This document shows, one piece after another, positions 1 through 64,000 of a stretch of DNA of 64,000 nt. Below the pieces are notes generated by a model, which worked only from the letters and a program-made list of their open reading frames with translations, searched no databases and was not told where the DNA came from. The DNA comes from Candidatus Latescibacterota bacterium (GTDB lineage: Bacteria > Latescibacterota > UBA2968 > UBA8231): assembly GCA_965208105.1 (NCBI GenBank), contig OZ242318.1, positions 1,120,001 to 1,184,000 on the forward strand, given 5' to 3'. How positions within the stretch are numbered: the first letter of the stretch is position 1; every line of letters starts with the position of its first letter. Position numbers and translations under genes: made by a program.

Positions 1-1
1 G

Positions 2-2575
2 CCGAGCCTGGACCGGGACCTGATGGCTCTCAGCCAGCGGGGGTCGCGCCTGATGCCGGTGGGCTTCTACTACAAGACTTTCATGCGGCCCCGGGCCCTG
101 TGGCCCCTCTACGAGCGCATCCTGCGCCGCGCCGCCGGGCTGGGAAGCATCGATCCCCTGTCCGCTCCGGGTTCCTTCGACAAGCAGTACCTGCACGCCG
201 ACGTGGCCGTTGTCGGCGGCGGCCCGGCCGGAATCAGCGCCGCCATTGGCGCCGCCCGGCGCGGAGCCAGGGTCCTCCTCTTCGACGACCAGCCGGCATT
301 GGGCGGCCACCTGCGATACAGCCCCGCGGCTTCGTCCAGCCTCGGCGAGCTTCTCGGGGAGCTGGCGCGGCAGCCCGGCATCGAGGTCTTCGCCGACACC
401 GCGGTCTTCGGCTGCTACCAGGACCTCTGGCTGGGAGCGGTCAGGGGGCCGCGGCTGTTCAAGCTGCGGGCCCGCGCCCTGGTAGTGGCCGGCGGCGCCG
501 GTGAGATCCCGCTGCTCTTCGACGACAACGACCTTCCGGGGGTCATGCTGGGCAGCGCGGTGCAGCGCCTCCTCCACCTATACGCAGTGGCGCCCGGGCG
601 CAGAGCGGTGGTGGTCACCGCCAACGACGACGGCTGGGAGGTGGCCGCCGACCTCCACCGCGCCGGGGTCGAGGTCGCCGCCGTCGCCGACGAACGCGGC
701 CCCGGGGACAACCCCCGCGCCGGCGAACTGGAGGCCGCCGGCATCGAGATCTGCTACCGGCACACCATTGCCGCCGCCCGCGGAGGGACGGCGGTGGAGG
801 GGGCGGTGGTCGCCGCCCTGGGCCCCGACGGCCAACCGCGGAAGGGCACCGAGCGCAGCTTCGACTGCGACCTGGTCAGCCTGAGCGTGGGCTGGGCACC
901 GGCCCCGGACCTGGCCTACATGGCGGGCGCCCGGGCGGGCTACGACGAGGAGTGCGCCGCCATCCTTCCCTCCGGGCTGCCGCCCGGACTCTTCGTGGCC
1001 GGCAGGGCCAACGGCACCCGGGACCTGGAGGACCAGCGCGCCGAAGGCCTCTTCGCCGGGGCCAGCGCCGCGGCGGGGCTCGGGCTGGGTCCCGCCCCCG
1101 ATCCCGCCGCCGGCCTCGAGGGCGCCCCGAAGCTGGAAACCTCGACCAGGGTGCTGGTGCCCGGCAGGAGCAAGCGCTTCCTCTGCTTCTGCGAGGACGT
1201 CACCGACGAGGACGTGCACACCGCCGTCGCCGAGGGCTACGACAGCATCGAACTGCTCAAACGCTACAGCACCATCTCCATGGGGCCGTGCCAGGGCAGG
1301 ATGTGCGGGCTCAACAGCGTCCATCTCTGCGCCCGCGCCAACCGCCGCAGCGTGCAGGCCACCGGCAAGACCACCTCGCGGCCTCCCGTCGCCCCGGTGA
1401 CTCTCGGGGCCCTGGCCGGACAGCGCATGGAGCCGGTGCAGCTCACCCCCCTGCACCAGTGGCACATGGAGCGCGGGGCGCGCACCATGAGGGCGGGCCT
1501 CTGGCTGCGCCCCGAGCACTACGGCGACCCCGCCGCCGAGGTCGAGGCGGTGCGCCGGCGGGTCGGGCTCATCGACGTGAGCACCCTGGGAAAGCTGCAG
1601 CTCACCGGTCCCGGCGCTCCCGGCCTGCTGGAGCGCATCTACGCCAACCAGTGGCGCCGCCTGCAGGTGGGCAGGGTGCGCTACGGGGTCATGTGCAACG
1701 ACGAAGGGGTGGTCATGGACGACGGGGTCTGCGCCCGCACCGGGGAGCGGGAGTGGTACCTGAGCACCACCTCCTCCGGCGCCGGAGCCGTCTTCGAGTG
1801 GATGCAGTGGTGGATGCAGTCCGGCTGGGGAGAGGGGGTCCACCTGACCGATCTCACCGATACCTTCGCGGCCTTCAACCTGGCCGGGCCCCTGGCCCGG
1901 GCAACCCTGGAGAAGCTCACCCGGCGCAACCTGGCCAACGCCGCCTTCCCCTACATGCGGGTGCGCCGCGCCCGGGTCGCGGGAGTGCTCTGCCGCCTGC
2001 TGCGCATCGGCTTCACCGGAGAGCTCTCCTACGAGATTCACTGCCCTGCCGCCTATGGGCTCCACGTGTGGGAGGCCCTGATGGAGGCCGGCGCCGAGTT
2101 CGGCATCCTCCCCTTCGGGGTCGAAGCCCAGCGCGTCCTGCGCCTGGAGAAGGGCCACATCATCGTGGGCCAGGACACCGACGCCCTCACCGACCCCTTC
2201 GCCGCCAACATGGAGTGGGCGGTGAAGCTGGACAAGAAGGACTTTCTGGGTAAGCGCAGCCTGCTGCGGATCTCCAGGAGCGGCCCCAAACAGTCGCTGG
2301 TGGGCTTCAAGACCGAGCGCCCGGGCTTCGTTCCCGACGAGGGGCTGCAGGTGGTGGAGCCCAGGTCCGGGGGCCGCCCGCAGATCGTGGGCTGGATCAC
2401 CTCGTGCCGGTTAAGCCCCACCTTGCAGGAGACCATCGGGCTGTGCTGGCTGCCCGCGGCACTCGCCGCCCGCAACGGCGCTTCCTTCTCCATCTACGCC
2501 GGCGGCAGGCTCGAGGGCGCCCGGGTCTTCCACGGATCATTCTACGATCTCGAGGGAGAAAGGCTGCGGATGTGA
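2..2575 (+). CDS. soxA: Sarcosine oxidase alpha-subunit-like / N-methylglutamate dehydrogenase large subunit (5'-truncated by window)
   Basis: GFYYKTFM motif, GGGPAG FAD site, CFCEDV...ELLKRY..MGPCQG, GcvT-like C-terminus (IGFTGELSYEI, LRLEKGH); frame is open from the window edge. Confidence 0.85.
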   Translation, partial: PSLDRDLMALSQRGSRLMPVGFYYKTFMRPRALWPLYERILRRAAGLGSIDPLSAPGSFDKQYLHADVAVVGGGPAGISAAIGAARRGARVLLFDDQPALGGHLRYSPAASSSLGELLGELARQPGIEVFADTAVFGCYQDLWLGAVRGPRLFKLRARALVVAGGAGEIPLLFDDNDLPGVMLGSAVQRLLHLYAVAPGRRAVVVTANDDGWEVAADLHRAGVEVAAVADERGPGDNPRAGELEAAGIEICYRHTIAAARGGTAVEGAVVAALGPDGQPRKGTERSFDCDLVSLSVGWAPAPDLAYMAGARAGYDEECAAILPSGLPPGLFVAGRANGTRDLEDQRAEGLFAGASAAAGLGLGPAPDPAAGLEGAPKLETSTRVLVPGRSKRFLCFCEDVTDEDVHTAVAEGYDSIELLKRYSTISMGPCQGRMCGLNSVHLCARANRRSVQATGKTTSRPPVAPVTLGALAGQRMEPVQLTPLHQWHMERGARTMRAGLWLRPEHYGDPAAEVEAVRRRVGLIDVSTLGKLQLTGPGAPGLLERIYANQWRRLQVGRVRYGVMCNDEGVVMDDGVCARTGEREWYLSTTSSGAGAVFEWMQWWMQSGWGEGVHLTDLTDTFAAFNLAGPLARATLEKLTRRNLANAAFPYMRVRRARVAGVLCRLLRIGFTGELSYEIHCPAAYGLHVWEALMEAGAEFGILPFGVEAQRVLRLEKGHIIVGQDTDALTDPFAANMEWAVKLDKKDFLGKRSLLRISRSGPKQSLVGFKTERPGFVPDEGLQVVEPRSGGRPQIVGWITSCRLSPTLQETIGLCWLPAALAARNGASFSIYAGGRLEGARVFHGSFYDLEGERLRM

Positions 2576-3276
2576 GCACGGTTGCCGCGCCCACCAGGCT
2601 GACCCCCATCTACGCCATCGCCCGCGGCCTCGAGGCGGAGTTCGTCGAGCACCACGGCTGGCGCGTCGCCGCGGTCTATTCCACGATGGAGGCGGAGCTG
2701 GCGCAGGCGCGGAGCGCGGTGGCGCTGGCGGACGAAACCCCGAGGGGCAAGATCCGGATCGAAGGAGACGGGGCCGAGGCGGTGCTGGAAGCCGCCTTCG
2801 CTCCGGGGGCCCTGGAGGTGGGAGCCGGAGCGGCCGTTGACTACGGGCACCTCTACCGCCTGCGCCCCGACCTCTTCTACCTCAGCACCGGTCCCGGCGT
2901 CGAGGAGGCGGCCCGGGAGGAGGCGGCCGCGGCGGCGGAATCGGCGGGCCTCCTGGTCAGCGCCACCGACATAACCCACGGCTGCGCCGAAATCCGGGTG
3001 GTGGGCCCGTCCAGCCCCGGGCTGATGAGCAAGGTGTGCGGCCTCGACTTCGACCAGGCGGCATTTCCGAACGGCGGCGCGCGGCAGTCCAGCGTGGCCA
3101 GAACCGCCCAGACCATCATCCGCCGCGACATCGGCTCCCTGCCGGCCTACTCCCTGGTGGGAGCGCGCTCGCTGGGCGCCTACCTCTGGACCACCCTGGC
3201 CGAGGCGGGCGGCGAGTGGGGGCTGGCGCCCCTGGGGCGGAATGCCCTGGAGGCACTGAAGAAGGCAGGAGGCTGA
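2572..3276 (+). CDS. soxG: Sarcosine oxidase gamma-subunit-like (GcvT-fold) protein
   Basis: GTG start overlapping the upstream stop (GTGA); LMSKVCGLDF...F..G.ARQSSVA motif typical of SoxG. Confidence 0.7.
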   Translation: MSTVAAPTRLTPIYAIARGLEAEFVEHHGWRVAAVYSTMEAELAQARSAVALADETPRGKIRIEGDGAEAVLEAAFAPGALEVGAGAAVDYGHLYRLRPDLFYLSTGPGVEEAAREEAAAAAESAGLLVSATDITHGCAEIRVVGPSSPGLMSKVCGLDFDQAAFPNGGARQSSVARTAQTIIRRDIGSLPAYSLVGARSLGAYLWTTLAEAGGEWGLAPLGRNALEALKKAGG

Positions 3277-3353
3277 AGAACAGGGCGCCCGCCCGGGGCG
3301 CATGATCCGAGTGCAGCGTTGACCACAACCCCAACATCTCGAGGAGACCTCTC

Positions 3354-4688
3354 ATGACACTGGACCAGGTCAAGAAACTGATCAAAGACCAAAAGCTGGA
3401 ATTCTTCCTGTGCTCCTTCGTGGAGATGGGCGGCTTGCCCAAGGCCAAGCTGGTGCCCGCCACCCACGTGGAGGACATGGCCGCCGAGGGGGCCGGCTTC
3501 GCCGGCTTCGCCGCCGGCGAAATGAACCAGGGGCCCCACGACCCGGAGATGGCCAACATCCCGGACTTCGGCTCTCTCACCGTGGTGCCATGGCGCCCCA
3601 ACATGGCCTGGGTAGCGGGCAACATCACCGTTGAGGACGAGCCCTACCCCTACTGCCCCCGCACCATTCTGCAGCGCCAGTTGGACCGGGCCGCGGAGAA
3701 GGGCTTCACCTTCCACGTGGGCGTCGAGGCCGAGTTCATGCTCCTGCGCCGGGGCGAGGACGGAAGCTGCGCGCCCTACGATCCGCTGGACGTGCTCGAC
3801 AAGCCGTGCTACGACCTGGTCACCCTGCACCGCAATCTCGACATGATGACCACCCTCATCGGCTACATGCAGGACCTGGGCTGGGGGCCCTACGCCAACG
3901 ACCACGAAGACGCCAACTGCCAGTTCGAGATCAACTGGGAGTACTCCGACGCCCTGGCCACCGCCGACCGCTACACCTTCTTCCGCTGGATGGTCAAGAC
4001 CGTGGCGGAGGACCATGGTCTGCTGGCCACCTTCATGCCCAAACCCATTCCCCATCTGACCGGCTGCGGCGCCCACTTCCACATGAGCCTGTGGGACGAG
4101 AAGAAGGAGCACAACTTCTTCCTCGACGAGGAGGACGAAAACGGCCTGTCGCAGCAGGCCTACTGGTTCATGGGCGGCATCCTCCGGCACGCCCAGGCGC
4201 TGGCCGCCGTCAACACCCCAATCGTCAACAGCTACAAGCGCCTGACCCGCGGCGCCCCGCGCTCGGGTGCCTCGTGGGCGCCGGTCTACATCACCTACGG
4301 CGGCTCCAACCGCACCCAGATGGTGCGCATCCCGGCTCCGGGACGCATCGAGAACCGCGCCATCGACGGGGCGGTCAACCCCTACCTGGCCTCTGCCGCC
4401 ATACTCGGCGCCGGCCTCGACGGCATCGAGAACAAGATCGACCCGGGGACGCGCAACACCGACAATCTCTACGAGGTGGAGGAAGACGAGCTGCGCCGGC
4501 GCGGAATCGGTTTCCTGCCCGACACCCTCAAGGAGGCCGCCGACCACCTGGCCGCCGACGATGTGGTCCGCGAGGCCCTGGGGACCGAGTACGCCGACTA
4601 CTACGTGGAGGTCAAGCACGCCGAGTGGCGCGAGTACCACCAGAGCGTGGCCCAGTGGGAGCTGGACCGCTACCTGCCGGTCTACTGA
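3354..4688 (+). CDS. glnT: Type III glutamate-ammonia ligase (GlnT / gamma-glutamylmethylamide synthetase-like)
   Basis: KAKLVP..GAGFAGFA, DHEDANCQFEIN, TFMPKP, NSYKRL, NRTQMVRIP, NPYLA motifs; GAGGAG SD. Confidence 0.85.
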   Translation: MTLDQVKKLIKDQKLEFFLCSFVEMGGLPKAKLVPATHVEDMAAEGAGFAGFAAGEMNQGPHDPEMANIPDFGSLTVVPWRPNMAWVAGNITVEDEPYPYCPRTILQRQLDRAAEKGFTFHVGVEAEFMLLRRGEDGSCAPYDPLDVLDKPCYDLVTLHRNLDMMTTLIGYMQDLGWGPYANDHEDANCQFEINWEYSDALATADRYTFFRWMVKTVAEDHGLLATFMPKPIPHLTGCGAHFHMSLWDEKKEHNFFLDEEDENGLSQQAYWFMGGILRHAQALAAVNTPIVNSYKRLTRGAPRSGASWAPVYITYGGSNRTQMVRIPAPGRIENRAIDGAVNPYLASAAILGAGLDGIENKIDPGTRNTDNLYEVEEDELRRRGIGFLPDTLKEAADHLAADDVVREALGTEYADYYVEVKHAEWREYHQSVAQWELDRYLPVY

Positions 4689-4706
4689 TCCGGCGCGGGA
4701 GTAGCG

Positions 4707-5732
4707 CTAGAAGCGGCCCTGGCGCGACTCGTAGCCGGTGGGCTTGCCCAGACTCCTGCCCCCGGCGCGCACCCAGCGGGCCATCCAGCGGATAATGCGC
4801 CGCGGGGAAACCGCGGGAGGGCCGAGGCGCGCGACCAGGTCGGAGGCGTCACCCAGCAGCGCGCTCTCCTCCTCGGCCCCGGCGAAGAGCGGTTCCACTC
4901 CCAGCTCCCGGCCCAGGTCCAGGGCGATGCGGCGCACCGTGAGCACCTGGGGACCGGTGATGTTGATGACGGCGGGCGGACTGCCGCACAGGGGGAAGAG
5001 GCGGGCAAGGTAGGCGTTGGCGTCCCCCTGCCAGATCTGGTTGACGTGGCCCGTGCGCAAGTCGATGGGCTCCCGGCGCCACACCTTCCAGGCGATGTCG
5101 TGGATGATGCCGTAGCGCAGCTCGGTGGCGTAGAACAGACGCGCGATCGCCAACGGCGTCCCCAGCCTTGCGGACCAGAAGGCGGCCACGCGCTCGCCGC
5201 CCAGACGCGACCAGGCGTACTCGCCCACGGGACCCGGTTCCCCCTCCTCACCGGAACCCTTCCCCGACGCCGGAGCGAAGGCATAGACGTTGCCCGAGCT
5301 CAGGTAGACGATCCTGGACCGACTGTAGCGCCGCACCACCTGCCCCGGCAGCCAGGCATTGGTGGCCCATGTCGCCCCCTCGTTGCCCGTGGCGCCGAAC
5401 TTGTAGCCCACCAGCAGGAAGACAGAGGGCGCATCGGGCAGCGCCGCCAGCGCGTCCTCATCGAGCAAATCGGCGCTGATCGTCTCCACCCCGATCCCCT
5501 CCAGGTAGCGCCGCTCCCCAAGCCGTGAAAACCGGGAAACGGCAACGACCCTGGGAGCCCCACCGCGCACCAGCAACTCCGCCAGCGAAGGCCCCATCTT
5601 GCCCCCGGCGCCGAGAATGAGGACGGGGCCGTTTAGCTGCCGCAGCGCCTCCCTGACCGCCTCCGATGGCCTGGTCATGCGCTCCACCAGCGCCTCTTCT
5701 GTCTCGATGGGGTCAAGGCTGTCCTGGTTCAT
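4707..5732 (-). CDS. NAD-dependent epimerase/dehydratase
   Basis: ILGAGGKMG Rossmann motif, SSGNVY, YAWSR (YxxxK-like); start placed at MNQDS. Confidence 0.8.
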   Translation of the reverse strand: MNQDSLDPIETEEALVERMTRPSEAVREALRQLNGPVLILGAGGKMGPSLAELLVRGGAPRVVAVSRFSRLGERRYLEGIGVETISADLLDEDALAALPDAPSVFLLVGYKFGATGNEGATWATNAWLPGQVVRRYSRSRIVYLSSGNVYAFAPASGKGSGEEGEPGPVGEYAWSRLGGERVAAFWSARLGTPLAIARLFYATELRYGIIHDIAWKVWRREPIDLRTGHVNQIWQGDANAYLARLFPLCGSPPAVINITGPQVLTVRRIALDLGRELGVEPLFAGAEEESALLGDASDLVARLGPPAVSPRRIIRWMARWVRAGGRSLGKPTGYESRQGRF

Positions 5733-5872
5733 CTGGCTATTTCGGGAGAGGGCTCCCGCTCCGGGAATGGCTTGTGCGGCTGAACATAACGGGGCTTTAA
5801 TTTCTATCTGTTTGCCAGAGGGAGGCAAAGGAATGCCTAAGGCGTCCTAGCGGGTAGGCTAGGTCGGACAGG

Positions 5873-5901
5873 TTGACATGCCACCCAAGGAATGGTATCA
5901 C
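5873..5901 (+). promoter_or_regulatory. Putative sigma70 promoter for the HNH gene
   Basis: TTGACA-N17-TATCAC with TG extension. Confidence 0.5.
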
Positions 5902-6039
5902 TAGCGGCGTAGATTAAAAATGGATAAATTAACCTGAAGCGATATTGACAAATTAACTTGGCCAGCTCCAGATATTGTGTATCGAGTACTACCCCTATCG
6001 CGATTATTCATTGATAGGAAGAATTGTTGAGTCAATGCC

Positions 6040-7148
6040 ATGAAGTATTTACCCGAGTCAGATCGACTTGATATCGCATCTCTGAGCGGGTTGTTCAGGA
6101 ATACAACCAACTCGTATAAATTTCTCTTCTTTCTCTCTATCCTGAATATACTCAAGGAAAAGCATTTCGCTGATGATAAAGGCATACTTTTGCGAGAACT
6201 ACAGAGTGAGATGCTGGTTATAGCTTGGTATCCAAATATTTTTTTCAAGTTGTCCTTTGGTTCTCAGGACATGATTTCTTCCGCATTGAAAAAGATACCG
6301 GATGCTGGCAACGAAAAAAATTTTCTGTCCAGAAATGGTCTAAAAACCTTGCGGAGCTGTATTGAAAAGACATATGACCAAAACCAGATTCATAATTTGA
6401 TTCGCTTTGTACCCACCCGAATTTTGCGGCCTTTTTTTCCGATGAAACCAGAGGTATGAAGGATTATTTGATAGAACAAGAAATACCAGAGCTTGCTGAA
6501 AAACATTTCCTGGAACGACGCCCGCTGTTTCGTTTCGACGATGTGCGGGAACGAATCATTCTGCATCGGGATTGGATAGAGTATCTGGATCGACACCATG
6601 CAATTGTTGAGGGTTGGGCAAGGTGGCACTGGGCGGATTATATGCAGCGACGGAATCCGAATATCCCTGCTGTGACGCGAAAACTGTTTCCTCCCGATCG
6701 GAGAGAATCCCTTGAAAAACAGCGGAAATTCTGGAACTCTGTAGTTGATCATGGGGAGATCCGCTGCATATACTCAGGTAGAAAGATCCATGATGATTAT
6801 GAATTGGATCACTTCTTACCTTGGCGTTTCGTCGCTCATAATCAGTTGTGGAACCTAATTCCTGTCGATCCAGCAGCAAACAGTGCCAAGAGTGATCATC
6901 TACCCGCTGTGAAATACATCGACCTCTTAGCTGAATCTCAGCGTAATGCTCTGTCTATTGCCCGGGATATATCTAGCAATGACAAGTGGAAAAAAGAAGT
7001 AGAGCCTTACATTACGGATCTTTACATTGATCAACCTGAAGATACCCTCGATCGGGATAAATTAAAGGATGCCTATCGCAGAACCTTGAAACCCTTGATG
7101 TCGATTGCAAAACAGCAGGGTTTTCAATCTGAGTGGAGATATTCTTGA
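6040..7148 (+). pseudogene. HNH endonuclease domain protein split by a frameshift at a T7 tract (ORFs 6040-6459 and 6456-7148)
   Basis: N-terminal TTNSYKFLFFLSIL; C-terminal CIYSG..DHFLPW..NLIP..N..KSD HNH motif; one extra T at 6432-6438 gives continuous LRPFFSDETRGMKDY. Confidence 0.7.
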
Positions 7149-7890
7149 GATTATCTCATTTCAGGCATGGATCGTTTTGACAACCCAATTGAACTCCTCG
7201 ACAAAATCGGTGGGACGCAAGCACCTTCCTCGAGCGGCAAGGGAACAATTTGTTTTGCTGGTCAGGCTGGACAATGTATCGCCGGATTTCTTAAAGCGAT
7301 CTCAGCACGCCGCGCTCGGACGATTATCGCGGGGCATTCCTGCACAGACTAGGCATCGCGAGTGAGGATGATCACGGCACCCACTGACCTTTAGTAGCCA
7401 GCGTTTTGATGGCTACGGTGGTATCTTCATCGGTGGCTTCCTATCTCCAATTTCCATACCCTTGCATCCCTTTGCACTGAAATTGAATTGAATGGCCCTG
7501 AAACAGACAACTCGATTTTGCCGATAACGGAGAACACCTCCCACCTCAGGTCTTCAACCAACATTTCTCCTCCTCCGACCAGGGGGGGTATTGAGTTGCT
7601 TCCCAAACCCTCGAGAGCGCCGCCGACCGCTTGGGCACGGACGAAGTGGGCAAGTGGCCCCAAAGAAGAGAGAAGGTCGGGCGCTGAGATGCCCCGCTTT
7701 TTTCAGCCTATCCGAACCTTTCGCCCGCCGGTTTCTTCTTGTAGGGTGAAAGAGGTGCCGCCGTGGCGACTCCGCCTGCTAACGCCGCCAGCTTCTCAAT
7801 GAACCTGGCCTGCAGAGTCTCAGGTCCCGACGGCTCCCTCCGAGCCCTAGAACACATCTGCGAAATACACCTGACAGAACGCCGGATTGT

Positions 7891-9228
7891 ATGGACAGCC
7901 AAGCCGACCTGGTGCGCCGCTGCCAGAGGGGCGATAGCACGGCATTTGCCCCGCTCCTGCGCCCCTACGAGTTCGCCCTGTCCGCGCTGATCCGCTACCG
8001 GATCGGCCACCCGCAGCATGCCGAGGATGTATTGCAGGAGGCGCTGGTGCAGGCTTGGACTCGGATCGGCACGCTTAAAGATCCAGGCAAGATTGGCCCC
8101 TGGCTGATGCAGATCGGCCGCAACCAATGCCACGATTTCTTCAAGAAGGCACAGCGGCGCGAAAAGCCCACCGAGGACGCAGCGCTGGCGCGGGCAGTCG
8201 ACAGGGACTCACTGCGGCGGCCTCGAAGGCAGTTGCAGCGTGACCAGGCCGCGCGTGCGTTGGAGCAGGTTCCCCAGCCCCAGCAGCAGGTCGCCCGCCT
8301 GCACTACCTGGAGGGCTTGAGCATCGCCGAAATAGCCGCCCGCGGCCAGTGGCCCCAGGGCACGGTCAAACGACATTTGTTCCAGGCGCGCCTGCACATG
8401 CGCCAGAACATGGGAATCACCGTTCCAGTAAGGAGCCCTGAAATGCGGACCCAAATTACCAGAGACCAGAAGGTCGGACAGCCCTTCCCCCGGCAGCGCC
8501 CCGAAATCGCCGTCCGCGAACTGGACCGGGCGCCCTTCGCGGTCGAATGCCCCGAGTTGCGCTGGTGGCTGGTGGTGCCGCGCCCGGGCGAGGAAGCGGT
8601 CCAGGCCACCTACAAAGCGCCCGATTGGCGCCTGGGCGGCGTTGCCCGCATGCGGGTGGCGCGTCCGGCCGCCGTGGACGGCCTGGACGGCGTGGAAATA
8701 GAGGTCGAGGAATGGGACCGGGACCATGAGGGCTGGCGCGATGCCGGCTGGTCCATGTGCGCCCGGGAGCATGGCGAGGAGATCCAGTACCTGGCGGTCA
8801 TTGGGCAGCAGGAGGAGGGGACCTCGATCAGCACCTATCTGAGCCAGAACTTCACCGATGGCTGGGGATGCATGAAGCGCCGCATCGAGGACAGGGGACG
8901 GTACGTGCGCCTGCAGGACGGCTCGTGGAAACAGGCCCACGACGCCGACAATCTCGACGCCAGCGGCGCCGGGATGTGCGAGGTGCGCATCGGCGGCAAT
9001 GTCTTCACCTGCCTGCGGGTGCTGCAGCTCGAAGGCCTGGTCTCCGAAGAGGACGCGCCCATCGACGAGGCCTACATCACCGCCGAGGGCCGCACTGTGC
9101 TGATCCGGGACTACGCCCACGACTGCTCTGACGACATCGACCTGGACCGCTCCCATGCCCTGTTGATCGACGGGCAGACGCTGTACCACTGGACGGACCG
9201 GGTGACCGGGGCGGGGATGGGGCTTTGA
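7891..9228 (+). CDS. ECF sigma-70 factor with about 260-aa C-terminal extension
   Basis: sigma2 AEDVLQEALVQAW..WLMQIGRNQC; sigma4 LHYLEGLSIAEIA..GTVKRHLFQAR. Confidence 0.85.
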   Translation: MDSQADLVRRCQRGDSTAFAPLLRPYEFALSALIRYRIGHPQHAEDVLQEALVQAWTRIGTLKDPGKIGPWLMQIGRNQCHDFFKKAQRREKPTEDAALARAVDRDSLRRPRRQLQRDQAARALEQVPQPQQQVARLHYLEGLSIAEIAARGQWPQGTVKRHLFQARLHMRQNMGITVPVRSPEMRTQITRDQKVGQPFPRQRPEIAVRELDRAPFAVECPELRWWLVVPRPGEEAVQATYKAPDWRLGGVARMRVARPAAVDGLDGVEIEVEEWDRDHEGWRDAGWSMCAREHGEEIQYLAVIGQQEEGTSISTYLSQNFTDGWGCMKRRIEDRGRYVRLQDGSWKQAHDADNLDASGAGMCEVRIGGNVFTCLRVLQLEGLVSEEDAPIDEAYITAEGRTVLIRDYAHDCSDDIDLDRSHALLIDGQTLYHWTDRVTGAGMGL

Positions 9229-9296
9229 GAGTTACAGCCAGCGCGCCCCTAGCCTGAGACATCAGCAGGAAGTTTGCAGGCCGTTCCTCCCTCCGC

Positions 9297-11336
9297 TCAG
9301 CCAAGTTCCCGGGGCACGGTGACGTTCCAGCTCTTGTCGAAGTAGCGGTTCCCGTCGACGGTCACCTCCACCGTGGTCGAGAAATGGTAGGATTCCGCGT
9401 CGCTGCGCAGGACTTCTTTGGCCTCGACGACAATCTTCTTGTCCGGATGCGGCGGCTCGTACAGGTAGCCGGCCTTCAGCACGGTTTCGGCCGGGTTCTT
9501 CGGCGTCACCGTATAGGTCGACCAGGCCCGCCCGGGGACGTGACTCCCGGCCCCGTCCCTCTCCAGGGTGGCGGTCACGGTGCCGGCGACGTGGTCGTGG
9601 GTGATCTCGTGGCGGCTGGCGGGCAAGTCCTCCATGGTCGCCGGCGGATGCGGCGAGGGCTCGAATCGCGGCTCCGGCAGAGATGGAGTCGGGTCCGGGG
9701 TCAGGGGCAGCACCACCCGAGACGGGCGGTCGCGGCCGCAGTACAGGCTGTGGATTGCCGGGCACGGTGTGGGCCAGGCGTTCTGGAAATCGGCGCCGGC
9801 CACGCTCAGGCGAATGCGGTGGCCCTTCTCGAACAGGTAGGAGAGGTATTTCATCTCGATGCGCAACTCGTAGACCTCGCCAGCTTCCATGGGCTCGGGA
9901 CTCGAGTGGGAGCTGCGGTGGGTCCCCAGCAGGCCGCCGTCGGTCAGCCACTTCGAGGTGCCGTCCGGGGCGACGTCGGTCAGCTTCAGGTGGAAGTAGG
10001 CGGTAGGGGCGCTGGAAGAAACGTGCAGCACCGCCACCGGGTTTCCGCTGACCTCGAGATCCCGCTGCAGCGGCGGCGTGGTCCAGGTCAGCGACAGGGC
10101 CTCGTCGAGCCGCTGGTCCACCGGCATGGCCCAGGGTATGATGCCGCCGCCCCAGTAGATGCCGGCGGTGATGCCGACCGCCGGGTTGTAGACGTTCTCG
10201 CTTGCCATACTCTCGCAATCCGGGGCCTCGCGACCGAGCTCTCCTCCGGGGTGAAAGTAGAAGGAGGTGTCCCGGTTGCGCGCCGGCGGCCACTCCTCCT
10301 CCGCTCTCCAGAACCCGGCGTCCTCCAGGTACATATGCGCCGCCGGCTCCTTGTAGCGGCGCACGAACAGGGAGACCGCGGGCTCATCCATCACCCCGGT
10401 TTCCTCCCCCTTCAGCCAGCGGTCGTACCACCTGAGCATCTCGTGGCGAAAGTCTATCCGGGGCCCGGGGAGGGCGTCTTCCGGCCAGTAGTGGCCCCAC
10501 GGACCCAGCAGGATCTTCCTGGGGACCTCGAGATTGGAGAAGGCCCGCAAAATCGGGGTGGGATAGGGATCAGCCCAGCCGCACCAGAACATCACCGGCA
10601 CATCGACGCGGCCGTAGTCCGGCTGCAGCGAACGCTCCTCCCAGTAGGGACCATGCAGCGGATGGGTTATGTAGCCGATGCCCCAGGGAACGTTGTTCTC
10701 CAGGCGCTCCTGCCACAGCTCCTCCCACAGCGGCCCGGCGATCTCGACGTCCGGAGGAGAGAAGTTGTAGGCCGTCATCAGCGGCGAGTAGCTGTCGAAC
10801 ATGTAGGGGCGGATCGAGCCGCCGGGGTTGGTCCAGTCGAGGTAGACGTCGGTGTTCGACGACCCCATCACCAGGGTCCTGAGATGAGGCGGCCTCTGCG
10901 CCGCCACGTGCCACTGCACCACGCCGCCGAAGGACATGCCCCACATGCCCACGGCGCCGCTGCACCAGGGCTGGGCGGCGACCCATTCCACCGCCTCGTA
11001 GCCGTCCCGCCGCTCCCGCTCCGAGTAGATGTCGGTGGTCGAGCCACCCGAGTTGCCGGTGCCGCGCACGTCGAAGCAGACGACGGCGTAGCCGCGGCTG
11101 GCGAACCAGGCGGGACCGTGGCGGCGGTGATTGTAACCGCTCTCGGAAACTTCGGCCTCGATCCCGGTGAGGCGGCGATAGGGCAGGTACTCGACGATCG
11201 CCGGGAACTCCCCTGGCGCGTCGGGACGCGCGACCACGGCGGCCAGCTCGACCCCGTCGCTCATGGGCATGCGCACCTTGCGGTCGAGCTTCACCTCGTA
11301 TTCCGGCCTGGATGCCGGCTTGCTCTGTCCGTTCAT
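9297..11336 (-). CDS. CocE/NonD family serine hydrolase (peptidase S15)
   Basis: MPMSDGVELAA, DVRGTGNSGG, GMWGMSFGG nucleophile elbow, GPWGH, PepX-like C-terminus. Confidence 0.9.
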   Translation of the reverse strand: MNGQSKPASRPEYEVKLDRKVRMPMSDGVELAAVVARPDAPGEFPAIVEYLPYRRLTGIEAEVSESGYNHRRHGPAWFASRGYAVVCFDVRGTGNSGGSTTDIYSERERRDGYEAVEWVAAQPWCSGAVGMWGMSFGGVVQWHVAAQRPPHLRTLVMGSSNTDVYLDWTNPGGSIRPYMFDSYSPLMTAYNFSPPDVEIAGPLWEELWQERLENNVPWGIGYITHPLHGPYWEERSLQPDYGRVDVPVMFWCGWADPYPTPILRAFSNLEVPRKILLGPWGHYWPEDALPGPRIDFRHEMLRWYDRWLKGEETGVMDEPAVSLFVRRYKEPAAHMYLEDAGFWRAEEEWPPARNRDTSFYFHPGGELGREAPDCESMASENVYNPAVGITAGIYWGGGIIPWAMPVDQRLDEALSLTWTTPPLQRDLEVSGNPVAVLHVSSSAPTAYFHLKLTDVAPDGTSKWLTDGGLLGTHRSSHSSPEPMEAGEVYELRIEMKYLSYLFEKGHRIRLSVAGADFQNAWPTPCPAIHSLYCGRDRPSRVVLPLTPDPTPSLPEPRFEPSPHPPATMEDLPASRHEITHDHVAGTVTATLERDGAGSHVPGRAWSTYTVTPKNPAETVLKAGYLYEPPHPDKKIVVEAKEVLRSDAESYHFSTTVEVTVDGNRYFDKSWNVTVPRELG

Positions 11337-13590
11337 GTCCTCTCCCTCACAGTCGCGGATGCTTCCCTTGACCCGGTCTCTGTGCTGCCCTATAAATTGG
11401 CTTCGCAGCACGGTTGTGGTCAATCAGGGTGAAATTGCGGGTCGGAGCCAATAAATTCAAGCGTGGGTATTGCTTCCGAATAATTTTCCGTTGTCGTGTA
11501 GGAGGAGCGAGTCAACGGGTTGGAAAAAGCCTTGGCTGTCGAGGCATTCCCGAGTTTATTAAGGGAGTTATTGCTGAAAATTGACCAGCTCCATCAATCA
11601 TAGTTTGCGTCATTCCTCCCTTTTCTTATTCCTGATTTTTCTCTCCTCTCGGGCCGCATCGGCTACGAGCGCGGAGGTGGATTCCCTGCCTCTGATTGTC
11701 CTTCCTCCCACCATAGTCAGCGCCAAGGCAATCGAGAAAGAGCAAGGGGAAATCCATCTATCCACCGTGGAGGTGAGAAGATATCCCGCCCCGACCAATG
11801 ACCCGATCCGATTTCTGAAAGTGCTGCCCGGCATTTCCTCAGGCAATGATTTCAGCTCCTCCTACAATGTGAGTGGCGGAAACTACGACCAAAACCTCCT
11901 CTATATCAACGGCATTGAAATCGAGTCGCCATTTCATGCAAGGCACGGACTGGCGCAGTCCATTTCGATGTTGAATCCGGCCATGATAGACAGTATGACC
12001 TTTCGATCCATCTCATTCCCGGTGATGATGGGAGATAAGCTCAGCAGCTTGGTCGAAGCGGATTACAAGGCCAGCGCGGAGAAGATGGAAGGAGAATTAG
12101 ATCTTTCGCTTTCAAGTCAAAACATGGTGGTGGGAGGACAGATCGGTGAATCTGCCGGTTTCTCCACCGGTATACGCCATGCCAACCTGAGCCGCTATGC
12201 GCGGGGTCTGCAGATAAAAGGGGAGTATATTCCGAGCTTCTGGGATTGGCAGACTCAGATAAAAGCCAAGTCCTCTCTGATGGGCGAGATCTCTCTGTTT
12301 GCTGCAACACTGAATAGCCATTTTGTTATGCGTCCAGAGAAGATGAGGCTGCGCTATAACTGCTCCGCATTGCAGCACCGGGAGGTGTGTAGTGAGATTA
12401 AGGGGATGGGGACCGGGGCTGAAAACTACGAATTCTCCGATCAGGCGGTTGGCATTGCTTTTGAGCGCTTGTCCCCTTTGGGAACAGTCCAGGTAGTTGG
12501 CAATCTGACCAGGAAAAGGGAGACGGAAGATACCGATGTGGAATATGCGCTTGAACCAGGAAAAATTCTCAGCATGGAGAAAATCGACAGTCAGTTTTGG
12601 AGAAATAGATGGAAAGTTGAAATTAACGTTAGGGCCTCGCACTTTTGGGGAGGCGCCGGCCTGAAACGGGCAAAGATGGGGGGTTATATTGATGCGAAGG
12701 AGAACATCTCCTATCGCCAAGGCACTTTCTTAAATGAGGCATCTCACCTGAGTGTGCACAGGAAGGACATCGACAAATTCGTTTTTCTGCAAAACAGGTG
12801 GGGCGCTGGCCGCCTTGATGTGGTTGGTGGAATTCGCCTTGTAAGCTTCGGGGCCACTGCCGAATCGATTGCAATGCCGCGAACGAGCATCACCTTCACT
12901 GCCTCTCCTCGATTGTCTTTGTCGCTTGCAGCCGGACGCCATGCTCAGCCTCCGGTGTATAAGGAATATTTGGGCGGAAGTAAGGGGAGGAAGATAGACT
13001 TCAAAGCCCAGCGATCCGAACAAATAGGCGCCGGGTTCGTGTATGGGATAAGGAATTCTCTGCACTGGAGCACCGATATCTATTACCGGCATCAATGGAG
13101 AATGATCTCCTACCAGGTTGATGATCTCAAAATATCCTATGCGAGCAGCAATGGCGCGAGGGGGTATGTTTTGGGCATTAATTCCAAGATCAGGGGAAAG
13201 GCCGACAGCCTGATCGGAATTGCCAGCTATGGCTTCCTGGTTGCGCGCGAGGACATAAAGGGAGACAGTCGAGGCCATATTCCCATGCCCAGCGATCAGC
13301 GCCACACACTGTCATTATACCTGGAAGACAGGATGTATTTAGGAATAATCGAGAGGCGCTTTTTGAAGTTTTCCAGGTTCCATCTTCGCATTTTATTTGG
13401 GACAGGTTTCCCCTACACACACCAGGTTGTTCAAGGAAATGGGCGCTTGGTCGATGGGCCGCGAAACAGCAGTCGAGGCGAGCCCTATTTCAGGTTTGAC
13501 GTGGGACTGACTCAGGGAATTAGAATTGCTGAAAACACCTTTCATTTGCGCCAGGAGATAGCTAATTTGTTCGATCAATACAATGCGCTA

Positions 13591-14746
13591 GTGCTCTGTT
13601 AAGGATTCAGGCTTGTACTTTTTCGTACATGTTGGTATCATGGGGACATATGTCCATTTTTCTGGGAGGGTCCTGCCATGTGCCTCCATGCTCGAACACC
13701 GGATGCTGCCGAATCGAAAGAACTGGGCCGATGGCTGAAGCGGCCACGCAATGCCGTACAGATGCGACGAGGGCAATTGATCTCCCTCAGTGCCCAGGGT
13801 ATGCGGGTCCAGGAGCTGTCGGCGACGCTGCATCTGCACGAGGAATACATCCGCTCCCTGGTCCGACGATACAACGAGGAAGGGCTGGCGTCGCTTCGCA
13901 CGCGAGCCCACCCGGGGCGCACCCCAGCGCTGACGCCCGAAGACGAGTCCGTGGTGGTGGAGATCGCCAAGATGCCCCCTCGGGCTTTCGGCCAACCCTT
14001 CAACCAGTGGTCGCTGCGCAAGCTGACCGACTGTCTGGTCGGGCGCAAGATGATCCCCAAGGTCTCGCACGTGACCATCGCCAAGGTCTTGGACCGGCAT
14101 AAGGTCACCTACCAACGTACCCGCACCTGGAAGGAGTCGAAGGATCCGGATTTCTCCTCGAAAAAAAACGCATCGACCGCCTCTACCGGCGTGCGCCGAA
14201 GGACTCGGTCGTAGTCTGCTTCGACGAAATGGGGCCCGTGCAGATCAAGCCCCATGCCGGCTCCTCCTGGGCGCCGCAGAAGCACCCGGTGCGGCACCGA
14301 GCCACCTACACCCGGCACGCCGGGGTCAGCTATTTCTTCGGCGCCTACAACGTCCACGAGGACGTCCTGTGGATGCATCACAAGCGAAAGAAGCACGCCT
14401 CGGAGGTGCTCACTTTCCTCAAGGCCATCCGGCACCGCTACCGCAAGGCCCAACGCATCTACCTCGTTCTGGACAATTTGTCGACGCACGCGACCCCAAA
14501 GATTCGGCAATGGTGTCGGCAGCATCGAGTCTCCCTCGTCTTCACCGCTACCAACGCCTCCTGGATGAACCGTCTCGAATGCCATCTGACCGCCGCCCAC
14601 TACTTCGTCATCAAGAACAGCGACCCAAGGGACCATCGAGACATCGGCCAGCGCATGCAGGAATACCTCGTATGGAGAAATCGAAACCAGGACGATGCCA
14701 AGCTCGCCAAAATACAAAATTCAATGCCCACTCTTTAACAGCGCAC
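13591..14746 (+). mobile_element. IS630-family insertion sequence
   Basis: Terminal IRs GTGCTCTGTTAAGGA / TCTTTAACAGCGCAC; TA duplication (13589-90, 14747-48) at a CTAG site. Confidence 0.92.
13678..14738 (+). CDS. IS630 transposase (HTH ORF + DDE ORF joined by a -1 frameshift at A8, 14161-14168)
   Basis: HTH/WSLRKL in ORF-A; the -1 frame reads KKRIDRLY..VCFDEMGP..LVLDNLSTH..SWMNRLE. Confidence 0.88.
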
Positions 14747-14965
14747 TAGGGTATTCCTACTTCCCCACATGGCGGGGAGAGCCGATTGAAGTTAAAAGAT
14801 CGCTGGGGCGACGGGTGTACAATTTGGGGATAGTTTGGGAGTTTTGAGTCCTCATTCACGCCCCCTGATCATCGCACTGTTTTTGTTTTTTTGAGTTGTA
14901 GGGAGGGTAAGTTGAAAGCTACGAGACGCTTACCAAATACACGGGTGCAGGAACGGGGAAATTGA

Positions 14966-15295
14966 TTGACAGTCTGGCTGCCAGGGCGGGTAGCTGACCT
15001 GCGGATTGAAGCCGTGCTTGATACCACCGAGGTGAGGGAATTTCTGGAAGGCATGAAAGACCAGGACATCGATGAGATTGCCTTTTCCGCCAAGGCAGCG
15101 ATTCTGGATCTCGAGATAAAGGTTGAAGATTGGGAGGCTGCCAAACAGGAGCTCGCCAAGCTGCGTACCGAGTATGCCGGCATAGATTCTGTCGGGGGCC
15201 ATGATGTCAATCGTCCGTTCCGGTACAAGGAACGCCTTATCAAGATAAATGAGGAGTTAAAAAAATTGGGAGGAAGGCCTCACAGGATTGAATAA
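14966..15295 (+). CDS. Hypothetical protein, possibly a gene remnant
   Basis: 109-aa ORF with helical, protein-like composition; start uncertain. Confidence 0.35.
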   Translation: MTVWLPGRVADLRIEAVLDTTEVREFLEGMKDQDIDEIAFSAKAAILDLEIKVEDWEAAKQELAKLRTEYAGIDSVGGHDVNRPFRYKERLIKINEELKKLGGRPHRIE

Positions 15296-15362
15296 GATGA
15301 GCGAAGGTTAAGAAATCTCTGATTAAGCATCCTGTTAACGTCAAGTCTGTCAGCGCCGACGT

Positions 15363-18300
15363 GTTTCAATCCGCTCCCCTCACCGAAGCAAGGGGAGATG
15401 GTCGACCTGCTGACGGTAGGGCTCGTAGGCGAGGTTTCAATCCGCTCCCCTCACCGAAGCAAGGAGAGATGGCTCGATCTGCGAAAGGTCCACGCCTCGA
15501 TGGGGTTTCAATCCGCTCCCCTCACCGAAGCAAGGGGAGATCCACGCCTCGGCCTCGGGACGAAAGCAACCCAGGGTTTCAATCCGCTCCCCTCACCGAA
15601 GCAAGGGGAGATCGCCTATTGGGGTATTACCACCAGGGCCTGCGGGTGTTTCAATCCGCTCCCCTCACCGAAGCAAGGGGAGATTGGTTTTCCAATGCAC
15701 CAACACCCAGGTTGATAGTGTTTCAATCCGCTCCCCTCACCGAAGCAAGGGGAGATCTGTCCAACCCCATCGATTGCGGTGCCTACATTCGAGGTTTCAA
15801 TCCGCTCCCCTCACCGAAGCAAGGGGAGATCGGGCGTCGCCCGGGGGACTACTTATATCGACATGTTTCAATCCGCTCCCCTCACCGAAGCAAGGGGAGA
15901 TATCTACCTCCGGGACGGTATGGCTTGCACCTGGTGCGGTTTCAATCCGCTCCCCTCACCGAAGCAAGGGGAGATTCAAGGCTGGGCCACGACAGTATCG
16001 GCGCCAGAATAGTTTCAATCCGCTCCCCTCACCGAAGCAAGGGGAGATCAGGGCGCACCGTCGCCACACCCGCGCCCGCGTGGTTTCAATCCGCTCCCCT
16101 CACCGAAGCAAGGGGAGATCCACCCCTCGCCTTTTGGTGGCCTGCAAATTCCAGTTTCAATCCGCTCCCCTCACCGAAGCAAGGGGAGATTTCCCGAGGT
16201 TGGCCCATTCCGATCATCTGCACATGTTTCAATCCGCTCCCCTCACCGAAGCAAGGGGAGATGCTGTTGGTCGCAGCGTAGGCCACCACGTCCATGAGTT
16301 TCAATCCGCTCCCCTCACCGAAGCAAGGGGAGATCCAGCGCATACAGCCTCCTCTCAGCGGTAGCGGTAGTTTCAATCCGCTCCCCTCACCGAAGCAAGG
16401 GGAGATCTGCTCGGCTTGTCCGCAAGCTCTGACCCTGACGCTGTTTCAATCCGCTCCCCTCACCGAAGCAAGGGGAGATCCGAATCTCCAGCAATGCTGG
16501 TATCTTACCAATTAGTTTCAATCCGCTCCCCTCACCGAAGCAAGGGGAGATCCCCCATGATCCGGAGTGCAAATCGCTTTCTGATAGTTTCAATCCGCTC
16601 CCCTCACCGAAGCAAGGGGAGATAGCGACCCGCGTGTTTTTGGGTGATTTGTTAGTTGTTTCAATCCGCTCCCCTCACCGAAGCAAGGGGAGATGACGGC
16701 AAAGCGGGGGAATCAGTGAGACGGACAGAGTTTCAATCCGCTCCCCTCACCGAAGCAAGGGGAGATCTCGGTGCCCGGCCAGCCGGCCCCGACCACCTAC
16801 GTTTCAATCCGCTCCCCTCACCGAAGCAAGGGGAGATTCGGGCGGGTCCTACAGCCCGAACACGGGCGACGTGTTTCAATCCGCTCCCCTCACCGAAGCA
16901 AGGGGAGATACGCCCGGCGCAGGCGAGACGACCTACCTGATTACGTTTCAATCCGCTCCCCTCACCGAAGCAAGGGGAGATCGGCCCTACCTGGCGCTAT
17001 GACACCTCGCGCCGCTCGTTTCAATCCGCTCCCCTCACCGAAGCAAGGGGAGATGGCGGCGTCAGGGCCAGGGCCACCGCGGAGATCGAGTTTCAATCCG
17101 CTCCCCTCACCGAAGCAAGGGGAGATGATGGCGTCGATTATTTTTGCCTGATCTCTGGACAGTTTCAATCCGCTCCCCTCACCGAAGCAAGGGGAGATAG
17201 CTGCTGATTCCCTGGATGATGCCCTGGTGCACGGTTTCAATCCGCTCCCCTCACCGAAGCAAGGGGAGATTGGCGCGGCTGATGGATCAGGGCAGGCCGT
17301 AGAGGGTTTCAATCCGCTCCCCTCACCGAAGCAAGGGGAGATATGGAGTGCCAGTTCCGATATCCTTGTCCGCGGAGTTTCAATCCGCTCCCCTCACCGA
17401 AGCAAGGGGAGATACAGCATCGAAATCTGAGCACGGAAAATTGGGTTGTTTCAATCCGCTCCCCTCACCGAAGCAAGGGGAGATCGTTCCTCCAATTCCA
17501 TACGGCGCTCATTCACCGCGTTTCAATCCGCTCCCCTCACCGAAGCAAGGGGAGATCCGACGGCGCGGTGCGCGCGTGGAGCTTCGACCCGGTTTCAATC
17601 CGCTCCCCTCACCGAAGCAAGGGGAGATCGGTTAAGGAGGATCAACACCTGTGCCGCACGGTATTGTTTCAATCCGCTCCCCTCACCGAAGCAAGGGGAG
17701 ATCGCTCAAGCTGCTTTCCTTCCAAAGGTTCCGGCCCGTTTCAATCCGCTCCCCTCACCGAAGCAAGGGGAGATCGGTCCCGCCGGCCCATGTCCGCCAA
17801 CGATGAACGGGTTTCAATCCGCTCCCCTCACCGAAGCAAGGGGAGATCCGACGGCGCGGTGCGCGCGTGGAGCTTCGACCCGGTTTCAATCCGCTCCCCT
17901 CACCGAAGCAAGGGGAGATCGGGGCATCGTCTCGTTCAACAACACGTTCTACCTGTTTCAATCCGCTCCCCTCACCGAAGCAAGGGGAGATCTTCGTAGG
18001 GATCAGCAACGTCATCGGCATCCGGTGTTTCAATCCGCTCCCCTCACCGAAGCAAGGGGAGATAGTGATCTCTTGCAGCCTGTCGGTGGGATGATCGGTT
18101 TCAATCCGCTCCCCTCACCGAAGCAAGGGGAGATTTACCTCATCGCTAAAATCCGTCCCATTGATACTGTTTCAATCCGCTCCCCTCACCGAAGCAAGGG
18201 GAGATTCGAGCGCTACGGCCATTCATCTGCAACCAGCGAGTGTTTCAATCCGCTCCCCTCACCGAAGCAAGGGGAGATTTGTCGTGGGGTTAAGACTGCC

Positions 18301-20155
18301 GGTAATACGGTTGTTTCAATCCGCTCCCCTCACCGAAGCAAGGGGAGATCAACAAAGTGGGGCACATCCTCGATACGCAGCCCTGTTTCAATCCGCTCCC
18401 CTCACCGAAGCAAGGGGAGATTTCTGATGGCGTCGATTATTTTGCCTGATTCTCTGGACAGTTTCAATCCGCTCCCCTCACCGAAGCAAGGGGAGATTCT
18501 TGCCGATTATCCTGGACGAGAGCGAAGCAAAGGTTTCAATCCGCTCCCCTCACCGAAGCAAGGGGAGATATCTCTCTTTGACTGTGGCTTTTTTGCCTGT
18601 CCTGTTTCAATCCGCTCCCCTCACCGAAGCAAGGGGAGATTTATCTACGATCTGGCGGGCGGGTCGGATGCAGCGGTTTCAATCCGCTCCCCTCACCGAA
18701 GCAAGGGGAGATTGGTTTGTTGTGCCTTGCATGGTTCCAATTTATAGAGTTTCAATCCGCTCCCCTCACCGAAGCAAGGGGAGATCAGGCAACCTAAATC
18801 TGACATTCACCGTATACGAGTGTTTCAATCCGCTCCCCTCACCGAAGCAAGGGGAGATCCGCCCGGATTGCTCCAGGCGGTCCTTAATCAGCTGTTTCAA
18901 TCCGCTCCCCTCACCGAAGCAAGGGGAGATGACCTCCCTACGGACCATTTCAAACGCTTGGGTAAGTTTCAATCCGCTCCCCTCACCGAAGCAAGGGGAG
19001 ATCTTTTTGGGCTGATACAGCAACGTGCACGGCAACGTTTCAATCCGCTCCCCTCACCGAAGCAAGGGGAGATGGGTATATCCCAAAGAGCTGAGAGCGT
19101 GGGTTTACGTTTCAATCCGCTCCCCTCACCGAAGCAAGGGGAGATCAGAGCAACAAAGTCACCGAATAGCAATATACCCGGTTTCAATCCGCTCCCCTCA
19201 CCGAAGCAAGGGGAGATCTCCCGGCGGATCATTACAACAGCTCGGATCGCCACGTTTCAATCCGCTCCCCTCACCGAAGCAAGGGGAGATAATGGGAATG
19301 CCCCGCCAAAGTTCCATTTCATACGTTTCAATCCGCTCCCCTCACCGAAGCAAGGGGAGATTTCTCCGCCTCGGCCCTGTCGATTACTCCATACCTGTTT
19401 CAATCCGCTCCCCTCACCGAAGCAAGGGGAGATCCAGCTTCTGAGCGGCACCCATACGACCATAAGAGTTTCAATCCGCTCCCCTCACCGAAGCAAGGGG
19501 AGATGTCGGTGATTTCACTCGTTTGACTCCAGTCTTTGGTTTCAATCCGCTCCCCTCACCGAAGCAAGGGGAGATCAGCGGCGGCGGCGGTTGACAAGTG
19601 GGTCGATCGTGTGTTTCAATCCGCTCCCCTCACCGAAGCAAGGGGAGATGCAATATGGACTGCCGAATCCTGGGAAACCTCGGCGTTTCAATCCGCTCCC
19701 CTCACCGAAGCAAGGGGAGATGTATGTGCTGGATAATGATTTCGCGGTGTTTGAAGTTTCAATCCGCTCCCCTCACCGAAGCAAGGGGAGATCGACTAGC
19801 TTGGTAGTCTGTTCAGCCAGCAATCCGTTTCAATCCGCTCCCCTCACCGAAGCAAGGGGAGATCTCTGAGTTCTCTTGCGTCTGTAAGAGCATCTTCGTT
19901 TCAATCCGCTCCCCTCACCGAAGCAAGGGGAGATTCCCTTGAGGAGACCTCCCCCCCACCAATGCCACGTTTCAATCCGCTCCCCTCACCGAAGCAAGGG
20001 GAGATCTATTCAAATCGCTCCTTCCTATGCAGATTACTCTAGTTTCAATCCGCTCCCCTCACCGAAGCAAGGGGAGATAGCGCATTGGGTTAATGCGCGG
20101 TGATCAAGGCTGAGATCTGTTTCAATCCGCTCCCCTCACCGAAGCAAGGGGAGAT
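15363..20155 (-). CRISPR. Type I-C CRISPR array, 67 repeats / 66 spacers (manual count)
   Basis: 37-bp repeat GTTTCAATCCGCTCCCCTCACCGAAGCAAGGGGAGAT (+). The minus strand ends ATTGAAAC and folds into a 10-bp stem with a cUUCGg loop. Spacers about 34-40 bp; a variant repeat lies at the distal end (15434). Confidence 0.98.
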
Positions 20156-20335
20156 ACCGGTTGTCGTAACCGGTGTAATACCAAAAGGTTATACAAGGGG
20201 ATGCGCGAACCTCCTTCAATCAGCATCCCACTGCCAAAACGAGGGCATATTCCTCGTTGTAATTTGTTATAAGCCATAAAGTTGTCCACCGCGCGAAAGC
20301 AAGGGCAAAACGCCGTTACTTTACGTTCGCGCACG
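20156..20335 (-). promoter_or_regulatory. CRISPR leader
   Basis: Non-coding stretch between cas2 and the first repeat; 9-bp inverted repeat TGCGCGAAC (20202) / GTTCGCGCA (20325). Confidence 0.75.
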
Positions 20336-20626
20336 CTATAAGACCAGTGGCTCATTCAGATCCACGGGTTCACCGAGCCCGTGATGCTCCGTCTTGTCTC
20401 TGGCATCTTCGTCCAGGTGATAAAACCTGAGCGAATCCTGTTTTGGATCCATTTCCTTCAGCAGACGACTCCTGAGCGCTGCCCATTGGGTCTTTCCCAG
20501 GCGACATTCAAAGAGCGATTTCTGAACCCGGATACCGTAATCCTTACAGGCTCTTGCTACCTTGCGCAGGCGCCGTTGGCCAGCTCGATCTATCGTTGAA
20601 ACATCGTAAGCGATCAGGATGAACAT
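20336..20626 (-). CDS. cas2: CRISPR-associated Cas2
   Basis: LIAYDVST..RRLRKVARACKDYGIRVQKSLFEC..DSLRFY. Confidence 0.97.
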   Translation of the reverse strand: MFILIAYDVSTIDRAGQRRLRKVARACKDYGIRVQKSLFECRLGKTQWAALRSRLLKEMDPKQDSLRFYHLDEDARDKTEHHGLGEPVDLNEPLVL

Positions 20627-21687
20627 TATTTCGGAATGAAGGGAATGTAGTCAGGGACATCGCCGCGCAGCTTGCGGGCCAATAACTTGGCCTGGATGCT
20701 GAACACTTGACCTAAACAAATATTCTCCTTGAACAGGGCGTGCTTTATTTCCGTTTGCTTGCGCCGTTGCCAAGCCTGGATGACCTCTTTCCTGCCCTTT
20801 TCGGTAAATTCTACAGCGCCACCCTCTCGTTCGCGAAAGTGCCCGGACTCGATCTGCCTGCGATTGATCAAGGTCAATGCCAACCGCTCTGCCAAACAGG
20901 GCCGGAACTCTTCCATCAGATCCAAGGCGCAAGCCGGCCTGCCCGGGCGCGTTGCATGAAGCCAGCCGACATAGGGATCCAGTCCGGCGGTTGTCAAAGC
21001 CGCCAGGCAATCGTGGCGGATCAAGGCATAAATGAAGGAGAGCAGGCAGTTTATCTGGTCCCGGGGCGGACGACGGGTACGGGTCACAAATCTGAAATCT
21101 TCCCGTTGCTGTTTGAGCATGTATTGGAACACCGAGAAATACACTTTGGCTCCCATTCCCTCCAGGCCCCTGATCGGGTCCAGGGCCTCCCGAACCCCGC
21201 AATCCGGGGCAACGGGCTCAGCATTGCCGAGTTGGTGGATCAGTTGCACCAATTCATCTGCCGCACCCGCCAATGCCGTGCGGTCTGCATCATCCTCGGC
21301 TTCCCGGCCGGCTCGTAAAAGATTGGATCGCGCATTTTGCAGCTTCCCGGCCACAAACTGCCGGGCAATGCCAGCCGCATCCTGTGAGCTGTCCGCCGCC
21401 GCGTACTGAGCCCGGCGCAGCAAGTAGCGGGTGTCTCCGCTTCCCAGGACCTGCGCCAGCAAGTAGCCGTTTTCCGTGTGGTAATGCACCGCTACCTGAT
21501 GCTCCCAGCAAAAGGCCATGGCCTGAGGCGTAACCACGACCCGGCCAAACGCGCAAATGCTTTCCAAATGATGAATTGGCACGGTCAGGCGGGTTTGTTT
21601 TTCGATCACGACCCGAAGCGTCAAGTGATCTCTGTGTACTACAGTACCCGGTGTCGTCAAGTAGAGAATGTTTTGGACGACGGCCAT
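20626..21687 (-). CDS. cas1: CRISPR-associated Cas1 (type I-C)
   Basis: NILYLTT, RGLEG..YF, RRPPRDQINCLLSFIY, LDPYVG..H, LALDLMEEFR-like motif. Confidence 0.97.
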   Translation of the reverse strand: MAVVQNILYLTTPGTVVHRDHLTLRVVIEKQTRLTVPIHHLESICAFGRVVVTPQAMAFCWEHQVAVHYHTENGYLLAQVLGSGDTRYLLRRAQYAAADSSQDAAGIARQFVAGKLQNARSNLLRAGREAEDDADRTALAGAADELVQLIHQLGNAEPVAPDCGVREALDPIRGLEGMGAKVYFSVFQYMLKQQREDFRFVTRTRRPPRDQINCLLSFIYALIRHDCLAALTTAGLDPYVGWLHATRPGRPACALDLMEEFRPCLAERLALTLINRRQIESGHFREREGGAVEFTEKGRKEVIQAWQRRKQTEIKHALFKENICLGQVFSIQAKLLARKLRGDVPDYIPFIPK

Positions 21688-21714
21688 GTTTCAACCCGTT
21701 TCTTTACTGAAGTA
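21688..21714 (-). repeat. Degenerate CRISPR-repeat-like element abutting the cas1 start codon
   Basis: GTTTCAACCCGTTTCTTTACTGAAGTA matches the element at 22426 at 19/27 positions ungapped; all mismatches are transitions. Confidence 0.55.
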
Positions 21715-22425
21715 GTGAGCACCCTGGTCGCTGGTATCGAACACTGCCCGATAGGCCCGCACCAGCGTAGGCGGGACACTGGTGACTTCGGGTAGGCAAT
21801 GGTCAAAAAGTGAGCACTCGGAGCATTGGGGTTTGTGGACGGCTTGAGGTACCACTTCCTCTTCGATCAGCCGGTGCATGGCTTCGATGGCCTGTTCGGT
21901 GAGGCGGCGCAAATCCTCGGTAAATTCCACCTCTCGGCGGCGCTTGCTCTTGGCGTGGAAGATCGCCCCCTTGGGAATGTCCAGTCCGAACATTTCTTCG
22001 AGGCACAACGCTTGGGCGCAAAGCTGAGCGTCGTCGTTGTCGAATTTGCGGCGTTTGCCCTTTTTGTATTCAACTGGATAGACGCTTTCAACATTATCCG
22101 GCAAATATCGGGATATTTTTCGCTTAGAAGGGCGTTTTAGTTTCACCTCAACAATATCGCATTTTCCAGAAAGGCCCAACCTTTGGGACCATACCGGCAA
22201 CGCCCGAAGCACTTCTGAATCTACCGCCTTCTCGTACCCTGGAATATCGGCTTGCTCGTGAAATTGACTACCGATCAGTGTGTGCTCATTGTCGGTAAAA
22301 GTGCCCTCGACATGAATCAAGGCCGCCCGCCGTGGGCAATAGAGGTACTGGTTGATAGCGGAAAGCGCGATGATCCGCTCCCCGCTATCGAATGGGTGGA
22401 TCGGTTGGGTAGTCAATTCACTCAT
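21691..22425 (-). CDS. cas4: CRISPR-associated Cas4
   Basis: YLYCPRR, GKCDIVE, PVEYKKG, QLCAQALCLEEM, CSECSLFDHC Fe-S motif. Confidence 0.95.
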   Translation of the reverse strand: MSELTTQPIHPFDSGERIIALSAINQYLYCPRRAALIHVEGTFTDNEHTLIGSQFHEQADIPGYEKAVDSEVLRALPVWSQRLGLSGKCDIVEVKLKRPSKRKISRYLPDNVESVYPVEYKKGKRRKFDNDDAQLCAQALCLEEMFGLDIPKGAIFHAKSKRRREVEFTEDLRRLTEQAIEAMHRLIEEEVVPQAVHKPQCSECSLFDHCLPEVTSVPPTLVRAYRAVFDTSDQGAHYFSKETG

Positions 22426-22463
22426 GTTTCAATCCGCTCCTCCGCCGAAGTGAGAGGAGGCAT
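22426..22463 (-). repeat. Solitary CRISPR-repeat-like element between cas7 and cas4
   Basis: GTTTCAATCCGCTCCTCCGCCGAAGTGAGAGGAGGCAT; first 15 nt identical to the array repeat; hairpin retained with a compensatory pair. Confidence 0.88.
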
Positions 22464-22474
22464 ATACGTGAAAC

Positions 22475-23428
22475 TCACTCATGACGCCTGTGTAGGCGAA
22501 CGCCTCCGGGCAGCTCAGCACTGTCCCACCCGCAGCTAATCTCATAATCGGCAAAGGATTGGGGAAATTCTACGCTGTCCTTCAGTTTCACCTCGATTCC
22601 CTCAAAGAGCTTGTGAGCATGGGCGCAGCCGAGACGGGCTTCGCGTTTGTTTTGTTCGGCGTTATTCTCATGCTGAGTACCGACATGCTCAAAGTCGTAA
22701 ATCCCTCGCACCACCATTTCCCCGCGGGCAGCAGAGCGGTCGTGCTCAAACATGTGGTTGAGCGCATCGAAAAGGACTTCAAGGTCAGTGCTGGTGAAAC
22801 CTGTGCGCTCGGCGAAAGCAGGCGAGACATAAACCTTGGCAGCGTAGAGAGCGTATGGGACGATGTGCTTATTGCCCATGGTACGTTCTTTGTCGGCATC
22901 TTCCTCTTTGGTGACAGCTCCGCGAGTGATGGAGATTTCCAATGGCGTGATAGAATGGTAAGACTGGCCGAAGGTGAATTGCACCGGGCCCCGCACTTGT
23001 CCCCAAGCGGAACCTTTCATGATGTCGTCGCCGGTAGAGAGTACACCGCCGAATGTTCGCACGTCAAAGAATTCACGACACAGCCATTTCATGGCCGCTT
23101 CTTGCTTTTGGTCTTTGGAAGCTCCCGAGGCTAAACTCTCGCCGCTTTTTTCTATGCCGTTATTGATCTCGTTGTTGAGTACGGCACCCTGCCTGATGAG
23201 CAGGTTATAGCCATTACCATCGTCGCCAGTGCGCTCGGGCGGGAATGTTTCCACAAAGTTGCGCACCTTGCGCTTGAGACACACGTCGGAAACGATACCC
23301 CGATTGGTGTTGTGGTCTTGACGCGGCATGTTGCCAGCATCAGGATCGCCATTGGGATTTCCATTGGTGACCTCGAAGAGCAGCAAAACATCGTGCCGAT
23401 TGGTGAGAATATCGTTGTTCTGATTCAT
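22475..23428 (-). CDS. cas7: Type I-C Cas7 (Csd2)
   Basis: FEVTNGNPNGDPDAGNMPR, SDVCLKRKVRN, FFDVRTFG, GQVRGPVQ, FEHDRSAARGEM. Confidence 0.97.
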   Translation of the reverse strand: MNQNNDILTNRHDVLLLFEVTNGNPNGDPDAGNMPRQDHNTNRGIVSDVCLKRKVRNFVETFPPERTGDDGNGYNLLIRQGAVLNNEINNGIEKSGESLASGASKDQKQEAAMKWLCREFFDVRTFGGVLSTGDDIMKGSAWGQVRGPVQFTFGQSYHSITPLEISITRGAVTKEEDADKERTMGNKHIVPYALYAAKVYVSPAFAERTGFTSTDLEVLFDALNHMFEHDRSAARGEMVVRGIYDFEHVGTQHENNAEQNKREARLGCAHAHKLFEGIEVKLKDSVEFPQSFADYEISCGWDSAELPGGVRLHRRHE

Positions 23429-23455
23429 TGATGAGCCCTTTCTGTGAAAAATTTA

Positions 23456-23866
23456 TTAGTTGCTTTCCTTTTCTTCTTTTGCTGCTTCGCGGGCGACGCG
23501 GTCGGCGGCCTTTTGCTGGTAAAAGCCGAGGGCAAAGCGCCCCTGTGCATGCAAATCCAGTGTACGGGGAAATGGGTAGATTTTAGTTGACACTTCTTGA
23601 ATAGCCTTGTCCAAAGAGCGGTCATGTCCTTTGTACTTATCGGACTTACGGATATTGTTGAGATGGTGGCGGTTGAGCTTGAGGAGGACGGGGAACACTG
23701 AGGCTGGCGAGGCCATGGCAGTGCCAAAATAACGCTCGGCAACACCGGCTCCTTCGAGTTGATAATCATGTGCCTTGGCTTGGGCCTCGGCGAGTACAGC
23801 GAGTAGCCGTCCGCATTGATAGGCGGCATCTTCCGCCTTTGCATCCTGTTGTTCAGTAATTTCCAT
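23456..23866 (-). CDS. cas11: Putative Cas11c from an internal in-frame start in cas8c (136 aa)
   Basis: AAGGA SD 7 nt before an in-frame ATG (MEITEQ...) just ahead of the C-terminal helical bundle, as known for type I-C. Confidence 0.65.
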   Translation of the reverse strand: MEITEQQDAKAEDAAYQCGRLLAVLAEAQAKAHDYQLEGAGVAERYFGTAMASPASVFPVLLKLNRHHLNNIRKSDKYKGHDRSLDKAIQEVSTKIYPFPRTLDLHAQGRFALGFYQQKAADRVAREAAKEEKESN

Positions 23867-25300
23867 GATCTTTTCCTTTCGATTCCGATTGAGAATGAGC
23901 TTCGCCAAGGCGAACCGTGAATGGTTCAACAATGCCGTGCTTCCATCGCGTGCCATATCAACCCGCAGGCGGTTCAACATGGGATGCAAAAAAGCCAGTG
24001 AGGGCGCGGTTCCTTCCAGCGCGGCACGAAACAACTGGGCGGTCACTTCCGTCTGCAAATCTTTTGCGTCGCGTACTGTAGTGCAAGCCAGTCGGAACAA
24101 AGCTAATGGCGGCATTTTTTCTTTGCCAGTAGGCAGACGCACCGGTTCCAGATCGAGATCGCGGAACCAGTGTTGCAGGTTTTCTGTGGCGGTTTCCAGT
24201 GTAGTCTGCATCCAGTGGCGCACGACAATCCGGCCACTATTGCCGGCGAGAGTGACGGCATGGAATTGCTCTTGCCGTAGTGCCTCGCGTTCCCGTCCAG
24301 CCCACGGAGACTTCAAAAAATTCGCCACTGCTATGGGATCGGCTTGGTTGAGCAAAGCCCCAAAAGTGCTGGTGGCGTCCGTTTCATTACGGGTCCAAAA
24401 ACAGCAAGATGCCTGCCCTAAGCGGACAGAATGATCTTCGCGGTCGAGCATTGCGTTGAGCGCGGTGCAATAGGCAGTAGCTGCTCGGGTGGAGGTAGAA
24501 GCGTTGAGACTTTGCTCAAAACCGTAGGAGGCGAAGGCATCCTTATCAAACGAGACAATCGCCGCGCCAAAGGCTTGAGTGTTGGGCACTCTTTGGATTT
24601 TAGGATTGTGAGTCAGCGCAATAGGCTGATCGCTCTTCCCAGTGACCAAGCAGAGTCCGTGAGGCGCATCTGCTTCGTGGTCTTGATTTTCTTGCTCGAA
24701 TTGACTACGCCAAAAGGGTCGGATGTGAATCTCATCCTCCAGCAGCAATTGTTCTTCTACGCGGAATGAGAAGTTGTCCGGCCCTAGCTTGACCTCTCCA
24801 CCGTCGGCTTTAGTGATCCACCAAGCAGGTCTTTCTTTGGGCTTGGGGTCGGAACTGATTCCCCAACGCAAAAAGGATGGCATCTGCCCCGGCTCAGGCT
24901 TGAAAGCCAACAGGGTCTTGAGCACCGGGCTGAGTGTTTTCTCGTGGGCCTGTTTAATCTGTGTCCAAAAGTCATCGTATTTACGGAGGTTGTTCTCATT
25001 CCGGTCCTTCCGCTTCTTTTCAGACATAGGTCGTTCCGGGTTCGTGTCCAATCCGAACACGGCTGTAATACTGTCCGCCATGAACTCGGCCACCCCACCA
25101 GCCACCTTGGGTCGAGTTGTCTGTGGGCAATCGAACTCCTTACCTCGGTTCCTTTCCCCCTCGGTCTCCACCGGCCCCTGCCCCACGAGATTGCCCGTCG
25201 TGTCCAAAGTAATGATCCATCGCACCGCCTTGGGTTTGAATCCTAGGTTATTAAGGAGTTCTCGAGAGATTGCAAAATCGTTCAAATATTGCAGCAGCAT
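23456..25300 (-). CDS. cas8c: Type I-C Cas8c (Csd1)
   Basis: CLVTG, IVSFDKDAFASYG, AYQCGRLLAVL, QGRFALGFYQQ. Confidence 0.95.
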   Translation of the reverse strand: MLLQYLNDFAISRELLNNLGFKPKAVRWIITLDTTGNLVGQGPVETEGERNRGKEFDCPQTTRPKVAGGVAEFMADSITAVFGLDTNPERPMSEKKRKDRNENNLRKYDDFWTQIKQAHEKTLSPVLKTLLAFKPEPGQMPSFLRWGISSDPKPKERPAWWITKADGGEVKLGPDNFSFRVEEQLLLEDEIHIRPFWRSQFEQENQDHEADAPHGLCLVTGKSDQPIALTHNPKIQRVPNTQAFGAAIVSFDKDAFASYGFEQSLNASTSTRAATAYCTALNAMLDREDHSVRLGQASCCFWTRNETDATSTFGALLNQADPIAVANFLKSPWAGREREALRQEQFHAVTLAGNSGRIVVRHWMQTTLETATENLQHWFRDLDLEPVRLPTGKEKMPPLALFRLACTTVRDAKDLQTEVTAQLFRAALEGTAPSLAFLHPMLNRLRVDMARDGSTALLNHSRFALAKLILNRNRKEKIMEITEQQDAKAEDAAYQCGRLLAVLAEAQAKAHDYQLEGAGVAERYFGTAMASPASVFPVLLKLNRHHLNNIRKSDKYKGHDRSLDKAIQEVSTKIYPFPRTLDLHAQGRFALGFYQQKAADRVAREAAKEEKESN

Positions 25301-25302
25301 TA

Positions 25303-26115
25303 TCAGATTCCCTTGGGTTCGAGAATTTCAACTTCATCGGGATGGCAAGATAAGGTGGAATCCTCAATCTTGGCGCGGAAAAAACAGGCCCTAGGTTTAG
25401 CCAATTCACCGACGAAACGCGGAGTACTTTTCTTGGGTTTGTCCCCCAATTCATCGGGACGTTTCCAGCGAAAACCCTGAGCGCGGGCCGTGGGCGAAAA
25501 AACGTCGTAGAGCATCAAACCCAAATCCTCCACGGGCTGTCGCCAACTGTCACCCAATTCAGTGACTCGCTCTTCCAGAGCGGCTTGGGGGTCATCAACC
25601 CACTCGAAATCCGCCGCGAATTCACGCATACCCAAGGCAGGCCGATGGAAGCACTTGCCCTGCTGAGCGCGACGCTTGAATTCAGCGAAATACTTCACCA
25701 GTGTATCGTTTGGGTGATTCGCCAACGGCGTGGTACGCAGTTCGGCGCTGATGATGTATTCTACCTCTTGCAGGGCTAACATGTTGCGCTGAGTGCCGTC
25801 AGGTGCGCCTCCGCCAGCTTCAATGGGCGATACCTTTTCCGGCTGCCTCATCCATTGGCTGACGTTGCGTAGGCTGATGACCGATTGCACTTCATTGCGC
25901 CGAATCGAGGCCCACCGGCCTCGCTGAACCACCCGGATGGCAGCAACGCAATAGCAAACTTGGGGTTCCCAAAACACGGCTTCCAAAATGCCCCGTGCGG
26001 CAGAGGGCGTCATCACCGGATAGCTGACGCGCTCCACTTTCATTTCGGGACGGGTGAAACAGGCCCAATCGCCCCATACTCTCAGGTGTACATGAAAATT
26101 TTTATTATTTTTCAT
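25303..26115 (-). CDS. cas5: Type I-C Cas5d
   Basis: VWGDWACFTRPEMKVERVSYPVMTPSAARGILEAVFW, GKCFHRPALGMREF. Confidence 0.97.
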   Translation of the reverse strand: MKNNKNFHVHLRVWGDWACFTRPEMKVERVSYPVMTPSAARGILEAVFWEPQVCYCVAAIRVVQRGRWASIRRNEVQSVISLRNVSQWMRQPEKVSPIEAGGGAPDGTQRNMLALQEVEYIISAELRTTPLANHPNDTLVKYFAEFKRRAQQGKCFHRPALGMREFAADFEWVDDPQAALEERVTELGDSWRQPVEDLGLMLYDVFSPTARAQGFRWKRPDELGDKPKKSTPRFVGELAKPRACFFRAKIEDSTLSCHPDEVEILEPKGI

Positions 26116-28331
26116 AATAAGAAATCCTCAGTCGGACGTTGGTCGATAACCACGCCGAGATGTTCGTGATAAGCAGCTTCATCCAGTACGCTCAGTTCCA
26201 TACCGGGTAACAGCGGGCGAAGCAGTCCCATGTTGTCGACCTTCTGAAAATCGCGCAAATGCAGATTCACTATAAAGCGTTGAAGATCGCGCAAATCCTT
26301 GCGAGTGAAGCGCGGACCATCTATTTGGGGGCGCTCCCGGATAGCGGCTACCATTCCCAAGGCTTCCTCCCTTGGCGCGATTACAGCTTGGGTGTCATCG
26401 GAAATTACCTTCGCCTTGCTGGCTACTTCACGAAAACGCAATGCTTCTCGATCCTCCTGAATGGAGCTCTCTCGACGGCGTTGATAATCCGTGGGCACGT
26501 ATTGAAAAAGCTCGCCAAAGTAACGACGGAACAAATCCGGCTCGCCAGATAAGTCATCCGCGGACAACCGATATAGCAACCGCGCCGCAATGTCCGTAGC
26601 TACGCGATATACGCCGCCGGGCAGCTTGGGGTCTGTTGGCCGGAATACCACTACACGCCCCTTGTCGGGTAAGAGTCCTTCCCGATTACAGCGGCCCGCT
26701 GCTTGCACGATCGAATCCAGTGGCCCCAAGGCACGGTAAACCAACGGAAAATCAATATCCACTCCGGCCTCTATTACCTGAGTCGCCACCAACCAACAAG
26801 GTTTTTCGTTTTTCAAACGCCATTGCGCTTCCGCCAGAACTTTGAACCGATGCTCAGCGCACATGGCCGAGGAAAGATGCAGTACACCTTCTAATTTTTG
26901 CCCGCGCAGCAGTTCCCACCATTCAGCCGCCTGTTTGCGCGTATTCACCACACCCAAGGCTTGAGGCTCATTCGTCCATTCCTTAGCCAATTCAGGCCAA
27001 TCGCTCTCCGTGGACCGCACCTCGTAAATTACCCGGCCTAGCTTCTGAAACAACTCGCTAGGCTGTGCCCCGATCTCTTTCACTTCATCCACATCGAAAC
27101 CATTCGCCAACGATGTGCTGCGACTAAAGGCTGGTTGGGTAGCGGTGGAGAAAACGAAACTCGTGCAGTAGTGTTTTTGGAGATCGCGTAGCACATGCAG
27201 GAGCGGATTGAGCAGATGCGAAGGCAGCGTCTGCACTTCATCCAGTAATACCACGGAACTCGCAATGTTGTGCAGTTTTCGGCACTTGGAGGTGCGATTG
27301 GCAAAGAGGGACTCAATGAATTGTACTGAGGTGGTGACGATGACCGGAGCGTCCCAGTTCTCCGCTGCCAATTCCTCTGGGGACCGGCCTTGCTCCCCAT
27401 CGTCATCCTTCGCAACTACTGCCGAATGATGCTCAATCACGATGCCTTCGTTTTGGGGATCAAGCACTTTGCGATATTCGGCGGCATTCTGTTCAATGAT
27501 TGACAGATAAGGTATCACCACGATCACCCGCTGCATCCCATGTCGCCGTGCATGTTCCAAGGCAAAGGCCATGCTCGATAGCGTTTTGCCACCTCCCGTC
27601 GGCACGGTTAGAGAAAAGAAGCCTACTGGTTCCGCCGCCTTTGCCAAGCAGTCCTCAAACACCCTGTTGCGTAACTGATTGAGTTTGCCGGAAGCATCAA
27701 ACTTGCCTCGGTGTGCTTGCAGTCGCTTCAGTAGCAACGGGACATCCAGCTTCACTGGATAGCGCTCCCGTCCTGAGCTGAATTGTTCCGTATCAAGAAA
27801 ATCCGCATCCACCAAGCAGGAAAACAACATCCGCACGTAGAATTCGGCGACGGCTGGATCCCCCGAGCGCTCGACAAATTCGGGTTCGGCCAGCTTGTTT
27901 GGAATTTTTTCCAGTTCCGTCTCAAACCGCTTTACCAGAGGATCGAGACGGTTCATGGCATCGTACTTTTCTCCGCAGACCAATCCTTGCAAATCACTTA
28001 CGTTATGTAGACCCGCATGATGTCCGGCAATGGCAAACGCCGGTGCCAGCCATCCTCTGATGAATGCCAGTGCAGCACCATACACCGCATGATGGGTTTC
28101 AGCCGATCCCGGACGCTCGTCTGCCAGATATTCTTGGAAAGCCTGGCTATATTTTCCCAGATCGTGGAGCAGACCGGCCAATTTGGCACCATCGGCAAAA
28201 CCGAACGGTCCGGCGAATCCCCGAGCCCTGTCCGCTACGTTTCGCAAATGCTCGGATAACGGTTGCCAACGCGATTTATTCGGATCGGGTTCTCCAGTAG
28301 CCGTTTCGGCTGTATGGGCATAGTAGTTCAT
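26112..28331 (-). CDS. cas3: Cas3 HD nuclease-helicase
   Basis: LLHDLGK, LVDADFLDT, VPTGGGKT, DEVQ, QAAGRCNREG. Confidence 0.97.
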   Translation of the reverse strand: MNYYAHTAETATGEPDPNKSRWQPLSEHLRNVADRARGFAGPFGFADGAKLAGLLHDLGKYSQAFQEYLADERPGSAETHHAVYGAALAFIRGWLAPAFAIAGHHAGLHNVSDLQGLVCGEKYDAMNRLDPLVKRFETELEKIPNKLAEPEFVERSGDPAVAEFYVRMLFSCLVDADFLDTEQFSSGRERYPVKLDVPLLLKRLQAHRGKFDASGKLNQLRNRVFEDCLAKAAEPVGFFSLTVPTGGGKTLSSMAFALEHARRHGMQRVIVVIPYLSIIEQNAAEYRKVLDPQNEGIVIEHHSAVVAKDDDGEQGRSPEELAAENWDAPVIVTTSVQFIESLFANRTSKCRKLHNIASSVVLLDEVQTLPSHLLNPLLHVLRDLQKHYCTSFVFSTATQPAFSRSTSLANGFDVDEVKEIGAQPSELFQKLGRVIYEVRSTESDWPELAKEWTNEPQALGVVNTRKQAAEWWELLRGQKLEGVLHLSSAMCAEHRFKVLAEAQWRLKNEKPCWLVATQVIEAGVDIDFPLVYRALGPLDSIVQAAGRCNREGLLPDKGRVVVFRPTDPKLPGGVYRVATDIAARLLYRLSADDLSGEPDLFRRYFGELFQYVPTDYQRRRESSIQEDREALRFREVASKAKVISDDTQAVIAPREEALGMVAAIRERPQIDGPRFTRKDLRDLQRFIVNLHLRDFQKVDNMGLLRPLLPGMELSVLDEAAYHEHLGVVIDQRPTEDFLL

Positions 28332-28374
28332 AGATTACCTGAAAACATGCTACCAAGATGGCGGATACCGTTCC

Positions 28375-28746
28375 TTATCCGCATGCCTTCAACAGAACGG
28401 CCGGCAACCGCTTCAACTCCGCATTGCGCGGATCGACCTCAAACCCGCCGGACTCCAGGGCGGTAACCCGAAGCAGCGGTTCTACCCCTTCCTCCCCGTA
28501 CACGATGGTCCCGCCGACGACTTCACCCTCGAACTCAATCTCGGCGGTGGTTATGTCCAAAGAGACGGGCTTTCCGTCCTCAAGCACGTACTTGCGGCAT
28601 CCCTTCGGCTTGAGTCCGATCGCTTCGAGGTGCGACCTCGGCACGAACGAGTCGAACACACCGGTATTGACGAGAAATTTGCCGGTCCAGCTTCGCTGCA
28701 GGTCCGCAGGATTGCGGATGGTTACGTCAACATAGATTGCGCCCAT
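28375..28746 (-). CDS. Clan AA (retropepsin-like) aspartic protease homolog, catalytic DTG read as NTG
   Basis: YVDVTIRNP..FLVNTGVF..EPLLRVTALES..VDP; 123 aa. Confidence 0.75.
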   Translation of the reverse strand: MGAIYVDVTIRNPADLQRSWTGKFLVNTGVFDSFVPRSHLEAIGLKPKGCRKYVLEDGKPVSLDITTAEIEFEGEVVGGTIVYGEEGVEPLLRVTALESGGFEVDPRNAELKRLPAVLLKACG

Positions 28747-28790
28747 TGTGGTTCGCATTCCGAGTTGATTCTGCTGCCGCCGGGTTTTGT

Positions 28791-28819
28791 ATGATAGTGA
28801 AATTTTGTTCAGCGTGCAA
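28791..28819 (-). promoter_or_regulatory. Putative sigma70 promoter upstream of protease-cas3
   Basis: Minus strand TTGCAC-N17-TATCAT; paralogous TTGCAT-N17-TAAATT at about 29528-29556. Confidence 0.5.
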
Positions 28820-28861
28820 GAGGGACCCGGTTTCTCGACTGATTTCCCTTTCAACCACTCA

Positions 28862-28980
28862 TCAGGCAGTGGTCGTACCACTTCAGCATCTCGTGGCGGA
28901 AGCCGGTTCGGGAACCGGCTAGCGCGTCCTCGGGCCAGTAGTAGCCCCGCGGACCCGGCAGGATCTTTGGGGAGACTTCG
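28862..28980 (-). pseudogene. Degenerate internal fragment of a CocE/NonD hydrolase gene
   Basis: Translates KILPGPRGYYWPEDALAGSRTGFRHEMLKWYD vs KILLGPWGHYWPEDALPGPRIDFRHEMLRWYD at 10411-10530. Confidence 0.8.
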
Positions 28981-29062
28981 GGTATTCGGGAACCGGTTGC
29001 ACGGCAGGTCAGTTCCGCGCGCTGGCGATACAGACGAGAGGTCTATACACCAAGCTTTCCTG

Positions 29063-29434
29063 CTATCCGCATTTCTTCAGCAGGACGGCCGGGTGCCGCT
29101 TCAGCTCTGCGTTCCACGGGTCGAGCTCGAATCCCCCGGACTCCAGCGCGGTGAGGCCGAGCAGGGGTTCGGCCCCTTCTTCGCCGTAGACGATGGTGCC
29201 GCCGACGACTTCCCCCTCGAACTCGATTTCCCCCACGGTTATATCCGCGGAAGCGGGCATGCCGTCTGCGAGCAGGTACCGGCGCCGGCCCCTGGGTTCG
29301 AGCCCGATGGCCTCGAGGTGCTCGCGCGGCACCAGGGCGTCGAAGGCGCCGCTGCCGACGAGGAATTTGCTGGTCAAACTCTGCCGCGGGTCCGCCGGAT
29401 TGCGGATGGTCACGTCAACGTAGGTTGCAACCAT
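29063..29434 (-). CDS. Clan AA aspartic protease homolog (tandem paralog), catalytic motif read as GSG
   Basis: YVDVTIRNP..FLVGSGAF..EPLLGLTALES; 123 aa, highly similar to 28375-28746. Confidence 0.75.
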   Translation of the reverse strand: MVATYVDVTIRNPADPRQSLTSKFLVGSGAFDALVPREHLEAIGLEPRGRRRYLLADGMPASADITVGEIEFEGEVVGGTIVYGEEGAEPLLGLTALESGGFELDPWNAELKRHPAVLLKKCG

Positions 29435-29781
29435 TGTAATTCTCCTTCTTGACCTGGTTCCGTCACCTTGGCCGCTCTCCCACTCTTTCGGCCATTTCCT
29501 CCACTCTGGCTTCCTCCACTTCCATATAATTTAGTGAAATTTTGTTCAGTATGCAATAGCCGTGCCTGACCGCGGCCGGTTTCCTTGTCTCCCATCAAAA
29601 TTCCTGCCAATAGGCTGCTTCCCTTGACTGGGACCCGGCGCCGTCCTATAGATTAGGTTCGCCGCCAGGTCCCCTTGGATTTCCATCCACGGACCTCAAG
29701 GCGGGCGTAACCTTTTTCCGGCATGGAGCCGGGGGATTCCTTGCTACCTCGCCGCCTGACCCTTCACGAGGACTATGCCGC

Positions 29782-31998
29782 ATGGACCTGTTCGATGCCG
29801 GCCAGCAAGACCGGGAGGAGCGCGACCAGCCCCTCGCCGCTCGCCTGCGGCCGCGCCATCTGGATGAGTTCAGCGGCCAGGAGCACATCGTCGGTCCGGG
29901 CCGCCTTCTGCGCCGGGCCATCGAGGCCGACCAGCTCTCCTCGCTGATCTTCTACGGTCCGCCGGGCACGGGCAAGACCACCCTGGCATCGGTCATCGCC
30001 CATACCTCGCGCTTTCACTTCATCACCATCAACGCGGTCCTGGCCGGGGTCGCCGACATCCGCGGCGCCATCGACGCGGCGCGGGAGCGACGCAAGTTCC
30101 ACGACCAGCGCACCATCCTCTTCGTCGACGAGGTCCACCGCTTCAACAAGGCCCAGCAGGACGCCCTGCTGCCCTGGGTCGAGAACGGCACCGTGGTCCT
30201 CATCGGCGCCACCACCGAGAACCCCTACTTCTCGGTCAACCGCCCGCTGCTCTCGCGCAGCCGCGTATTTCAGCTCGAGGGCCTGGACCAGGAATGCCTG
30301 CGCCGCATCGCCCGGCAGGCCCTCGCCGACGAGCGCGGCTACGCCCACCTCAAGGTGGACCTGCGCCCCGACGCCCTGGACCACCTGGTCAACGTCGCCA
30401 ACGGCGATGCCCGCGCCCTGCTCAACGCCCTCGAGCTGGCGGTGGAAACCACCCCGGCGGACGCGGGCGGGAGCATCGTCGTCGACCTGGAGGTGGCCGA
30501 GGAGTCCATCCAGCGCCGCGCCGTGCTCTACGACAAGGAGGGCGACTACCACTTCGACATCATCAGCGCCTTCATCAAGTCCATGCGCGGGTCCGACCCG
30601 GACGCCACCATGTACTGGCTGGCGCGCATGGTCTACGCCGGCGAGGACCCCCATTTCATCCTGCGGCGCATGCTCATCTTCGCCAGCGAGGACGTGGGCC
30701 TCGCCGCGCCGCAGGCCCTGCAGGTGGTGGTGGCCGCCGCCGAGTCCTTCGAGCGCACCGGGCTGCCCGAGGGCCGCTTCCCCCTGGCCCACGCCGCCCT
30801 CTACCTGGCCACCGCCCCCAAGAGCAACTCCGTCTTCGCCTTCTTCGACGCCCTCGCCGCCGTCGAGCAGGAGAGCGGCGAGGAGGTCCCCGACCCCCTC
30901 AAGGACGCCAGCCGCGACGCCGAGGGATTCGGCCACGGGGCCAACTACCTCTACCCCCACGCCTACCGCGACCACTGGGTCGCGCAGCAGTACCTGCCCG
31001 ACGCGCTCCAGGGCCGCGTCTTCTTCGAGCCCACCGACCAGGGCTACGAGAGCCGCATCCGCGACCAGGTCCGCAGCCGCCGCGAGCTCCAGCTCGCCGC
31101 CATGGTGGAGGGCCAGGCCGACGCCCCCGCCGCGCTCTACCTCACCGCGGCGGAGCGCAGCCGCGACCAGTGGCTGCAGCGCATCACCAGCGAGATCAGC
31201 GCCCAGTTGGCCCGCACCCGGGAGCGCGTCTTCCATGGCCTGCAACTGCAACAGCACTACCTGGTCCTCGACCTCAACGCCGGCACCGGACTGATGACCT
31301 GGGAGGCCCTGCGCCGGGTGCCCGCCGGGGGGGTGTGGAGCCTCAGCTCCGACAAGGCCGCCGCCATCGCCCTGCAGGAAGTGGCCGCCCACCTGCCAGA
31401 AGTAGAGCGCCCCACCGTGCTGCAGGGTCCCCTGGAAGGCCTCGGCGAGAGGCTCGCGGCCGCTGGCGGCGGGGTGCGCTTCGACGCCATCATCGGGCGC
31501 AACGCCCTGGGGGCGCAGGAAGCCAAGGAGGACATCGCCGCCTCCCTGCCCCCCTTGCTCGCCCCGGGAGGGCGCCTCAGCCTGGCCGAGGCGGTGCCGC
31601 GCCGGGCCCAGCGCCTGCACCGGCTGGTGGACCTGGACAGCCTGGGCGCCGACCTCGGCTCCCGCGTCGCCGCCGCCGAAGAGGCCATCTACGCCGACGC
31701 CGGCAACCCCCAGGTCAACTGGGACGCGGACGACTTGCAAGAGCTGCTCGAGGCGGCCGGATTCAAAGTGGACCTGCGCCTCGAATCCGAGTCCTCTCCC
31801 CACCGGGTCACCCCGCGCCAACTGGGACACTGGTTCAATCCCGGCGGCGAGAAACACCACACCTTCGCCTACTACCTGGGCAGGAGCCTCGACGACGGCG
31901 AGGTGCGCCAGGTCAGGAAGGCCTTCGAGAAACAACTGGGCAACCGGGTGGTCCAGTGGTCCTCATCCCAGGTCTTCGCGGTGGCGGAGCTGGGATGA
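29782..31998 (+). CDS. rarA: Replication-associated recombination protein RarA/MgsA fused to a SAM-methyltransferase-like domain
   Basis: [47 protein letters not shown]; C-terminal VLDLNAGTG. Confidence 0.92.
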
Positions 31999-32098
31999 GG
32001 ACGGTATGCCCGGTGGGGTATTGATTTATGCCCGGGCACCTGTTAAATTACGGGCCGTTTCGAGCATGCCGCCGATCTTCACCACCGCCTGGACCGCC

Positions 32099-33343
32099 AT
32101 GAAGAAAACCTTCAACCACCTCATCGCCGGGGCCCTCCTGGGCAGCGGACTTTGCGCCTGCAGCACCACCGAGCAACAGGTGGACGAGCTCCTCGACCAA
32201 CTGGCCTCCAACGAGATCGACTCGGAGGCCTGGCACCAGGGGGTCGACGGCCTCGTCGCCATCGGCCGCCCGGCTGCGCGCCAGTTGACCGCCCACCTCG
32301 ATCCTGCGCACTACACCGGGACCAACTACCGCGAATTCCGCGGCGAGATCGAAAAGGTGCGCACCGGCTGCGCCCGCGCCCTGGGGCAGATCAAGCCCCG
32401 CGCCGCCTCGGCCAAGCTCGCCGCCTGCATCGTTCCCGATACCTACACCGACACCGAGCGCCTTGCCTGCCTGTGGGGGGTGGGAGAGATCGGCTTCGAC
32501 CGCGCCTGCGTCGAGGCCCTCAGAAAGGAACTGGAAAAGGTCCCCCCCGAGGGTGAGGATCCCAACATCCGGCTTCAGCTCGCCATCGCCCTGGTCAAGA
32601 TGGACGAGATTTTGGCAATCCATCTGATCGAGGCGGCCCTTGCGGGCGAGGACGACGTTCTGGCAGGGGAAGCCCTGGAGGGACTCAGAAACTCAAACTA
32701 CTTCGGCGTTCCGCTCCTGGTGGAGGCCGCCGGCCGCGGCGGCCCGCGCCGCGCCGAGGTCGACGCGGCCCTGGAGAAGATCAAGCAACAGCTGGTCTCC
32801 CAGCTCGGCGCCGAGGAGCCGTCGCTGCGCTACCACTCCGCCCGCGCCCTGGGGACCATCGGCGACGCGGGGGTCAGCCCCGAGCTGGTCTCCGCCCTGG
32901 ACGATCCCAGCAACCTGGTGCGCTTCAACGCCGCGGCGGCGCTTGCCACCATGGACCAGAAGGCGGGCATCGAATTCCTCTTCACCGCCCTCGGCGACGA
33001 CGACCCCACCCTGCGCATCAATGCCGTCAAGTTCCTCACCGAGATCCAGAGCCGGTCGAGCGCCGTCGAACAGGAGCTCATCGCCGCCCTGGAGCGCGGC
33101 GATCCCGCCTCGAGCTCGGGCGCGGCCCAGGTTTTGGGCCAGGCGCGGGTGGAGTCCGCCGTGCAGGCGCTGCTTGCGGCGACCCTGAGGGCTGATCCAC
33201 AGGTGCGCTGGAACGCGGTCATCGCCCTGGGCCGCATCGGCTCGGCCGAGACCCGGCCCCGCCTCGAGCAGCTCCTCGAGGACAGCGACGCCACCGTGGC
33301 CTATTATGCCCGCTGGGCCCTGAGCCGGCTCGGACAAGGCTAG
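32099..33343 (+). CDS. HEAT-repeat lipoprotein
   Basis: Lipobox-like LCAC; repeated VRxxAAxALG units. Confidence 0.75.
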   Translation: MKKTFNHLIAGALLGSGLCACSTTEQQVDELLDQLASNEIDSEAWHQGVDGLVAIGRPAARQLTAHLDPAHYTGTNYREFRGEIEKVRTGCARALGQIKPRAASAKLAACIVPDTYTDTERLACLWGVGEIGFDRACVEALRKELEKVPPEGEDPNIRLQLAIALVKMDEILAIHLIEAALAGEDDVLAGEALEGLRNSNYFGVPLLVEAAGRGGPRRAEVDAALEKIKQQLVSQLGAEEPSLRYHSARALGTIGDAGVSPELVSALDDPSNLVRFNAAAALATMDQKAGIEFLFTALGDDDPTLRINAVKFLTEIQSRSSAVEQELIAALERGDPASSSGAAQVLGQARVESAVQALLAATLRADPQVRWNAVIALGRIGSAETRPRLEQLLEDSDATVAYYARWALSRLGQG

Positions 33344-33404
33344 TGCACTCGCTCCTCAACCTTGGTCCGAACGCCTGGCGCGGCGTCCCGGCGGAGAAAC
33401 TCCC

Positions 33405-35279
33405 ATGGACAAGCTGATCTGGCTCCTGCTCTTCATCCTGGGCTACTGGGCCTATTGCATCTTCTGGGGCTGGAAGGGAGCGCGGCAGGCCCGCACCGCC
33501 AGCGACTATTTCATCGCCGGGCGCAAAATCGGGCTCTGGGTCTTCGTCCTCGCCGCCACCGCCACCTCCTTCAGCGGCTGGACCTTCGTGGGCCACCCCG
33601 GCCTGATCTACAAGACGGGCCTGCCCTACGCCTTCGCCTCGTTCTACGCCATCACTATTCCTTTTACAGGGATTCTCTTCCTCAAGCGCCAGTGGCTGCT
33701 GGGAAAGCGCTTCGGCTACATCACCCCGGGAGAGATGTTCAGCGACTACTACCGCACCGACGCCATGCGCTTTCTCACCGTCATCGTGGCCATGGTCTTC
33801 AGCGTGCCCTACCTGGGAGTTCAGCTCAAGGCATCCGGGCTCCTGTTCAACCGCCTGCTCCAGGGCACGGCCCTGGAACACACCTTCATCGGCACCATCG
33901 AAGGCGGCGCCATCATGCTCTCGGTGATCGTCTTTCTCTACGTCGCCTCCGGAGGACTGCGCTCGGTGGCCTACGTCGACTGCGCCCAGTGCATCCTCCT
34001 GGCCCTCGGGATCGTCATCCTGGGGTTCGTCGCCCTCGACCTGGTCGGCGGCTGGAATTCCTTCATCGGCGGGTTGGCCGCCCTTGCCCGCAGCGCTCCG
34101 GACATGGTGACCATCCCCACCCGGCCCGAGTCCTCCTCGTTCCTGGAGCGCAGCGGGGCCATGTTCCTGGACTCGACCGGAGGTTCCTGGACCAGCTTGA
34201 TGATCCTGACCTACATGTTCGCGCTGATGGGGATCCAGGCCGCGCCGGCCTTTTCAATGTGGGCCTTCTCCAACAAGGACCCGCGCCCCTTCCCCCTGCA
34301 GCAGGTCTTCGCCTCCTCCCTGGCCATCGGCGGCATCATGTTCTTCTTCACCGCGGTCCAGGGGCTGGGCGGCGCCATGCTCGACCGGGAACTGGTTCCG
34401 GGGACTTCCCCCCTGGGGGTACCGGGGGCCGACTCCCTCGTTCCCTACCTCATCGACACGCTCACCCGCAGTGCGCCCTGGCTCGTCGGCCTGCTGTCTG
34501 TCTGCGCCCTGGCGGCCATGCAGTCCACCGGAGCGGCCTACATGTCCACCGCCAGCGGCATCATCACCCGCGATCTCTACCGTCACTTCCTCAACCGGGA
34601 AGCCTCCCACCGGGCCCAGGTCCTGGTGGGGCGAATCTGCGTCGCGGTCATCGTCACCCTGGCCCTCTTCGTCGGGCTGGCCAGCGGCGACGTCCTCGTA
34701 CTGCTCGGCGGCCTTGCCGTATCCTACGGCTTCCAGATGTACCCGGCCCTGTTGGGAGTCTGCTACATTCGCTTCTTCACCCCCAAGGGCATCGTCTGGG
34801 GGCTGGTAGCCGGGCTGGTGGCCGTGACCTTCACCTACATCGCGGAGCTCGGAGGCCTGCTGGGATTCGGGCGCTATCCCCTGACCCTGCACAGCGCCGG
34901 CTGGGGCATTCTCTTCAACCTGGGAATCGCCGTCGTGGTCAGCGCCTTCACCCAGCCCAGGAAGCCCGGTACCGGCGCCCATCGCAACCGCTTCCACGAC
35001 TTCCTCCGCGAGCACACCCGGCTCAGCCCGGACAGGAGGAAGTGGAAGAAGCCGGCCTGGATCCTGGTCAGTGTCTGGTTCCTCTGCGCCATCGGCCCCT
35101 TTGCGGTGCTCGGTAACGAGGCCGATCCCTCCGCCTGGATCCTCGGCATTCCCACCCTGTGGGTCTGGCAGATCGCCTGGTGGATCGTGGGCTGCGTCAT
35201 GATGTACCTGCTCGCCTTCAAGCTCGAGATGTCCACCGTTCCCGAGAGAGAAGTGGAAAGTCTCGCCCAGAGCGAATGA
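33405..35279 (+). CDS. Sodium:solute symporter family transporter
   Basis: DYFIAGR, ATSFSGWTFVGHPG, GGLRSVAYVD, AAMQST; many TM helices. Confidence 0.9.
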   Translation: MDKLIWLLLFILGYWAYCIFWGWKGARQARTASDYFIAGRKIGLWVFVLAATATSFSGWTFVGHPGLIYKTGLPYAFASFYAITIPFTGILFLKRQWLLGKRFGYITPGEMFSDYYRTDAMRFLTVIVAMVFSVPYLGVQLKASGLLFNRLLQGTALEHTFIGTIEGGAIMLSVIVFLYVASGGLRSVAYVDCAQCILLALGIVILGFVALDLVGGWNSFIGGLAALARSAPDMVTIPTRPESSSFLERSGAMFLDSTGGSWTSLMILTYMFALMGIQAAPAFSMWAFSNKDPRPFPLQQVFASSLAIGGIMFFFTAVQGLGGAMLDRELVPGTSPLGVPGADSLVPYLIDTLTRSAPWLVGLLSVCALAAMQSTGAAYMSTASGIITRDLYRHFLNREASHRAQVLVGRICVAVIVTLALFVGLASGDVLVLLGGLAVSYGFQMYPALLGVCYIRFFTPKGIVWGLVAGLVAVTFTYIAELGGLLGFGRYPLTLHSAGWGILFNLGIAVVVSAFTQPRKPGTGAHRNRFHDFLREHTRLSPDRRKWKKPAWILVSVWFLCAIGPFAVLGNEADPSAWILGIPTLWVWQIAWWIVGCVMMYLLAFKLEMSTVPEREVESLAQSE

Positions 35280-36979
35280 GTTCGCCCATGCTCCGCCTCT
35301 TCCTCCGCCTCGGCCTGGCCCTCCTCCTGGCCAGCCTGGTGGCCGCCCTGCTGCCGCAGCGCGGAGAAGTGGACGGCTGGAGCCTCTTTCCGCCCCTGGC
35401 TGCCATTCTCGCCTCGGTCCTGACCGGCCGGCTGATCCTGGGACTTTCGGTGGCCATCCTGAGCGGAGCCCTGATCTCGCTGCCCGCTTCCACTCCCTTC
35501 CACGCCCTGCCCTTCGCGGTGCTGCGCCACGCACTCCTCGACTTCGTCTGGATTCCCCTGAAGGACTCCTTCCAGCTCTATATCCTCGGCTTCACTGCAT
35601 CTCTCATCGGCATGGCGCGGGTGGTGTCCTTGGGTGGGGGCGCCCAGGGCATCGCCGAGTTGCTGGCCGCCCGCGCCCAGAGCGCGCGCTCCACCCGGGC
35701 AGCCACCTTCCTGACCGGCATGGCCATCTTCTTCGACGACTACGCCAACACCCTGGTGGTGGGCTCGACCATGCGGCCCATTGCCGACCGCTTCAGAATT
35801 TCGCGGGAAAAACTCGCCTACCTGGTGGATTCCACCGCGGCGCCGGTGGCCGGGGTGGCGGTGATCAGCACCTGGATCGGCTTCGAGGTGGGGCTCTTCG
35901 ACGATGCCATGCGCCAGGTGGGCAGCGGGATCTCGGGCTACGAGCTCTTCTTCCGCGCCCTGCCGGCGCGCTTCTACTGCCTGCTGACCCTGGCCTTCAT
36001 CGCCTTGTCCATCCTGCTGCAGCGCGACTTCGGACCCATGCTCAGGGCCGAGCGCCGCGCCCGCCTGAAGGGCCAGGTGCTGGCCCCGGGGGCCCGCCCT
36101 CTCACCGGCAGGAAGGGCGACGCCCTCGAGGCGGCGCCCGGAGTGCGGGGCCACTGGGCCACGGCCGCCGCGCCGGTGGGCCTGGTGATCGCCGGGGTGC
36201 TGGGGGGAATGCACCTCGACACCTGGAACATCAACGAGGTCGCCGCCTTGCGCCAGGAGCACTCCTTTTTCAGCCGCTCCTACTGGACCGCGGCGTTTTC
36301 CCACGCCGACAACTCCAAGGTGATGTTCCTGGCGGCACTGGCAGGCTCGGCCCTGGCCTTCGCCGTCGCCCTCAGCCGCCGCGATTCGGCGGGCCGCTTT
36401 CCGCTTTCTCCTTGGCTGGTCTTCAGGACCTGGATCAAGGGCATCACCGGATTCTACTACGCCCTGATCATCCTGGTCCTCGCCTGGTCGATCAAGGAGA
36501 CCTGCAAGGCCGTGGACACCGCCGCCTATCTCATCGCTTCGCTGTCGGGATTCCTCGATCCCATTCTGCTCCCGATACTGGTATTCATGCTCGCCGCCCT
36601 GGTGGCCTTTTCCATCGGCACCTCGTGGACGACCATGGCCATCCTCCTGCCCACCATGCTGCCCCTGGCCCATGACATGGGCGGCCTGGCCCTGACCGTC
36701 CTGGTCGCCGCCGCGGTGCTCGACGGCGCCATCTTCGGGGACCACTGCTCCCCCATAAGCGACACCACGGTGCTCTCCAGCATCGCCACTTCCTGCGACC
36801 ACGTCGACCACGTCAAGACCCAGATCCCCTATGCCCTGGCCACCATGGCCACGGCGGCCCTCTGCGGCTACCTGGGCAGCACCCTCCTCTACTCTCCCCT
36901 TCTCGGCCTGCTTCTGGGGACAGCCGTCATCGCGCTGGTTCTCTTTTTCCTGGGAAGAAATTCGGACGCTGAAGCCTGA
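35276..36979 (+). CDS. Na+/H+ antiporter NhaC-family protein
   Basis: FFDDYANTL, SREKLAYLVDSTAAP, GTSW, GAIFGDHCSPISDTT; ATGA overlap with the upstream gene. Confidence 0.9.
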   Translation: MSSPMLRLFLRLGLALLLASLVAALLPQRGEVDGWSLFPPLAAILASVLTGRLILGLSVAILSGALISLPASTPFHALPFAVLRHALLDFVWIPLKDSFQLYILGFTASLIGMARVVSLGGGAQGIAELLAARAQSARSTRAATFLTGMAIFFDDYANTLVVGSTMRPIADRFRISREKLAYLVDSTAAPVAGVAVISTWIGFEVGLFDDAMRQVGSGISGYELFFRALPARFYCLLTLAFIALSILLQRDFGPMLRAERRARLKGQVLAPGARPLTGRKGDALEAAPGVRGHWATAAAPVGLVIAGVLGGMHLDTWNINEVAALRQEHSFFSRSYWTAAFSHADNSKVMFLAALAGSALAFAVALSRRDSAGRFPLSPWLVFRTWIKGITGFYYALIILVLAWSIKETCKAVDTAAYLIASLSGFLDPILLPILVFMLAALVAFSIGTSWTTMAILLPTMLPLAHDMGGLALTVLVAAAVLDGAIFGDHCSPISDTTVLSSIATSCDHVDHVKTQIPYALATMATAALCGYLGSTLLYSPLLGLLLGTAVIALVLFFLGRNSDAEA

Positions 36980-37013
36980 CCCGGGCGCTCTCCCGCCTAC
37001 CGCGGCAGGTGGG

Positions 37014-37607
37014 CTACCATCCGGCGGTGGTGCGATCGACGATCTCCTCCACCACCATGTCCAGGGCGGCCCCGACCGCCGGGTCGCGCCCCTCCTCGTC
37101 GGGCAGGTCGGCGTCGTAGGTACCCCACCCCTGGAGATCCTTCAGCTCCAGCAGAGAGCTGCCGTCGACCGCGCGCAGCAGCTCCATGTCGATTTGAACG
37201 CTGAAGCGGTACTGCTCGGTCTCCTCGGCGGCGGTGTAGGTGAAGGGGCGATCCTGAAGAGCCGTCACCCGCAGGTAGAGCACCGCGTCGGCGCTCTCCT
37301 CGTCCACCAGCCGCAGGCGGCCATCGCTCCTGTAGGCGTCCCCCAGGCGCTCGCTGAGGTCCTCGCCGATGCGGAATTCGGCGGTATCGTTCTCGGCCAC
37401 CGGGATGGCGACGCTGCGGATCCCGCCGATGAGGCCGGAGGTGGTGGAGTAGTGGGCGCAGCCTGCCGCAAGGATGAGACAGGCGAAAAGAAGGAAATGG
37501 AGGCGGCCGCCGGGGCGGCGCGGAGCCTTCGCCGCGGCAGGGCGCCGGCGCATGGCCCCTGCCGGGGTAAGCGGTGTGGTGTCTGACTGAGGCGGGAAAG
37601 GGATCAT
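37014..37607 (-). CDS. LptE-like lipoprotein
   Basis: LAAGC lipobox, IRSVAIPVAENDT, ADAVL pattern; start may be 37553. Confidence 0.65.
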   Translation of the reverse strand: MIPFPPQSDTTPLTPAGAMRRRPAAAKAPRRPGGRLHFLLFACLILAAGCAHYSTTSGLIGGIRSVAIPVAENDTAEFRIGEDLSERLGDAYRSDGRLRLVDEESADAVLYLRVTALQDRPFTYTAAEETEQYRFSVQIDMELLRAVDGSSLLELKDLQGWGTYDADLPDEEGRDPAVGAALDMVVEEIVDRTTAGW

Positions 37608-38116
37608 TCCGGCGGGCGCGGCTGCTGCCGGGGCGCTTCATCGCCCGCCTCCGGCTTGGAGGCCGCCGCCGGAGGGCCCTCTTCCGCCTTTTGGAGGGGC
37701 AGCGCACGCGCCTGGTCCCCAACCGCAATGGGTTGGCCCTTGGGCTGGCCGCTGACGTCCGCGCTGCGCACCTGGAGGTGTTCCCACTTCTCGGCGCCGC
37801 GGCCGTAGCTGCCCAGGGAGTGCTCCACCATCAGGGAGCTGAGCGTGCGGGTGTTGCTCGGCGCCACTGCGGCGGCCACCACCAGGGGCGCGCGCACCGT
37901 GCACATGCGTTCCTGCACGTGGGTGGCCACTACCCGAGCCTTGACCATCTCCCACTGGCCCAGAGGCTCTCCGCTATCGGGATCTTCGATGGCCTGGTGC
38001 TCGGCGAAGATCACGAAGACCATGCCCTCCAGCACGCCGTGGCTCGAGCCAGCGTTCAGCACCAGGGTGGTGTCGTCAATGATTGCCGCTACCTTGGCGG
38101 TGATGATTTCGTTCAT
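37604..38116 (-). CDS. Hypothetical protein (FlgT C-terminal-like)
   Basis: LVLNAGSSHGV..F.I....IEDPDSGEPLG pattern. Confidence 0.55.
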   Translation of the reverse strand: MNEIITAKVAAIIDDTTLVLNAGSSHGVLEGMVFVIFAEHQAIEDPDSGEPLGQWEMVKARVVATHVQERMCTVRAPLVVAAAVAPSNTRTLSSLMVEHSLGSYGRGAEKWEHLQVRSADVSGQPKGQPIAVGDQARALPLQKAEEGPPAAASKPEAGDEAPRQQPRPPE

Positions 38117-38236
38117 CGCTCGTCTACCTGCCCGAAGCAGTCAGGTGCCCCCGCTGAAAGCGGCGGTCCCGGCGCGCGCCTGCAGCGATCGAAGTACGGG
38201 CGGGGCCGGTGCCCGTCCCGGCCTCCCCCGCCCCTT

Positions 38237-39283
38237 CTAGCGCTGCCACCCTAGGACTACGTTGTCTCCCGGCATGTCCAGGATGAAGTCCCTGGGGTTC
38301 ACGTAACCCCCGTGCCCTCCCGCCCGGGGGTTGATGTGGCGCACCGCGTAGTGCAGATGCGGACCGGTGGACCTGCCGCTGTTGCCCAACGTCCCTATCT
38401 GCTGACCCCGGACGACGCGGTTGCCCTTGCTCACCATGATCCTCCTCAGGTGCCCGTACTCGGTGCGGTACTTTCCTTTTCTGACCTGGCGTTCGCCCTT
38501 GTGGTCGGTCCACTCGATGTTGTGCTCGATGACGACCACGTTGCCCAGGCGGATGTCCTTGTAGGCGTAGGCGACCACCCCGTCGCCGGTGGCGTAAATG
38601 GGCATTCCCGGACGGCCCGCGAAATCGATGCCCGAATGATGCGCCATGCGCCCGGTGAATGGGTCGCGGCGGACGCCGAAATTCGACGAGACCCAGGTCC
38701 CTTCCGCGGGGACGGGCAGAATCGTCGGATAGTGGCTCAAATCCTGCTCGCTTTCCAGGAACTTGCGCTCGATCAGCTTGAAGCTCTCTTCCTGCAGCTT
38801 GGCTTCCATCTCCAGCCGGTCGATGGCAAAGCTGAGCTTTTCCAGGGCGAGGCGCGTCGCGGAAGGCAGGGACTGGACGCTGCCCTTCTGCGCGCCGGTC
38901 CCGCTATCGGACTCGCCGTCCCGCCCGGTCCTGCCTCCCATGCCTCCCTGCCGCACCTGCGGAGATAGTGGCTCCATCTCGTGGTAGTAGCGCAGGCGCT
39001 CGTCGTCCGCCGCCAGCGCCGCCATGGATTTTTCCAGCTTGCGGATGTCCTTCCCCATCAATTCCAACCTGGCCGTCAAAACCTCGTTCTCATCGCGCAA
39101 CTGGGCCAGGTTCAGGTCTTTCCCCCCTCCGAAGTAGAACCCCGTGGCGTAGAACAGCAAAGCTCCCCCAACCACTGCGAAGATGGCCGCGGTCGCCCCG
39201 AGAAGCCAGGGAGGAAAGCGGTACTCGCGCACATGTCCGTCGGCGGTGGGGATAACGATGAAGCTAATGTTCTTTCTGGCCAT
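38237..39283 (-). CDS. M23 family metallopeptidase
   Basis: HSGIDF, YGHL, GNSGRSTGPHLHY; N-terminal TM and coiled coil. Confidence 0.92.
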   Translation of the reverse strand: MARKNISFIVIPTADGHVREYRFPPWLLGATAAIFAVVGGALLFYATGFYFGGGKDLNLAQLRDENEVLTARLELMGKDIRKLEKSMAALAADDERLRYYHEMEPLSPQVRQGGMGGRTGRDGESDSGTGAQKGSVQSLPSATRLALEKLSFAIDRLEMEAKLQEESFKLIERKFLESEQDLSHYPTILPVPAEGTWVSSNFGVRRDPFTGRMAHHSGIDFAGRPGMPIYATGDGVVAYAYKDIRLGNVVVIEHNIEWTDHKGERQVRKGKYRTEYGHLRRIMVSKGNRVVRGQQIGTLGNSGRSTGPHLHYAVRHINPRAGGHGGYVNPRDFILDMPGDNVVLGWQR

Positions 39284-39415
39284 AGATCGGGTCTGTCTCC
39301 TGGTTCAAAGCCGGAACGCAAGCGGGGTTGCCCGGCGGATGGTTGCATGAATGAACATATTCCGCTGCTTCTGAGAAACCCCGAGGATAGGGCCGCCGCT
39401 GCTGCCCGGCCCCTA

Positions 39416-39444
39416 TTGACCTGAACCGCCGCGTGGCCTATTAT
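39416..39444 (+). promoter_or_regulatory. Putative sigma70 promoter for ctpA-lipA
   Basis: TTGACC-N17-TATTAT. Confidence 0.5.
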
Positions 39445-39604
39445 GAGTATTCTCGAAAAATTCCGGAATATCTTAAAATGGCGTCCCAGCTCTGATTGAG
39501 CAACCCCCTCGAAGCGGTCCCGGTCCTTCCGGCCTCCTTCGCGCCGCGCCGGAAAGCTGCAGCCGGGAGTTGGCGGGCGCCTCCGATCCCTCAGGGAATA
39601 CTCC

Positions 39605-41461
39605 ATGCCGCGATTCAGCAAGTTCCTCCTCCTGACCCTGGTCGTCCTCGTGGATCACTCCCTGGAGGCCGAATCCTCCGGTTCGGAGCTGGAGAGGGAG
39701 TTCGGCAAGTTCCTCTGGCCCATAGCCGAGCACATCCACAGATATTACTTCGAGGAGATCCCCGCCGACAGTCTCATGAGCGCCGGGGTCGAAGGCCTCT
39801 TCCACGCCCTCGACCCGGCCTCCGGCTACACCCTCAGGGAAGGCGACAGGTATCCATTCCAGACCTTCCTGAATATCGCCCGGTCCGTCGATCAGAAAGC
39901 ATTCTATACGGTCAGCGCCGATACCCTGGTGCGCTTCGGAATCGCCGGGATGATGGGGATTCTCGATCCCTACACCGTCTTCATGGAAAAGCGCAACCTG
40001 GACAACTTCAACATCCGCACCAGGGGCCACTACGGCGGCCTCGGGTTCAAAATCCAGGTGGTCTATCCCGACAGCGCCATCGCGGTGTGGTCCCTCCTGC
40101 ACGACGATACCCCGGCGGCGCGGGCAGGGGTCAAGTCCGGCGACCTCATCATCGCCATCGACGACAGCTCCACCAGGCACATGTCCGCCGGCGACGCGGC
40201 CGACCTGATGCGCGGCCAGCCCGGCACCTCCGCGACACTCACCCTCAGCCGCGCCGGCATCCCCGAAACCTTCGACCTGACCATCGAGCGCGAAGAAGTG
40301 AGCATGCACAGCGTGCCTTACCACACCCTCTTCCCCGATTCCACCGGGTACGTCAAGCTCGAACGCTTTCAGCAAAGCGCCAGCCGCGAGCTGCGGGAGG
40401 CGCTGGAGGACCTCCAGTCAAGGGGGATGGAGCGTCTCATCCTCGATCTCCAGTACAACGGCGGAGGCTACCTGCCCCAGGCGGTGGAGGTGGCGGATCT
40501 CTTCCTGGGCAAGGACAGGCTCGTGGTCTTCCACGCCGGGCGCGCCTACAAGGACACCACCAGACTCCTGACCAAGGAAGACCCCGTGGTCGCCGACGAG
40601 CCCCTGATCGTGCTGGTCAACGAGGCCTCGGCCAGCGCTTCGGAGATCGTCGCAGGGGCCATCCAGGACTGGGACCGCGGCCTGATTCTGGGAATGCCCA
40701 CCGTGGGCAAGGGCTCTGTGCAGCAGATCGTTCGCATCGACGAGAAGGCCGAGCTGAAGCTGACTACGGGCGCCTATTTCACTCCCAGCGGCCGCTCCAT
40801 CGACAAGCGCATGCGCAAGGATTCCACCCTGGTGGGCGCTCCCGACAAACGGTTCCACACCCTGGTGCGGGACCGGGTCGTGCGCGGCGGCGGAGGCATC
40901 ACGCCGGACATCGAGGCCGAGGACCTGAGCCCGTCCCGCCTCTATTCCCAGCTTGCCGGGGGGCGCACCCTCAACAACCGGTTCTTCCATTTTTCGCGCC
41001 AGTACGCGGCCGATCATCCGGACATCTCCCCGGACTTTCGCGCCGACGGCGGCCTCCTCGGCGAATTCCGCGAATTTGTCAGGGAGCATGGTTTCGAGTA
41101 CGTCAGCGAGGCCGAGGCCCGCCTGGACGACCTGGAGAAGGCCTCGGAGGGAGAGGAGTTCGAGAAGCTTGAAAAATCGCTCCAGCGTCTGCAGGAGGAG
41201 ATCGACAAAATCGAAGAGGGCCACTGGGACGAAGGTTCCGAGCTGATCCAGTGGCGGCTCACCTTCGACATTCTCGAGAAAACCATTGGCCTGAGGGCGG
41301 CAATTGCCTACCAGGTCGAAGCCAGTCCCCGGGTCCAGCGCGCGCGCGCGATCCTGAGCGACCACCAGGTCTACGAGCAATGGCTCGAGAAGAGCGAAAT
41401 CGGCGCTGAGCAGAAAGAGACCGTTGCCCAGGACCAGGGCGGCGAAGGGCTGCAGCAGTAA
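39605..41461 (+). CDS. ctpA: S41 C-terminal processing protease
   Basis: LDPYT, PDZ domain, LILDLQYNGGG, SASASEIVAGAIQD, GKGSVQ. Confidence 0.9.
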   Translation: MPRFSKFLLLTLVVLVDHSLEAESSGSELEREFGKFLWPIAEHIHRYYFEEIPADSLMSAGVEGLFHALDPASGYTLREGDRYPFQTFLNIARSVDQKAFYTVSADTLVRFGIAGMMGILDPYTVFMEKRNLDNFNIRTRGHYGGLGFKIQVVYPDSAIAVWSLLHDDTPAARAGVKSGDLIIAIDDSSTRHMSAGDAADLMRGQPGTSATLTLSRAGIPETFDLTIEREEVSMHSVPYHTLFPDSTGYVKLERFQQSASRELREALEDLQSRGMERLILDLQYNGGGYLPQAVEVADLFLGKDRLVVFHAGRAYKDTTRLLTKEDPVVADEPLIVLVNEASASASEIVAGAIQDWDRGLILGMPTVGKGSVQQIVRIDEKAELKLTTGAYFTPSGRSIDKRMRKDSTLVGAPDKRFHTLVRDRVVRGGGGITPDIEAEDLSPSRLYSQLAGGRTLNNRFFHFSRQYAADHPDISPDFRADGGLLGEFREFVREHGFEYVSEAEARLDDLEKASEGEEFEKLEKSLQRLQEEIDKIEEGHWDEGSELIQWRLTFDILEKTIGLRAAIAYQVEASPRVQRARAILSDHQVYEQWLEKSEIGAEQKETVAQDQGGEGLQQ

Positions 41462-41535
41462 GTCATGCCCCACCCCGGGTCCGAGGCGCGATGCAAGCAA
41501 TGAATCGAAAATCCGAAGGGCGGTGCGGTCCCACC

Positions 41536-42498
41536 ATGGCAGAGACCAAGGGTCCAGGAAGGCTGCCGCCCTGGCTCAAGGCCAAGGCCCCCGGAAGCCC
41601 CAACTACCTCGAGCTCAAGCACCTGGTGCGCGGCCTCGAGCTCCACACCGTGTGCGAGAGCGCCCACTGCCCCAATATCGGGGAGTGCTGGAGCCGGCGC
41701 ACGGCCACCTTCATGATCCTGGGGGATATCTGCACCCGCAGCTGCGGCTTTTGCGCCATAAAGACCGGACGGCCCGAATCCCTCGACGAAGATGAGCCCC
41801 ACCGCGTCGCCGCCGCCGTTGCCTACCTGGAGCTGCGTCATGCGGTGATCACCTCGGTCAACCGCGACGAACTTCCCGACGGCGGCGCCCGCATCTTCGC
41901 CCGCACCCTGGAGGAGCTGCACCGCCGCTGCCCGCAAACCACGGTTGAAGTCCTCATCCCGGATTTCAAGGGCAACTGGGAGGCGCTGGAAGCCGTCCTC
42001 GCGGCCGGTCCGGACATCCTCAATCACAACGTCGAAACGGCGCCGCGCCTCTATCCCGTAATGCGCCCCCAGGCTCGCTACGAGCGCTCCCTCGAGCTTC
42101 TGGACCGGGCCCGGAGGGCGGGGCCTGCCCCCACCAAGTCGGGCATCATGCTCGGCGCCGGGGAAAGGAGGGACGAGATTGCCCGCACCATCGGCGACCT
42201 GGCCGCAGTGAACTGCAGCATTCTCACCATCGGACAGTACCTTAGCCCTTCTCCCCGGCACGTCCCCCTTGACCGCTTCGTCCACCCGGACGAGTTCGAG
42301 GAGTGGCGCTCATACGCCCTCGGCCTCGGTTTCCGCCACGTGGAATCCGGCCCCCTGGTGCGCAGCTCCTACCACGCCGAGGAGCAGGTGAGCGACATGC
42401 ATGCCAGGGTCCTTGCGGAAACCCCCGGGGGCCCGGACCTGCCGCCCTCAGCTCCTCTGCAGCAAATCGACACCACCTTCTTCCCGGGAACGCAATAG
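41536..42498 (+). CDS. lipA: Lipoyl synthase
   Basis: TVCESAHCPNIGECW, CTRSCGFC, VRSSYHA; start may be 41491. Confidence 0.97.
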   Translation: MAETKGPGRLPPWLKAKAPGSPNYLELKHLVRGLELHTVCESAHCPNIGECWSRRTATFMILGDICTRSCGFCAIKTGRPESLDEDEPHRVAAAVAYLELRHAVITSVNRDELPDGGARIFARTLEELHRRCPQTTVEVLIPDFKGNWEALEAVLAAGPDILNHNVETAPRLYPVMRPQARYERSLELLDRARRAGPAPTKSGIMLGAGERRDEIARTIGDLAAVNCSILTIGQYLSPSPRHVPLDRFVHPDEFEEWRSYALGLGFRHVESGPLVRSSYHAEEQVSDMHARVLAETPGGPDLPPSAPLQQIDTTFFPGTQ

Positions 42499-42503
42499 AC
42501 CTG

Positions 42504-43505
42504 ATGAACCTGAGCAAAGAAGCCCTGCCGGCCTATCTGAAGCGCAAAAAGCTGTCACAGAGAGAAGCTCTGACCGTTCGCCAAATCGGCGACGGACAGA
42601 AGAACCTGATCTACCACGTCTCCGACTCGGAGGAAACCTGGCTCATCAAGCAGGCCCTTTCCAGGGTGCAGATCAAGGAGCGCTGGTGGGTGGACCGCCG
42701 CCGTGTCTTCGCCGAGAAGACCTGCATCGAGATCCTGGCGCAGATCCTGCCCCCTGACGTGATTCCGGATATAATCCTGGAAGACCGGACGGACTTCATA
42801 CTGGTCACCACTCCTCCGCCCAAGGACGCGGTGTGGTGGGAGGAGGATTTGAACAGGGGCCGGATCGACCTGCAGATAGCGGTGCAGTGCGGCGAGCTTC
42901 TGGCCACGGTCCACAACGAAACCATCGACAAACCGGATCTCCTCGCCCTATTCAAGGACACCAAGGCCTTCGAGCAGCTCCGTCTCGAACCTTTCTACGG
43001 CAAAGTCGGGCAGGCCTTCCCGGACCTTAAGAAGATCATCGACAATCAGGCCCGGAACCTGCTGAAGAACCGCCGCACCCTGGTTCTGGGGGACCTGCGG
43101 CCGCGCAACGTGTGGATCAACGCGGGCCAGGTCTACCTGGTGGACTTCGCCACCGTCCACTTCGGCAACCCATCCTTCGACCTGGCCCTCTACTCCGCCG
43201 ATCTGTGCATCCGGGCGATGCGCAACAGCATCCAGAAAGCCGCCTATCTGGAAGCGGTCAACGTCTTCTGGAACGCCTATTTCAGGATGGGGGAATACGA
43301 CGGGAAAGAGGAAACGGAAAAAAGCGCGGTGCGCGATCTGGGATGCCTGCTGCTCAGCGCCACCGACGGGCGCCTGCCCACCGCCAACCTGCCCCCGGAG
43401 ACCGAGAACCTGGCGCGCCGCATCGCCCAGAGCCTGCTCTTCACCGAACTCAACCGCATAGAAGACATCACCGAGTTCGTCAACCGCACCCTGATCGACG
43501 GCTAG
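42504..43505 (+). CDS. APH / methylthioribose-kinase-like phosphotransferase
   Basis: IGDGQKN, IKQAL, GDLRPRN, VDF..HFGNPSFDL. Confidence 0.75.
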   Translation: MNLSKEALPAYLKRKKLSQREALTVRQIGDGQKNLIYHVSDSEETWLIKQALSRVQIKERWWVDRRRVFAEKTCIEILAQILPPDVIPDIILEDRTDFILVTTPPPKDAVWWEEDLNRGRIDLQIAVQCGELLATVHNETIDKPDLLALFKDTKAFEQLRLEPFYGKVGQAFPDLKKIIDNQARNLLKNRRTLVLGDLRPRNVWINAGQVYLVDFATVHFGNPSFDLALYSADLCIRAMRNSIQKAAYLEAVNVFWNAYFRMGEYDGKEETEKSAVRDLGCLLLSATDGRLPTANLPPETENLARRIAQSLLFTELNRIEDITEFVNRTLIDG

Positions 43506-43626
43506 CCCGCCCACCGGAAGCCTCGGCAAGACCGCAACACCCACGGCAGAACTCCTGCCGGAAGACCACCTCGAACCCCTGCCCTGGCGGTGCGCCGGGA
43601 CGGGCGCCGGCGACTATCTCGCGGCC

Positions 43627-43792
43627 TAGTGTCCCGTCGCAGAGATAGGTTGACGCAATTGGGCCGCCGAGGCGCCCGGCTCACAAGACGCCTGAGCGAG
43701 TCGTACCAGTGGTGTACGGCGAGTGAAGGCAACGCCGTGAGCCGGGATGGATCGGCGGAAAAATGGCGACATATTTCTGCGACGGGACACTA
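43627..43792. mobile_element. Putative MITE with terminal inverted repeats and TA flanks
   Basis: TAGTGTCCCGTCGCAGA ... TCTGCGACGGGACACTA (20/21 match); left end repeated at 47235. Confidence 0.75.
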
Positions 43793-44554
43793 TCCTCCCG
43801 CCGCCTTCTGTTTGATGTGGCGCTGCAGGTCGACGCTGCTGGAGAGGATGTGGGCGCTCATCTCCTCCCTGGCTTCCTCCGGCCGGCGCTCCTCGAGGGC
43901 CGACAGGATCCTGCCGTGCTGGTTCAGAGACAGGCGCGCCCGCTCCCCTTTTCCGGGAGCGGTGGGCTGTGCCAGGCTGCCCTTGATCCATTCCTGCAGA
44001 TAGGCCCGCGTGGTGCCCAGGAGGCTGGCCAGAATGGAGTTCTGGGTCGCCTGGGCGATGAGGAGGTGGAAATGCAGATCGAACTCGAGAAAGCGGTCGG
44101 GCTCCCCCACCGCTCCCTCCATGCCCGCCAGGGCCCGCTCGATCTCGGCCAGGTCGTCCGCGGTGGCGCGTTGAGCCGCCAGGAAGGCGGTCTGGGACTC
44201 CAGGGTCAGGCGGGTCTCCACCAGGTCCTGGACTTTCTTGCGGTCGAGCAGAAAGCCCCACTGCAGGACCTTCTCCAGGTGTTTCCTGTTGTTGTTGCAG
44301 ACGAACGTCCCCTCGCCGACGCGCCCGTCGAGAATGCCCATGACCGCCAGCGAACGCAGCGCCTCCCTGAGGGACGTGCGCCCCACCCCGAAGGTCTTGC
44401 AGAGCTCCCTTTCGGCCGGCAGGCGTTCGCCGGGCTTGAGCACGTCCCGCGAAATGAGGTCGATGATCTGTTCCACGATTTCGTCACTCAGGGATGTCCG
44501 CGTGACGGGCTTGATGTCCTTGAGGTCAAGGTTGGACCTGAGCGCGACTCTCAA
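43790..44554 (-). CDS. FadR/GntR family transcriptional regulator
   Basis: LKPGERLPAERELCKTFGVGRTSLREAL, FCD domain FDLHFH; start uncertain. Confidence 0.92.
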   Translation of the reverse strand: MRVALRSNLDLKDIKPVTRTSLSDEIVEQIIDLISRDVLKPGERLPAERELCKTFGVGRTSLREALRSLAVMGILDGRVGEGTFVCNNNRKHLEKVLQWGFLLDRKKVQDLVETRLTLESQTAFLAAQRATADDLAEIERALAGMEGAVGEPDRFLEFDLHFHLLIAQATQNSILASLLGTTRAYLQEWIKGSLAQPTAPGKGERARLSLNQHGRILSALEERRPEEAREEMSAHILSSSVDLQRHIKQKAAGG

Positions 44555-44628
44555 TTCCAGCTTCTCCGTCGAGCAGGCATGGCCGGGGGGACCGGGGCAG
44601 GCCTGGAGAGAGAGAGGTAAATTTTCAC

Positions 44629-44684
44629 TTTACAAATCGGCTGAATTTGGTATTATATTGGTCTGCTTGGAATTGGTCAGACCA
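44629..44684 (+). promoter_or_regulatory. Putative promoter plus FadR-type operator
   Basis: TTTACA-N16-TATTAT followed by the palindrome TGGTCAGACCA (44674-44684), matching the TGGT-N3-ACCA FadR-family consensus. Confidence 0.6.
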
Positions 44685-44758
44685 TCGTCACATTTAAGAT
44701 TAGCGACCATTTATCCGGCTGTCAAGAAGAATTGGCGCCGTCAACAAGGACCTTGACC

Positions 44759-45388
44759 ATGGCCCGCACCGTCGCCATCGGCCAGCGCATCGAGCTGGTC
44801 TCCATGGACCCGCACTTCCACGATATTTCCATTGCCCTCTACCTCCAGGAGGGCGACGAGGGGCCTGAATACCTGGTCCACACCTACAGCGGCCGGGAGG
44901 GAGCCCCCCGGCGCATCGCATTCGTGAAGAGCGCCATGGCAACCCTCGGCGGCCTCCAGTTCACCGGGGCGGGACTGCTGCGGTTCCACTGCGGAGATCC
45001 GCACCTCCTGGGGATCAAGCGGGTGTTCCTCGAGGCCTGCAAGCTCGACTCCAAGACCGCAGTCGAAGCGCGCCCTTTGTCCATCTTCGACCGCAAATGC
45101 GGCCGCAACATCCTCGCCGTCAGTTGTGGGGGCGGGGTCTACCGAATCGTTGCCGAAGGAGGGGAAGAGGGCGCCGAGCGGCGCATCTCGGCCATTGCTG
45201 GAGGTCTGATCAAACTGGGAGAAATGGAGGACCGCCAGACCGACGAAGTGGCCTTTTCCTGCGGCGAAGCCCACGACGCCCTTGTCGGCCTGCTGCTGGT
45301 GCGGGCGCCCAACGTGCGGGCCGCCTTGCGCGAGCAGGAGGCAGCGGAGGCGCGCGGCACCCTTTCCGCTCCCAGCCAACAGAAATAA
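44759..45388 (+). CDS. Hypothetical protein, first gene of the methyl-transfer cluster
   Basis: ORF with host-like codon usage, co-oriented with the cluster; no family recognised. Confidence 0.7.
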   Translation: MARTVAIGQRIELVSMDPHFHDISIALYLQEGDEGPEYLVHTYSGREGAPRRIAFVKSAMATLGGLQFTGAGLLRFHCGDPHLLGIKRVFLEACKLDSKTAVEARPLSIFDRKCGRNILAVSCGGGVYRIVAEGGEEGAERRISAIAGGLIKLGEMEDRQTDEVAFSCGEAHDALVGLLLVRAPNVRAALREQEAAEARGTLSAPSQQK

Positions 45389-45411
45389 TCCGCGCAGGAG
45401 AGGAGATGATC

Positions 45412-46461
45412 ATGGCAACCCAGACTGCAGCCCCGATGAGCCCGCGCCAGCGCGTACTGGCGGCCCTGCGCCGCGAGCCGGTGGACCGCACCCCCTGCTG
45501 CAATCCCACCTCGCTGGCCACGGTGGAGCTCATGGACCTGGTGGACGCCCACTTCCCGCAGGCCAACCGCGAGCCGGAGCTCATGGCGCGGCTGGCGGCC
45601 ACCGGACATACCGAGCTTGGTTTCGACAGCATCATGCCCGTCTTCACCATCATTCAGGAGTCGTCCGCCCTGGGGTGCAAAATCCAGTGGGAGCAGAAGG
45701 ACAACTGGCCCACGGTGAGGATGCGCGAGCCCATCTGGGAGGAACCCGACGACATCGCGATTCCGGCCGACTTCCTCACCCACCAGGACACCACTTGCGT
45801 TATCGAAGCCATCAAGATTCTCAGAAAGGAATTCGGCGACGAGGTGGCCATCGTCGGCAAGACCATGGGTCCCTGGTCTCTCGGCTACCACTGCTTCGGG
45901 GTGGAGCCGTTCCTGCTTATGTCCCTTGACGACCCGGGCAAGACCAAGCTCTGCCTCGACAAAATGAAGGAAATCACGGTGGACTTCGGCGTCGCCCAGA
46001 TCGAAGCCGGGGCCGACGCCCTGACCCTTCCCGACCACGCCACCGGCGACCTCGTCAGCGGCGAGTACTACGCCCGCTACCTGCGCGACCTGCACATCGA
46101 ATTCGTCGACCGCATTCCCATTCCGATCATCCTCCACATCTGCGGCCGCACCGTGGACCGCATGGATTACATCGCGCAGACTGGGATGGCTGCCTTTCAC
46201 TACGACTCGAAGAACCAGCCGGACGAATCCATGGAGGTGGTGAAGGACCGGATCTCCCTGGTGGGCAACATCAACAACCCTGAGACCCTCTTCTCCAAGG
46301 GCCCAGAGGACGTCCGCGGGGAAGTCTACAAGAATCTCGATTCGGGCGTGCAGCTCGTCGGACCCGAATGCGCCATTCCGCTGCAGACCTCCATCGAGAA
46401 CCTCAAGGAAATACCGCAGGCCGTGCGCGACTGGCACAGGGACCATCCGGCCGCCAATTGA
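45412..46461 (+). CDS. MtaA/CmuA-family (URO-D fold) corrinoid methyltransferase
   Basis: MSPRQRVLAAL..VDRTP, QIEAGAD, LHICG and ECAIP Zn-ligand motifs, GNINNP. Confidence 0.88.
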   Translation: MATQTAAPMSPRQRVLAALRREPVDRTPCCNPTSLATVELMDLVDAHFPQANREPELMARLAATGHTELGFDSIMPVFTIIQESSALGCKIQWEQKDNWPTVRMREPIWEEPDDIAIPADFLTHQDTTCVIEAIKILRKEFGDEVAIVGKTMGPWSLGYHCFGVEPFLLMSLDDPGKTKLCLDKMKEITVDFGVAQIEAGADALTLPDHATGDLVSGEYYARYLRDLHIEFVDRIPIPIILHICGRTVDRMDYIAQTGMAAFHYDSKNQPDESMEVVKDRISLVGNINNPETLFSKGPEDVRGEVYKNLDSGVQLVGPECAIPLQTSIENLKEIPQAVRDWHRDHPAAN

Positions 46462-46481
46462 GCTTTAAAAGAAGGAACGAC

Positions 46482-47237
46482 ATGGCAGAAATCGCCGACA
46501 TAGAAAACGAGTTCATTCGCGCCGAAATCGAGGAATACATCGAGCGCCCCGACGAGATAGAGCGCCTGGTCGGCCTCTTCGCCGAAGCCAGCCCCGCCAT
46601 GCAGAACATCTCCGCCGCCCTCATCGACGGGGACAACGGCACCGTTGACGAGTTGACCAAGGAAGCCCTCGACGCGGGGACCGAGGCCCTGGAGATCATG
46701 GACGACGGCCTCATCGCCGGCATGGCGGTGGTGGGCATCAAGTTCCGCGAGAACTTCATCTTCGTCCCCGAGGTGCTGGCCTGCGCCCGCGCCATGAAGG
46801 CGGGCATGGCCTACATCGAACCCATCCTCTCGGCTTCGGGGGTCGAGCCCATCGGCACCGTGGTCATGGGCACGGTCAAGGGAGACCTGCACGACATCGG
46901 CAAGAACCTGTGCATCATGATGCTGCGCGGCGCCGGATTCGTGGTCCACGACCTGGGAGTGGACACCTCCGAGGACGAATTCCTGGATGCCATCGAGGAG
47001 CACGAGGCACCCCTCATGGGCATGTCGGCGCTGCTTACCACCACCATGCCCAACATGGGAAAGACCATCGAGGCCTTCATCGACGCCGACCTGCGCGACG
47101 ACGTCAAGATCATGGTGGGCGGAGCTCCCGTCACCCAGGAGTTCGCCGACGACATGGGGGCCGACGGCTACGGCAAGGACGCCCTCGCCTGTGTCGCCCT
47201 GGCCAAGGACTTGCTCGCGGAACCCGCAAGCGCCTAG
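46482..47237 (+). CDS. Corrinoid (B12-binding) methyl-carrier protein
   Basis: FVPEVL cap, VKGDLHDIGKNL (DxHxxG), SALLTTT, VGGAPVT. Confidence 0.93.
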   Translation: MAEIADIENEFIRAEIEEYIERPDEIERLVGLFAEASPAMQNISAALIDGDNGTVDELTKEALDAGTEALEIMDDGLIAGMAVVGIKFRENFIFVPEVLACARAMKAGMAYIEPILSASGVEPIGTVVMGTVKGDLHDIGKNLCIMMLRGAGFVVHDLGVDTSEDEFLDAIEEHEAPLMGMSALLTTTMPNMGKTIEAFIDADLRDDVKIMVGGAPVTQEFADDMGADGYGKDALACVALAKDLLAEPASA

Positions 47238-47288
47238 TGTCCCGTCGCAGAGATAGGTTGACGAAATTGGGCCGCCGACGCGCCCGGC
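47235..47288. repeat. Partial second copy of the MITE left end
   Basis: 52/54 identity to 43627-43680. Confidence 0.8.
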
Positions 47289-47406
47289 CGGCGAGGTGCA
47301 CGGGCGCGGTTATGAGGGAGAGACCGCACCGCGAAAATTGTCCCCGGGGGCCGTGAAGCTGGGCCTCTACTGATCCCCTGTGCGCTCTGAAACTGTTGGA
47401 AACGAG

Positions 47407-49314
47407 ATGCAGAAAATCGACGCGGAAGCCTACCGGAAGCGCATCGACAAGCTCAGCGAGATATACGCGGGAATCGCCGCCCACGCCGACGAGCAGGCCA
47501 CCTACCGCTGCCCCTACAAGAACCGCTTCGACGAGTGCACCGCCAAGTTCGGCTGCCGCAACCAGCGCAAGCCCGGCTCCCAGGGGGGCCTGCTCAGATG
47601 CGGCGGCGACGACAAGCTCGACTACCGCAGCGCCTGGGAGACCGAACCCGGCGCTCCGCCGGCCAGGGACGGGATAGAAGCGGGACCGGGCAGCATCCGG
47701 CACGACGGCGCCAGCCGGCCGCTGGCGGTGGGGCAGACGGTCTTCGACTACGCCGACGAGCTGGCCGTGCAGGTGCCCACCTCCTGCGGCCGGACCGGGC
47801 ACTGTCACGAGTGCATCGTCGAGATCAAGGAGGGGATGGAGGCCCTGAACGGGCGGACCCCGGACGAGTCTTTCCTGCAGGACAACTACAGGCTGGCCTG
47901 CCAGGCCCGGGTGGATGACGCCGCCATCGACGTGGAGTTCGCCCCCCTGCGCCGCACCCCCAAGATCCTCTCGATCAGCCGGGAAAAACCCATTTCCCCC
48001 GATCCCATGGTCACCCGGCGGGACGGCACGGTCTACTACGGCGACGAAGCCGTCGACTCCTACCGCGGCCACCTCTACGGCCTCGCCGTGGACCTGGGCA
48101 CCACCACCGTGGTCCTCAACCTGGTTGACCTGGAGAGCGGCCGCACCCTCCACGTCAGCTCCTTCGAGAACCCGCAGCGCTTCGGTGGAAGCGACGTGAT
48201 GCACCGCATCTCCTACGACGGCACCTATCCCGGGGAACTGGGGCAGGCCATCGTCAAAGCGCTCAACCACGAGATCGTGGCCATGGCCCGGCGGCTCGAA
48301 TTCACCCGCCAGGAAATCTACGAAGTGGTCGTCGCCGGCAACTCCACCATGCGCGACATCTTCTTCGGCCTCGACGTCCAGAGCATCGGCCAGAAACCCT
48401 ACAAATCCCTTGTCGAGCACGACTACCTCGAAGGCAGGCGCAAAACCACCGCCCTGGTCGAGAAGACGCGGCGCCTGGGGCTGCGCGCCAACCCCGCCGC
48501 CCGGGTCTACGGCATGCCCCTGATCGCCAGCCACGTGGGCGCCGACACTGCCGCGGACCTGGTGGCCATCGACATGGAGTCCCAGGAAGAGGTGGTCATG
48601 CTGGTGGACGTGGGCACGAACACCGAGGTGGTGGTGGGCCACCGCGGCCGCCTGTTGACCGCCTCCTGCCCCGCCGGACCCGCCTTCGAGGGCGGCCTGA
48701 TCACCTATGGCATGCCCGGCTACGAGGGGGCCATCGAATCCATCCGCCTGCGCGGCGAACGCTTCGCCTGCCGCACCATCGGCGGCCTCGAGCCCCAGGG
48801 CATCTGCGGCTCCGGCCTCATCGACCTGCTGGCCGAACTGCGCCGCCACGAGCAGATGACCCCCAAGGGGGTGTTCTCCGGCAAGAGGTACGAACTGACC
48901 GTCGTTCCCGAGCGCAACATCACCTTCTCGCGCGCCGACGCCAGCAATCTCGCCCAGGCCAAGGCGGCCAACTACTGCGGCCAGCTCATTGTGCTGCGCC
49001 ACTTCGGGATCGACCCGCACGAGGTGAGCAAGCTCTACCTGGCCGGGGGCTTCGCCTACTACGTCGACGTGCCCAGCGCGGTCGAGATCGGGTTTCTGGC
49101 TCCGGTGCCCGAGGAGCGCATCGTCAAGATCGGCAACGCCGCGGTCCAGGGCGCCCGGGAAGTCCTGCTGTCCAGGGGGCGCCGCGAGGCCATCGAATCC
49201 CTGGTCAAAACCGTGGAGCACGTCGAGCTTGAGACCACCCCCGACTTCTTCGAGATCTTCGTCGAAGGTTGCCAGTTCAAGCCGATGCCCCCCCCTTCCA
49301 CCGTGTCGAACTGA
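47407..49314 (+). CDS. ASKHA-ATPase/2Fe-2S reductive activator of corrinoid proteins (RACo/DUF4445-like)
   Basis: CGRTGHCHEC..RLACQ ferredoxin, VDLGTTT, NPQRFGGSDV, DVGTNTE, AGPAFEGG, GICGSG. Confidence 0.9.
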   Translation: MQKIDAEAYRKRIDKLSEIYAGIAAHADEQATYRCPYKNRFDECTAKFGCRNQRKPGSQGGLLRCGGDDKLDYRSAWETEPGAPPARDGIEAGPGSIRHDGASRPLAVGQTVFDYADELAVQVPTSCGRTGHCHECIVEIKEGMEALNGRTPDESFLQDNYRLACQARVDDAAIDVEFAPLRRTPKILSISREKPISPDPMVTRRDGTVYYGDEAVDSYRGHLYGLAVDLGTTTVVLNLVDLESGRTLHVSSFENPQRFGGSDVMHRISYDGTYPGELGQAIVKALNHEIVAMARRLEFTRQEIYEVVVAGNSTMRDIFFGLDVQSIGQKPYKSLVEHDYLEGRRKTTALVEKTRRLGLRANPAARVYGMPLIASHVGADTAADLVAIDMESQEEVVMLVDVGTNTEVVVGHRGRLLTASCPAGPAFEGGLITYGMPGYEGAIESIRLRGERFACRTIGGLEPQGICGSGLIDLLAELRRHEQMTPKGVFSGKRYELTVVPERNITFSRADASNLAQAKAANYCGQLIVLRHFGIDPHEVSKLYLAGGFAYYVDVPSAVEIGFLAPVPEERIVKIGNAAVQGAREVLLSRGRREAIESLVKTVEHVELETTPDFFEIFVEGCQFKPMPPPSTVSN

Positions 49315-49331
49315 CCGACGGCCGCATCTCC

Positions 49332-50933
49332 ATGACCACCTCCACCAAACCCGTTGCCGGTGCCTGGCACAAGTCGACCCTGCGCCACCTGCTCACCGAA
49401 ACCGACACCTTCGTCACCTGCGTCGAGCTGGTCACCTCGCGCGGCATCATCACCGAGCGCAGCGGCCGCCGCATCCTGGAGCTGGCGCGCCGGCTCGCCG
49501 AACATCCCCAGGTCCACGCCCTGAGTATCACCGACAACCCCGGCGGCAACGCCATGATCGGCGCCGATACCATGGGGACCGATCTCATCTCCCGCGGACA
49601 GGAGGTCATCATCCACCTCTCCTGCAAGGACTGGAACCGCAACGCCCTGCAGAGCCGCGGCTGGCAGTTGGCCAGCGAGGGGTTCGACAACGTCCTTGCC
49701 CTTTCCGGAGACTACCCCATCGACGGCTACCAGGGCCAGGCGGGGGGCGTCTTCGACATCGACTCGGTGGGCCTGCTGGAGATGTTCGCCTCCATGAACG
49801 CCGGCCTCCGCGCGCGGGGCGCCCGGCGCAGGAAGGCGCGCATGAAACGCACCCGCTTCTTCCTGGGGGCGGTGGTCAACAACCACAAGCTCCACGAGCG
49901 CGAGGTGATGCCGCAGTACTTCAAGCTGGCCAGGAAAATCGAAAGTGGAGCGGACTTCATCATCAATCAGATCGGCTACGACAGCCGCAAGCAGGACGAG
50001 CTGCTCAAGTACATGGCCTGTCGCGGCCTGGAGGCGCCGGTGCTGGGCAACGTATACGTGCTCAGCGGTCCCGCGGCAAGGGCCTTCAACTCCGGCCGCA
50101 TCCCCGGAGTGGTGGTGAGCGACGAACTCCTCGCCCTGAGCGAAAAGCACTCCGGCGGCGCGGACAAGGGCAAAGCCTTCTTCCTCGAGCTGGCGGCCAA
50201 GCAGTGCGCCGTCGCCAAGGGCCTGGGCTACCGCGGAGTCTACCTGGGGGGAAACCTGAGATACGAGGACTACGAGAGCGTCCTGGAAACAACCGCCGGA
50301 TTCGGGGACGGCGACTGGAAGGATTTCGCCCGGGAAATAGGCTTCAGCCTGCCCGGGGAGTTCTTCTTCTTCGAGCCGGAAGCGGGGACCGGCCTGAGCT
50401 CCACCGAGATCAGCCGCGCCTACCTGGACTCGAAGGCCCCGGAGTCCCTTGCCCGGGCGAGGCGGGGCGTCCCGCTGAGCTACAAGATCAACCGGGCGGT
50501 GCACGAGAAGGTCTTCGAAAAGGGGAGTTCGGGCTTCCGCGCCGGCAGGAAAATCTACGACCGCCTCGAAAAGGCCCGACCCGGGGTGCAGAAGCTTGCC
50601 CACGGCATGGAGCATGCCCTCAAGATAGCCGCCTTCGACTGCCGCGACTGCGGCGACTGCTCCCTGCCCGACATCGCCTATCTCTGTCCCGAGTCCCAGT
50701 GCGTCAAGAACCAGCGCAACGGTCCCTGCGGCGGCACGCGCCAGGGTCTCTGCGAGATCGGCGAAAAAGAATGCATATGGGCCCGCGCCTACGACAGACT
50801 CAAGGCCTTCGGAGAGGAGGAAGAGATGCTGGACCGGCCGGTTGTCTTCAAGAACGGCGCCCTCAAGGGTACCAGCGCCTGGGCCAACACCTTCCTGGAA
50901 CGGGACCACCACGGCGAACGCGAAAAGGAATAG
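49332..50933 (+). CDS. metF: Methylenetetrahydrofolate reductase with C-terminal Cys-rich (MetV-like) domain
   Basis: ITDNPGG, IHLSCKDWNR, LALSGD, KIESGADFIINQ; CRDCGDC..CPESQC..NGPCGG..CE..CIW. Confidence 0.85.
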   Translation: MTTSTKPVAGAWHKSTLRHLLTETDTFVTCVELVTSRGIITERSGRRILELARRLAEHPQVHALSITDNPGGNAMIGADTMGTDLISRGQEVIIHLSCKDWNRNALQSRGWQLASEGFDNVLALSGDYPIDGYQGQAGGVFDIDSVGLLEMFASMNAGLRARGARRRKARMKRTRFFLGAVVNNHKLHEREVMPQYFKLARKIESGADFIINQIGYDSRKQDELLKYMACRGLEAPVLGNVYVLSGPAARAFNSGRIPGVVVSDELLALSEKHSGGADKGKAFFLELAAKQCAVAKGLGYRGVYLGGNLRYEDYESVLETTAGFGDGDWKDFAREIGFSLPGEFFFFEPEAGTGLSSTEISRAYLDSKAPESLARARRGVPLSYKINRAVHEKVFEKGSSGFRAGRKIYDRLEKARPGVQKLAHGMEHALKIAAFDCRDCGDCSLPDIAYLCPESQCVKNQRNGPCGGTRQGLCEIGEKECIWARAYDRLKAFGEEEEMLDRPVVFKNGALKGTSAWANTFLERDHHGEREKE

Positions 50934-50953
50934 TAAAACTGGGGAACCATGCA

Positions 50954-51988
50954 ATGAAACCTGAAGGCCTCGACAAGGAATTCATCATCATCGGCGAGAA
51001 CGTCCACACCACGCGCATCCTCCTGCGCAAGGGCAAGCTCGTCACCACCAACCCGGACGGAGTCGAGTCGGTGCGCTTCTACGACTCGAACAGGAAACGG
51101 CGCTACCTGGCCATTCCAGCGAATGTCCAGCGCTCCCAGGACTACGAGGAGGGACGGGTCAAGCACGTCAAGATCGCCATCCAGGCCGCCATGGGCGGCG
51201 GCCCCGAAGCGGCCACCGGCATGGACTACCTCAGGCGCCTGGTCGAGCGCCAAGTGGCGGCGCGAACCGACTTCCTCGATCTCAACGTGGACGAAATCTC
51301 CCTGAAGCTGGAAGACCAGAAAACCGCCATGCAGTGGCTGGTGCGCACGGTGCAGGACATGTGCTCCATCCCCCTTTCGGTGGACTCCTCCAACATCGAG
51401 ATCATCGCCGCGGGCCTCGAAGCCGCCGCCGGCAACGGACGCCGCAACATGCTCAACTCCGCCTCCCTGGAACGCCTCGAGGCCCTGGACCTCGCCCACC
51501 GCTACGATTCCCGGGTCATCGTCACCGCGGCCGGGGCGGCGGGCATGCCCCAGAACGACGACGAGCGCGTCGACAACGCCACGCGCATGGTGGAGGCGGC
51601 GCTCGGCAAGGGCATCGCGCTGGCCGACATCTACGTCGATCCCTTGATCTTTCCCATCTCGGTGGACGGGGAGAACGGCAACTACAGCTTCGAGGCCATG
51701 CGCCGCCTGCGCGCCGATTTCGGCCCGGAGATCCACATAAGCGGAGGATTCAGCAACGTTTCCTTCGGACTTCCCTGCCGCCGCCTGGTCAACGACGTCT
51801 TCATGAATCTCGCCGTGGAGGCCGGCGCCGACAGCGGCATCGTCGACCCGGTCACCAGCGGGCTCGACGAGGTTTTCCGCATGGACCGCGGCTCGAGGTC
51901 CTACGAGCTGGCCGCCGACCTGCTGCTGGGCCGGGACCAGTACTGCAGGAACTTCCTGCGCGCCTACCGCAAAGGCGAACTGCAATAG
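50954..51988 (+). CDS. Pterin-binding methyltetrahydrofolate:corrinoid methyltransferase (AcsE/MetH-domain-like)
   Basis: IIGENVH, FLDLNVD, PLSVDSSN, IYVDPLIFP, GFSNVSFGLP. Confidence 0.85.
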   Translation: MKPEGLDKEFIIIGENVHTTRILLRKGKLVTTNPDGVESVRFYDSNRKRRYLAIPANVQRSQDYEEGRVKHVKIAIQAAMGGGPEAATGMDYLRRLVERQVAARTDFLDLNVDEISLKLEDQKTAMQWLVRTVQDMCSIPLSVDSSNIEIIAAGLEAAAGNGRRNMLNSASLERLEALDLAHRYDSRVIVTAAGAAGMPQNDDERVDNATRMVEAALGKGIALADIYVDPLIFPISVDGENGNYSFEAMRRLRADFGPEIHISGGFSNVSFGLPCRRLVNDVFMNLAVEAGADSGIVDPVTSGLDEVFRMDRGSRSYELAADLLLGRDQYCRNFLRAYRKGELQ

Positions 51989-51998
51989 GAGCGGACCC

Positions 51999-52265
51999 AT
52001 GGCCCGATACCAGATCCTCTACTGGCAGGACATTCCCGCTCAACTGCGCGCCTTCGACGACCGCAAGCCCATCAATCGCCCCTTGCCCCCGGTCTTCCAG
52101 GAGGAGATCGACCGCCTGGCCATGGAAGAGGGCCTGTTCGGCACCGACGACTACCTCGAACAGTGGCGCTGGAGCGAGAAGCGGGAACGCCCCGGCACCG
52201 CCGCGGAGGTGCTCGACGCGCTGGAGAGGGAAATCCGCGAGCAGTTCGACCACCTGGACAAGTAG
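51999..52265 (+). CDS. Small conserved protein ('virulence factor' Pfam-type, usually next to metF)
   Basis: ILYWQDIPAQ..LP..FQEEIDRLAM..DDYLEQW. Confidence 0.7.
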   Translation: MARYQILYWQDIPAQLRAFDDRKPINRPLPPVFQEEIDRLAMEEGLFGTDDYLEQWRWSEKRERPGTAAEVLDALEREIREQFDHLDK

Positions 52266-52352
52266 GAACGCTCATCCGCAGGCGAACCGTTCTCTCGGGG
52301 TGCGGGTTGCCCCTGGACAGGATCCGCAAGGCGGGAGGATTGGAATCGGTGC

Positions 52353-53141
52353 TCAGGCCCTCATGCGCAGCATGGGGCGGCTGAAGGAGACCGGCATGTA
52401 GTCGCTCCCGGCGCGCAGTGAACGGGTGCCCGGCGCCATGAAGTGGATGACGAAGGCGCGGCGCTGGCGACCGGTCCGGTTGGGCGGGGTATAGTGCAGG
52501 GTCTGGCAGTGGTGCAGCAAAGCGCCTCCAGCCGGCAGGGGCACGACCGCGGCCCTGCTTGCATCGACTTCGTCGCTGGACTCGAGCAAGGCACCTGTCT
52601 GCCGGGCGCGCTCGTGCTCGGCGGGGGCAAGGTGCGATTCGGGCAGCAGGTGCATGGCCCCGTTGCTCGCGTCCACGTCGTCGAGGGTCATCCAGCAGCT
52701 GACCAGGTTGGCCGGCACGCACTTCCAGTAGGCGTTGTCCTGGTGCCAGAAGACCGGACCGCCCTGGCGGGGCGGCTTGTTGAGGGCCTGGTCGTGGAAG
52801 AGCTGGATATTGGGGCCGATGAGGTCCTGGACCCGGTCGAGTATGGGGGGATGGTAGAGCAGGCGCCGGAAGAGGATGCTGCGCTCGCACATCCCTATGA
52901 TCTGCAGCATCTGCTCAGGGGCGCCGCGCTTGGCGCCCTCGTCCTGCCCGTCATCGATCGACAGGTTGCGGTAGTCGCCCTCGCGGCGGGCCTCCGCGAA
53001 GAGGCGGTCGTAGTCGCGGCGCAGCGCCTCCACCAGTTCAGGTTCGAGCAGAGGTCCGATCTCGACGTAGCCGCGCCGGTGGAAGTGGTCGATTTGTTCC
53101 CGGGTGAGGGTGGGGCTGAAGGGACTCTCGCAGGCGGTCAT
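52353..53141 (-). CDS. Phytanoyl-CoA dioxygenase family protein
   Basis: [29 protein letters not shown]. Confidence 0.9.
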
Positions 53142-53344
53142 GGGCGGTCCTTCCCCGGTTGAGCAGGGTGGATGGTTTCTGTTCCCTCGGGCAACAAATC
53201 TACCAGAAGTCCCCATCCGGCGCTACCTCTCCCCGAGGCGGCTGCCGCCGTCTTGACAGCCGCCGGGGCGGGCTCGACCTTTCCCTTGTCCACCCGGCTT
53301 CACATGCCGCGGGGACTTTCATCCTTTCATCCGGGAATTCCGCG

Positions 53345-55276
53345 ATGCTTTCAGACGACACCTACGAGGTCATCGTGGTGGGCGGCGGACACGCCGGGGT
53401 CGAGGCCGCCCTCGCCTCGGCCCGCATGGGCGCCCGCACCCTGCTCCTGACCATGAACCTGGACACCCTCGCGCAGATGTCGTGCAACCCGGCCATCGGC
53501 GGGATCGGCAAGGGGCACCTGGTCAAGGAGATCGACGCTCTGGGAGGCCAGATGGCGGTCAACATCGACCGGACGGGGATTCAGTTCCGCCGCCTCAACA
53601 CCCGCCGCGGACCCGCGGTGCGCGCTTCCCGGGCACAGGCCGACAAAAAGGCCTACCAGTTCGAGATGAAGTACGCCTGCGAGCAGCAGCCCGACCTCGA
53701 CCTGCGCCAGGGCATGATGGAACGGCTGGTCATCGACGGTGGAAAGGTCCAGGGCGTCGGCGTCAAGGGCGGCGTCCTCTACCGCGGCCGCAGCGTCGTC
53801 CTCACCACCGGGACCTTTCTCAGGGGCAGGATCCACGTCGGCGACTTCTCCTACGGCGCCGGCCGCGCCGGGGAGAGCGCCTCCGAGAAAGCCGCCGAGG
53901 GCCTGGCCGCCCTGGGCTTCGAGATCGGCCGCCTCAAGACCGGCACGCCTCCCCGGGTGAACGGCCGCACCGTCGACTTCCAGGCCATGGAGGAGCAGCC
54001 CGGCGACGAGCCTCCGCGCCCCTTCTCCTACGCGGTCGAGGAAATAACCCAACCGCAGTTGTCCTGCTGGATCACCTACACCAACGCCCGGACCCACGGC
54101 CTCATCGCCGACAATCTCCGGCGCTCCGCCATGTACAGCGGACGCATCGAGGCCGTCGGCCCGCGCTACTGTCCCTCCATCGAGGACAAGGTGGTCAAGT
54201 TCGCCGACAAGGAGCGCCACCAGATCTTCGTCGAGCCCGAGGGCCTGCGCACCCTGGAGCACTACATCAACGGCCTTTCCATGAGCCTGCCCGAGGAGCT
54301 CCAGCACGACATCCTGCGCAGCATTCCGGGGCTGGAAAAGGCCGAGATCATGCGTCCGGCCTACGCGGTCGAGTACGACTACGCGCCGCCCACGCAGCTC
54401 TACTCCCACTTGGAGACCAAGCGGGTGGAAGGCCTTTTCTTCGCCGGCCAGATCAACGGCACCACGGGCTACGAGGAGGCCGCGGCCCAGGGCCTGATGG
54501 CGGGGGTGAACGCGGTCCTCAAGGTCCGCGGCGAGCCTCCCTTCGTTCTCGACCGCTCCACCGCCTACATCGGCGTTCTCATCGACGATCTGGTAACCAA
54601 GGGCACCCAGGAACCCTACCGCATCTTCACCTCCCGCGCCGAGTACCGCCTCCTGCTGCGCGAGGACAACGCGGACTACCGCCTGATGGAACTGGGCCGC
54701 CGCTTCGGCCTGGTCACCGATCCCGTCTACCGGCGCTTCGAGGTCAAGCAGAGGCAGGTGGAGGAAGAGATGGCGCGCCTGCGCCGGCAGCGCGTCCGCC
54801 CAGACGACCGGGTGCGGGAGGTGATGCGGCGCCAGGGCGCCCCTCCCCTCAAGGAGCCCGCCCTGCTCTCCGACCTTTTGCGCCGGCCCGAGCTGGGTTA
54901 CGACCATATCGCCGCCATCGCCCCCCCGGCCACTACCCTGGGGCGGGACGCGGCCGAGCACGTCGAGGCCGAAATCAAGTACGCGGCCTACATCGAGCGC
55001 CAGAACGACCAGGTGGCCAAGCTCAGCCGCCTGGAGTCCCTCTCCATTCCCGCGGATTTCGACTATCACAGCGAGGCCCGGCACCTCTCCAGGGAAGCGC
55101 GGCAGAAGCTTGCCGCCATTCGCCCCGGGACCCTGGGCCAGGCCGGGCGCATCTCCGGGGTCTCCCCCGCCGACGTGTCCTCGCTGATGGTCCTGCTGCA
55201 CGCCCGCCGCGCCCCAAACAGCGCGGGCGGGGCGGGCGCAAAGAGGCAGAACGGCTCCCGGAAAAGCTGCGGTTAG
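53345..55276 (+). CDS. mnmG: tRNA uridine 5-carboxymethylaminomethyl modification enzyme
   Basis: [55 protein letters not shown]. Confidence 0.98.
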
Positions 55277-55336
55277 CTCTTGCCTAATACCCCGGTATTT
55301 CTTAATTGTTAGAGCTTTACAACCTGGAAGGAATCC

Positions 55337-56029
55337 ATGCGCTTAATGCTGATAGGGGCGCCGGCCTCGGGCAAGGGCACCCAGGCCAAACGCCTCGCCA
55401 GGCACTTCGACATCGGACACGTCTCCACCGGGGACATGCTGCGCCGGGCAGTGGCCGAGCGCACCGATCTGGGGCTGGTGGTGGAGCACTACCTCAAGCA
55501 CGGCTGGCTGGTGCCCGACCACCACGTCATGACCCTGGTGCGGGAGCGCCTCTCCAACGGCGATATCTCCAGCGGCTTCATCCTCGACGGCTTCCCGCGC
55601 ACCTTGAGCCAGGCCCGGGACTTCGACCAGTGCCTGGACGAGCTCGATCACGCCCTCGACGCGGTGATCCTCATGGACGTGCCGGACGCCACCGTGCTCG
55701 AGCGCATTACCGGACGCCGGGCCGACCCCCAGACCGGGCGCATCTACCACCTCAAGTACAATCCGCCGCCGCCGGAGATCCTTTCCCGGCTGGAACAGCG
55801 CGAGGACGACACTGAGGAAGTGATGCAGGAACGTCTGGATACCTACCACCGGGAGATTGACCCCGTCATCGAGCACTACGAGGGAAGGTCCCCTTTCCTG
55901 CGCATCGACGGAACGGCCTCCGAGAAAGGGGTCTTCGACGCCATCCTGGACCGCCTCCAGTGCCTGGCCGGGGATGGCCGGCGGTCTCTCAGCAGCCTGC
56001 CGTCCCTCCTGGCGATGTTCGGATTTTGA
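55337..56029 (+). CDS. adk: Adenylate kinase
   Basis: GAPASGKGTQA, STGDMLR, GFILDGFPRT, QREDD. Confidence 0.95.
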   Translation: MRLMLIGAPASGKGTQAKRLARHFDIGHVSTGDMLRRAVAERTDLGLVVEHYLKHGWLVPDHHVMTLVRERLSNGDISSGFILDGFPRTLSQARDFDQCLDELDHALDAVILMDVPDATVLERITGRRADPQTGRIYHLKYNPPPPEILSRLEQREDDTEEVMQERLDTYHREIDPVIEHYEGRSPFLRIDGTASEKGVFDAILDRLQCLAGDGRRSLSSLPSLLAMFGF

Positions 56030-56065
56030 CCGGGACCAGCCCATAATTCCGGAGGTGGAAAGGCC

Positions 56066-56392
56066 ATGGCGGAAATGGACAAAACGGTTCTGTACCGCAG
56101 CGGCATCGGCAAGTTCGTGCAGCAGGACTTCGAGGGAGCGCTGAAGGATTTTCACCAGGCTCTCGAGCTCGACCCGAATTTCGCCGACGTGCTCCAGGCC
56201 GCCGCCCACGTCTACGAGAAGATGGGCGATTTCGACGCGGCTCTCGAATACGCCAAGAAGGCGGTGGAGTGCAATCCCGATGATTTCCTGGCCCACACCA
56301 CCCTCTCCATTTTCTACCAGCGCAAGGGCATGATCCCCGAAGCCGAGGAGGAGAAAGCCATTGCCGCGCGCCTGCAGCATTCGCAAGCCTAG
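56066..56392 (+). CDS. TPR-repeat protein
   Basis: ALELDPNFA and AVECNPDD TPR turns. Confidence 0.8.
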   Translation: MAEMDKTVLYRSGIGKFVQQDFEGALKDFHQALELDPNFADVLQAAAHVYEKMGDFDAALEYAKKAVECNPDDFLAHTTLSIFYQRKGMIPEAEEEKAIAARLQHSQA

Positions 56393-56445
56393 TGTCCCGG
56401 CGGAGCACGCGGTCCCCGTTCGGGGCGCAACCGGCAGCCCATTCC

Positions 56446-57492
56446 ATGCAGATCGGCCCCTACACCCTGACCCCGCTGCGGGCGGGCATGCCCATCCTGA
56501 CCCTGGCTCCCCTGGCCGGCGTCGGCAACTGGGTCTTCCGCCTCATCTGCGCCCGCCTCGGTGCGCGCCTGGTGGGAGTGGAGTTCATCAACTGCCGCAC
56601 CATCCCCGAGAAATCGCGCCGCAGCGAAGGCCTGCTCGACTTCTCCGACGCGGGGATCTACCGCGACAGCGGCCTCTCCCTGCTCGCCGCCCAGATCTAC
56701 GGCAACGACCTCGACCTCATCGCCGCCGGCGCCCAGGAGTTCGAGCGCCGCGGGGCCCAGATCGTCGACATCAACTTCGGTTGCTCCGTGCCCCGCATCC
56801 TCCAGAAGGGATGCGGCGGCGCCTATCTGCGCGACCTCGACCTGCTCTACCGCGCCGTGCGCAAGACCGTGGATTCGGTGCGGGTTCCGGTCATGGTCAA
56901 GACCCGGATCGGCTGGGACCCCGACAGCATCAACATCCTGGAGGTGGTGCGCCGGGTCGAGGACGCAGGCGCCCGCGCCATCGCCATCCACGCGCGCACG
57001 GTGGTGCAGAAGTACAAGGGGCAGGCGGACTGGGACTGGATCGGCCGCGCCAAGGAAATGGCGGGCATCCCCGTGCTCGGCAACGGCGACGTGTGCTCCT
57101 ACGAGGACAGCGTCGCCATGCGGAGAGTGACCGGCTGCGACGCGGTGATGATCGGCCGCGCCGCCATGGCCAACCCCTGGATCTTCTCGGCGCGGCGCGG
57201 CGCTTCCCTGCGCGACCGCCTCGACCTGGCCCTGGAGCAGGTGAAGCTCATGGCCACCTACAGGGGCGAGCGCGTCGGCGTGCTGCAGAGCCGCAAGCAC
57301 CTGGCGCTCTACTTCAGGGGGCTGCCCCGGACCGGGGCCATGAGGCGGCTGCTGCTGACCACCGACTCCCTGGGCGAGCTCGTCGACCTCATGCAATCAT
57401 GGCGCGACCGCCTCGAGCCCGGAGCCGAAGAAGCGGACCTGACCCTTTCGGACAGAGAGGCCGACGCCCTGGCCTGGGGAGGAACGGGCTGA
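56446..57492 (+). CDS. dusB: tRNA-dihydrouridine synthase
   Basis: LAPLAG, DINFGC, VKTRIGW, IHART, NGD, VMIGR..NPWIF. Confidence 0.88.
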   Translation: MQIGPYTLTPLRAGMPILTLAPLAGVGNWVFRLICARLGARLVGVEFINCRTIPEKSRRSEGLLDFSDAGIYRDSGLSLLAAQIYGNDLDLIAAGAQEFERRGAQIVDINFGCSVPRILQKGCGGAYLRDLDLLYRAVRKTVDSVRVPVMVKTRIGWDPDSINILEVVRRVEDAGARAIAIHARTVVQKYKGQADWDWIGRAKEMAGIPVLGNGDVCSYEDSVAMRRVTGCDAVMIGRAAMANPWIFSARRGASLRDRLDLALEQVKLMATYRGERVGVLQSRKHLALYFRGLPRTGAMRRLLLTTDSLGELVDLMQSWRDRLEPGAEEADLTLSDREADALAWGGTG

Positions 57493-57980
57493 TGCCGAAA
57501 TTGCCGTCGTATCTCACCCTCTTCCTCGGACTTTCCGCCACCGCGGCCATCCTGGGCGGCTGCGAGGCCGAGCCGGTCTCCATTCAGGTCCATCCGGCCG
57601 CCCTTGTGGTGGACCCGCAGACCGCTCCCGACCCGGGTTGGACCCTGGTGGATTTCGACGGCAGCGCGCGCACCCCGGAGGCCTTCTACCAGGTGCGCGC
57701 CGAACCCCTCTTCGGAGAGCGCCACATCGTCGCCCTCCAGGCCCGGCCCCAGGGCGACGGCAGCTTCGCCATCGACCTCCAGTTCGACGACTACGCCCGG
57801 CGCCGGATAGAGGAGTTCGGAGCCCGTTTCCCCTACCTCAAAAAGCCCCTGGCCATCAAGGTCAACGGCCGCTGGGTCGATTTCATCCCGCAGCCGGGGG
57901 AGAGCGGCGACCCCATGACTCTCTACGGCTTCGACGAGACCGAGGTGGAGGCGCTGCAGCGCTACCTGGAAGACAGATAG
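57492..57980 (+). CDS. Hypothetical lipoprotein (SecDF head-domain-like)
   Basis: LGGC lipobox; IDLQFD..PLAIKVNG pattern. Confidence 0.5.
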   Translation: MPKLPSYLTLFLGLSATAAILGGCEAEPVSIQVHPAALVVDPQTAPDPGWTLVDFDGSARTPEAFYQVRAEPLFGERHIVALQARPQGDGSFAIDLQFDDYARRRIEEFGARFPYLKKPLAIKVNGRWVDFIPQPGESGDPMTLYGFDETEVEALQRYLEDR

Positions 57981-57990
57981 GCAGGAGACA

Positions 57991-59154
57991 ATGAAGATCA
58001 AGTCGATCGACCTGGTGAAAATCCAGCGGCCTGCCAGGGCGGCCGGTGCCCGCTCCCGGCGCCGGAGCTGGCAGGCCGGGGACGAGGTCGCCAATCCCAT
58101 GTCCCGCTTCTCGCGCTTCAAGCGCCACCGCAGCCTCTACGCCCCTCGCCGCTGGCCCGGGTTCGGAGTCAAGGTCACCGCCGGAAACGGCGCCTGGGGC
58201 CTGGGCACGGTGATGGGGCGGCCCGCCGCCGCGGTGATCGAGGACGCCTTCGCCCACGTCCTGGAGGGAGAGGACTGCCTCGCCATCGAAAAGCTGTGGG
58301 ACATGATGTTCCGCGTCTCCAAGCCCTTCGGCACCCCGGGCATCGCCACCCTGGCCATGAGCGCGGTGGACCTGGCGCTGTGGGACCTGGCCGGCAAGCT
58401 CCATGGCAAGCCGGTATACGAGCTCATCGGCGGTCCCGCCCGCGACCGCATCTTCGTATACGCCACCGGAAACGACGTGGATTGGTACAGGGAGCTGGGG
58501 TTCAAGGCCTTCAAGCTGGCCCTGCCCCATGGACCGGCAGACGGCCTGGAGGGGATGGAAGAGAACGAGCGGCGGGTGGCCCAGGCCCGGGACATAATCG
58601 GCGACGGAGCCGAGCTCATGCTGGACTGCTACATGGCCCTCGACGTGGACTACGCCGTGCGCCTGGCCGAGCGCCTGCGGCCCTACCGGCTCAGGTGGAT
58701 CGAGGAGTGCCTAATCCCCGAGGACGTGGAGGGCCACATCCAGCTGCGCCGCCGCCTGCCCTGGATGACCCTGGCCGCCGGCGAGCACCTCTACACCCCC
58801 TTCCCCTTCCAGCAGATGATCAAGCACGGCTGCCTCGACATCCTGCAGCCGGACATCCACTGGGCGGGGGGGATGACCGCATGCATCAAGATCTGCCACA
58901 TGGCCGAGGCGGCCGGCCTCCAGGTCATCCTCCACGGCGGCGGCGGTCAGCCCGAAGGACAGCACCTGACCTGGGCCATGTCCAACACCCCCTGGGCGGA
59001 GTACTTCGTCGGCACCGACCCTGGTATTCCCCTGGCGGAGTCGGCCGCCTCCGGAGCCCTGGTTCCCAGCGAAGGTTACATCGAGTTCCGGCCCTGCGGC
59101 CCCGGCTTCGGCCTCGGTATCGAGGAGGAATGGCTGGAGCCCCTGGGGGACTGA
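57991..59154 (+). CDS. L-rhamnonate dehydratase-like enolase-superfamily enzyme
   Basis: VANPMS, SAVDLALWDL, YATG, MLDCYM, WIEE, AGEH, LQPD. Confidence 0.8.
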   Translation: MKIKSIDLVKIQRPARAAGARSRRRSWQAGDEVANPMSRFSRFKRHRSLYAPRRWPGFGVKVTAGNGAWGLGTVMGRPAAAVIEDAFAHVLEGEDCLAIEKLWDMMFRVSKPFGTPGIATLAMSAVDLALWDLAGKLHGKPVYELIGGPARDRIFVYATGNDVDWYRELGFKAFKLALPHGPADGLEGMEENERRVAQARDIIGDGAELMLDCYMALDVDYAVRLAERLRPYRLRWIEECLIPEDVEGHIQLRRRLPWMTLAAGEHLYTPFPFQQMIKHGCLDILQPDIHWAGGMTACIKICHMAEAAGLQVILHGGGGQPEGQHLTWAMSNTPWAEYFVGTDPGIPLAESAASGALVPSEGYIEFRPCGPGFGLGIEEEWLEPLGD

Positions 59155-59164
59155 CTACCTTCCT

Positions 59165-60355
59165 TCACCAACCCTTCCAGCTGCCGTCGGCGTGGCGGTA
59201 CTGGCGGTAGCCCATGGGCTCGAGGTTCATGGCGGCGACGTCCGCTTCCTTCACCTCGATCCCCAGGCCCGGCTGGTCGCTGACCGGGATGTAGCCGTCC
59301 TCGATGGCCATGTCGTGCTCGGCGTAGAGGCCGAAGCGGTCGAAGTAGGTCGCCACCATCTCCTGGATCAGGAAATTCGGGATGGAAGCGACGGCATGCA
59401 GGGTCGCCGCCGTTCCGATGGGCCCGGCCACGTTGTGGGGCGCCATCAGCATCTGCTGGCGGTCGGCGCTCCTGGCAATCTCGCAAAACTCTCCGATGCC
59501 CAGGCAATGGGTGATGTCCGGCTGCAGGAAGGCGCATGCCCGGCGCCGGATCAGGGGGTCGAACTCGGCCACCGAGAACAGTTTCTCCCCCGTGGCGATG
59601 GGGACCGGGCTGCGCCGCGAAACCTCCAGCAGGGCCTCCACCGAACCGACCTTGACCGGCTCTTCGAGGAACATGGGAGAGTAGACGGCAACCCGGCGGG
59701 CGAACTCGAGGCCGAGCTCGGGGATGGGACTGCCGTGGGCGTCGAGCAGGATGACGCCATGGGGCCCCATGGCCTCCCGCGCCGCGGCCACGCACTCGAT
59801 ACTGCGCTCGATGGCGGCCATGTCCATGGGGTCGCGGCGCGACTCCAGGGGATTGCCCTTCACCCCGGCGAAGCCCTTGTCGATCCAGCGCTTGGCGGTG
59901 GCGGCAGCCTCCTCGGGGGAGCTCTCCACCAGCCCGCCGCTGGCATATACCCGGACCCGGTCGCGGCGCTTGCCGCCGAGGATGGTGTGGACGGGCACAC
60001 CCCAGGCCTTGCCGGCTATGTCGTAGAGGGCCATGTTGATCGCGGCGACGGCGGTGCCGACCACGGGACCGCCCCTCCAGGGGGAGCGCCGGCTCACGTC
60101 GTCGGTGAGGGCATCCACCTGGGTCGGGTCGCGCCCCAGCAGCAGGGGGACCAACTGCTGGAGCAGGACATCCACCGGCCCGACGAGCCATTCGCCGCTG
60201 CCGTCGCCCCAGCCGCTGATGCCGGCGTCGGTCTCGAGCTTGAGAAAGAGCCAGCTCTTGGTGGTGCTGCACAGCAGCTCGCCGGTGCCGGGGTCGCGGA
60301 TCTCCTGCCCCGTGGGTACGGAGAAGGGATAGGTTTTGACCGCGGTGATCTTCAT
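59165..60355 (-). CDS. Mandelate racemase / galactonate dehydratase-like enzyme
   Basis: WLFLKLETDAGISGWG, LDAHG, FLEEP, ATGE, LQPD, APHN. Confidence 0.85.
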   Translation of the reverse strand: MKITAVKTYPFSVPTGQEIRDPGTGELLCSTTKSWLFLKLETDAGISGWGDGSGEWLVGPVDVLLQQLVPLLLGRDPTQVDALTDDVSRRSPWRGGPVVGTAVAAINMALYDIAGKAWGVPVHTILGGKRRDRVRVYASGGLVESSPEEAAATAKRWIDKGFAGVKGNPLESRRDPMDMAAIERSIECVAAAREAMGPHGVILLDAHGSPIPELGLEFARRVAVYSPMFLEEPVKVGSVEALLEVSRRSPVPIATGEKLFSVAEFDPLIRRRACAFLQPDITHCLGIGEFCEIARSADRQQMLMAPHNVAGPIGTAATLHAVASIPNFLIQEMVATYFDRFGLYAEHDMAIEDGYIPVSDQPGLGIEVKEADVAAMNLEPMGYRQYRHADGSWKGW

Positions 60356-60409
60356 GGGACCCACCTGGGGGACCCGGCCCCTGCGAGCACCGCTGCCTCT
60401 CCTTCCAAT

Positions 60410-60694
60410 CTACTCATCTCCGCTCTCCTCCCCCTTTGCGGCCAGGTGGTCCTTCATCGCGGCCACCACCCCATCGTCGTCGGGACTCGAGGACACGAGG
60501 GCGGCGAATCCTTCCTCATCCATCTTCACTTCCTCCAGGAAGCTCTGGTCGGCCCCTCAGAAGTAGACGTAGTCGCCGAGACGGCCCTCCTGATAGGCGC
60601 GGACCTTGTCGGTTATGCGCGCCAGCCAGTGCATTTCTCCGATGATCATGCCGCGGGCGCGGGGTTTGAAATCCAGAACCTGTGAATCACTCAT
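60410..60694 (-). CDS. DUF5069-like protein with in-frame TGA (candidate selenoprotein, 94 aa)
   Basis: AGGAGG SD; ATGAGTGA overlap with the upstream stop; WLARITDKVRA..GDYVYF-TGA-GADQSFL; hairpin 13 nt after the TGA. Confidence 0.7.
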
Positions 60695-61814
60695 GGCGAA
60701 TCTCCTCCTCTTCAAGGGATACCAGCTCGTTGAACCGAGCTCTGAACTCCGTGGTCAATGAAACGTCGCTCAATGCGGCGGTGAGGGCGCCGGCAATCTG
60801 CTTCAGGCGCCGACGCGGCCCCTGCCAGGCCTGCAGAAGCGCGGAATGGTGGTGATCGGACCGCCCTTCCAGCGCCTCCAGGAGCAGGGCCGCCGCATTC
60901 AGGTGAAAGACGATGTGATGGCCGTCCAGGGCCTGGGCCCGGTCCCCGGGGTCCCGCGCCGCGGATGCATACCGGCGCAGGGCGTCCCGGTCCAGCAGGC
61001 TGGTGAAGCTCCCGTGCGGACGGCCGGCGCCCATGCAGGCGGTATACTGGACCAGGCGGCGCTCGGTCCAGTCCCAGCCGATCTTGGCGAACTCTATGAA
61101 GCTCAGGCGGCTGGACGGCGGATCTATGACGATGTTGCGCGCGTTGTAGTCGGTGGTTCCGAGGGCGGGGCCGCGGGCGCAGAGCCGGCTGAGTATTTCG
61201 TCGAGCAGGGAGCGGCAGCGCGCCGCCCCGGGGGCGCCTGATCCGCCATGGAGGCGCAGGATGCGCTCCAGGCCCTGGCGCGCCCGCAGGCCGGCCTGCT
61301 CCCAGGCGCGCCGCAGGTGGGACACGCCGCCCGCCGGGCATACCAGCGGCTCCAGCAGGCGCCTGTTTTCGCCCAGGACCTCCTCGATGCGGCAAAGACC
61401 CGCGACGGCCCGGCGGGTGCAACCTGAGGCGCCGGCCGCGCCCCTCTCCTGGACCAGGTCGTCCAGGGTGTGCGAGCCGCAATGTTCGAAGAAGACGAAG
61501 CTGGTCTCCGCGTCCAGGCCCAGCAGCCTCGGCACCGGGCAAGCCCGGGCCCCCAGCAGACCGAGAACCACCTGCTCCACTTCAAGCAGGTCGTAGAGCC
61601 GGCCGCGGGTGTGGACCCCGAAGAGCTGGAACTTGGCCACCAGCATTTGCCGCCCCTCCAGAAGAACTTCCCAGACGTGCGGAGCCAGGGGCGCGACGCC
61701 CTCCACCCGGGGTCCACCCGGCAGCAGTGACGGCGCCCGCGCCCGCAGGTAGGCCTCCGGGCTGGGCCAGCTGCGGCGGTCGTCGCCTGCTCGGGGCTTC
61801 TCACGAACCCGCAT
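60687..61814 (-). CDS. Kinase-like (APH-fold) protein
   Basis: VAK, CPVPRLL, TTDYNARNI, FIEF variant catalytic motifs. Confidence 0.6.
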   Translation of the reverse strand: MRVREKPRAGDDRRSWPSPEAYLRARAPSLLPGGPRVEGVAPLAPHVWEVLLEGRQMLVAKFQLFGVHTRGRLYDLLEVEQVVLGLLGARACPVPRLLGLDAETSFVFFEHCGSHTLDDLVQERGAAGASGCTRRAVAGLCRIEEVLGENRRLLEPLVCPAGGVSHLRRAWEQAGLRARQGLERILRLHGGSGAPGAARCRSLLDEILSRLCARGPALGTTDYNARNIVIDPPSSRLSFIEFAKIGWDWTERRLVQYTACMGAGRPHGSFTSLLDRDALRRYASAARDPGDRAQALDGHHIVFHLNAAALLLEALEGRSDHHHSALLQAWQGPRRRLKQIAGALTAALSDVSLTTEFRARFNELVSLEEEEIRHE

Positions 61815-62181
61815 GGTCGAAGACGATGACCTGGGCGGTGATCTTGCCGGCCTGGTTGTTGTAGTCGGGATTTTCGTTCATGGCGAAGTGCAGGATGCCG
61901 TCACCGTCGGCGATGAAATCGTGGCGGCTTCCCACCGCGAATGGATTGCCCGAGCCGACGCGGGCGATCAGGGCGCCGACGTTGGCCCCGGAGAGGAGAT
62001 ATCCAGTTCCGGCCGGGAGGTTGTAGACCCCGTCGGCGCCGCACCAGACGATCTGGTTGCGCATGTCCGGGGACCACACGTCCTCCGCGTCGATGACCAC
62101 CCTCTGGCCTTTTCGCAGGCGGATCAGGGTGTCCTGCCACTCGGAGCTGGGACGCACCGTGCGCGAAATGGTTACTGCCAC
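61801..62181 (-). CDS. Small beta-sandwich (LecA/PA-IL-like) protein
   Basis: WQDT..GQRVVI.A..W..GALIARVG..F.VG..G.LHFAMNE..NQAG; AGGAG SD, GTG start. Confidence 0.55.
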   Translation of the reverse strand: MAVTISRTVRPSSEWQDTLIRLRKGQRVVIDAEDVWSPDMRNQIVWCGADGVYNLPAGTGYLLSGANVGALIARVGSGNPFAVGSRHDFIADGDGILHFAMNENPDYNNQAGKITAQVIVFDHAGS

Positions 62182-62260
62182 CTGATCTCCTTCCTCCTTT
62201 GTGGTGAAAATCGCGGAAAAATGCTATACCGCCACCGAAGAGGTGTCAAGAACCCCTGAT

Positions 62261-63151
62261 TCATCCCTTCTTCGCTCTCAGGGTGCGGTCCACCTCTTCC
62301 CGGTACTCGTCCCCCATTACGTTGACGGCATGGTCGATGCCCGAGCCGCGGGAGCGCTCCAGGTCGTGATCGGTGACCGGCAGGAGAGAGTTCACCTGGT
62401 TGTTGGCACTGATGAATTTCTCGGCCATGTTGACGCCGGCGCTCCAGCCGTAGTGGCCGCACTGGCGCACCACCCGCTGGCGGGCATAGGACGGGGTATG
62501 GCCCTGGGAAGCGTAGCTCATCTCCGCCTTGATGCGCTCCTCCTCCCAATCGGATATGTCCACGAAGAGGTCCACCTCGTCGCCGGGCAGGCTGGGGGCG
62601 GCGTAGAAAAGCCGCGCCGGCTTGTGGGGCACGCGGCTGGTGCCCTGCCGCGGATGCTGGGCGATGACCAGGGCCTCGATGACCACTGCGGCGCAGGTGG
62701 TGTGGTCGTCGGGGGCGGCGAAACGGCGGTCGTGGGTCTGCAGCGCGGGGACCTCGGTGATGAGCACGTCGGGACGCACGTCGCAGATGAGGTCGACGAC
62801 GCTCTCCACCATCTCGTCGGTGCGGATGACCGGCTTGTCCCTGAAACCCAGGAAGCGCATGTCGGTGACGCCGAAATAGCCGCATGCCTGCCGCGCTTCC
62901 TCGTACTTCTGCTCGGCGTATGCCTGGCGCTGCTGCTCCACAACCGCGGGGTCCTGCTCGTCCTCGTCCTTGTGCAGCTCCTCCCAGAGCCGCTCGTTGT
63001 GGGTGGCGCCGCCGTCGGTGAGAATGGCCACCGTGGCCTCGTCGCCGTTCTTGACGTGGTTGCCCATGGTGCCGATGGAGTGGGTGCAATCGTGGGGGTG
63101 GGCGTAGATGCCCAGAAGCTGAAGCTTCTCCCTGGTCTGCATCCAGAGCAT
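62261..63151 (-). CDS. PIG-L family deacetylase
   Basis: AHPHD (HPDD variant), LTDG, EARQAC..FG, VRPDVLIT, DDH. Confidence 0.8.
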   Translation of the reverse strand: MLWMQTREKLQLLGIYAHPHDCTHSIGTMGNHVKNGDEATVAILTDGGATHNERLWEELHKDEDEQDPAVVEQQRQAYAEQKYEEARQACGYFGVTDMRFLGFRDKPVIRTDEMVESVVDLICDVRPDVLITEVPALQTHDRRFAAPDDHTTCAAVVIEALVIAQHPRQGTSRVPHKPARLFYAAPSLPGDEVDLFVDISDWEEERIKAEMSYASQGHTPSYARQRVVRQCGHYGWSAGVNMAEKFISANNQVNSLLPVTDHDLERSRGSGIDHAVNVMGDEYREEVDRTLRAKKG

Positions 63152-63366
63152 GAGTCGTACCTCCTTGAGGTTGGGGTTCGTTGCCAGGAACCGGACGGCC
63201 GCGAAGGGCAGCCCTCCCGCTGTCACGCGGCGGACCCGCCGGCGGCAAGAGACGGCCGCCGCCCGCGCTTGACTGCGGTCCCCGGCCCGCTAGTTTACCG
63301 GTTGGTTTTTCAAAGATAAATCCGAACCCTCGCCCTGCCTACCCCGGGGCCTGGAAAGGAGGCCCC

Positions 63367-64000
63367 ATGCCCGAAGCGCACGACAGCGAACTGTGGGAGG
63401 CGGCGGAGAAGCACCTGCTGCGCTACGGCGGCCACTTCGCCCCCTTTCTCGTCCATCGCGCCAGGGGCTCCTACGTCTACGACGGCGAGGGACGCGCCAT
63501 CCTCGACTTCACCTCGGGCCAGATGTGCGCCATCCTCGGCCACAACCACCCCGACATGCTCGCCGCCATGGAGCGCGCCATGGACGAGGTGCTGCACCTC
63601 TTCAGCAGCATGCTCTCCCCGGCGGTGGTGGAGCTGGCGCGGGAGCTGGCGGCGCTGCTGCCCGGGAGCCTGGGCAAGGTCCTGCTGATCAATACCGGGA
63701 GCGAATCCAACGAGGCCGCCCTGCGCCTGGCCAAACTCCACACCGGCGGCTTCGAGGTGGTGGCCTTCGATGCTTCCTGGCACGGCATGACCGCGGGGGC
63801 CTCCTCCAGCACCTATTCCGCCGGCCGTAGAGGCTACGGTCCGGGGGTTCCCGGGGCCATGGCCCTGCCGGTGCCCAACTGCTATCGCTGCCCCATCCGC
63901 CACTGCCGCGACCGCTGCGACCTGGCCTGCCTGGAAGCCGGCTTCGAAACCCTGGACCGTCAATCGGTCGGCGCCTACGCCGCGGTCATCGCCGAACCCC
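63367..64000 (+). CDS. Class III aminotransferase (2,2-dialkylglycine decarboxylase-like), 3'-truncated
   Basis: LLRYGG.F, ARGSYVYD..GRAILDFTSGQMCAILGHNHP, TGSESNEAA, SWHGMT. Confidence 0.88.
   Translation, partial: MPEAHDSELWEAAEKHLLRYGGHFAPFLVHRARGSYVYDGEGRAILDFTSGQMCAILGHNHPDMLAAMERAMDEVLHLFSSMLSPAVVELARELAALLPGSLGKVLLINTGSESNEAALRLAKLHTGGFEVVAFDASWHGMTAGASSSTYSAGRRGYGPGVPGAMALPVPNCYRCPIRHCRDRCDLACLEAGFETLDRQSVGAYAAVIAEP

Follow-up and report, generated by a model that had tools for sequence, protein, structure and literature searches.

Intercistronic hairpins that mask a ribosome-binding site give translational coupling in bacterial operons. The hairpin analysed here lies between cas7 and cas4 of a type I-C CRISPR-cas operon, in a 64,000-nucleotide stretch of DNA from a Latescibacterota bacterium (the whole of which we call the window). 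It resembles such coupling hairpins in having a Shine-Dalgarno sequence in its predicted stem, an upstream stop codon within reach of the ribosome and an ancestral stop/start overlap at its site. It differs from them in not being home-grown: it appears to be a co-opted CRISPR repeat and may, for that reason, be read by the RNA endonuclease of the system itself. In synthetic operons, hairpins for CRISPR endonucleases (Cas6f/Csy4) are placed between cistrons to insulate them. The likeness is an intercistronic repeat hairpin that a Cas endonuclease can separate, but the synthetic arrangement is engineered, whereas that of the window is natural and its cleavage putative.

The natural substrate of Cas5c (Cas5d) is the repeat of the pre-crRNA, which, according to the accessible text of PMC8524198, these enzymes cut at the stem's 3' base, leaving 11 nt. 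The window element shares with it the stem-loop, the exact 11-nt handle and a predicted cut at the 3' stem base; unlike it, the element is solitary, lies inside an mRNA, carries eight edits in its stem-loop and has a handle that varies in relatives. The RNA anti-CRISPRs (Racrs), as presented in the accessible part of PMC10651486, are also solitary repeat units that could bind Cas proteins without guiding them, but they are virus-encoded decoys acting in trans, whereas the window unit belongs to a host operon and lies in cis to adaptation genes. Closer in genomic setting are CreA/CreR and the crlRNAs (PMC10120712, Shmakov et al. 2023; bioRxiv 10.1101/2023.03.10.532045), which in the accessible texts are likewise repeat-derived, located outside the array in the CRISPR-cas locus and proposed to tune cas expression. 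There, mini-arrays or units lying in long intergenic regions give rise to guides that act in trans and direct Cascade or Cas12 to promoters; the window element, by contrast, occurs singly in an intercistronic gap of 49 nt, in mRNA sense, abutting a start codon and predicted to act in cis on translation. The accessible texts of PMC10120712 and 10.1101/2023.03.10.532045 mention type I-C once each; cas4 does not occur in that of the former and occurs twice in that of the latter, as an adaptation gene only. A first-pass annotation of the window had known of no such layout for type I-C, and our literature search agreed, finding no description of I-C repeat copies before cas4, cas1 or cas2, nor of a start at a handle TTG, although the supplements of these two surveys may list I-C cases.

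The operon is complete and lies on the minus strand, in the order cas3, cas5c, cas8c, cas7, cas4, cas1 and cas2, followed by a leader and the array; it has no cas6. The type I-C gene set was recognized by the NCBIfam models TIGR01876, TIGR01863, TIGR02589 and TIGR03640, all above cut-off.

26112–28331, minus strand: cas3 (NCBIfam models)
25303–26115, minus strand: cas5c, the presumed pre-crRNA endonuclease (TIGR01876; matches solved Cas5c structures, E 3e-40)
23456–25300, minus strand: cas8c (NCBIfam models)
22475–23428, minus strand: cas7 (Csd2; TIGR02589, E 5.5e-84)
21691–22425, minus strand: cas4 (TIGR00372, E 2.6e-37)
20626–21687, minus strand: cas1, type I-C (TIGR03640, E 1.3e-124)
20336–20626, minus strand: cas2 (NCBIfam models)
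15363–20155, minus strand: CRISPR array of 67 repeats, source family of the element

The array repeat of the window is ATCTCCCCTTGCTTCGGTGAGGGGAGCGGATTGAAAC. The genome has a second I-C locus, the repeat of which, GTCGCCCCCCGTGCGGGGGCGTGGATTGAAAC, is without the GGAG arm. The RNA runs found were contig-level, with small shares, and no contig among them spans the cas7-cas4 junction; that of run X19 covers positions 22560–22700, within cas7.

The cas7 stop and the cas4 ATG are separated by 49 nt, GTTTCACGTATATG-CCTCCTCTCAC-TTCG-GCGGAGGAG-CGGATTGAAAC, in which the type I-C repeat of the locus recurs as a degenerate copy. The parts of this copy and of its surroundings are as follows.

22426–22474, minus strand: 49-nt cas7-cas4 intergenic insert with the degenerate repeat copy (31/37 match to the local repeat; homologous inserts in the related loci L001 and L038)
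22469–22474, minus strand: GUUUCA right behind the cas7 stop, pairing with UGAAAC (22426–22431) as an outer helix
22450–22459, minus strand: 5' arm of the repeat-derived hairpin, CTCCTCTCAC
22446–22449, minus strand: UUCG tetraloop, the same as in the array repeat
22437–22445, minus strand: 3' arm GCGGAGGAG, with Shine-Dalgarno-like GGAGGAG (22437–22443), paired in the predicted fold
22426–22436, minus strand: exact 11-nt crRNA 5'-handle CGGATTGAAAC, adjoining the cas4 ATG, the sole window copy outside the array
22418–22432, minus strand: mini-ORF TTG AAA CAT GAG TGA (MKHE, then stop), opened by the handle TTG
22475–22482 and 22418–22425, minus strand: junction duplication ATGAGTGA, the 5' copy being the end of cas7 and the 3' copy the start of cas4
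21688–21697, minus strand: handle remnant GGGTTGAAAC, adjoining the cas1 ATG, with the cas4 stop TGA inside

The origin of the element from the array repeat is evident from copy numbers. The window contains the 11-mer handle 68 times, against 0.03 expected from shuffled sequences; the array accounts for 67 of these and the cas4 junction for one. The 12-mer GCGGATTGAAAC, which is the handle with the preceding G, has 69 copies in the genome (4.85 Mb), of which 67 belong to the array, one is that of the junction and one, at C1:342579, is unrelated. The last was rejected as a further element, since it lacks both hairpin and GGAG arm and an arithmetic estimate puts chance matches at about 0.6. Aligned to the local repeat, the element is identical at 31 of 37 positions. 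The copy counts, the alignment and the fold together show the observation to be real and not due to chance. The element is solitary, 2.3 kb from the array, and is not part of any repeat-spacer periodicity.

Read on the minus strand from 22463 to 22423, the sequence is ATGC-CTCCTCTCAC-TTCG-GCGGAGGAG-CGGATTGAAAC-ATG, as the first-pass annotation had laid it out, and the UUCG loop, the exact handle and the stem that it listed are all present. In the predicted fold the lower stem is 7 bp long, closed by the UUCG loop and joined by the outer helix of GUUUCA with UGAAAC. Folding energy over all 52 nt is −15.7 kcal/mol (z −2.0), while the inner 38 nt alone are unexceptional (z −0.57). GUUUCA is GUUUUA in L038, giving a G.U pair, and is missing in L001. 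The predicted Cas5c cut site falls between 22437 and 22436, following the rule in the accessible text of PMC8524198. GGAGGAG indeed lies within the 3' arm, 11 nt from the ATG. Part of what had been said of the stem needs amending: the C-G to U-A change proposed as compensatory is real with respect to the array repeat, but it arose via a U.G intermediate, with U opposite G in L001, L038 and run X10. The mini-ORF terminates within the region of the cas4 start, and its stop thereby takes the place that the cas7 stop has in insert-free loci. A terminator or an internal promoter at this position was considered and rejected, since no promoter-like or terminator-like site was found in 22200–22800 and the hairpin has no U-run past it.

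For comparison, 13 close loci were assembled in which cas7 is at least 82% identical and cas4 follows directly. A metagenome scan with Cas7 gave six loci, the useful one being L038, and a Cas7 search across the phylum (168 genomes) gave no close locus beyond the set, judged by matching identities. Six of the 13 (the window, L001, L038, L010, L011 and L024) have a repeat-like insert, one (L008) has a degenerate remnant, and in another six (L003, L004, L005, L006, L014 and L019) cas7 and cas4 overlap on ATGAGTGA or ATGA. Where there is no insert, a single ATGAGTGA is common to both genes; where there is one, a copy of the junction stands on each side. The duplication comprises ATGAGTGA and two of the next four bases in the window, and 13/13 bases in L010, five of which are non-coding in the upstream copy. 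As the overlap sequence flanks the insert on both sides, the 8-nt overlap is ancestral and the insert derived: the repeat copy was inserted into the overlap. In both the effector-gene tree and the cas4+cas1 tree, insert and overlap states are intermixed, and L038, with an insert, is sister to L003, with an overlap, at 99% support. Judged from these sequences, the element seems to be easily gained or lost, or to be moved by recombination at the cas7-cas4 junction. In L009 and L027, what is left of the element and of the 5' end of cas4 precedes a small gene that has been inserted there. Having been lost repeatedly, the element is dispensable.

In relatives, similar copies stand before cas1 and cas2. 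When all sequence upstream of the arrays was scanned with each locus's own whole repeat, 22 sense matches were found, 18 of them before cas4, cas1 or cas2, against five antisense. A census of the motif GGATTGAAAC, allowing at most one mismatch and covering 438,446 nt per strand outside arrays in 36 loci, found five sense matches within 25 nt of a cas4 start, 14 within 25 nt of a cas1 start and five within 25 nt of a cas2 start, that is, 24 at the starts of these three genes. One more sense match lies near cas5 and 16 lie elsewhere, eight of which represent one conserved cas8 coding site; antisense matches number 19. The copies are thus specific in both position and strand. With at most two mismatches, the handle is found before cas1 in 14/36 loci and before cas2 in 11/34. 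Among the surveyed loci there are no sense repeat copies before cas3, cas8 or cas7, and, a single handle-like motif close to cas5 aside, the placement before cas1 and cas2 is in keeping with a connection to the adaptation genes. In L004 and L028 the handle TTG is the sole in-frame ATG, GTG or TTG for cas2, as it is for cas1 in L002, so that in these relatives the handle provides the start codon; at the cas2 junction this TTG has a GGAG 6 nt upstream. The remnant on the cas1 side of the window is homologous in position to full elements before cas1 in L013, L024, L010 and others. No such motif was found at these junctions in 23 other type I-C loci, sampled from 401 Acidobacteriota genomes, nor in the second I-C locus of this genome, and from these comparisons the trait seems to be confined to the repeat family with the 3' arm GGGGAG.

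Shine-Dalgarno sequences are used for initiation in this organism, as the 16S rRNA end, motif frequency and spacing all indicate. The anti-Shine-Dalgarno sequence of the genome is canonical (16S rRNA end ...CACCUCCUUUCU, also given as ...CACCTCCTTTCT), of 3978 long ORFs 34% have a Shine-Dalgarno-like motif upstream, where a control interval gives 16%, and the distance from GGAG to ATG peaks at 5–9 nt. At 11 nt there are 70 cases over a background of about 25, so the spacing in the element is suboptimal, yet still above background. No Shine-Dalgarno-like sequence other than the 3' arm precedes cas4. From the parental GGGGAG, the cas2-side elements have acquired AGGAGAG and the window element GGAGGAG, both of them better cores. 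In the predicted fold this sequence is paired beside the start codon, and the cas7 stop adjoins the outer helix; the helix starts 0 nt behind the cas7 stop in the window (stop TGA) and in L038, and 4 nt behind it (stop TAA) in L010 and L011.

From this anatomy we infer Shine-Dalgarno use, masking and coupling. The explanation that we prefer, tentatively and at a confidence somewhat short of an even chance, is that the co-opted repeat is a masked translation-initiation and coupling element of cas4, in cis to it on the polycistronic mRNA. After one local repeat had been inserted into the ancestral 8-nt cas7/cas4 overlap, the purine-rich 3' arm of this copy, as GGAGGAG, would have become the Shine-Dalgarno site of cas4. 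The handle would serve as the spacer, its TTG opening a mini-ORF of four codons with its end on the cas4 start. Masking of the initiation region would be due to the inherited hairpin together with the new outer helix, which begins right behind the cas7 stop, keeping cas4 translation low and confining it mainly to occasions when ribosomes finishing cas7 open the structure. The cas4 element would be one of a clade-specific set of repeat-derived elements before cas4, cas1 and cas2. Cutting by Cas5c may occur as well, and is not needed. Masking would not be universal, as L001 and L024 have poor hairpins. The cas2-side elements have weak hairpins (−1.7 to −7.5 kcal/mol) and keep Shine-Dalgarno sequence and start codon.

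How the elements have been conserved, and where they have drifted, bears on what may have been selected. When 30 elements are compared with the repeat consensus, identity is 0.90–1.00 for the ATTGAAA of the handle, 0.83 for the CGG behind the cut site, 0.6–0.8 for the lower 3' arm and 0.3–0.4 for the upper stem, figures that carry an ascertainment bias because the elements were found through the handle motif. With the same bias, the handle is kept better than a mere spacer needs, which hints at a sequence-specific reader such as Cas5c. Arrays end in GGATTGAAAC in all 30 cases examined. The junction elements of relatives lack this invariance: the handle is CGAATTGAAAC in L038, CGGATTAAAAC in L010, CGGATTAAACG in L011 and ...GAAGC in run X5, and in run X10 it has lost one A, placing the TTG in frame with cas4. 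L010 and L011 have formed a new 14-bp stem that takes in part of the handle and folds at −23 and −25 kcal/mol (z −5.2), with one U-A versus C-G difference between both loci. In a simulation of hairpin decay, in which the elements were compared with randomly mutated repeats at the same edit distances, none of 27 hairpins was more stable than the mutated repeats at P<0.05 (window, P 0.25).

An alternative that we consider unlikely, though with a substantial minority chance, is that Cas5c, alone or with Cas7, recognizes the repeat-like site that precedes cas4, as well as those of cas1 and cas2 in relatives, as a selected function. A cut between 3' arm and handle would sever the Shine-Dalgarno sequence from the start codon, or the protein would cap the 5' handle, and adaptation-gene output would fall when free Cas5c or Cascade subunits are abundant. 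In its full form, which we regard as unlikely, the repeat copies would turn the adaptation mRNAs into targets of Cas5c cleavage or of handle loading by Cascade subunits, so that the ribosome-binding site is cut from the start codon and spacer acquisition is throttled post-transcriptionally by free effector subunits, to be released when pre-crRNA or inhibitors soak these up. For the window element itself, a putative substrate, such a switch is plausible because the stem base and the handle are intact: the repeat's four stem-base pairs and all 11 handle bases are retained, the handle is identical to that of the array, and the 3' base of the predicted stem-loop adjoins it. What BhaCas5c recognizes is, according to the accessible text of PMC8524198, chiefly the trinucleotide behind the cut together with stem base and 3' overhang, rather than the loop or the 5' overhang, and all the features it reads are present in the window element. 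Recognition by Cas5c would also agree with the conservation of CGG and ATTGAAA, with the placement of elements before adaptation genes only, bar the one motif near cas5, and with the fact that the elements of L010 share the loop variant of L010's own array. A review, in its accessible part, describes for the Myxococcus type I-C operon an unexplained negative autoregulation by Cas8c, Cas7 and Cas5, a further point in favour.

Against selection for a Cas5c switch are the altered handles of L038, L010, L011, X5 and X10, set beside the 30/30 arrays that keep theirs, hairpins no more stable than random decay predicts, and the patchy occurrence of the element (6/13 close loci). The handle drift, the L010/L011 stems, which pair the CGGAU that Cas5c should read, and the decayed cas2-side hairpins argue that selection has been on initiation signals and not on a Cas5c substrate. 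The enzyme, too, differs from solved homologues: the window Cas5c has AVFWEP and KY where four solved Cas5c structures, 3KG4, 3VZI, 8DEJ and 7KHA, have AIHWKP and KH, a substitution (F, KY versus H, KH) conserved across the clade, so that its activity is putative. These positions we infer to correspond to the Tyr/Lys/His triad named for Cas5c in the accessible text of PMC8524198. The first-pass annotation had proposed a switch of this kind; its repeat-derived hairpin and its Shine-Dalgarno-like sequence in the 3' arm stand, while patchiness, handle drift and unexceptional hairpins (0/27 above random) speak against the switch.

It is rather unlikely, in our estimate, that the element is a neutral, decaying remnant, a repeat copy that came from the array close by, through slippage or illegitimate recombination, and has no role beyond leaving cas4 expression unblocked; the copy would be tolerated because the junction was duplicated. 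Its patchy distribution, with insert and overlap states intermixed in effector and adaptation trees, would fit this, as would the decay series running through L024, L008, L009, L027 and the cas1-side remnant of the window, the hairpin energies, which are as random edits predict, and the greater richness of the junctions nearest the array (cas1 14, cas2 11) than of that before cas4 (6). A remnant would, however, hardly show the strict sense orientation and the abutment to start codons at three different junctions, a handle TTG that is in frame as the only start codon in some loci, or the changes that improve the Shine-Dalgarno core. Nor would it be expected to exceed the conservation of 4-fold degenerate sites of the flanking genes, as the insert does in three of four pairs: the window and L038 agree at 42/49 element positions (4-fold sites 0.61, P 1.4e-4), the window and L001 at 42/49 (0.72, P 0.017) and L010 and L011 at 43/46 (0.75, P 0.0014), with no excess between L001 and L038 (37/49, 4-fold 0.72, P 0.36).

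A guide of the CreR/crlRNA type, in which handle and first cas4 bases would form a crRNA-like RNA with a seed matching the duplicated ATGAGTGA(G)TT at the cas7 end, so that Cascade blocks transcription into the adaptation genes, is very improbable: the duplicated 8–13 nt do sit 57 nt upstream, and degenerate mini-CRISPR regulators are known, with one mention for I-C in the accessible text of a preprint (10.1101/2023.03.10.532045), but the element stands alone, neither a second repeat nor a second hairpin lying downstream of it, there is no promoter-like site in the 49-nt gap or elsewhere in 22200–22800, the seed is mismatched in L011 and L024, and its first 8 nt are coding-fixed anyway. The duplicated junction is the sole partial spacer match of the element. 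The triplet preceding it is GTC, against the type I-C PAM, TTC. A possible second half of a mini-array, GGGGAGCGGAT at cas4 +43, matches the repeat, but was rejected, as it codes for a conserved GERI also present in insert-free loci.

An excess of Cas1-Cas2(-Cas4) risks the acquisition of self-derived spacers, and for this reason CRISPR biology has an open question in how adaptation genes are held at a low level while staying available. The elements described here suggest a new route, in which CRISPR repeats are recycled as intercistronic translation signals, the crRNA handle even supplying the start codon of cas1 or cas2. For annotation, this means that TTG starts in repeat-like sequence are easily missed, and that solitary repeats can be miscalled as array fragments. 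It also places the expression of adaptation genes within reach of the enzyme that processes crRNA, and would make a feedback between effector and adaptation modules a testable hypothesis.

The gap between cas4 and cas1 contains a repeat-like element, i.e. a degenerate copy of the CRISPR repeat (which consists of a stem-loop followed by the 11-nt crRNA 5′ handle), in 14 of the 36 related loci (L-numbers; coordinates are those within each locus). In these cas1-side elements, either the cas1 ATG directly adjoins the handle or the TTG of the handle is itself the start codon. As the elements have the variant GGGAAC in common, their sequences suggest a single old insertion. The window retains a handle remnant at the same junction. 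The end of its cas4 runs through this remnant (21691-21726), with the TGA stop codon inside it, and the encoded Cas4 is 244 residues long, versus 216-237 in relatives. In a further locus, L033, a long Ser/Gly/Ala-rich low-complexity insertion lies within the Cas4 protein (10270-10560).

Repeat-like elements and remnant at the adaptation genes
Window 21688-21697, handle remnant GGGTTGAAAC, adjoining the cas1 ATG
L013:10656-10693, element before cas1
L024:10715-10751, element before cas1
L010:10611-10646, element before cas1
L012, L016, L017, L007, L002, L018 and L015, element before cas1
L003:11814-11850, element before cas2, in the cas1-cas2 gap
L038:2481-2517, element before cas2, in the cas1-cas2 gap
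L026, L021, L029, L032, L004 and L028, element before cas2, in the cas1-cas2 gap

At the cas2-side elements the hairpin part is mostly decayed, the handle TTG appears to serve as the start codon of Cas2 (TTG AAA CTG ATC...), and AGGAGAG is located 6 nt upstream of it. Short tandem repeats take up the space ahead of cas1 and cas2 in two I-C-like loci of Acidobacteriota (L088:1420-1490 and 2680-2740; L089:2550-2616), the units being a GAACCCT heptamer and ACTGACT-like and CACGAAT-like sequences.

Cas5c, the presumed pre-crRNA endonuclease, is encoded in the window at 25303-26115 (minus strand) and has Phe at about residue 48 and Lys-Tyr at 142-143; the matching positions of four solved Cas5c structures are His and Lys-His. 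The Phe and Lys-Tyr are kept across the clade except in three loci: L005 has KH in place of Lys-Tyr, L014 has Tyr at the first site, and L031 has both changes.

Eight loci (L012, L016, L018, L021, L023, L028, L029 and L032) have this cas4-cas1-cas2 module, with its repeat family, next to effector genes of a very different kind (Cas7 25-30% and Cas3 28-31% identical), so adaptation and effector modules are shuffled, with a breakpoint at the cas4 5′ end. In L008 (9936-9985), a decayed repeat remnant is followed by a second, partial copy of a cas7 3′ end (…GGGAC…GCGTCATGA) and then by cas4; this second cas7 end points to acquisition of the adaptation module through recombination, together with the tail of another cas7. 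The window's own genome has another type I-C locus, of a more classical form (G000:C1, about 2,093,000-2,101,000), with a Cas7 about 43-53% identical and an array of two repeats only (GTCGCCCCCCGTGCGGGGGCGTGGATTGAAAC), sharing the handle end GGATTGAAAC with the window repeat.

Upstream of cas3, two tandem small genes in the window encode retropepsin-like proteins (…VDTGAFDS…), with weak, below cut-off matches to PF13975/PF13650:
Window 28375-28881, minus strand, retropepsin-like small gene
Window 29063-29434, minus strand, retropepsin-like small gene
The same gene occupies the cas7-cas4 gap in L002 (9586-9950), L007, L009 and L027, and precedes cas4 in L023 and L025. It may be an undescribed CRISPR-linked gene.

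Follow-up and report, generated by a model that had tools for sequence, protein, structure and literature searches.

Organization of the locus

The minus strand of the analysed window (the whole stretch of DNA under study, 64 kb) carries three overlapping genes that encode, in this order, a 126-aa protein, a 375-aa protein and a short protein of the DUF5069 family, the frame of the last gene containing an in-frame TGA codon (Table 1). A promoter-like site is found about 40 nt 5' of the 126-aa gene. The ATG of the DUF5069 gene and the 3' end of the upstream ORF (stop TGA at 60689-60687) overlap by 8 nt, an arrangement that suggests translational coupling. The Shine-Dalgarno-like sequence, the coupled start, the TGA and the 48 further codons up to TAG that had been described in the original prediction are all present, on the minus strand. 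The gene had been proposed as one missed by the ORF track, and ordinary ORF listing splits it at the TGA, yielding two pieces only, 60557..60715 (52 aa) and 60410..60529 (39 aa).

Table 1. Features of the DUF5069 locus and its predicted operon (coordinates are positions in the window)
Feature	Position	Strand	Remarks
Predicted selenoprotein gene, short-form DUF5069, Sec46	60410..60694	-	94 codons plus TAG; translated with TGA=U
Shine-Dalgarno-like sequence GAGGAGGAG	60702..60710	-	7 nt 5' of the ATG; by sequence inspection
ATG start	60692..60694	-	homologues begin at the aligned Met
In-frame TGA, proposed Sec codon (codon 46)	60557..60559	-	pairs with Cys in homologues
SECIS-like hairpin GCUUCC-UGGA-GGAAGU	60528..60543	-	begins 13 nt 3' of the TGA
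TAG, predicted true stop	60410..60412	-	48 codons 3' of the TGA, frame open throughout
375-aa APH-type kinase-like phosphotransferase (predicted), middle operon gene	60687..61814	-	same strand, directly upstream
126-aa first operon gene, lectin-like lead	61801..62181	-	very conserved; invariant WCGADG
Promoter-like TTGACA-17-TAGCAT	62221..62249	-	consensus match only; 1 found vs 0.2 expected

The GC content at codon positions 1/2/3 is 0.62/0.38/0.76 upstream of the TGA and 0.75/0.38/0.81 downstream of it. The claim of host-like codon usage therefore holds with respect to the coding-type GC pattern, which is seen on both sides of the TGA, and less well at third positions, where the GC3 of the DUF5069 gene is somewhat below the 0.84-0.94 of its neighbours. 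All six frames were scanned for TGA codons with a stretch of 25 or more open codons, coding-like in composition, on both sides; codon 46 was the single such site in the 64 kb, and this procedure revealed no further selenoprotein gene in the window.

The DUF5069 family and the residue at position 46

The read-through protein matches the Pfam family DUF5069 (PF16798) with an E-value of 1.2e-13 (51.9 bits, cut-off 27). The match extends over residues 11-89, spanning the TGA, and covers positions 4-82 of the 133 positions of the profile; the C-terminal third of the model has no counterpart in this short subfamily. No family of NCBIfam release 20.0, which includes selenoprotein-specific models, matched the DUF5069 protein at an E-value up to 1.

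A word-index protein search yielded 12 close homologues (57-63% identity), all with Cys in column 46. The structure 3omd in the PDB ('Uncharacterized protein') aligned with the family profile (E 3e-26), likewise with Cys opposite residue 46, and among 51 more distant representatives the column was occupied by Cys in 36, by Ser in 11 and by Trp, Pro, Gly and Asp in one each. These homologues bear out the family motif with Cys at this column that had been cited when the gene was proposed, and the residue expected from close relatives is Cys, not Trp. The proposed Sec sits where the orthologues keep an invariant Cys, which argues that residue 46 is functionally critical; the Ser of 11 of the 51 distant members implies that the residue is not essential family-wide.

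The motif around the site reads Y-x-[YF]-[PF]-[U/C]-x-[AQ]-D. The residue preceding the Sec position is usually Pro, and it is Phe in the window protein and its closest relative. The charged residues R12, R26, D29, K30, R32 and D49 make up a conserved cluster, and Y42 is conserved as well. There is no CxxC-type partner (CxxU or UxxC), and the second Cys, in column 69, is not conserved, so that the predicted Sec stands alone.

An exhaustive search of representative proteins gave 103 matches, 11 of which end exactly 5' of the site (…YIYP or …YVYP); one further match, P0037, is the C-terminal fragment, a 37-aa piece called by a gene caller. Another representative, P0014, has Trp in column 46 followed by the FLEE motif, the one encoded by the hairpin core in the TGA forms (see below), and because this motif follows, the Trp probably reflects translation of a TGA with a different genetic code. 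A full-length protein more than 63% identical to the window protein was not found in the protein search, though DNA relatives of 69-86% identity exist, which implies that Sec forms are not represented as whole proteins in that collection. Given the 11 of 103 representatives that stop before the TGA and the lack of a full-length Sec form in the protein search, current gene calling splits or truncates this gene, and the locus is misannotated in dozens of genomes that carry the labels Latescibacterota, Gemmatimonadota and Poribacteria.

Conservation of the TGA codon among genomic relatives

Scanning of genome contigs produced 136 pattern matches, of which 111 were confirmed as relatives by tblastn, and the best 80 of these 111 were examined. 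Opposite residue 46, 71 of the best 80 have TGA, five have TGT and four have TGC; the tblastn comparison proposed at the outset thus gives the Cys/TGA pairing, with a Cys codon in all nine non-TGA loci, and the TGA is not unique to this assembly. The records are labelled Latescibacterota, Gemmatimonadota/Gemmatimonadetes and Poribacteria, with single bins of Planctomycetota, Opitutales and 'Alphaproteobacteria'. The closest relative among the best 80 of 111, locus L001 (chromosome OZ244619.1 of a Latescibacterota MAG), is 86% identical at the protein level and also has the neighbour genes of the window, at 58-92% identity. The window is thus most likely of Latescibacterota origin.

In all of these 80 loci, the frame past codon 46 is open to a proper stop, except in L058, where the contig ends first, and the read-through ORFs, taken from the aligned start, are 81-98 aa long. 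For the window and 70 TGA loci (L058 being left out; 71 sequences, 2485 pairs), pN/pS averages 0.24 over codons 7-45 and 0.45 over codons 47-81, these being uncorrected proportions with synonymous sites near saturation. By this measure, the sequence 3' of the TGA is under purifying selection.

The gene could be a pseudogene, or its TGA a TGC or TGT that was misread or misassembled: a single base change suffices to produce the TGA, and the GC3 of the gene is a little under that of the neighbours. Both are exceedingly improbable, given that TGA recurs at the same column in 71 of 80 independent loci (best 80 of 111), that purifying selection acts 3' of it and that it is followed by a hairpin specific to the TGA forms. 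The TGA forms among these loci are 47-86% identical to the window protein, a spread that counters a single contaminating sequence.

The TGA could also be a true stop that terminates a 45-residue peptide, the conserved downstream part being a separate small ORF or an RNA element. In the window, the hairpin contains a Shine-Dalgarno-like GGAGGAA followed by an in-frame ATG (codon 58), and a gene caller has called this downstream piece in a relative (P0037); however, codon 58 is of start type in only 16 of the 71 TGA forms, and ATG in nine. Moreover, one Pfam domain and the alignment with 3omd run across the TGA, and each Cys form is one continuous protein encoded in the same operon, which makes termination at codon 46 highly improbable.

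A conserved SECIS-like hairpin

The hairpin noted in the original prediction, which starts 13 nt beyond the TGA and has G as its second loop nucleotide, was confirmed. It consists of a 6-bp stem (60543-60538 with 60533-60528) and the loop UGGA (60537-60534), in which the G at position 2 is followed by another G, and the spacing from the UGA to the loop is 19 nt. The bacterial SECIS model, as described in the available text of PMC13188914, has an apical loop of 3-9 nt with G within its first two positions, an upper stem of 4-16 bp, a UGA-loop distance of 16-37 nt and an MFE of -7.5 kcal/mol or lower. Loop size, stem length, loop G and spacing of the hairpin are all within the range of this part of the model. 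The 6-bp hairpin alone, at -6.6 kcal/mol, is weaker than the limit of -7.5, which may refer to another folded stretch. Folding of the 48 nt that follow the UGA gives an MFE of -11.1, with the hairpin included, a value reached via additional, non-conserved lower pairs; a seven-pair version has a mean energy of -8.3 over the 71 TGA forms. An 86-nt fold that includes upstream sequence gave a different pairing (z = 0.43): the fold of the RNA 3' of the UGA alone is informative, whereas that of the 86 nt around the TGA is not. Comparison with Rfam gave no gathering-level matches in the 64-kb window, and matches at chance level alone in 60350-60750.

The fit to the bacterial SECIS pattern that had been proposed for the hairpin is strengthened by covariation and by conservation of synonymous sites. 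In an alignment of the 51 nt from the TGA (window and 70 loci), RNAalifold predicted six pairs, columns 17-22 with 27-32, which are those of the hairpin noted originally. In the seven-pair structure, 93.2% of the cells are paired, compared to 79.5% in shuffled alignments, none of 500 of which reach this value, and to 33-70% in controls with a slid partner. Covariation scores 0.332 versus 0.124 in the shuffles, again reached by none of 500. At 18-31, 50 of the 71 sequences have C-G, the other 21 have G-C and no pair is broken, the switch being a single event on the tree described below. The pair 17-32 occurs as GU, AU, UA and GC, and it switched between canonical types at least 12 times on a tree that is poorly resolved.

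The core TTC CTG GAG GAA is nearly fixed in the TGA forms, at synonymous sites too: the third-position entropy is 0-0.19 bits in the hairpin versus 0.73-1.93 bits elsewhere, the TGA itself being set aside. Leu53 is encoded by CTG in 71 of 71 sequences, compared to 36% of the other 298 Leu codons, and Glu55 by GAA in 65 of 71, compared to 35% of Glu codons elsewhere. In the nine Cys forms, the codons of the core hairpin vary, and so do the two Glu residues. The core hairpin is part of the MFE fold in 67 of the 71 TGA forms and in two of the nine Cys forms. The 12-mer core occurs 64 times in 1.56 Mb, both strands included, always 15 nt 3' of a codon-46 TGA. An in-frame TGA that pairs with Cys and is followed by a conserved hairpin is the standard sequence signature by which SECIS-containing selenoprotein genes of bacteria are known.

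The meaning of TGA and the selenocysteine machinery

In a set of 50 complete ORFs from the window, 28 end in TGA, Pfam-supported genes among them, which indicates that TGA is a normal stop in this genome. Among 48 GC-rich loci, 25 further candidates with a same-frame TGA were collected and 10 of the 25 were scanned against Pfam: in six, the TGA lies between the domains of adjacent genes, and four have no Pfam match, so that these 10 do not resemble read-through cases. A genome-wide sense meaning of TGA (NCBI tables 4 or 25, with Trp or Gly), or read-through by a near-cognate tRNA, would be in line with the Trp that P0014 shows at the column. With the stops just described, the six Pfam-matched candidates, no other TGA in the window with coding signal on both sides, and an aligned residue that is Cys rather than Trp or Gly, the probability of such reading is close to nil.

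None of the 50 ORFs of the window contains a SelA, SelB or SelD domain, and tblastn of the window and the 1.56 Mb of the 80 loci with the E. coli SelA, SelB and SelD sequences gave no usable match, the sole match being to a GTPase domain truncated where L059 ends. The 64-kb window encodes no tRNA at all, and ARAGORN did not find tRNA-Sec in the 80 loci. The lack of sel genes in 64 kb and 80 loci is what is expected by chance. Indirectly, the literature supports the presence of Sec users in the phyla concerned. The accessible part of the BSepDB supplement names Latescibacterota assemblies, and the main text of that work, so far as available, refers to organisms spanning 88 lineages; Sec-type hydrogenases are reported for Poribacteria in the accessible part of PMC13582414. 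Little literature was found that pairs selenocysteine with these phylum names.

The same hairpin and SelB could also serve a tRNA of the tRNA-ReC (SelC*) type, in which case the UGA would be recoded and the product would carry Cys. In the available text of PMC13582414, tRNA-ReC decodes UGA as Cys with a SECIS element downstream in some Sec-type genomes, and the present data fit insertion of either Sec or Cys. The same text puts tRNA-ReC in about 17% of Sec-type genomes, however, the window is devoid of tRNA genes, and keeping a UGA and a hairpin in 71 genomes to obtain Cys would bring no evident gain over the TGC or TGT of the nine relatives. Cys insertion by this route is, in our assessment, very unlikely.

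The conserved operon and its components

A 375-aa gene lies directly upstream of the DUF5069 gene, on the same strand, in 52 of the 80 loci examined, and the 126-aa gene is upstream of this kinase-like gene in 51 of the 80 (tblastn, best 80 of 111 relatives). The upstream operon genes are present in eight of the nine Cys forms, from which it follows that the Sec and Cys forms are orthologous. By tblastn, these upstream genes were found in none of the 22 Poribacteria-type loci (L059-L080). In the three Poribacteria loci examined, the gene is flanked by UPF0182 on its upstream side and by pheA on its downstream side; L062, one of these three, encodes a fusion of glutaredoxin and flavoprotein reductase directly upstream.

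Six of 27 members of the 375-aa family match the Pfam APH family (PF01636; best E 7.8e-9), and some sources label 375-aa homologues 'phosphotransferase'; the protein of the window itself has no Pfam match at an E-value up to 1. The invariant residues of the family, K61, E80, D222 and N227, presumably correspond to the catalytic positions of the kinase fold. From these sequence comparisons, the 375-aa family probably represents divergent APH-type phosphotransferases, with the window protein as a member that lacks a Pfam match of its own.

The homologues of the 126-aa protein are 67-98% identical. No sequence match to this protein was found in Pfam, NCBIfam, PADLOC or the PDB, and the PDB sequence search with the two upstream operon proteins gave no significant match. 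In Atlas, the 126-aa homologues point to PA-IL lectin-like clusters (score 0.96; the family is on 17% of one cluster), which provides a lead to a possible lectin-like protein; the DUF5069 homologues gave nothing outside their own family in the same resource. A known defence system was considered and rejected, PADLOC giving no matches for the three operon proteins.

Evolution of the Sec and Cys forms

In a quick tree of 80 rows and 74 columns, with the site of residue 46 masked, the TGA forms comprise 50 sequences labelled Latescibacterota or Gemmatimonadota (window included) and 21 of Poribacteria, and the nine Cys forms lie between them. The tree implies at least two changes between the TGA and Cys states, or three when the hairpin columns are removed. 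Because the hairpin core is common to both TGA groups, a Sec-bearing ancestor or gene transfer appears likelier than two independent gains, the tree itself being weak.

Predicted mechanism and function

Taken together, the region very probably constitutes one gene for a 94-residue DUF5069 selenoprotein with Sec at position 46. The Cys pairing, the conservation of the TGA and the SECIS-type hairpin all support the view, put forward in the original prediction, of a Sec-containing protein. By analogy with known selenoprotein genes, a ribosome arriving at the UGA of codon 46 would meet the hairpin, the UGGA loop of which would recruit SelB with Sec-tRNA(Sec). Selenocysteine would then be inserted in place of termination, and translation would proceed through the 48 remaining codons to the TAG.

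Proteins usually employ Sec for redox or nucleophilic chemistry, and the Sec/Cys pairing suggests that residue 46 is a reactive centre. Sec46 might act as a redox or nucleophilic centre beside R12, R26, D29, K30, R32 and D49, and, equally tentatively, the DUF5069 selenoprotein might work with the lectin-like protein and the APH-type kinase of the coupled operon. The conserved kinase-like and lectin-like genes would in any case name candidate partners for DUF5069. To our knowledge, no member of DUF5069 has an assigned function.

The available texts of PMC12013277 and PMC13326102 describe Sec in the active sites of selenoproteins, and the natural replacement of Cys with Sec accordingly points to a catalytic or redox residue in a family that has a solved structure (3omd) and lacks a function. 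On a more speculative and rather unlikely reading, Sec would be the active site of a new three-component system, in which DUF5069, an APH-type kinase and a lectin-like protein that has an invariant Cys carry out undescribed chemistry; the kinase might, for instance, produce a phosphorylated small molecule that is then reduced or cleaved in a selenium-dependent manner. On this reading, transfer would have spread the gene with its nearly invariant 12-nt SECIS core among at least three labelled phyla. If that were true, the hairpin would have to be readable by very different SelB proteins.

Comparison with known selenoproteins and SECIS elements

The novelty of the family, which the original prediction had left to a database check, is upheld by the selenoprotein lists that could be searched. 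Neither PF16798 nor DUF5069 is mentioned in the main text of the 2026 review PMC13188914, so far as available, in which more than 110 prokaryotic selenoprotein families are tabulated, or in the accessible text of the BSepDB supplement; the GOS 2008 supplement contains no match to two motifs of the DUF5069 family, and the result for NCBIfam is given above. GOS_A, an old unnamed selenoprotein family, was tried as an identity for the present one and rejected, the sequences being unrelated. The term 'DUF5069' was not found in the literature searched; '3OMD' apparently denotes only the metabolite 3-O-methyldopa there. Within the lists searched, DUF5069 is a new selenoprotein family that relies on a well-known kind of recoding. 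It extends the prokaryotic selenoproteome in poorly studied, uncultured phyla.

The nearest known proteins are the Cys-type DUF5069 members (PF16798, including 3omd), which share the domain and the site motif and, in the close Cys forms, the operon. In contrast to these, the proteins described here are predicted to carry Sec (TGA) in place of Cys, have a SECIS-like hairpin inside the coding sequence and are only 81-98 aa long.

For the DUF523, DUF1858, DUF3179 and DUF1573 selenoproteins, whose functions are not known, the accessible part of PMC13188914 presents the same kind of evidence, namely UGA/Cys pairing, a bSECIS element immediately downstream and the natural occurrence of Sec as well as Cys forms, and the mechanism is presumably the same. 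The DUF5069 proteins belong to a different family and, unlike those proteins, have no CxxU or UxxC motif, the predicted Sec standing alone. Compared to the bSECISearch consensus in that text, the DUF5069 hairpin is minimal, and its 12-nt core is near-invariant across several labelled phyla. Bacterial SECIS elements, according to the same source, bear little resemblance to one another, which makes the near-invariant core of DUF5069 unusual and this small SECIS-like element a handy test case for the recognition of hairpins by SelB.

Variation of the hairpin and of the gene neighbourhood among the relatives

Among the DUF5069 loci, one Cys-form locus, L008 (TGT codon), retains a perfect hairpin in the place of the SECIS element (L008:10136-10186), with the loop UACA, which lacks the loop G. 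This locus may represent a recent Sec-to-Cys conversion. In a subclade of TGA forms (L031, L039, and L053-L055), the 3' arm of the hairpin reads GGGA instead of GGAA, and the pair is preserved as a U-G wobble. Neither the upstream kinase-like gene nor the gene of the 126-aa protein had a tblastn match in these five loci.

In the 75-codon alignment used for the tree, several groups of loci have identical protein rows (L013, L016, L018, and L028; L017 and L019; L006 and L009), and the phylum labels of the metagenome-assembled genomes (MAGs) behind such rows clash (Gemmatimonadetes vs Latescibacterota; Alphaproteobacteria vs Latescibacterota). These clashes are more indicative of inconsistency in taxonomic labeling or binning than of a biological cause.

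In one of the three Poribacteria loci examined (L062:8747-9970), the gene immediately preceding the Sec-form DUF5069 gene encodes a fusion of glutaredoxin with a pyridine-nucleotide disulphide oxidoreductase. The fusion protein is a possible redox partner.

Other features of the window

Features of the window by position
Feature	Position	Strand	Composition or context
IS630-like transposase	13678-14738		two consecutive ORFs: HTH domains, then DDE_3
CRISPR array	15352-~20100		67 repeats, period 71-74 nt
Type I-C cas operon, complete	20125-28331	minus	cas2, cas1, cas4, cas7, csd1/cas8c, cas5d, cas3; adjoins the CRISPR array
Corrinoid-type methyl-transfer cluster	45097-52265		URO-D family protein, RACo activase, MTHFR + DUF5981 domain protein, small PF13769 protein
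126-aa protein	61801-62181		first gene of the DUF5069 operon; family also in loci among L001-L058

GC3 is about 0.6 across the whole 6-29 kb stretch, compared to about 0.9 in the flanks, and this far lower value suggests that the stretch is an acquired island. The IS630-like transposase is either frameshifted or split. Within the corrinoid-type cluster, the ORF filter selected nothing in two segments, 46461-47380 (~0.9 kb) and 50933-51999 (~1.1 kb).

Homologs of the 126-aa protein from MAGs with differing labels share 67-98% identity, and the family has 38 invariant columns, WCGADG among them. Comparison of the sequence with Pfam, NCBIfam, PADLOC, and PDB returned no name for this family. Such conservation is unusually strong for a protein of no named family.
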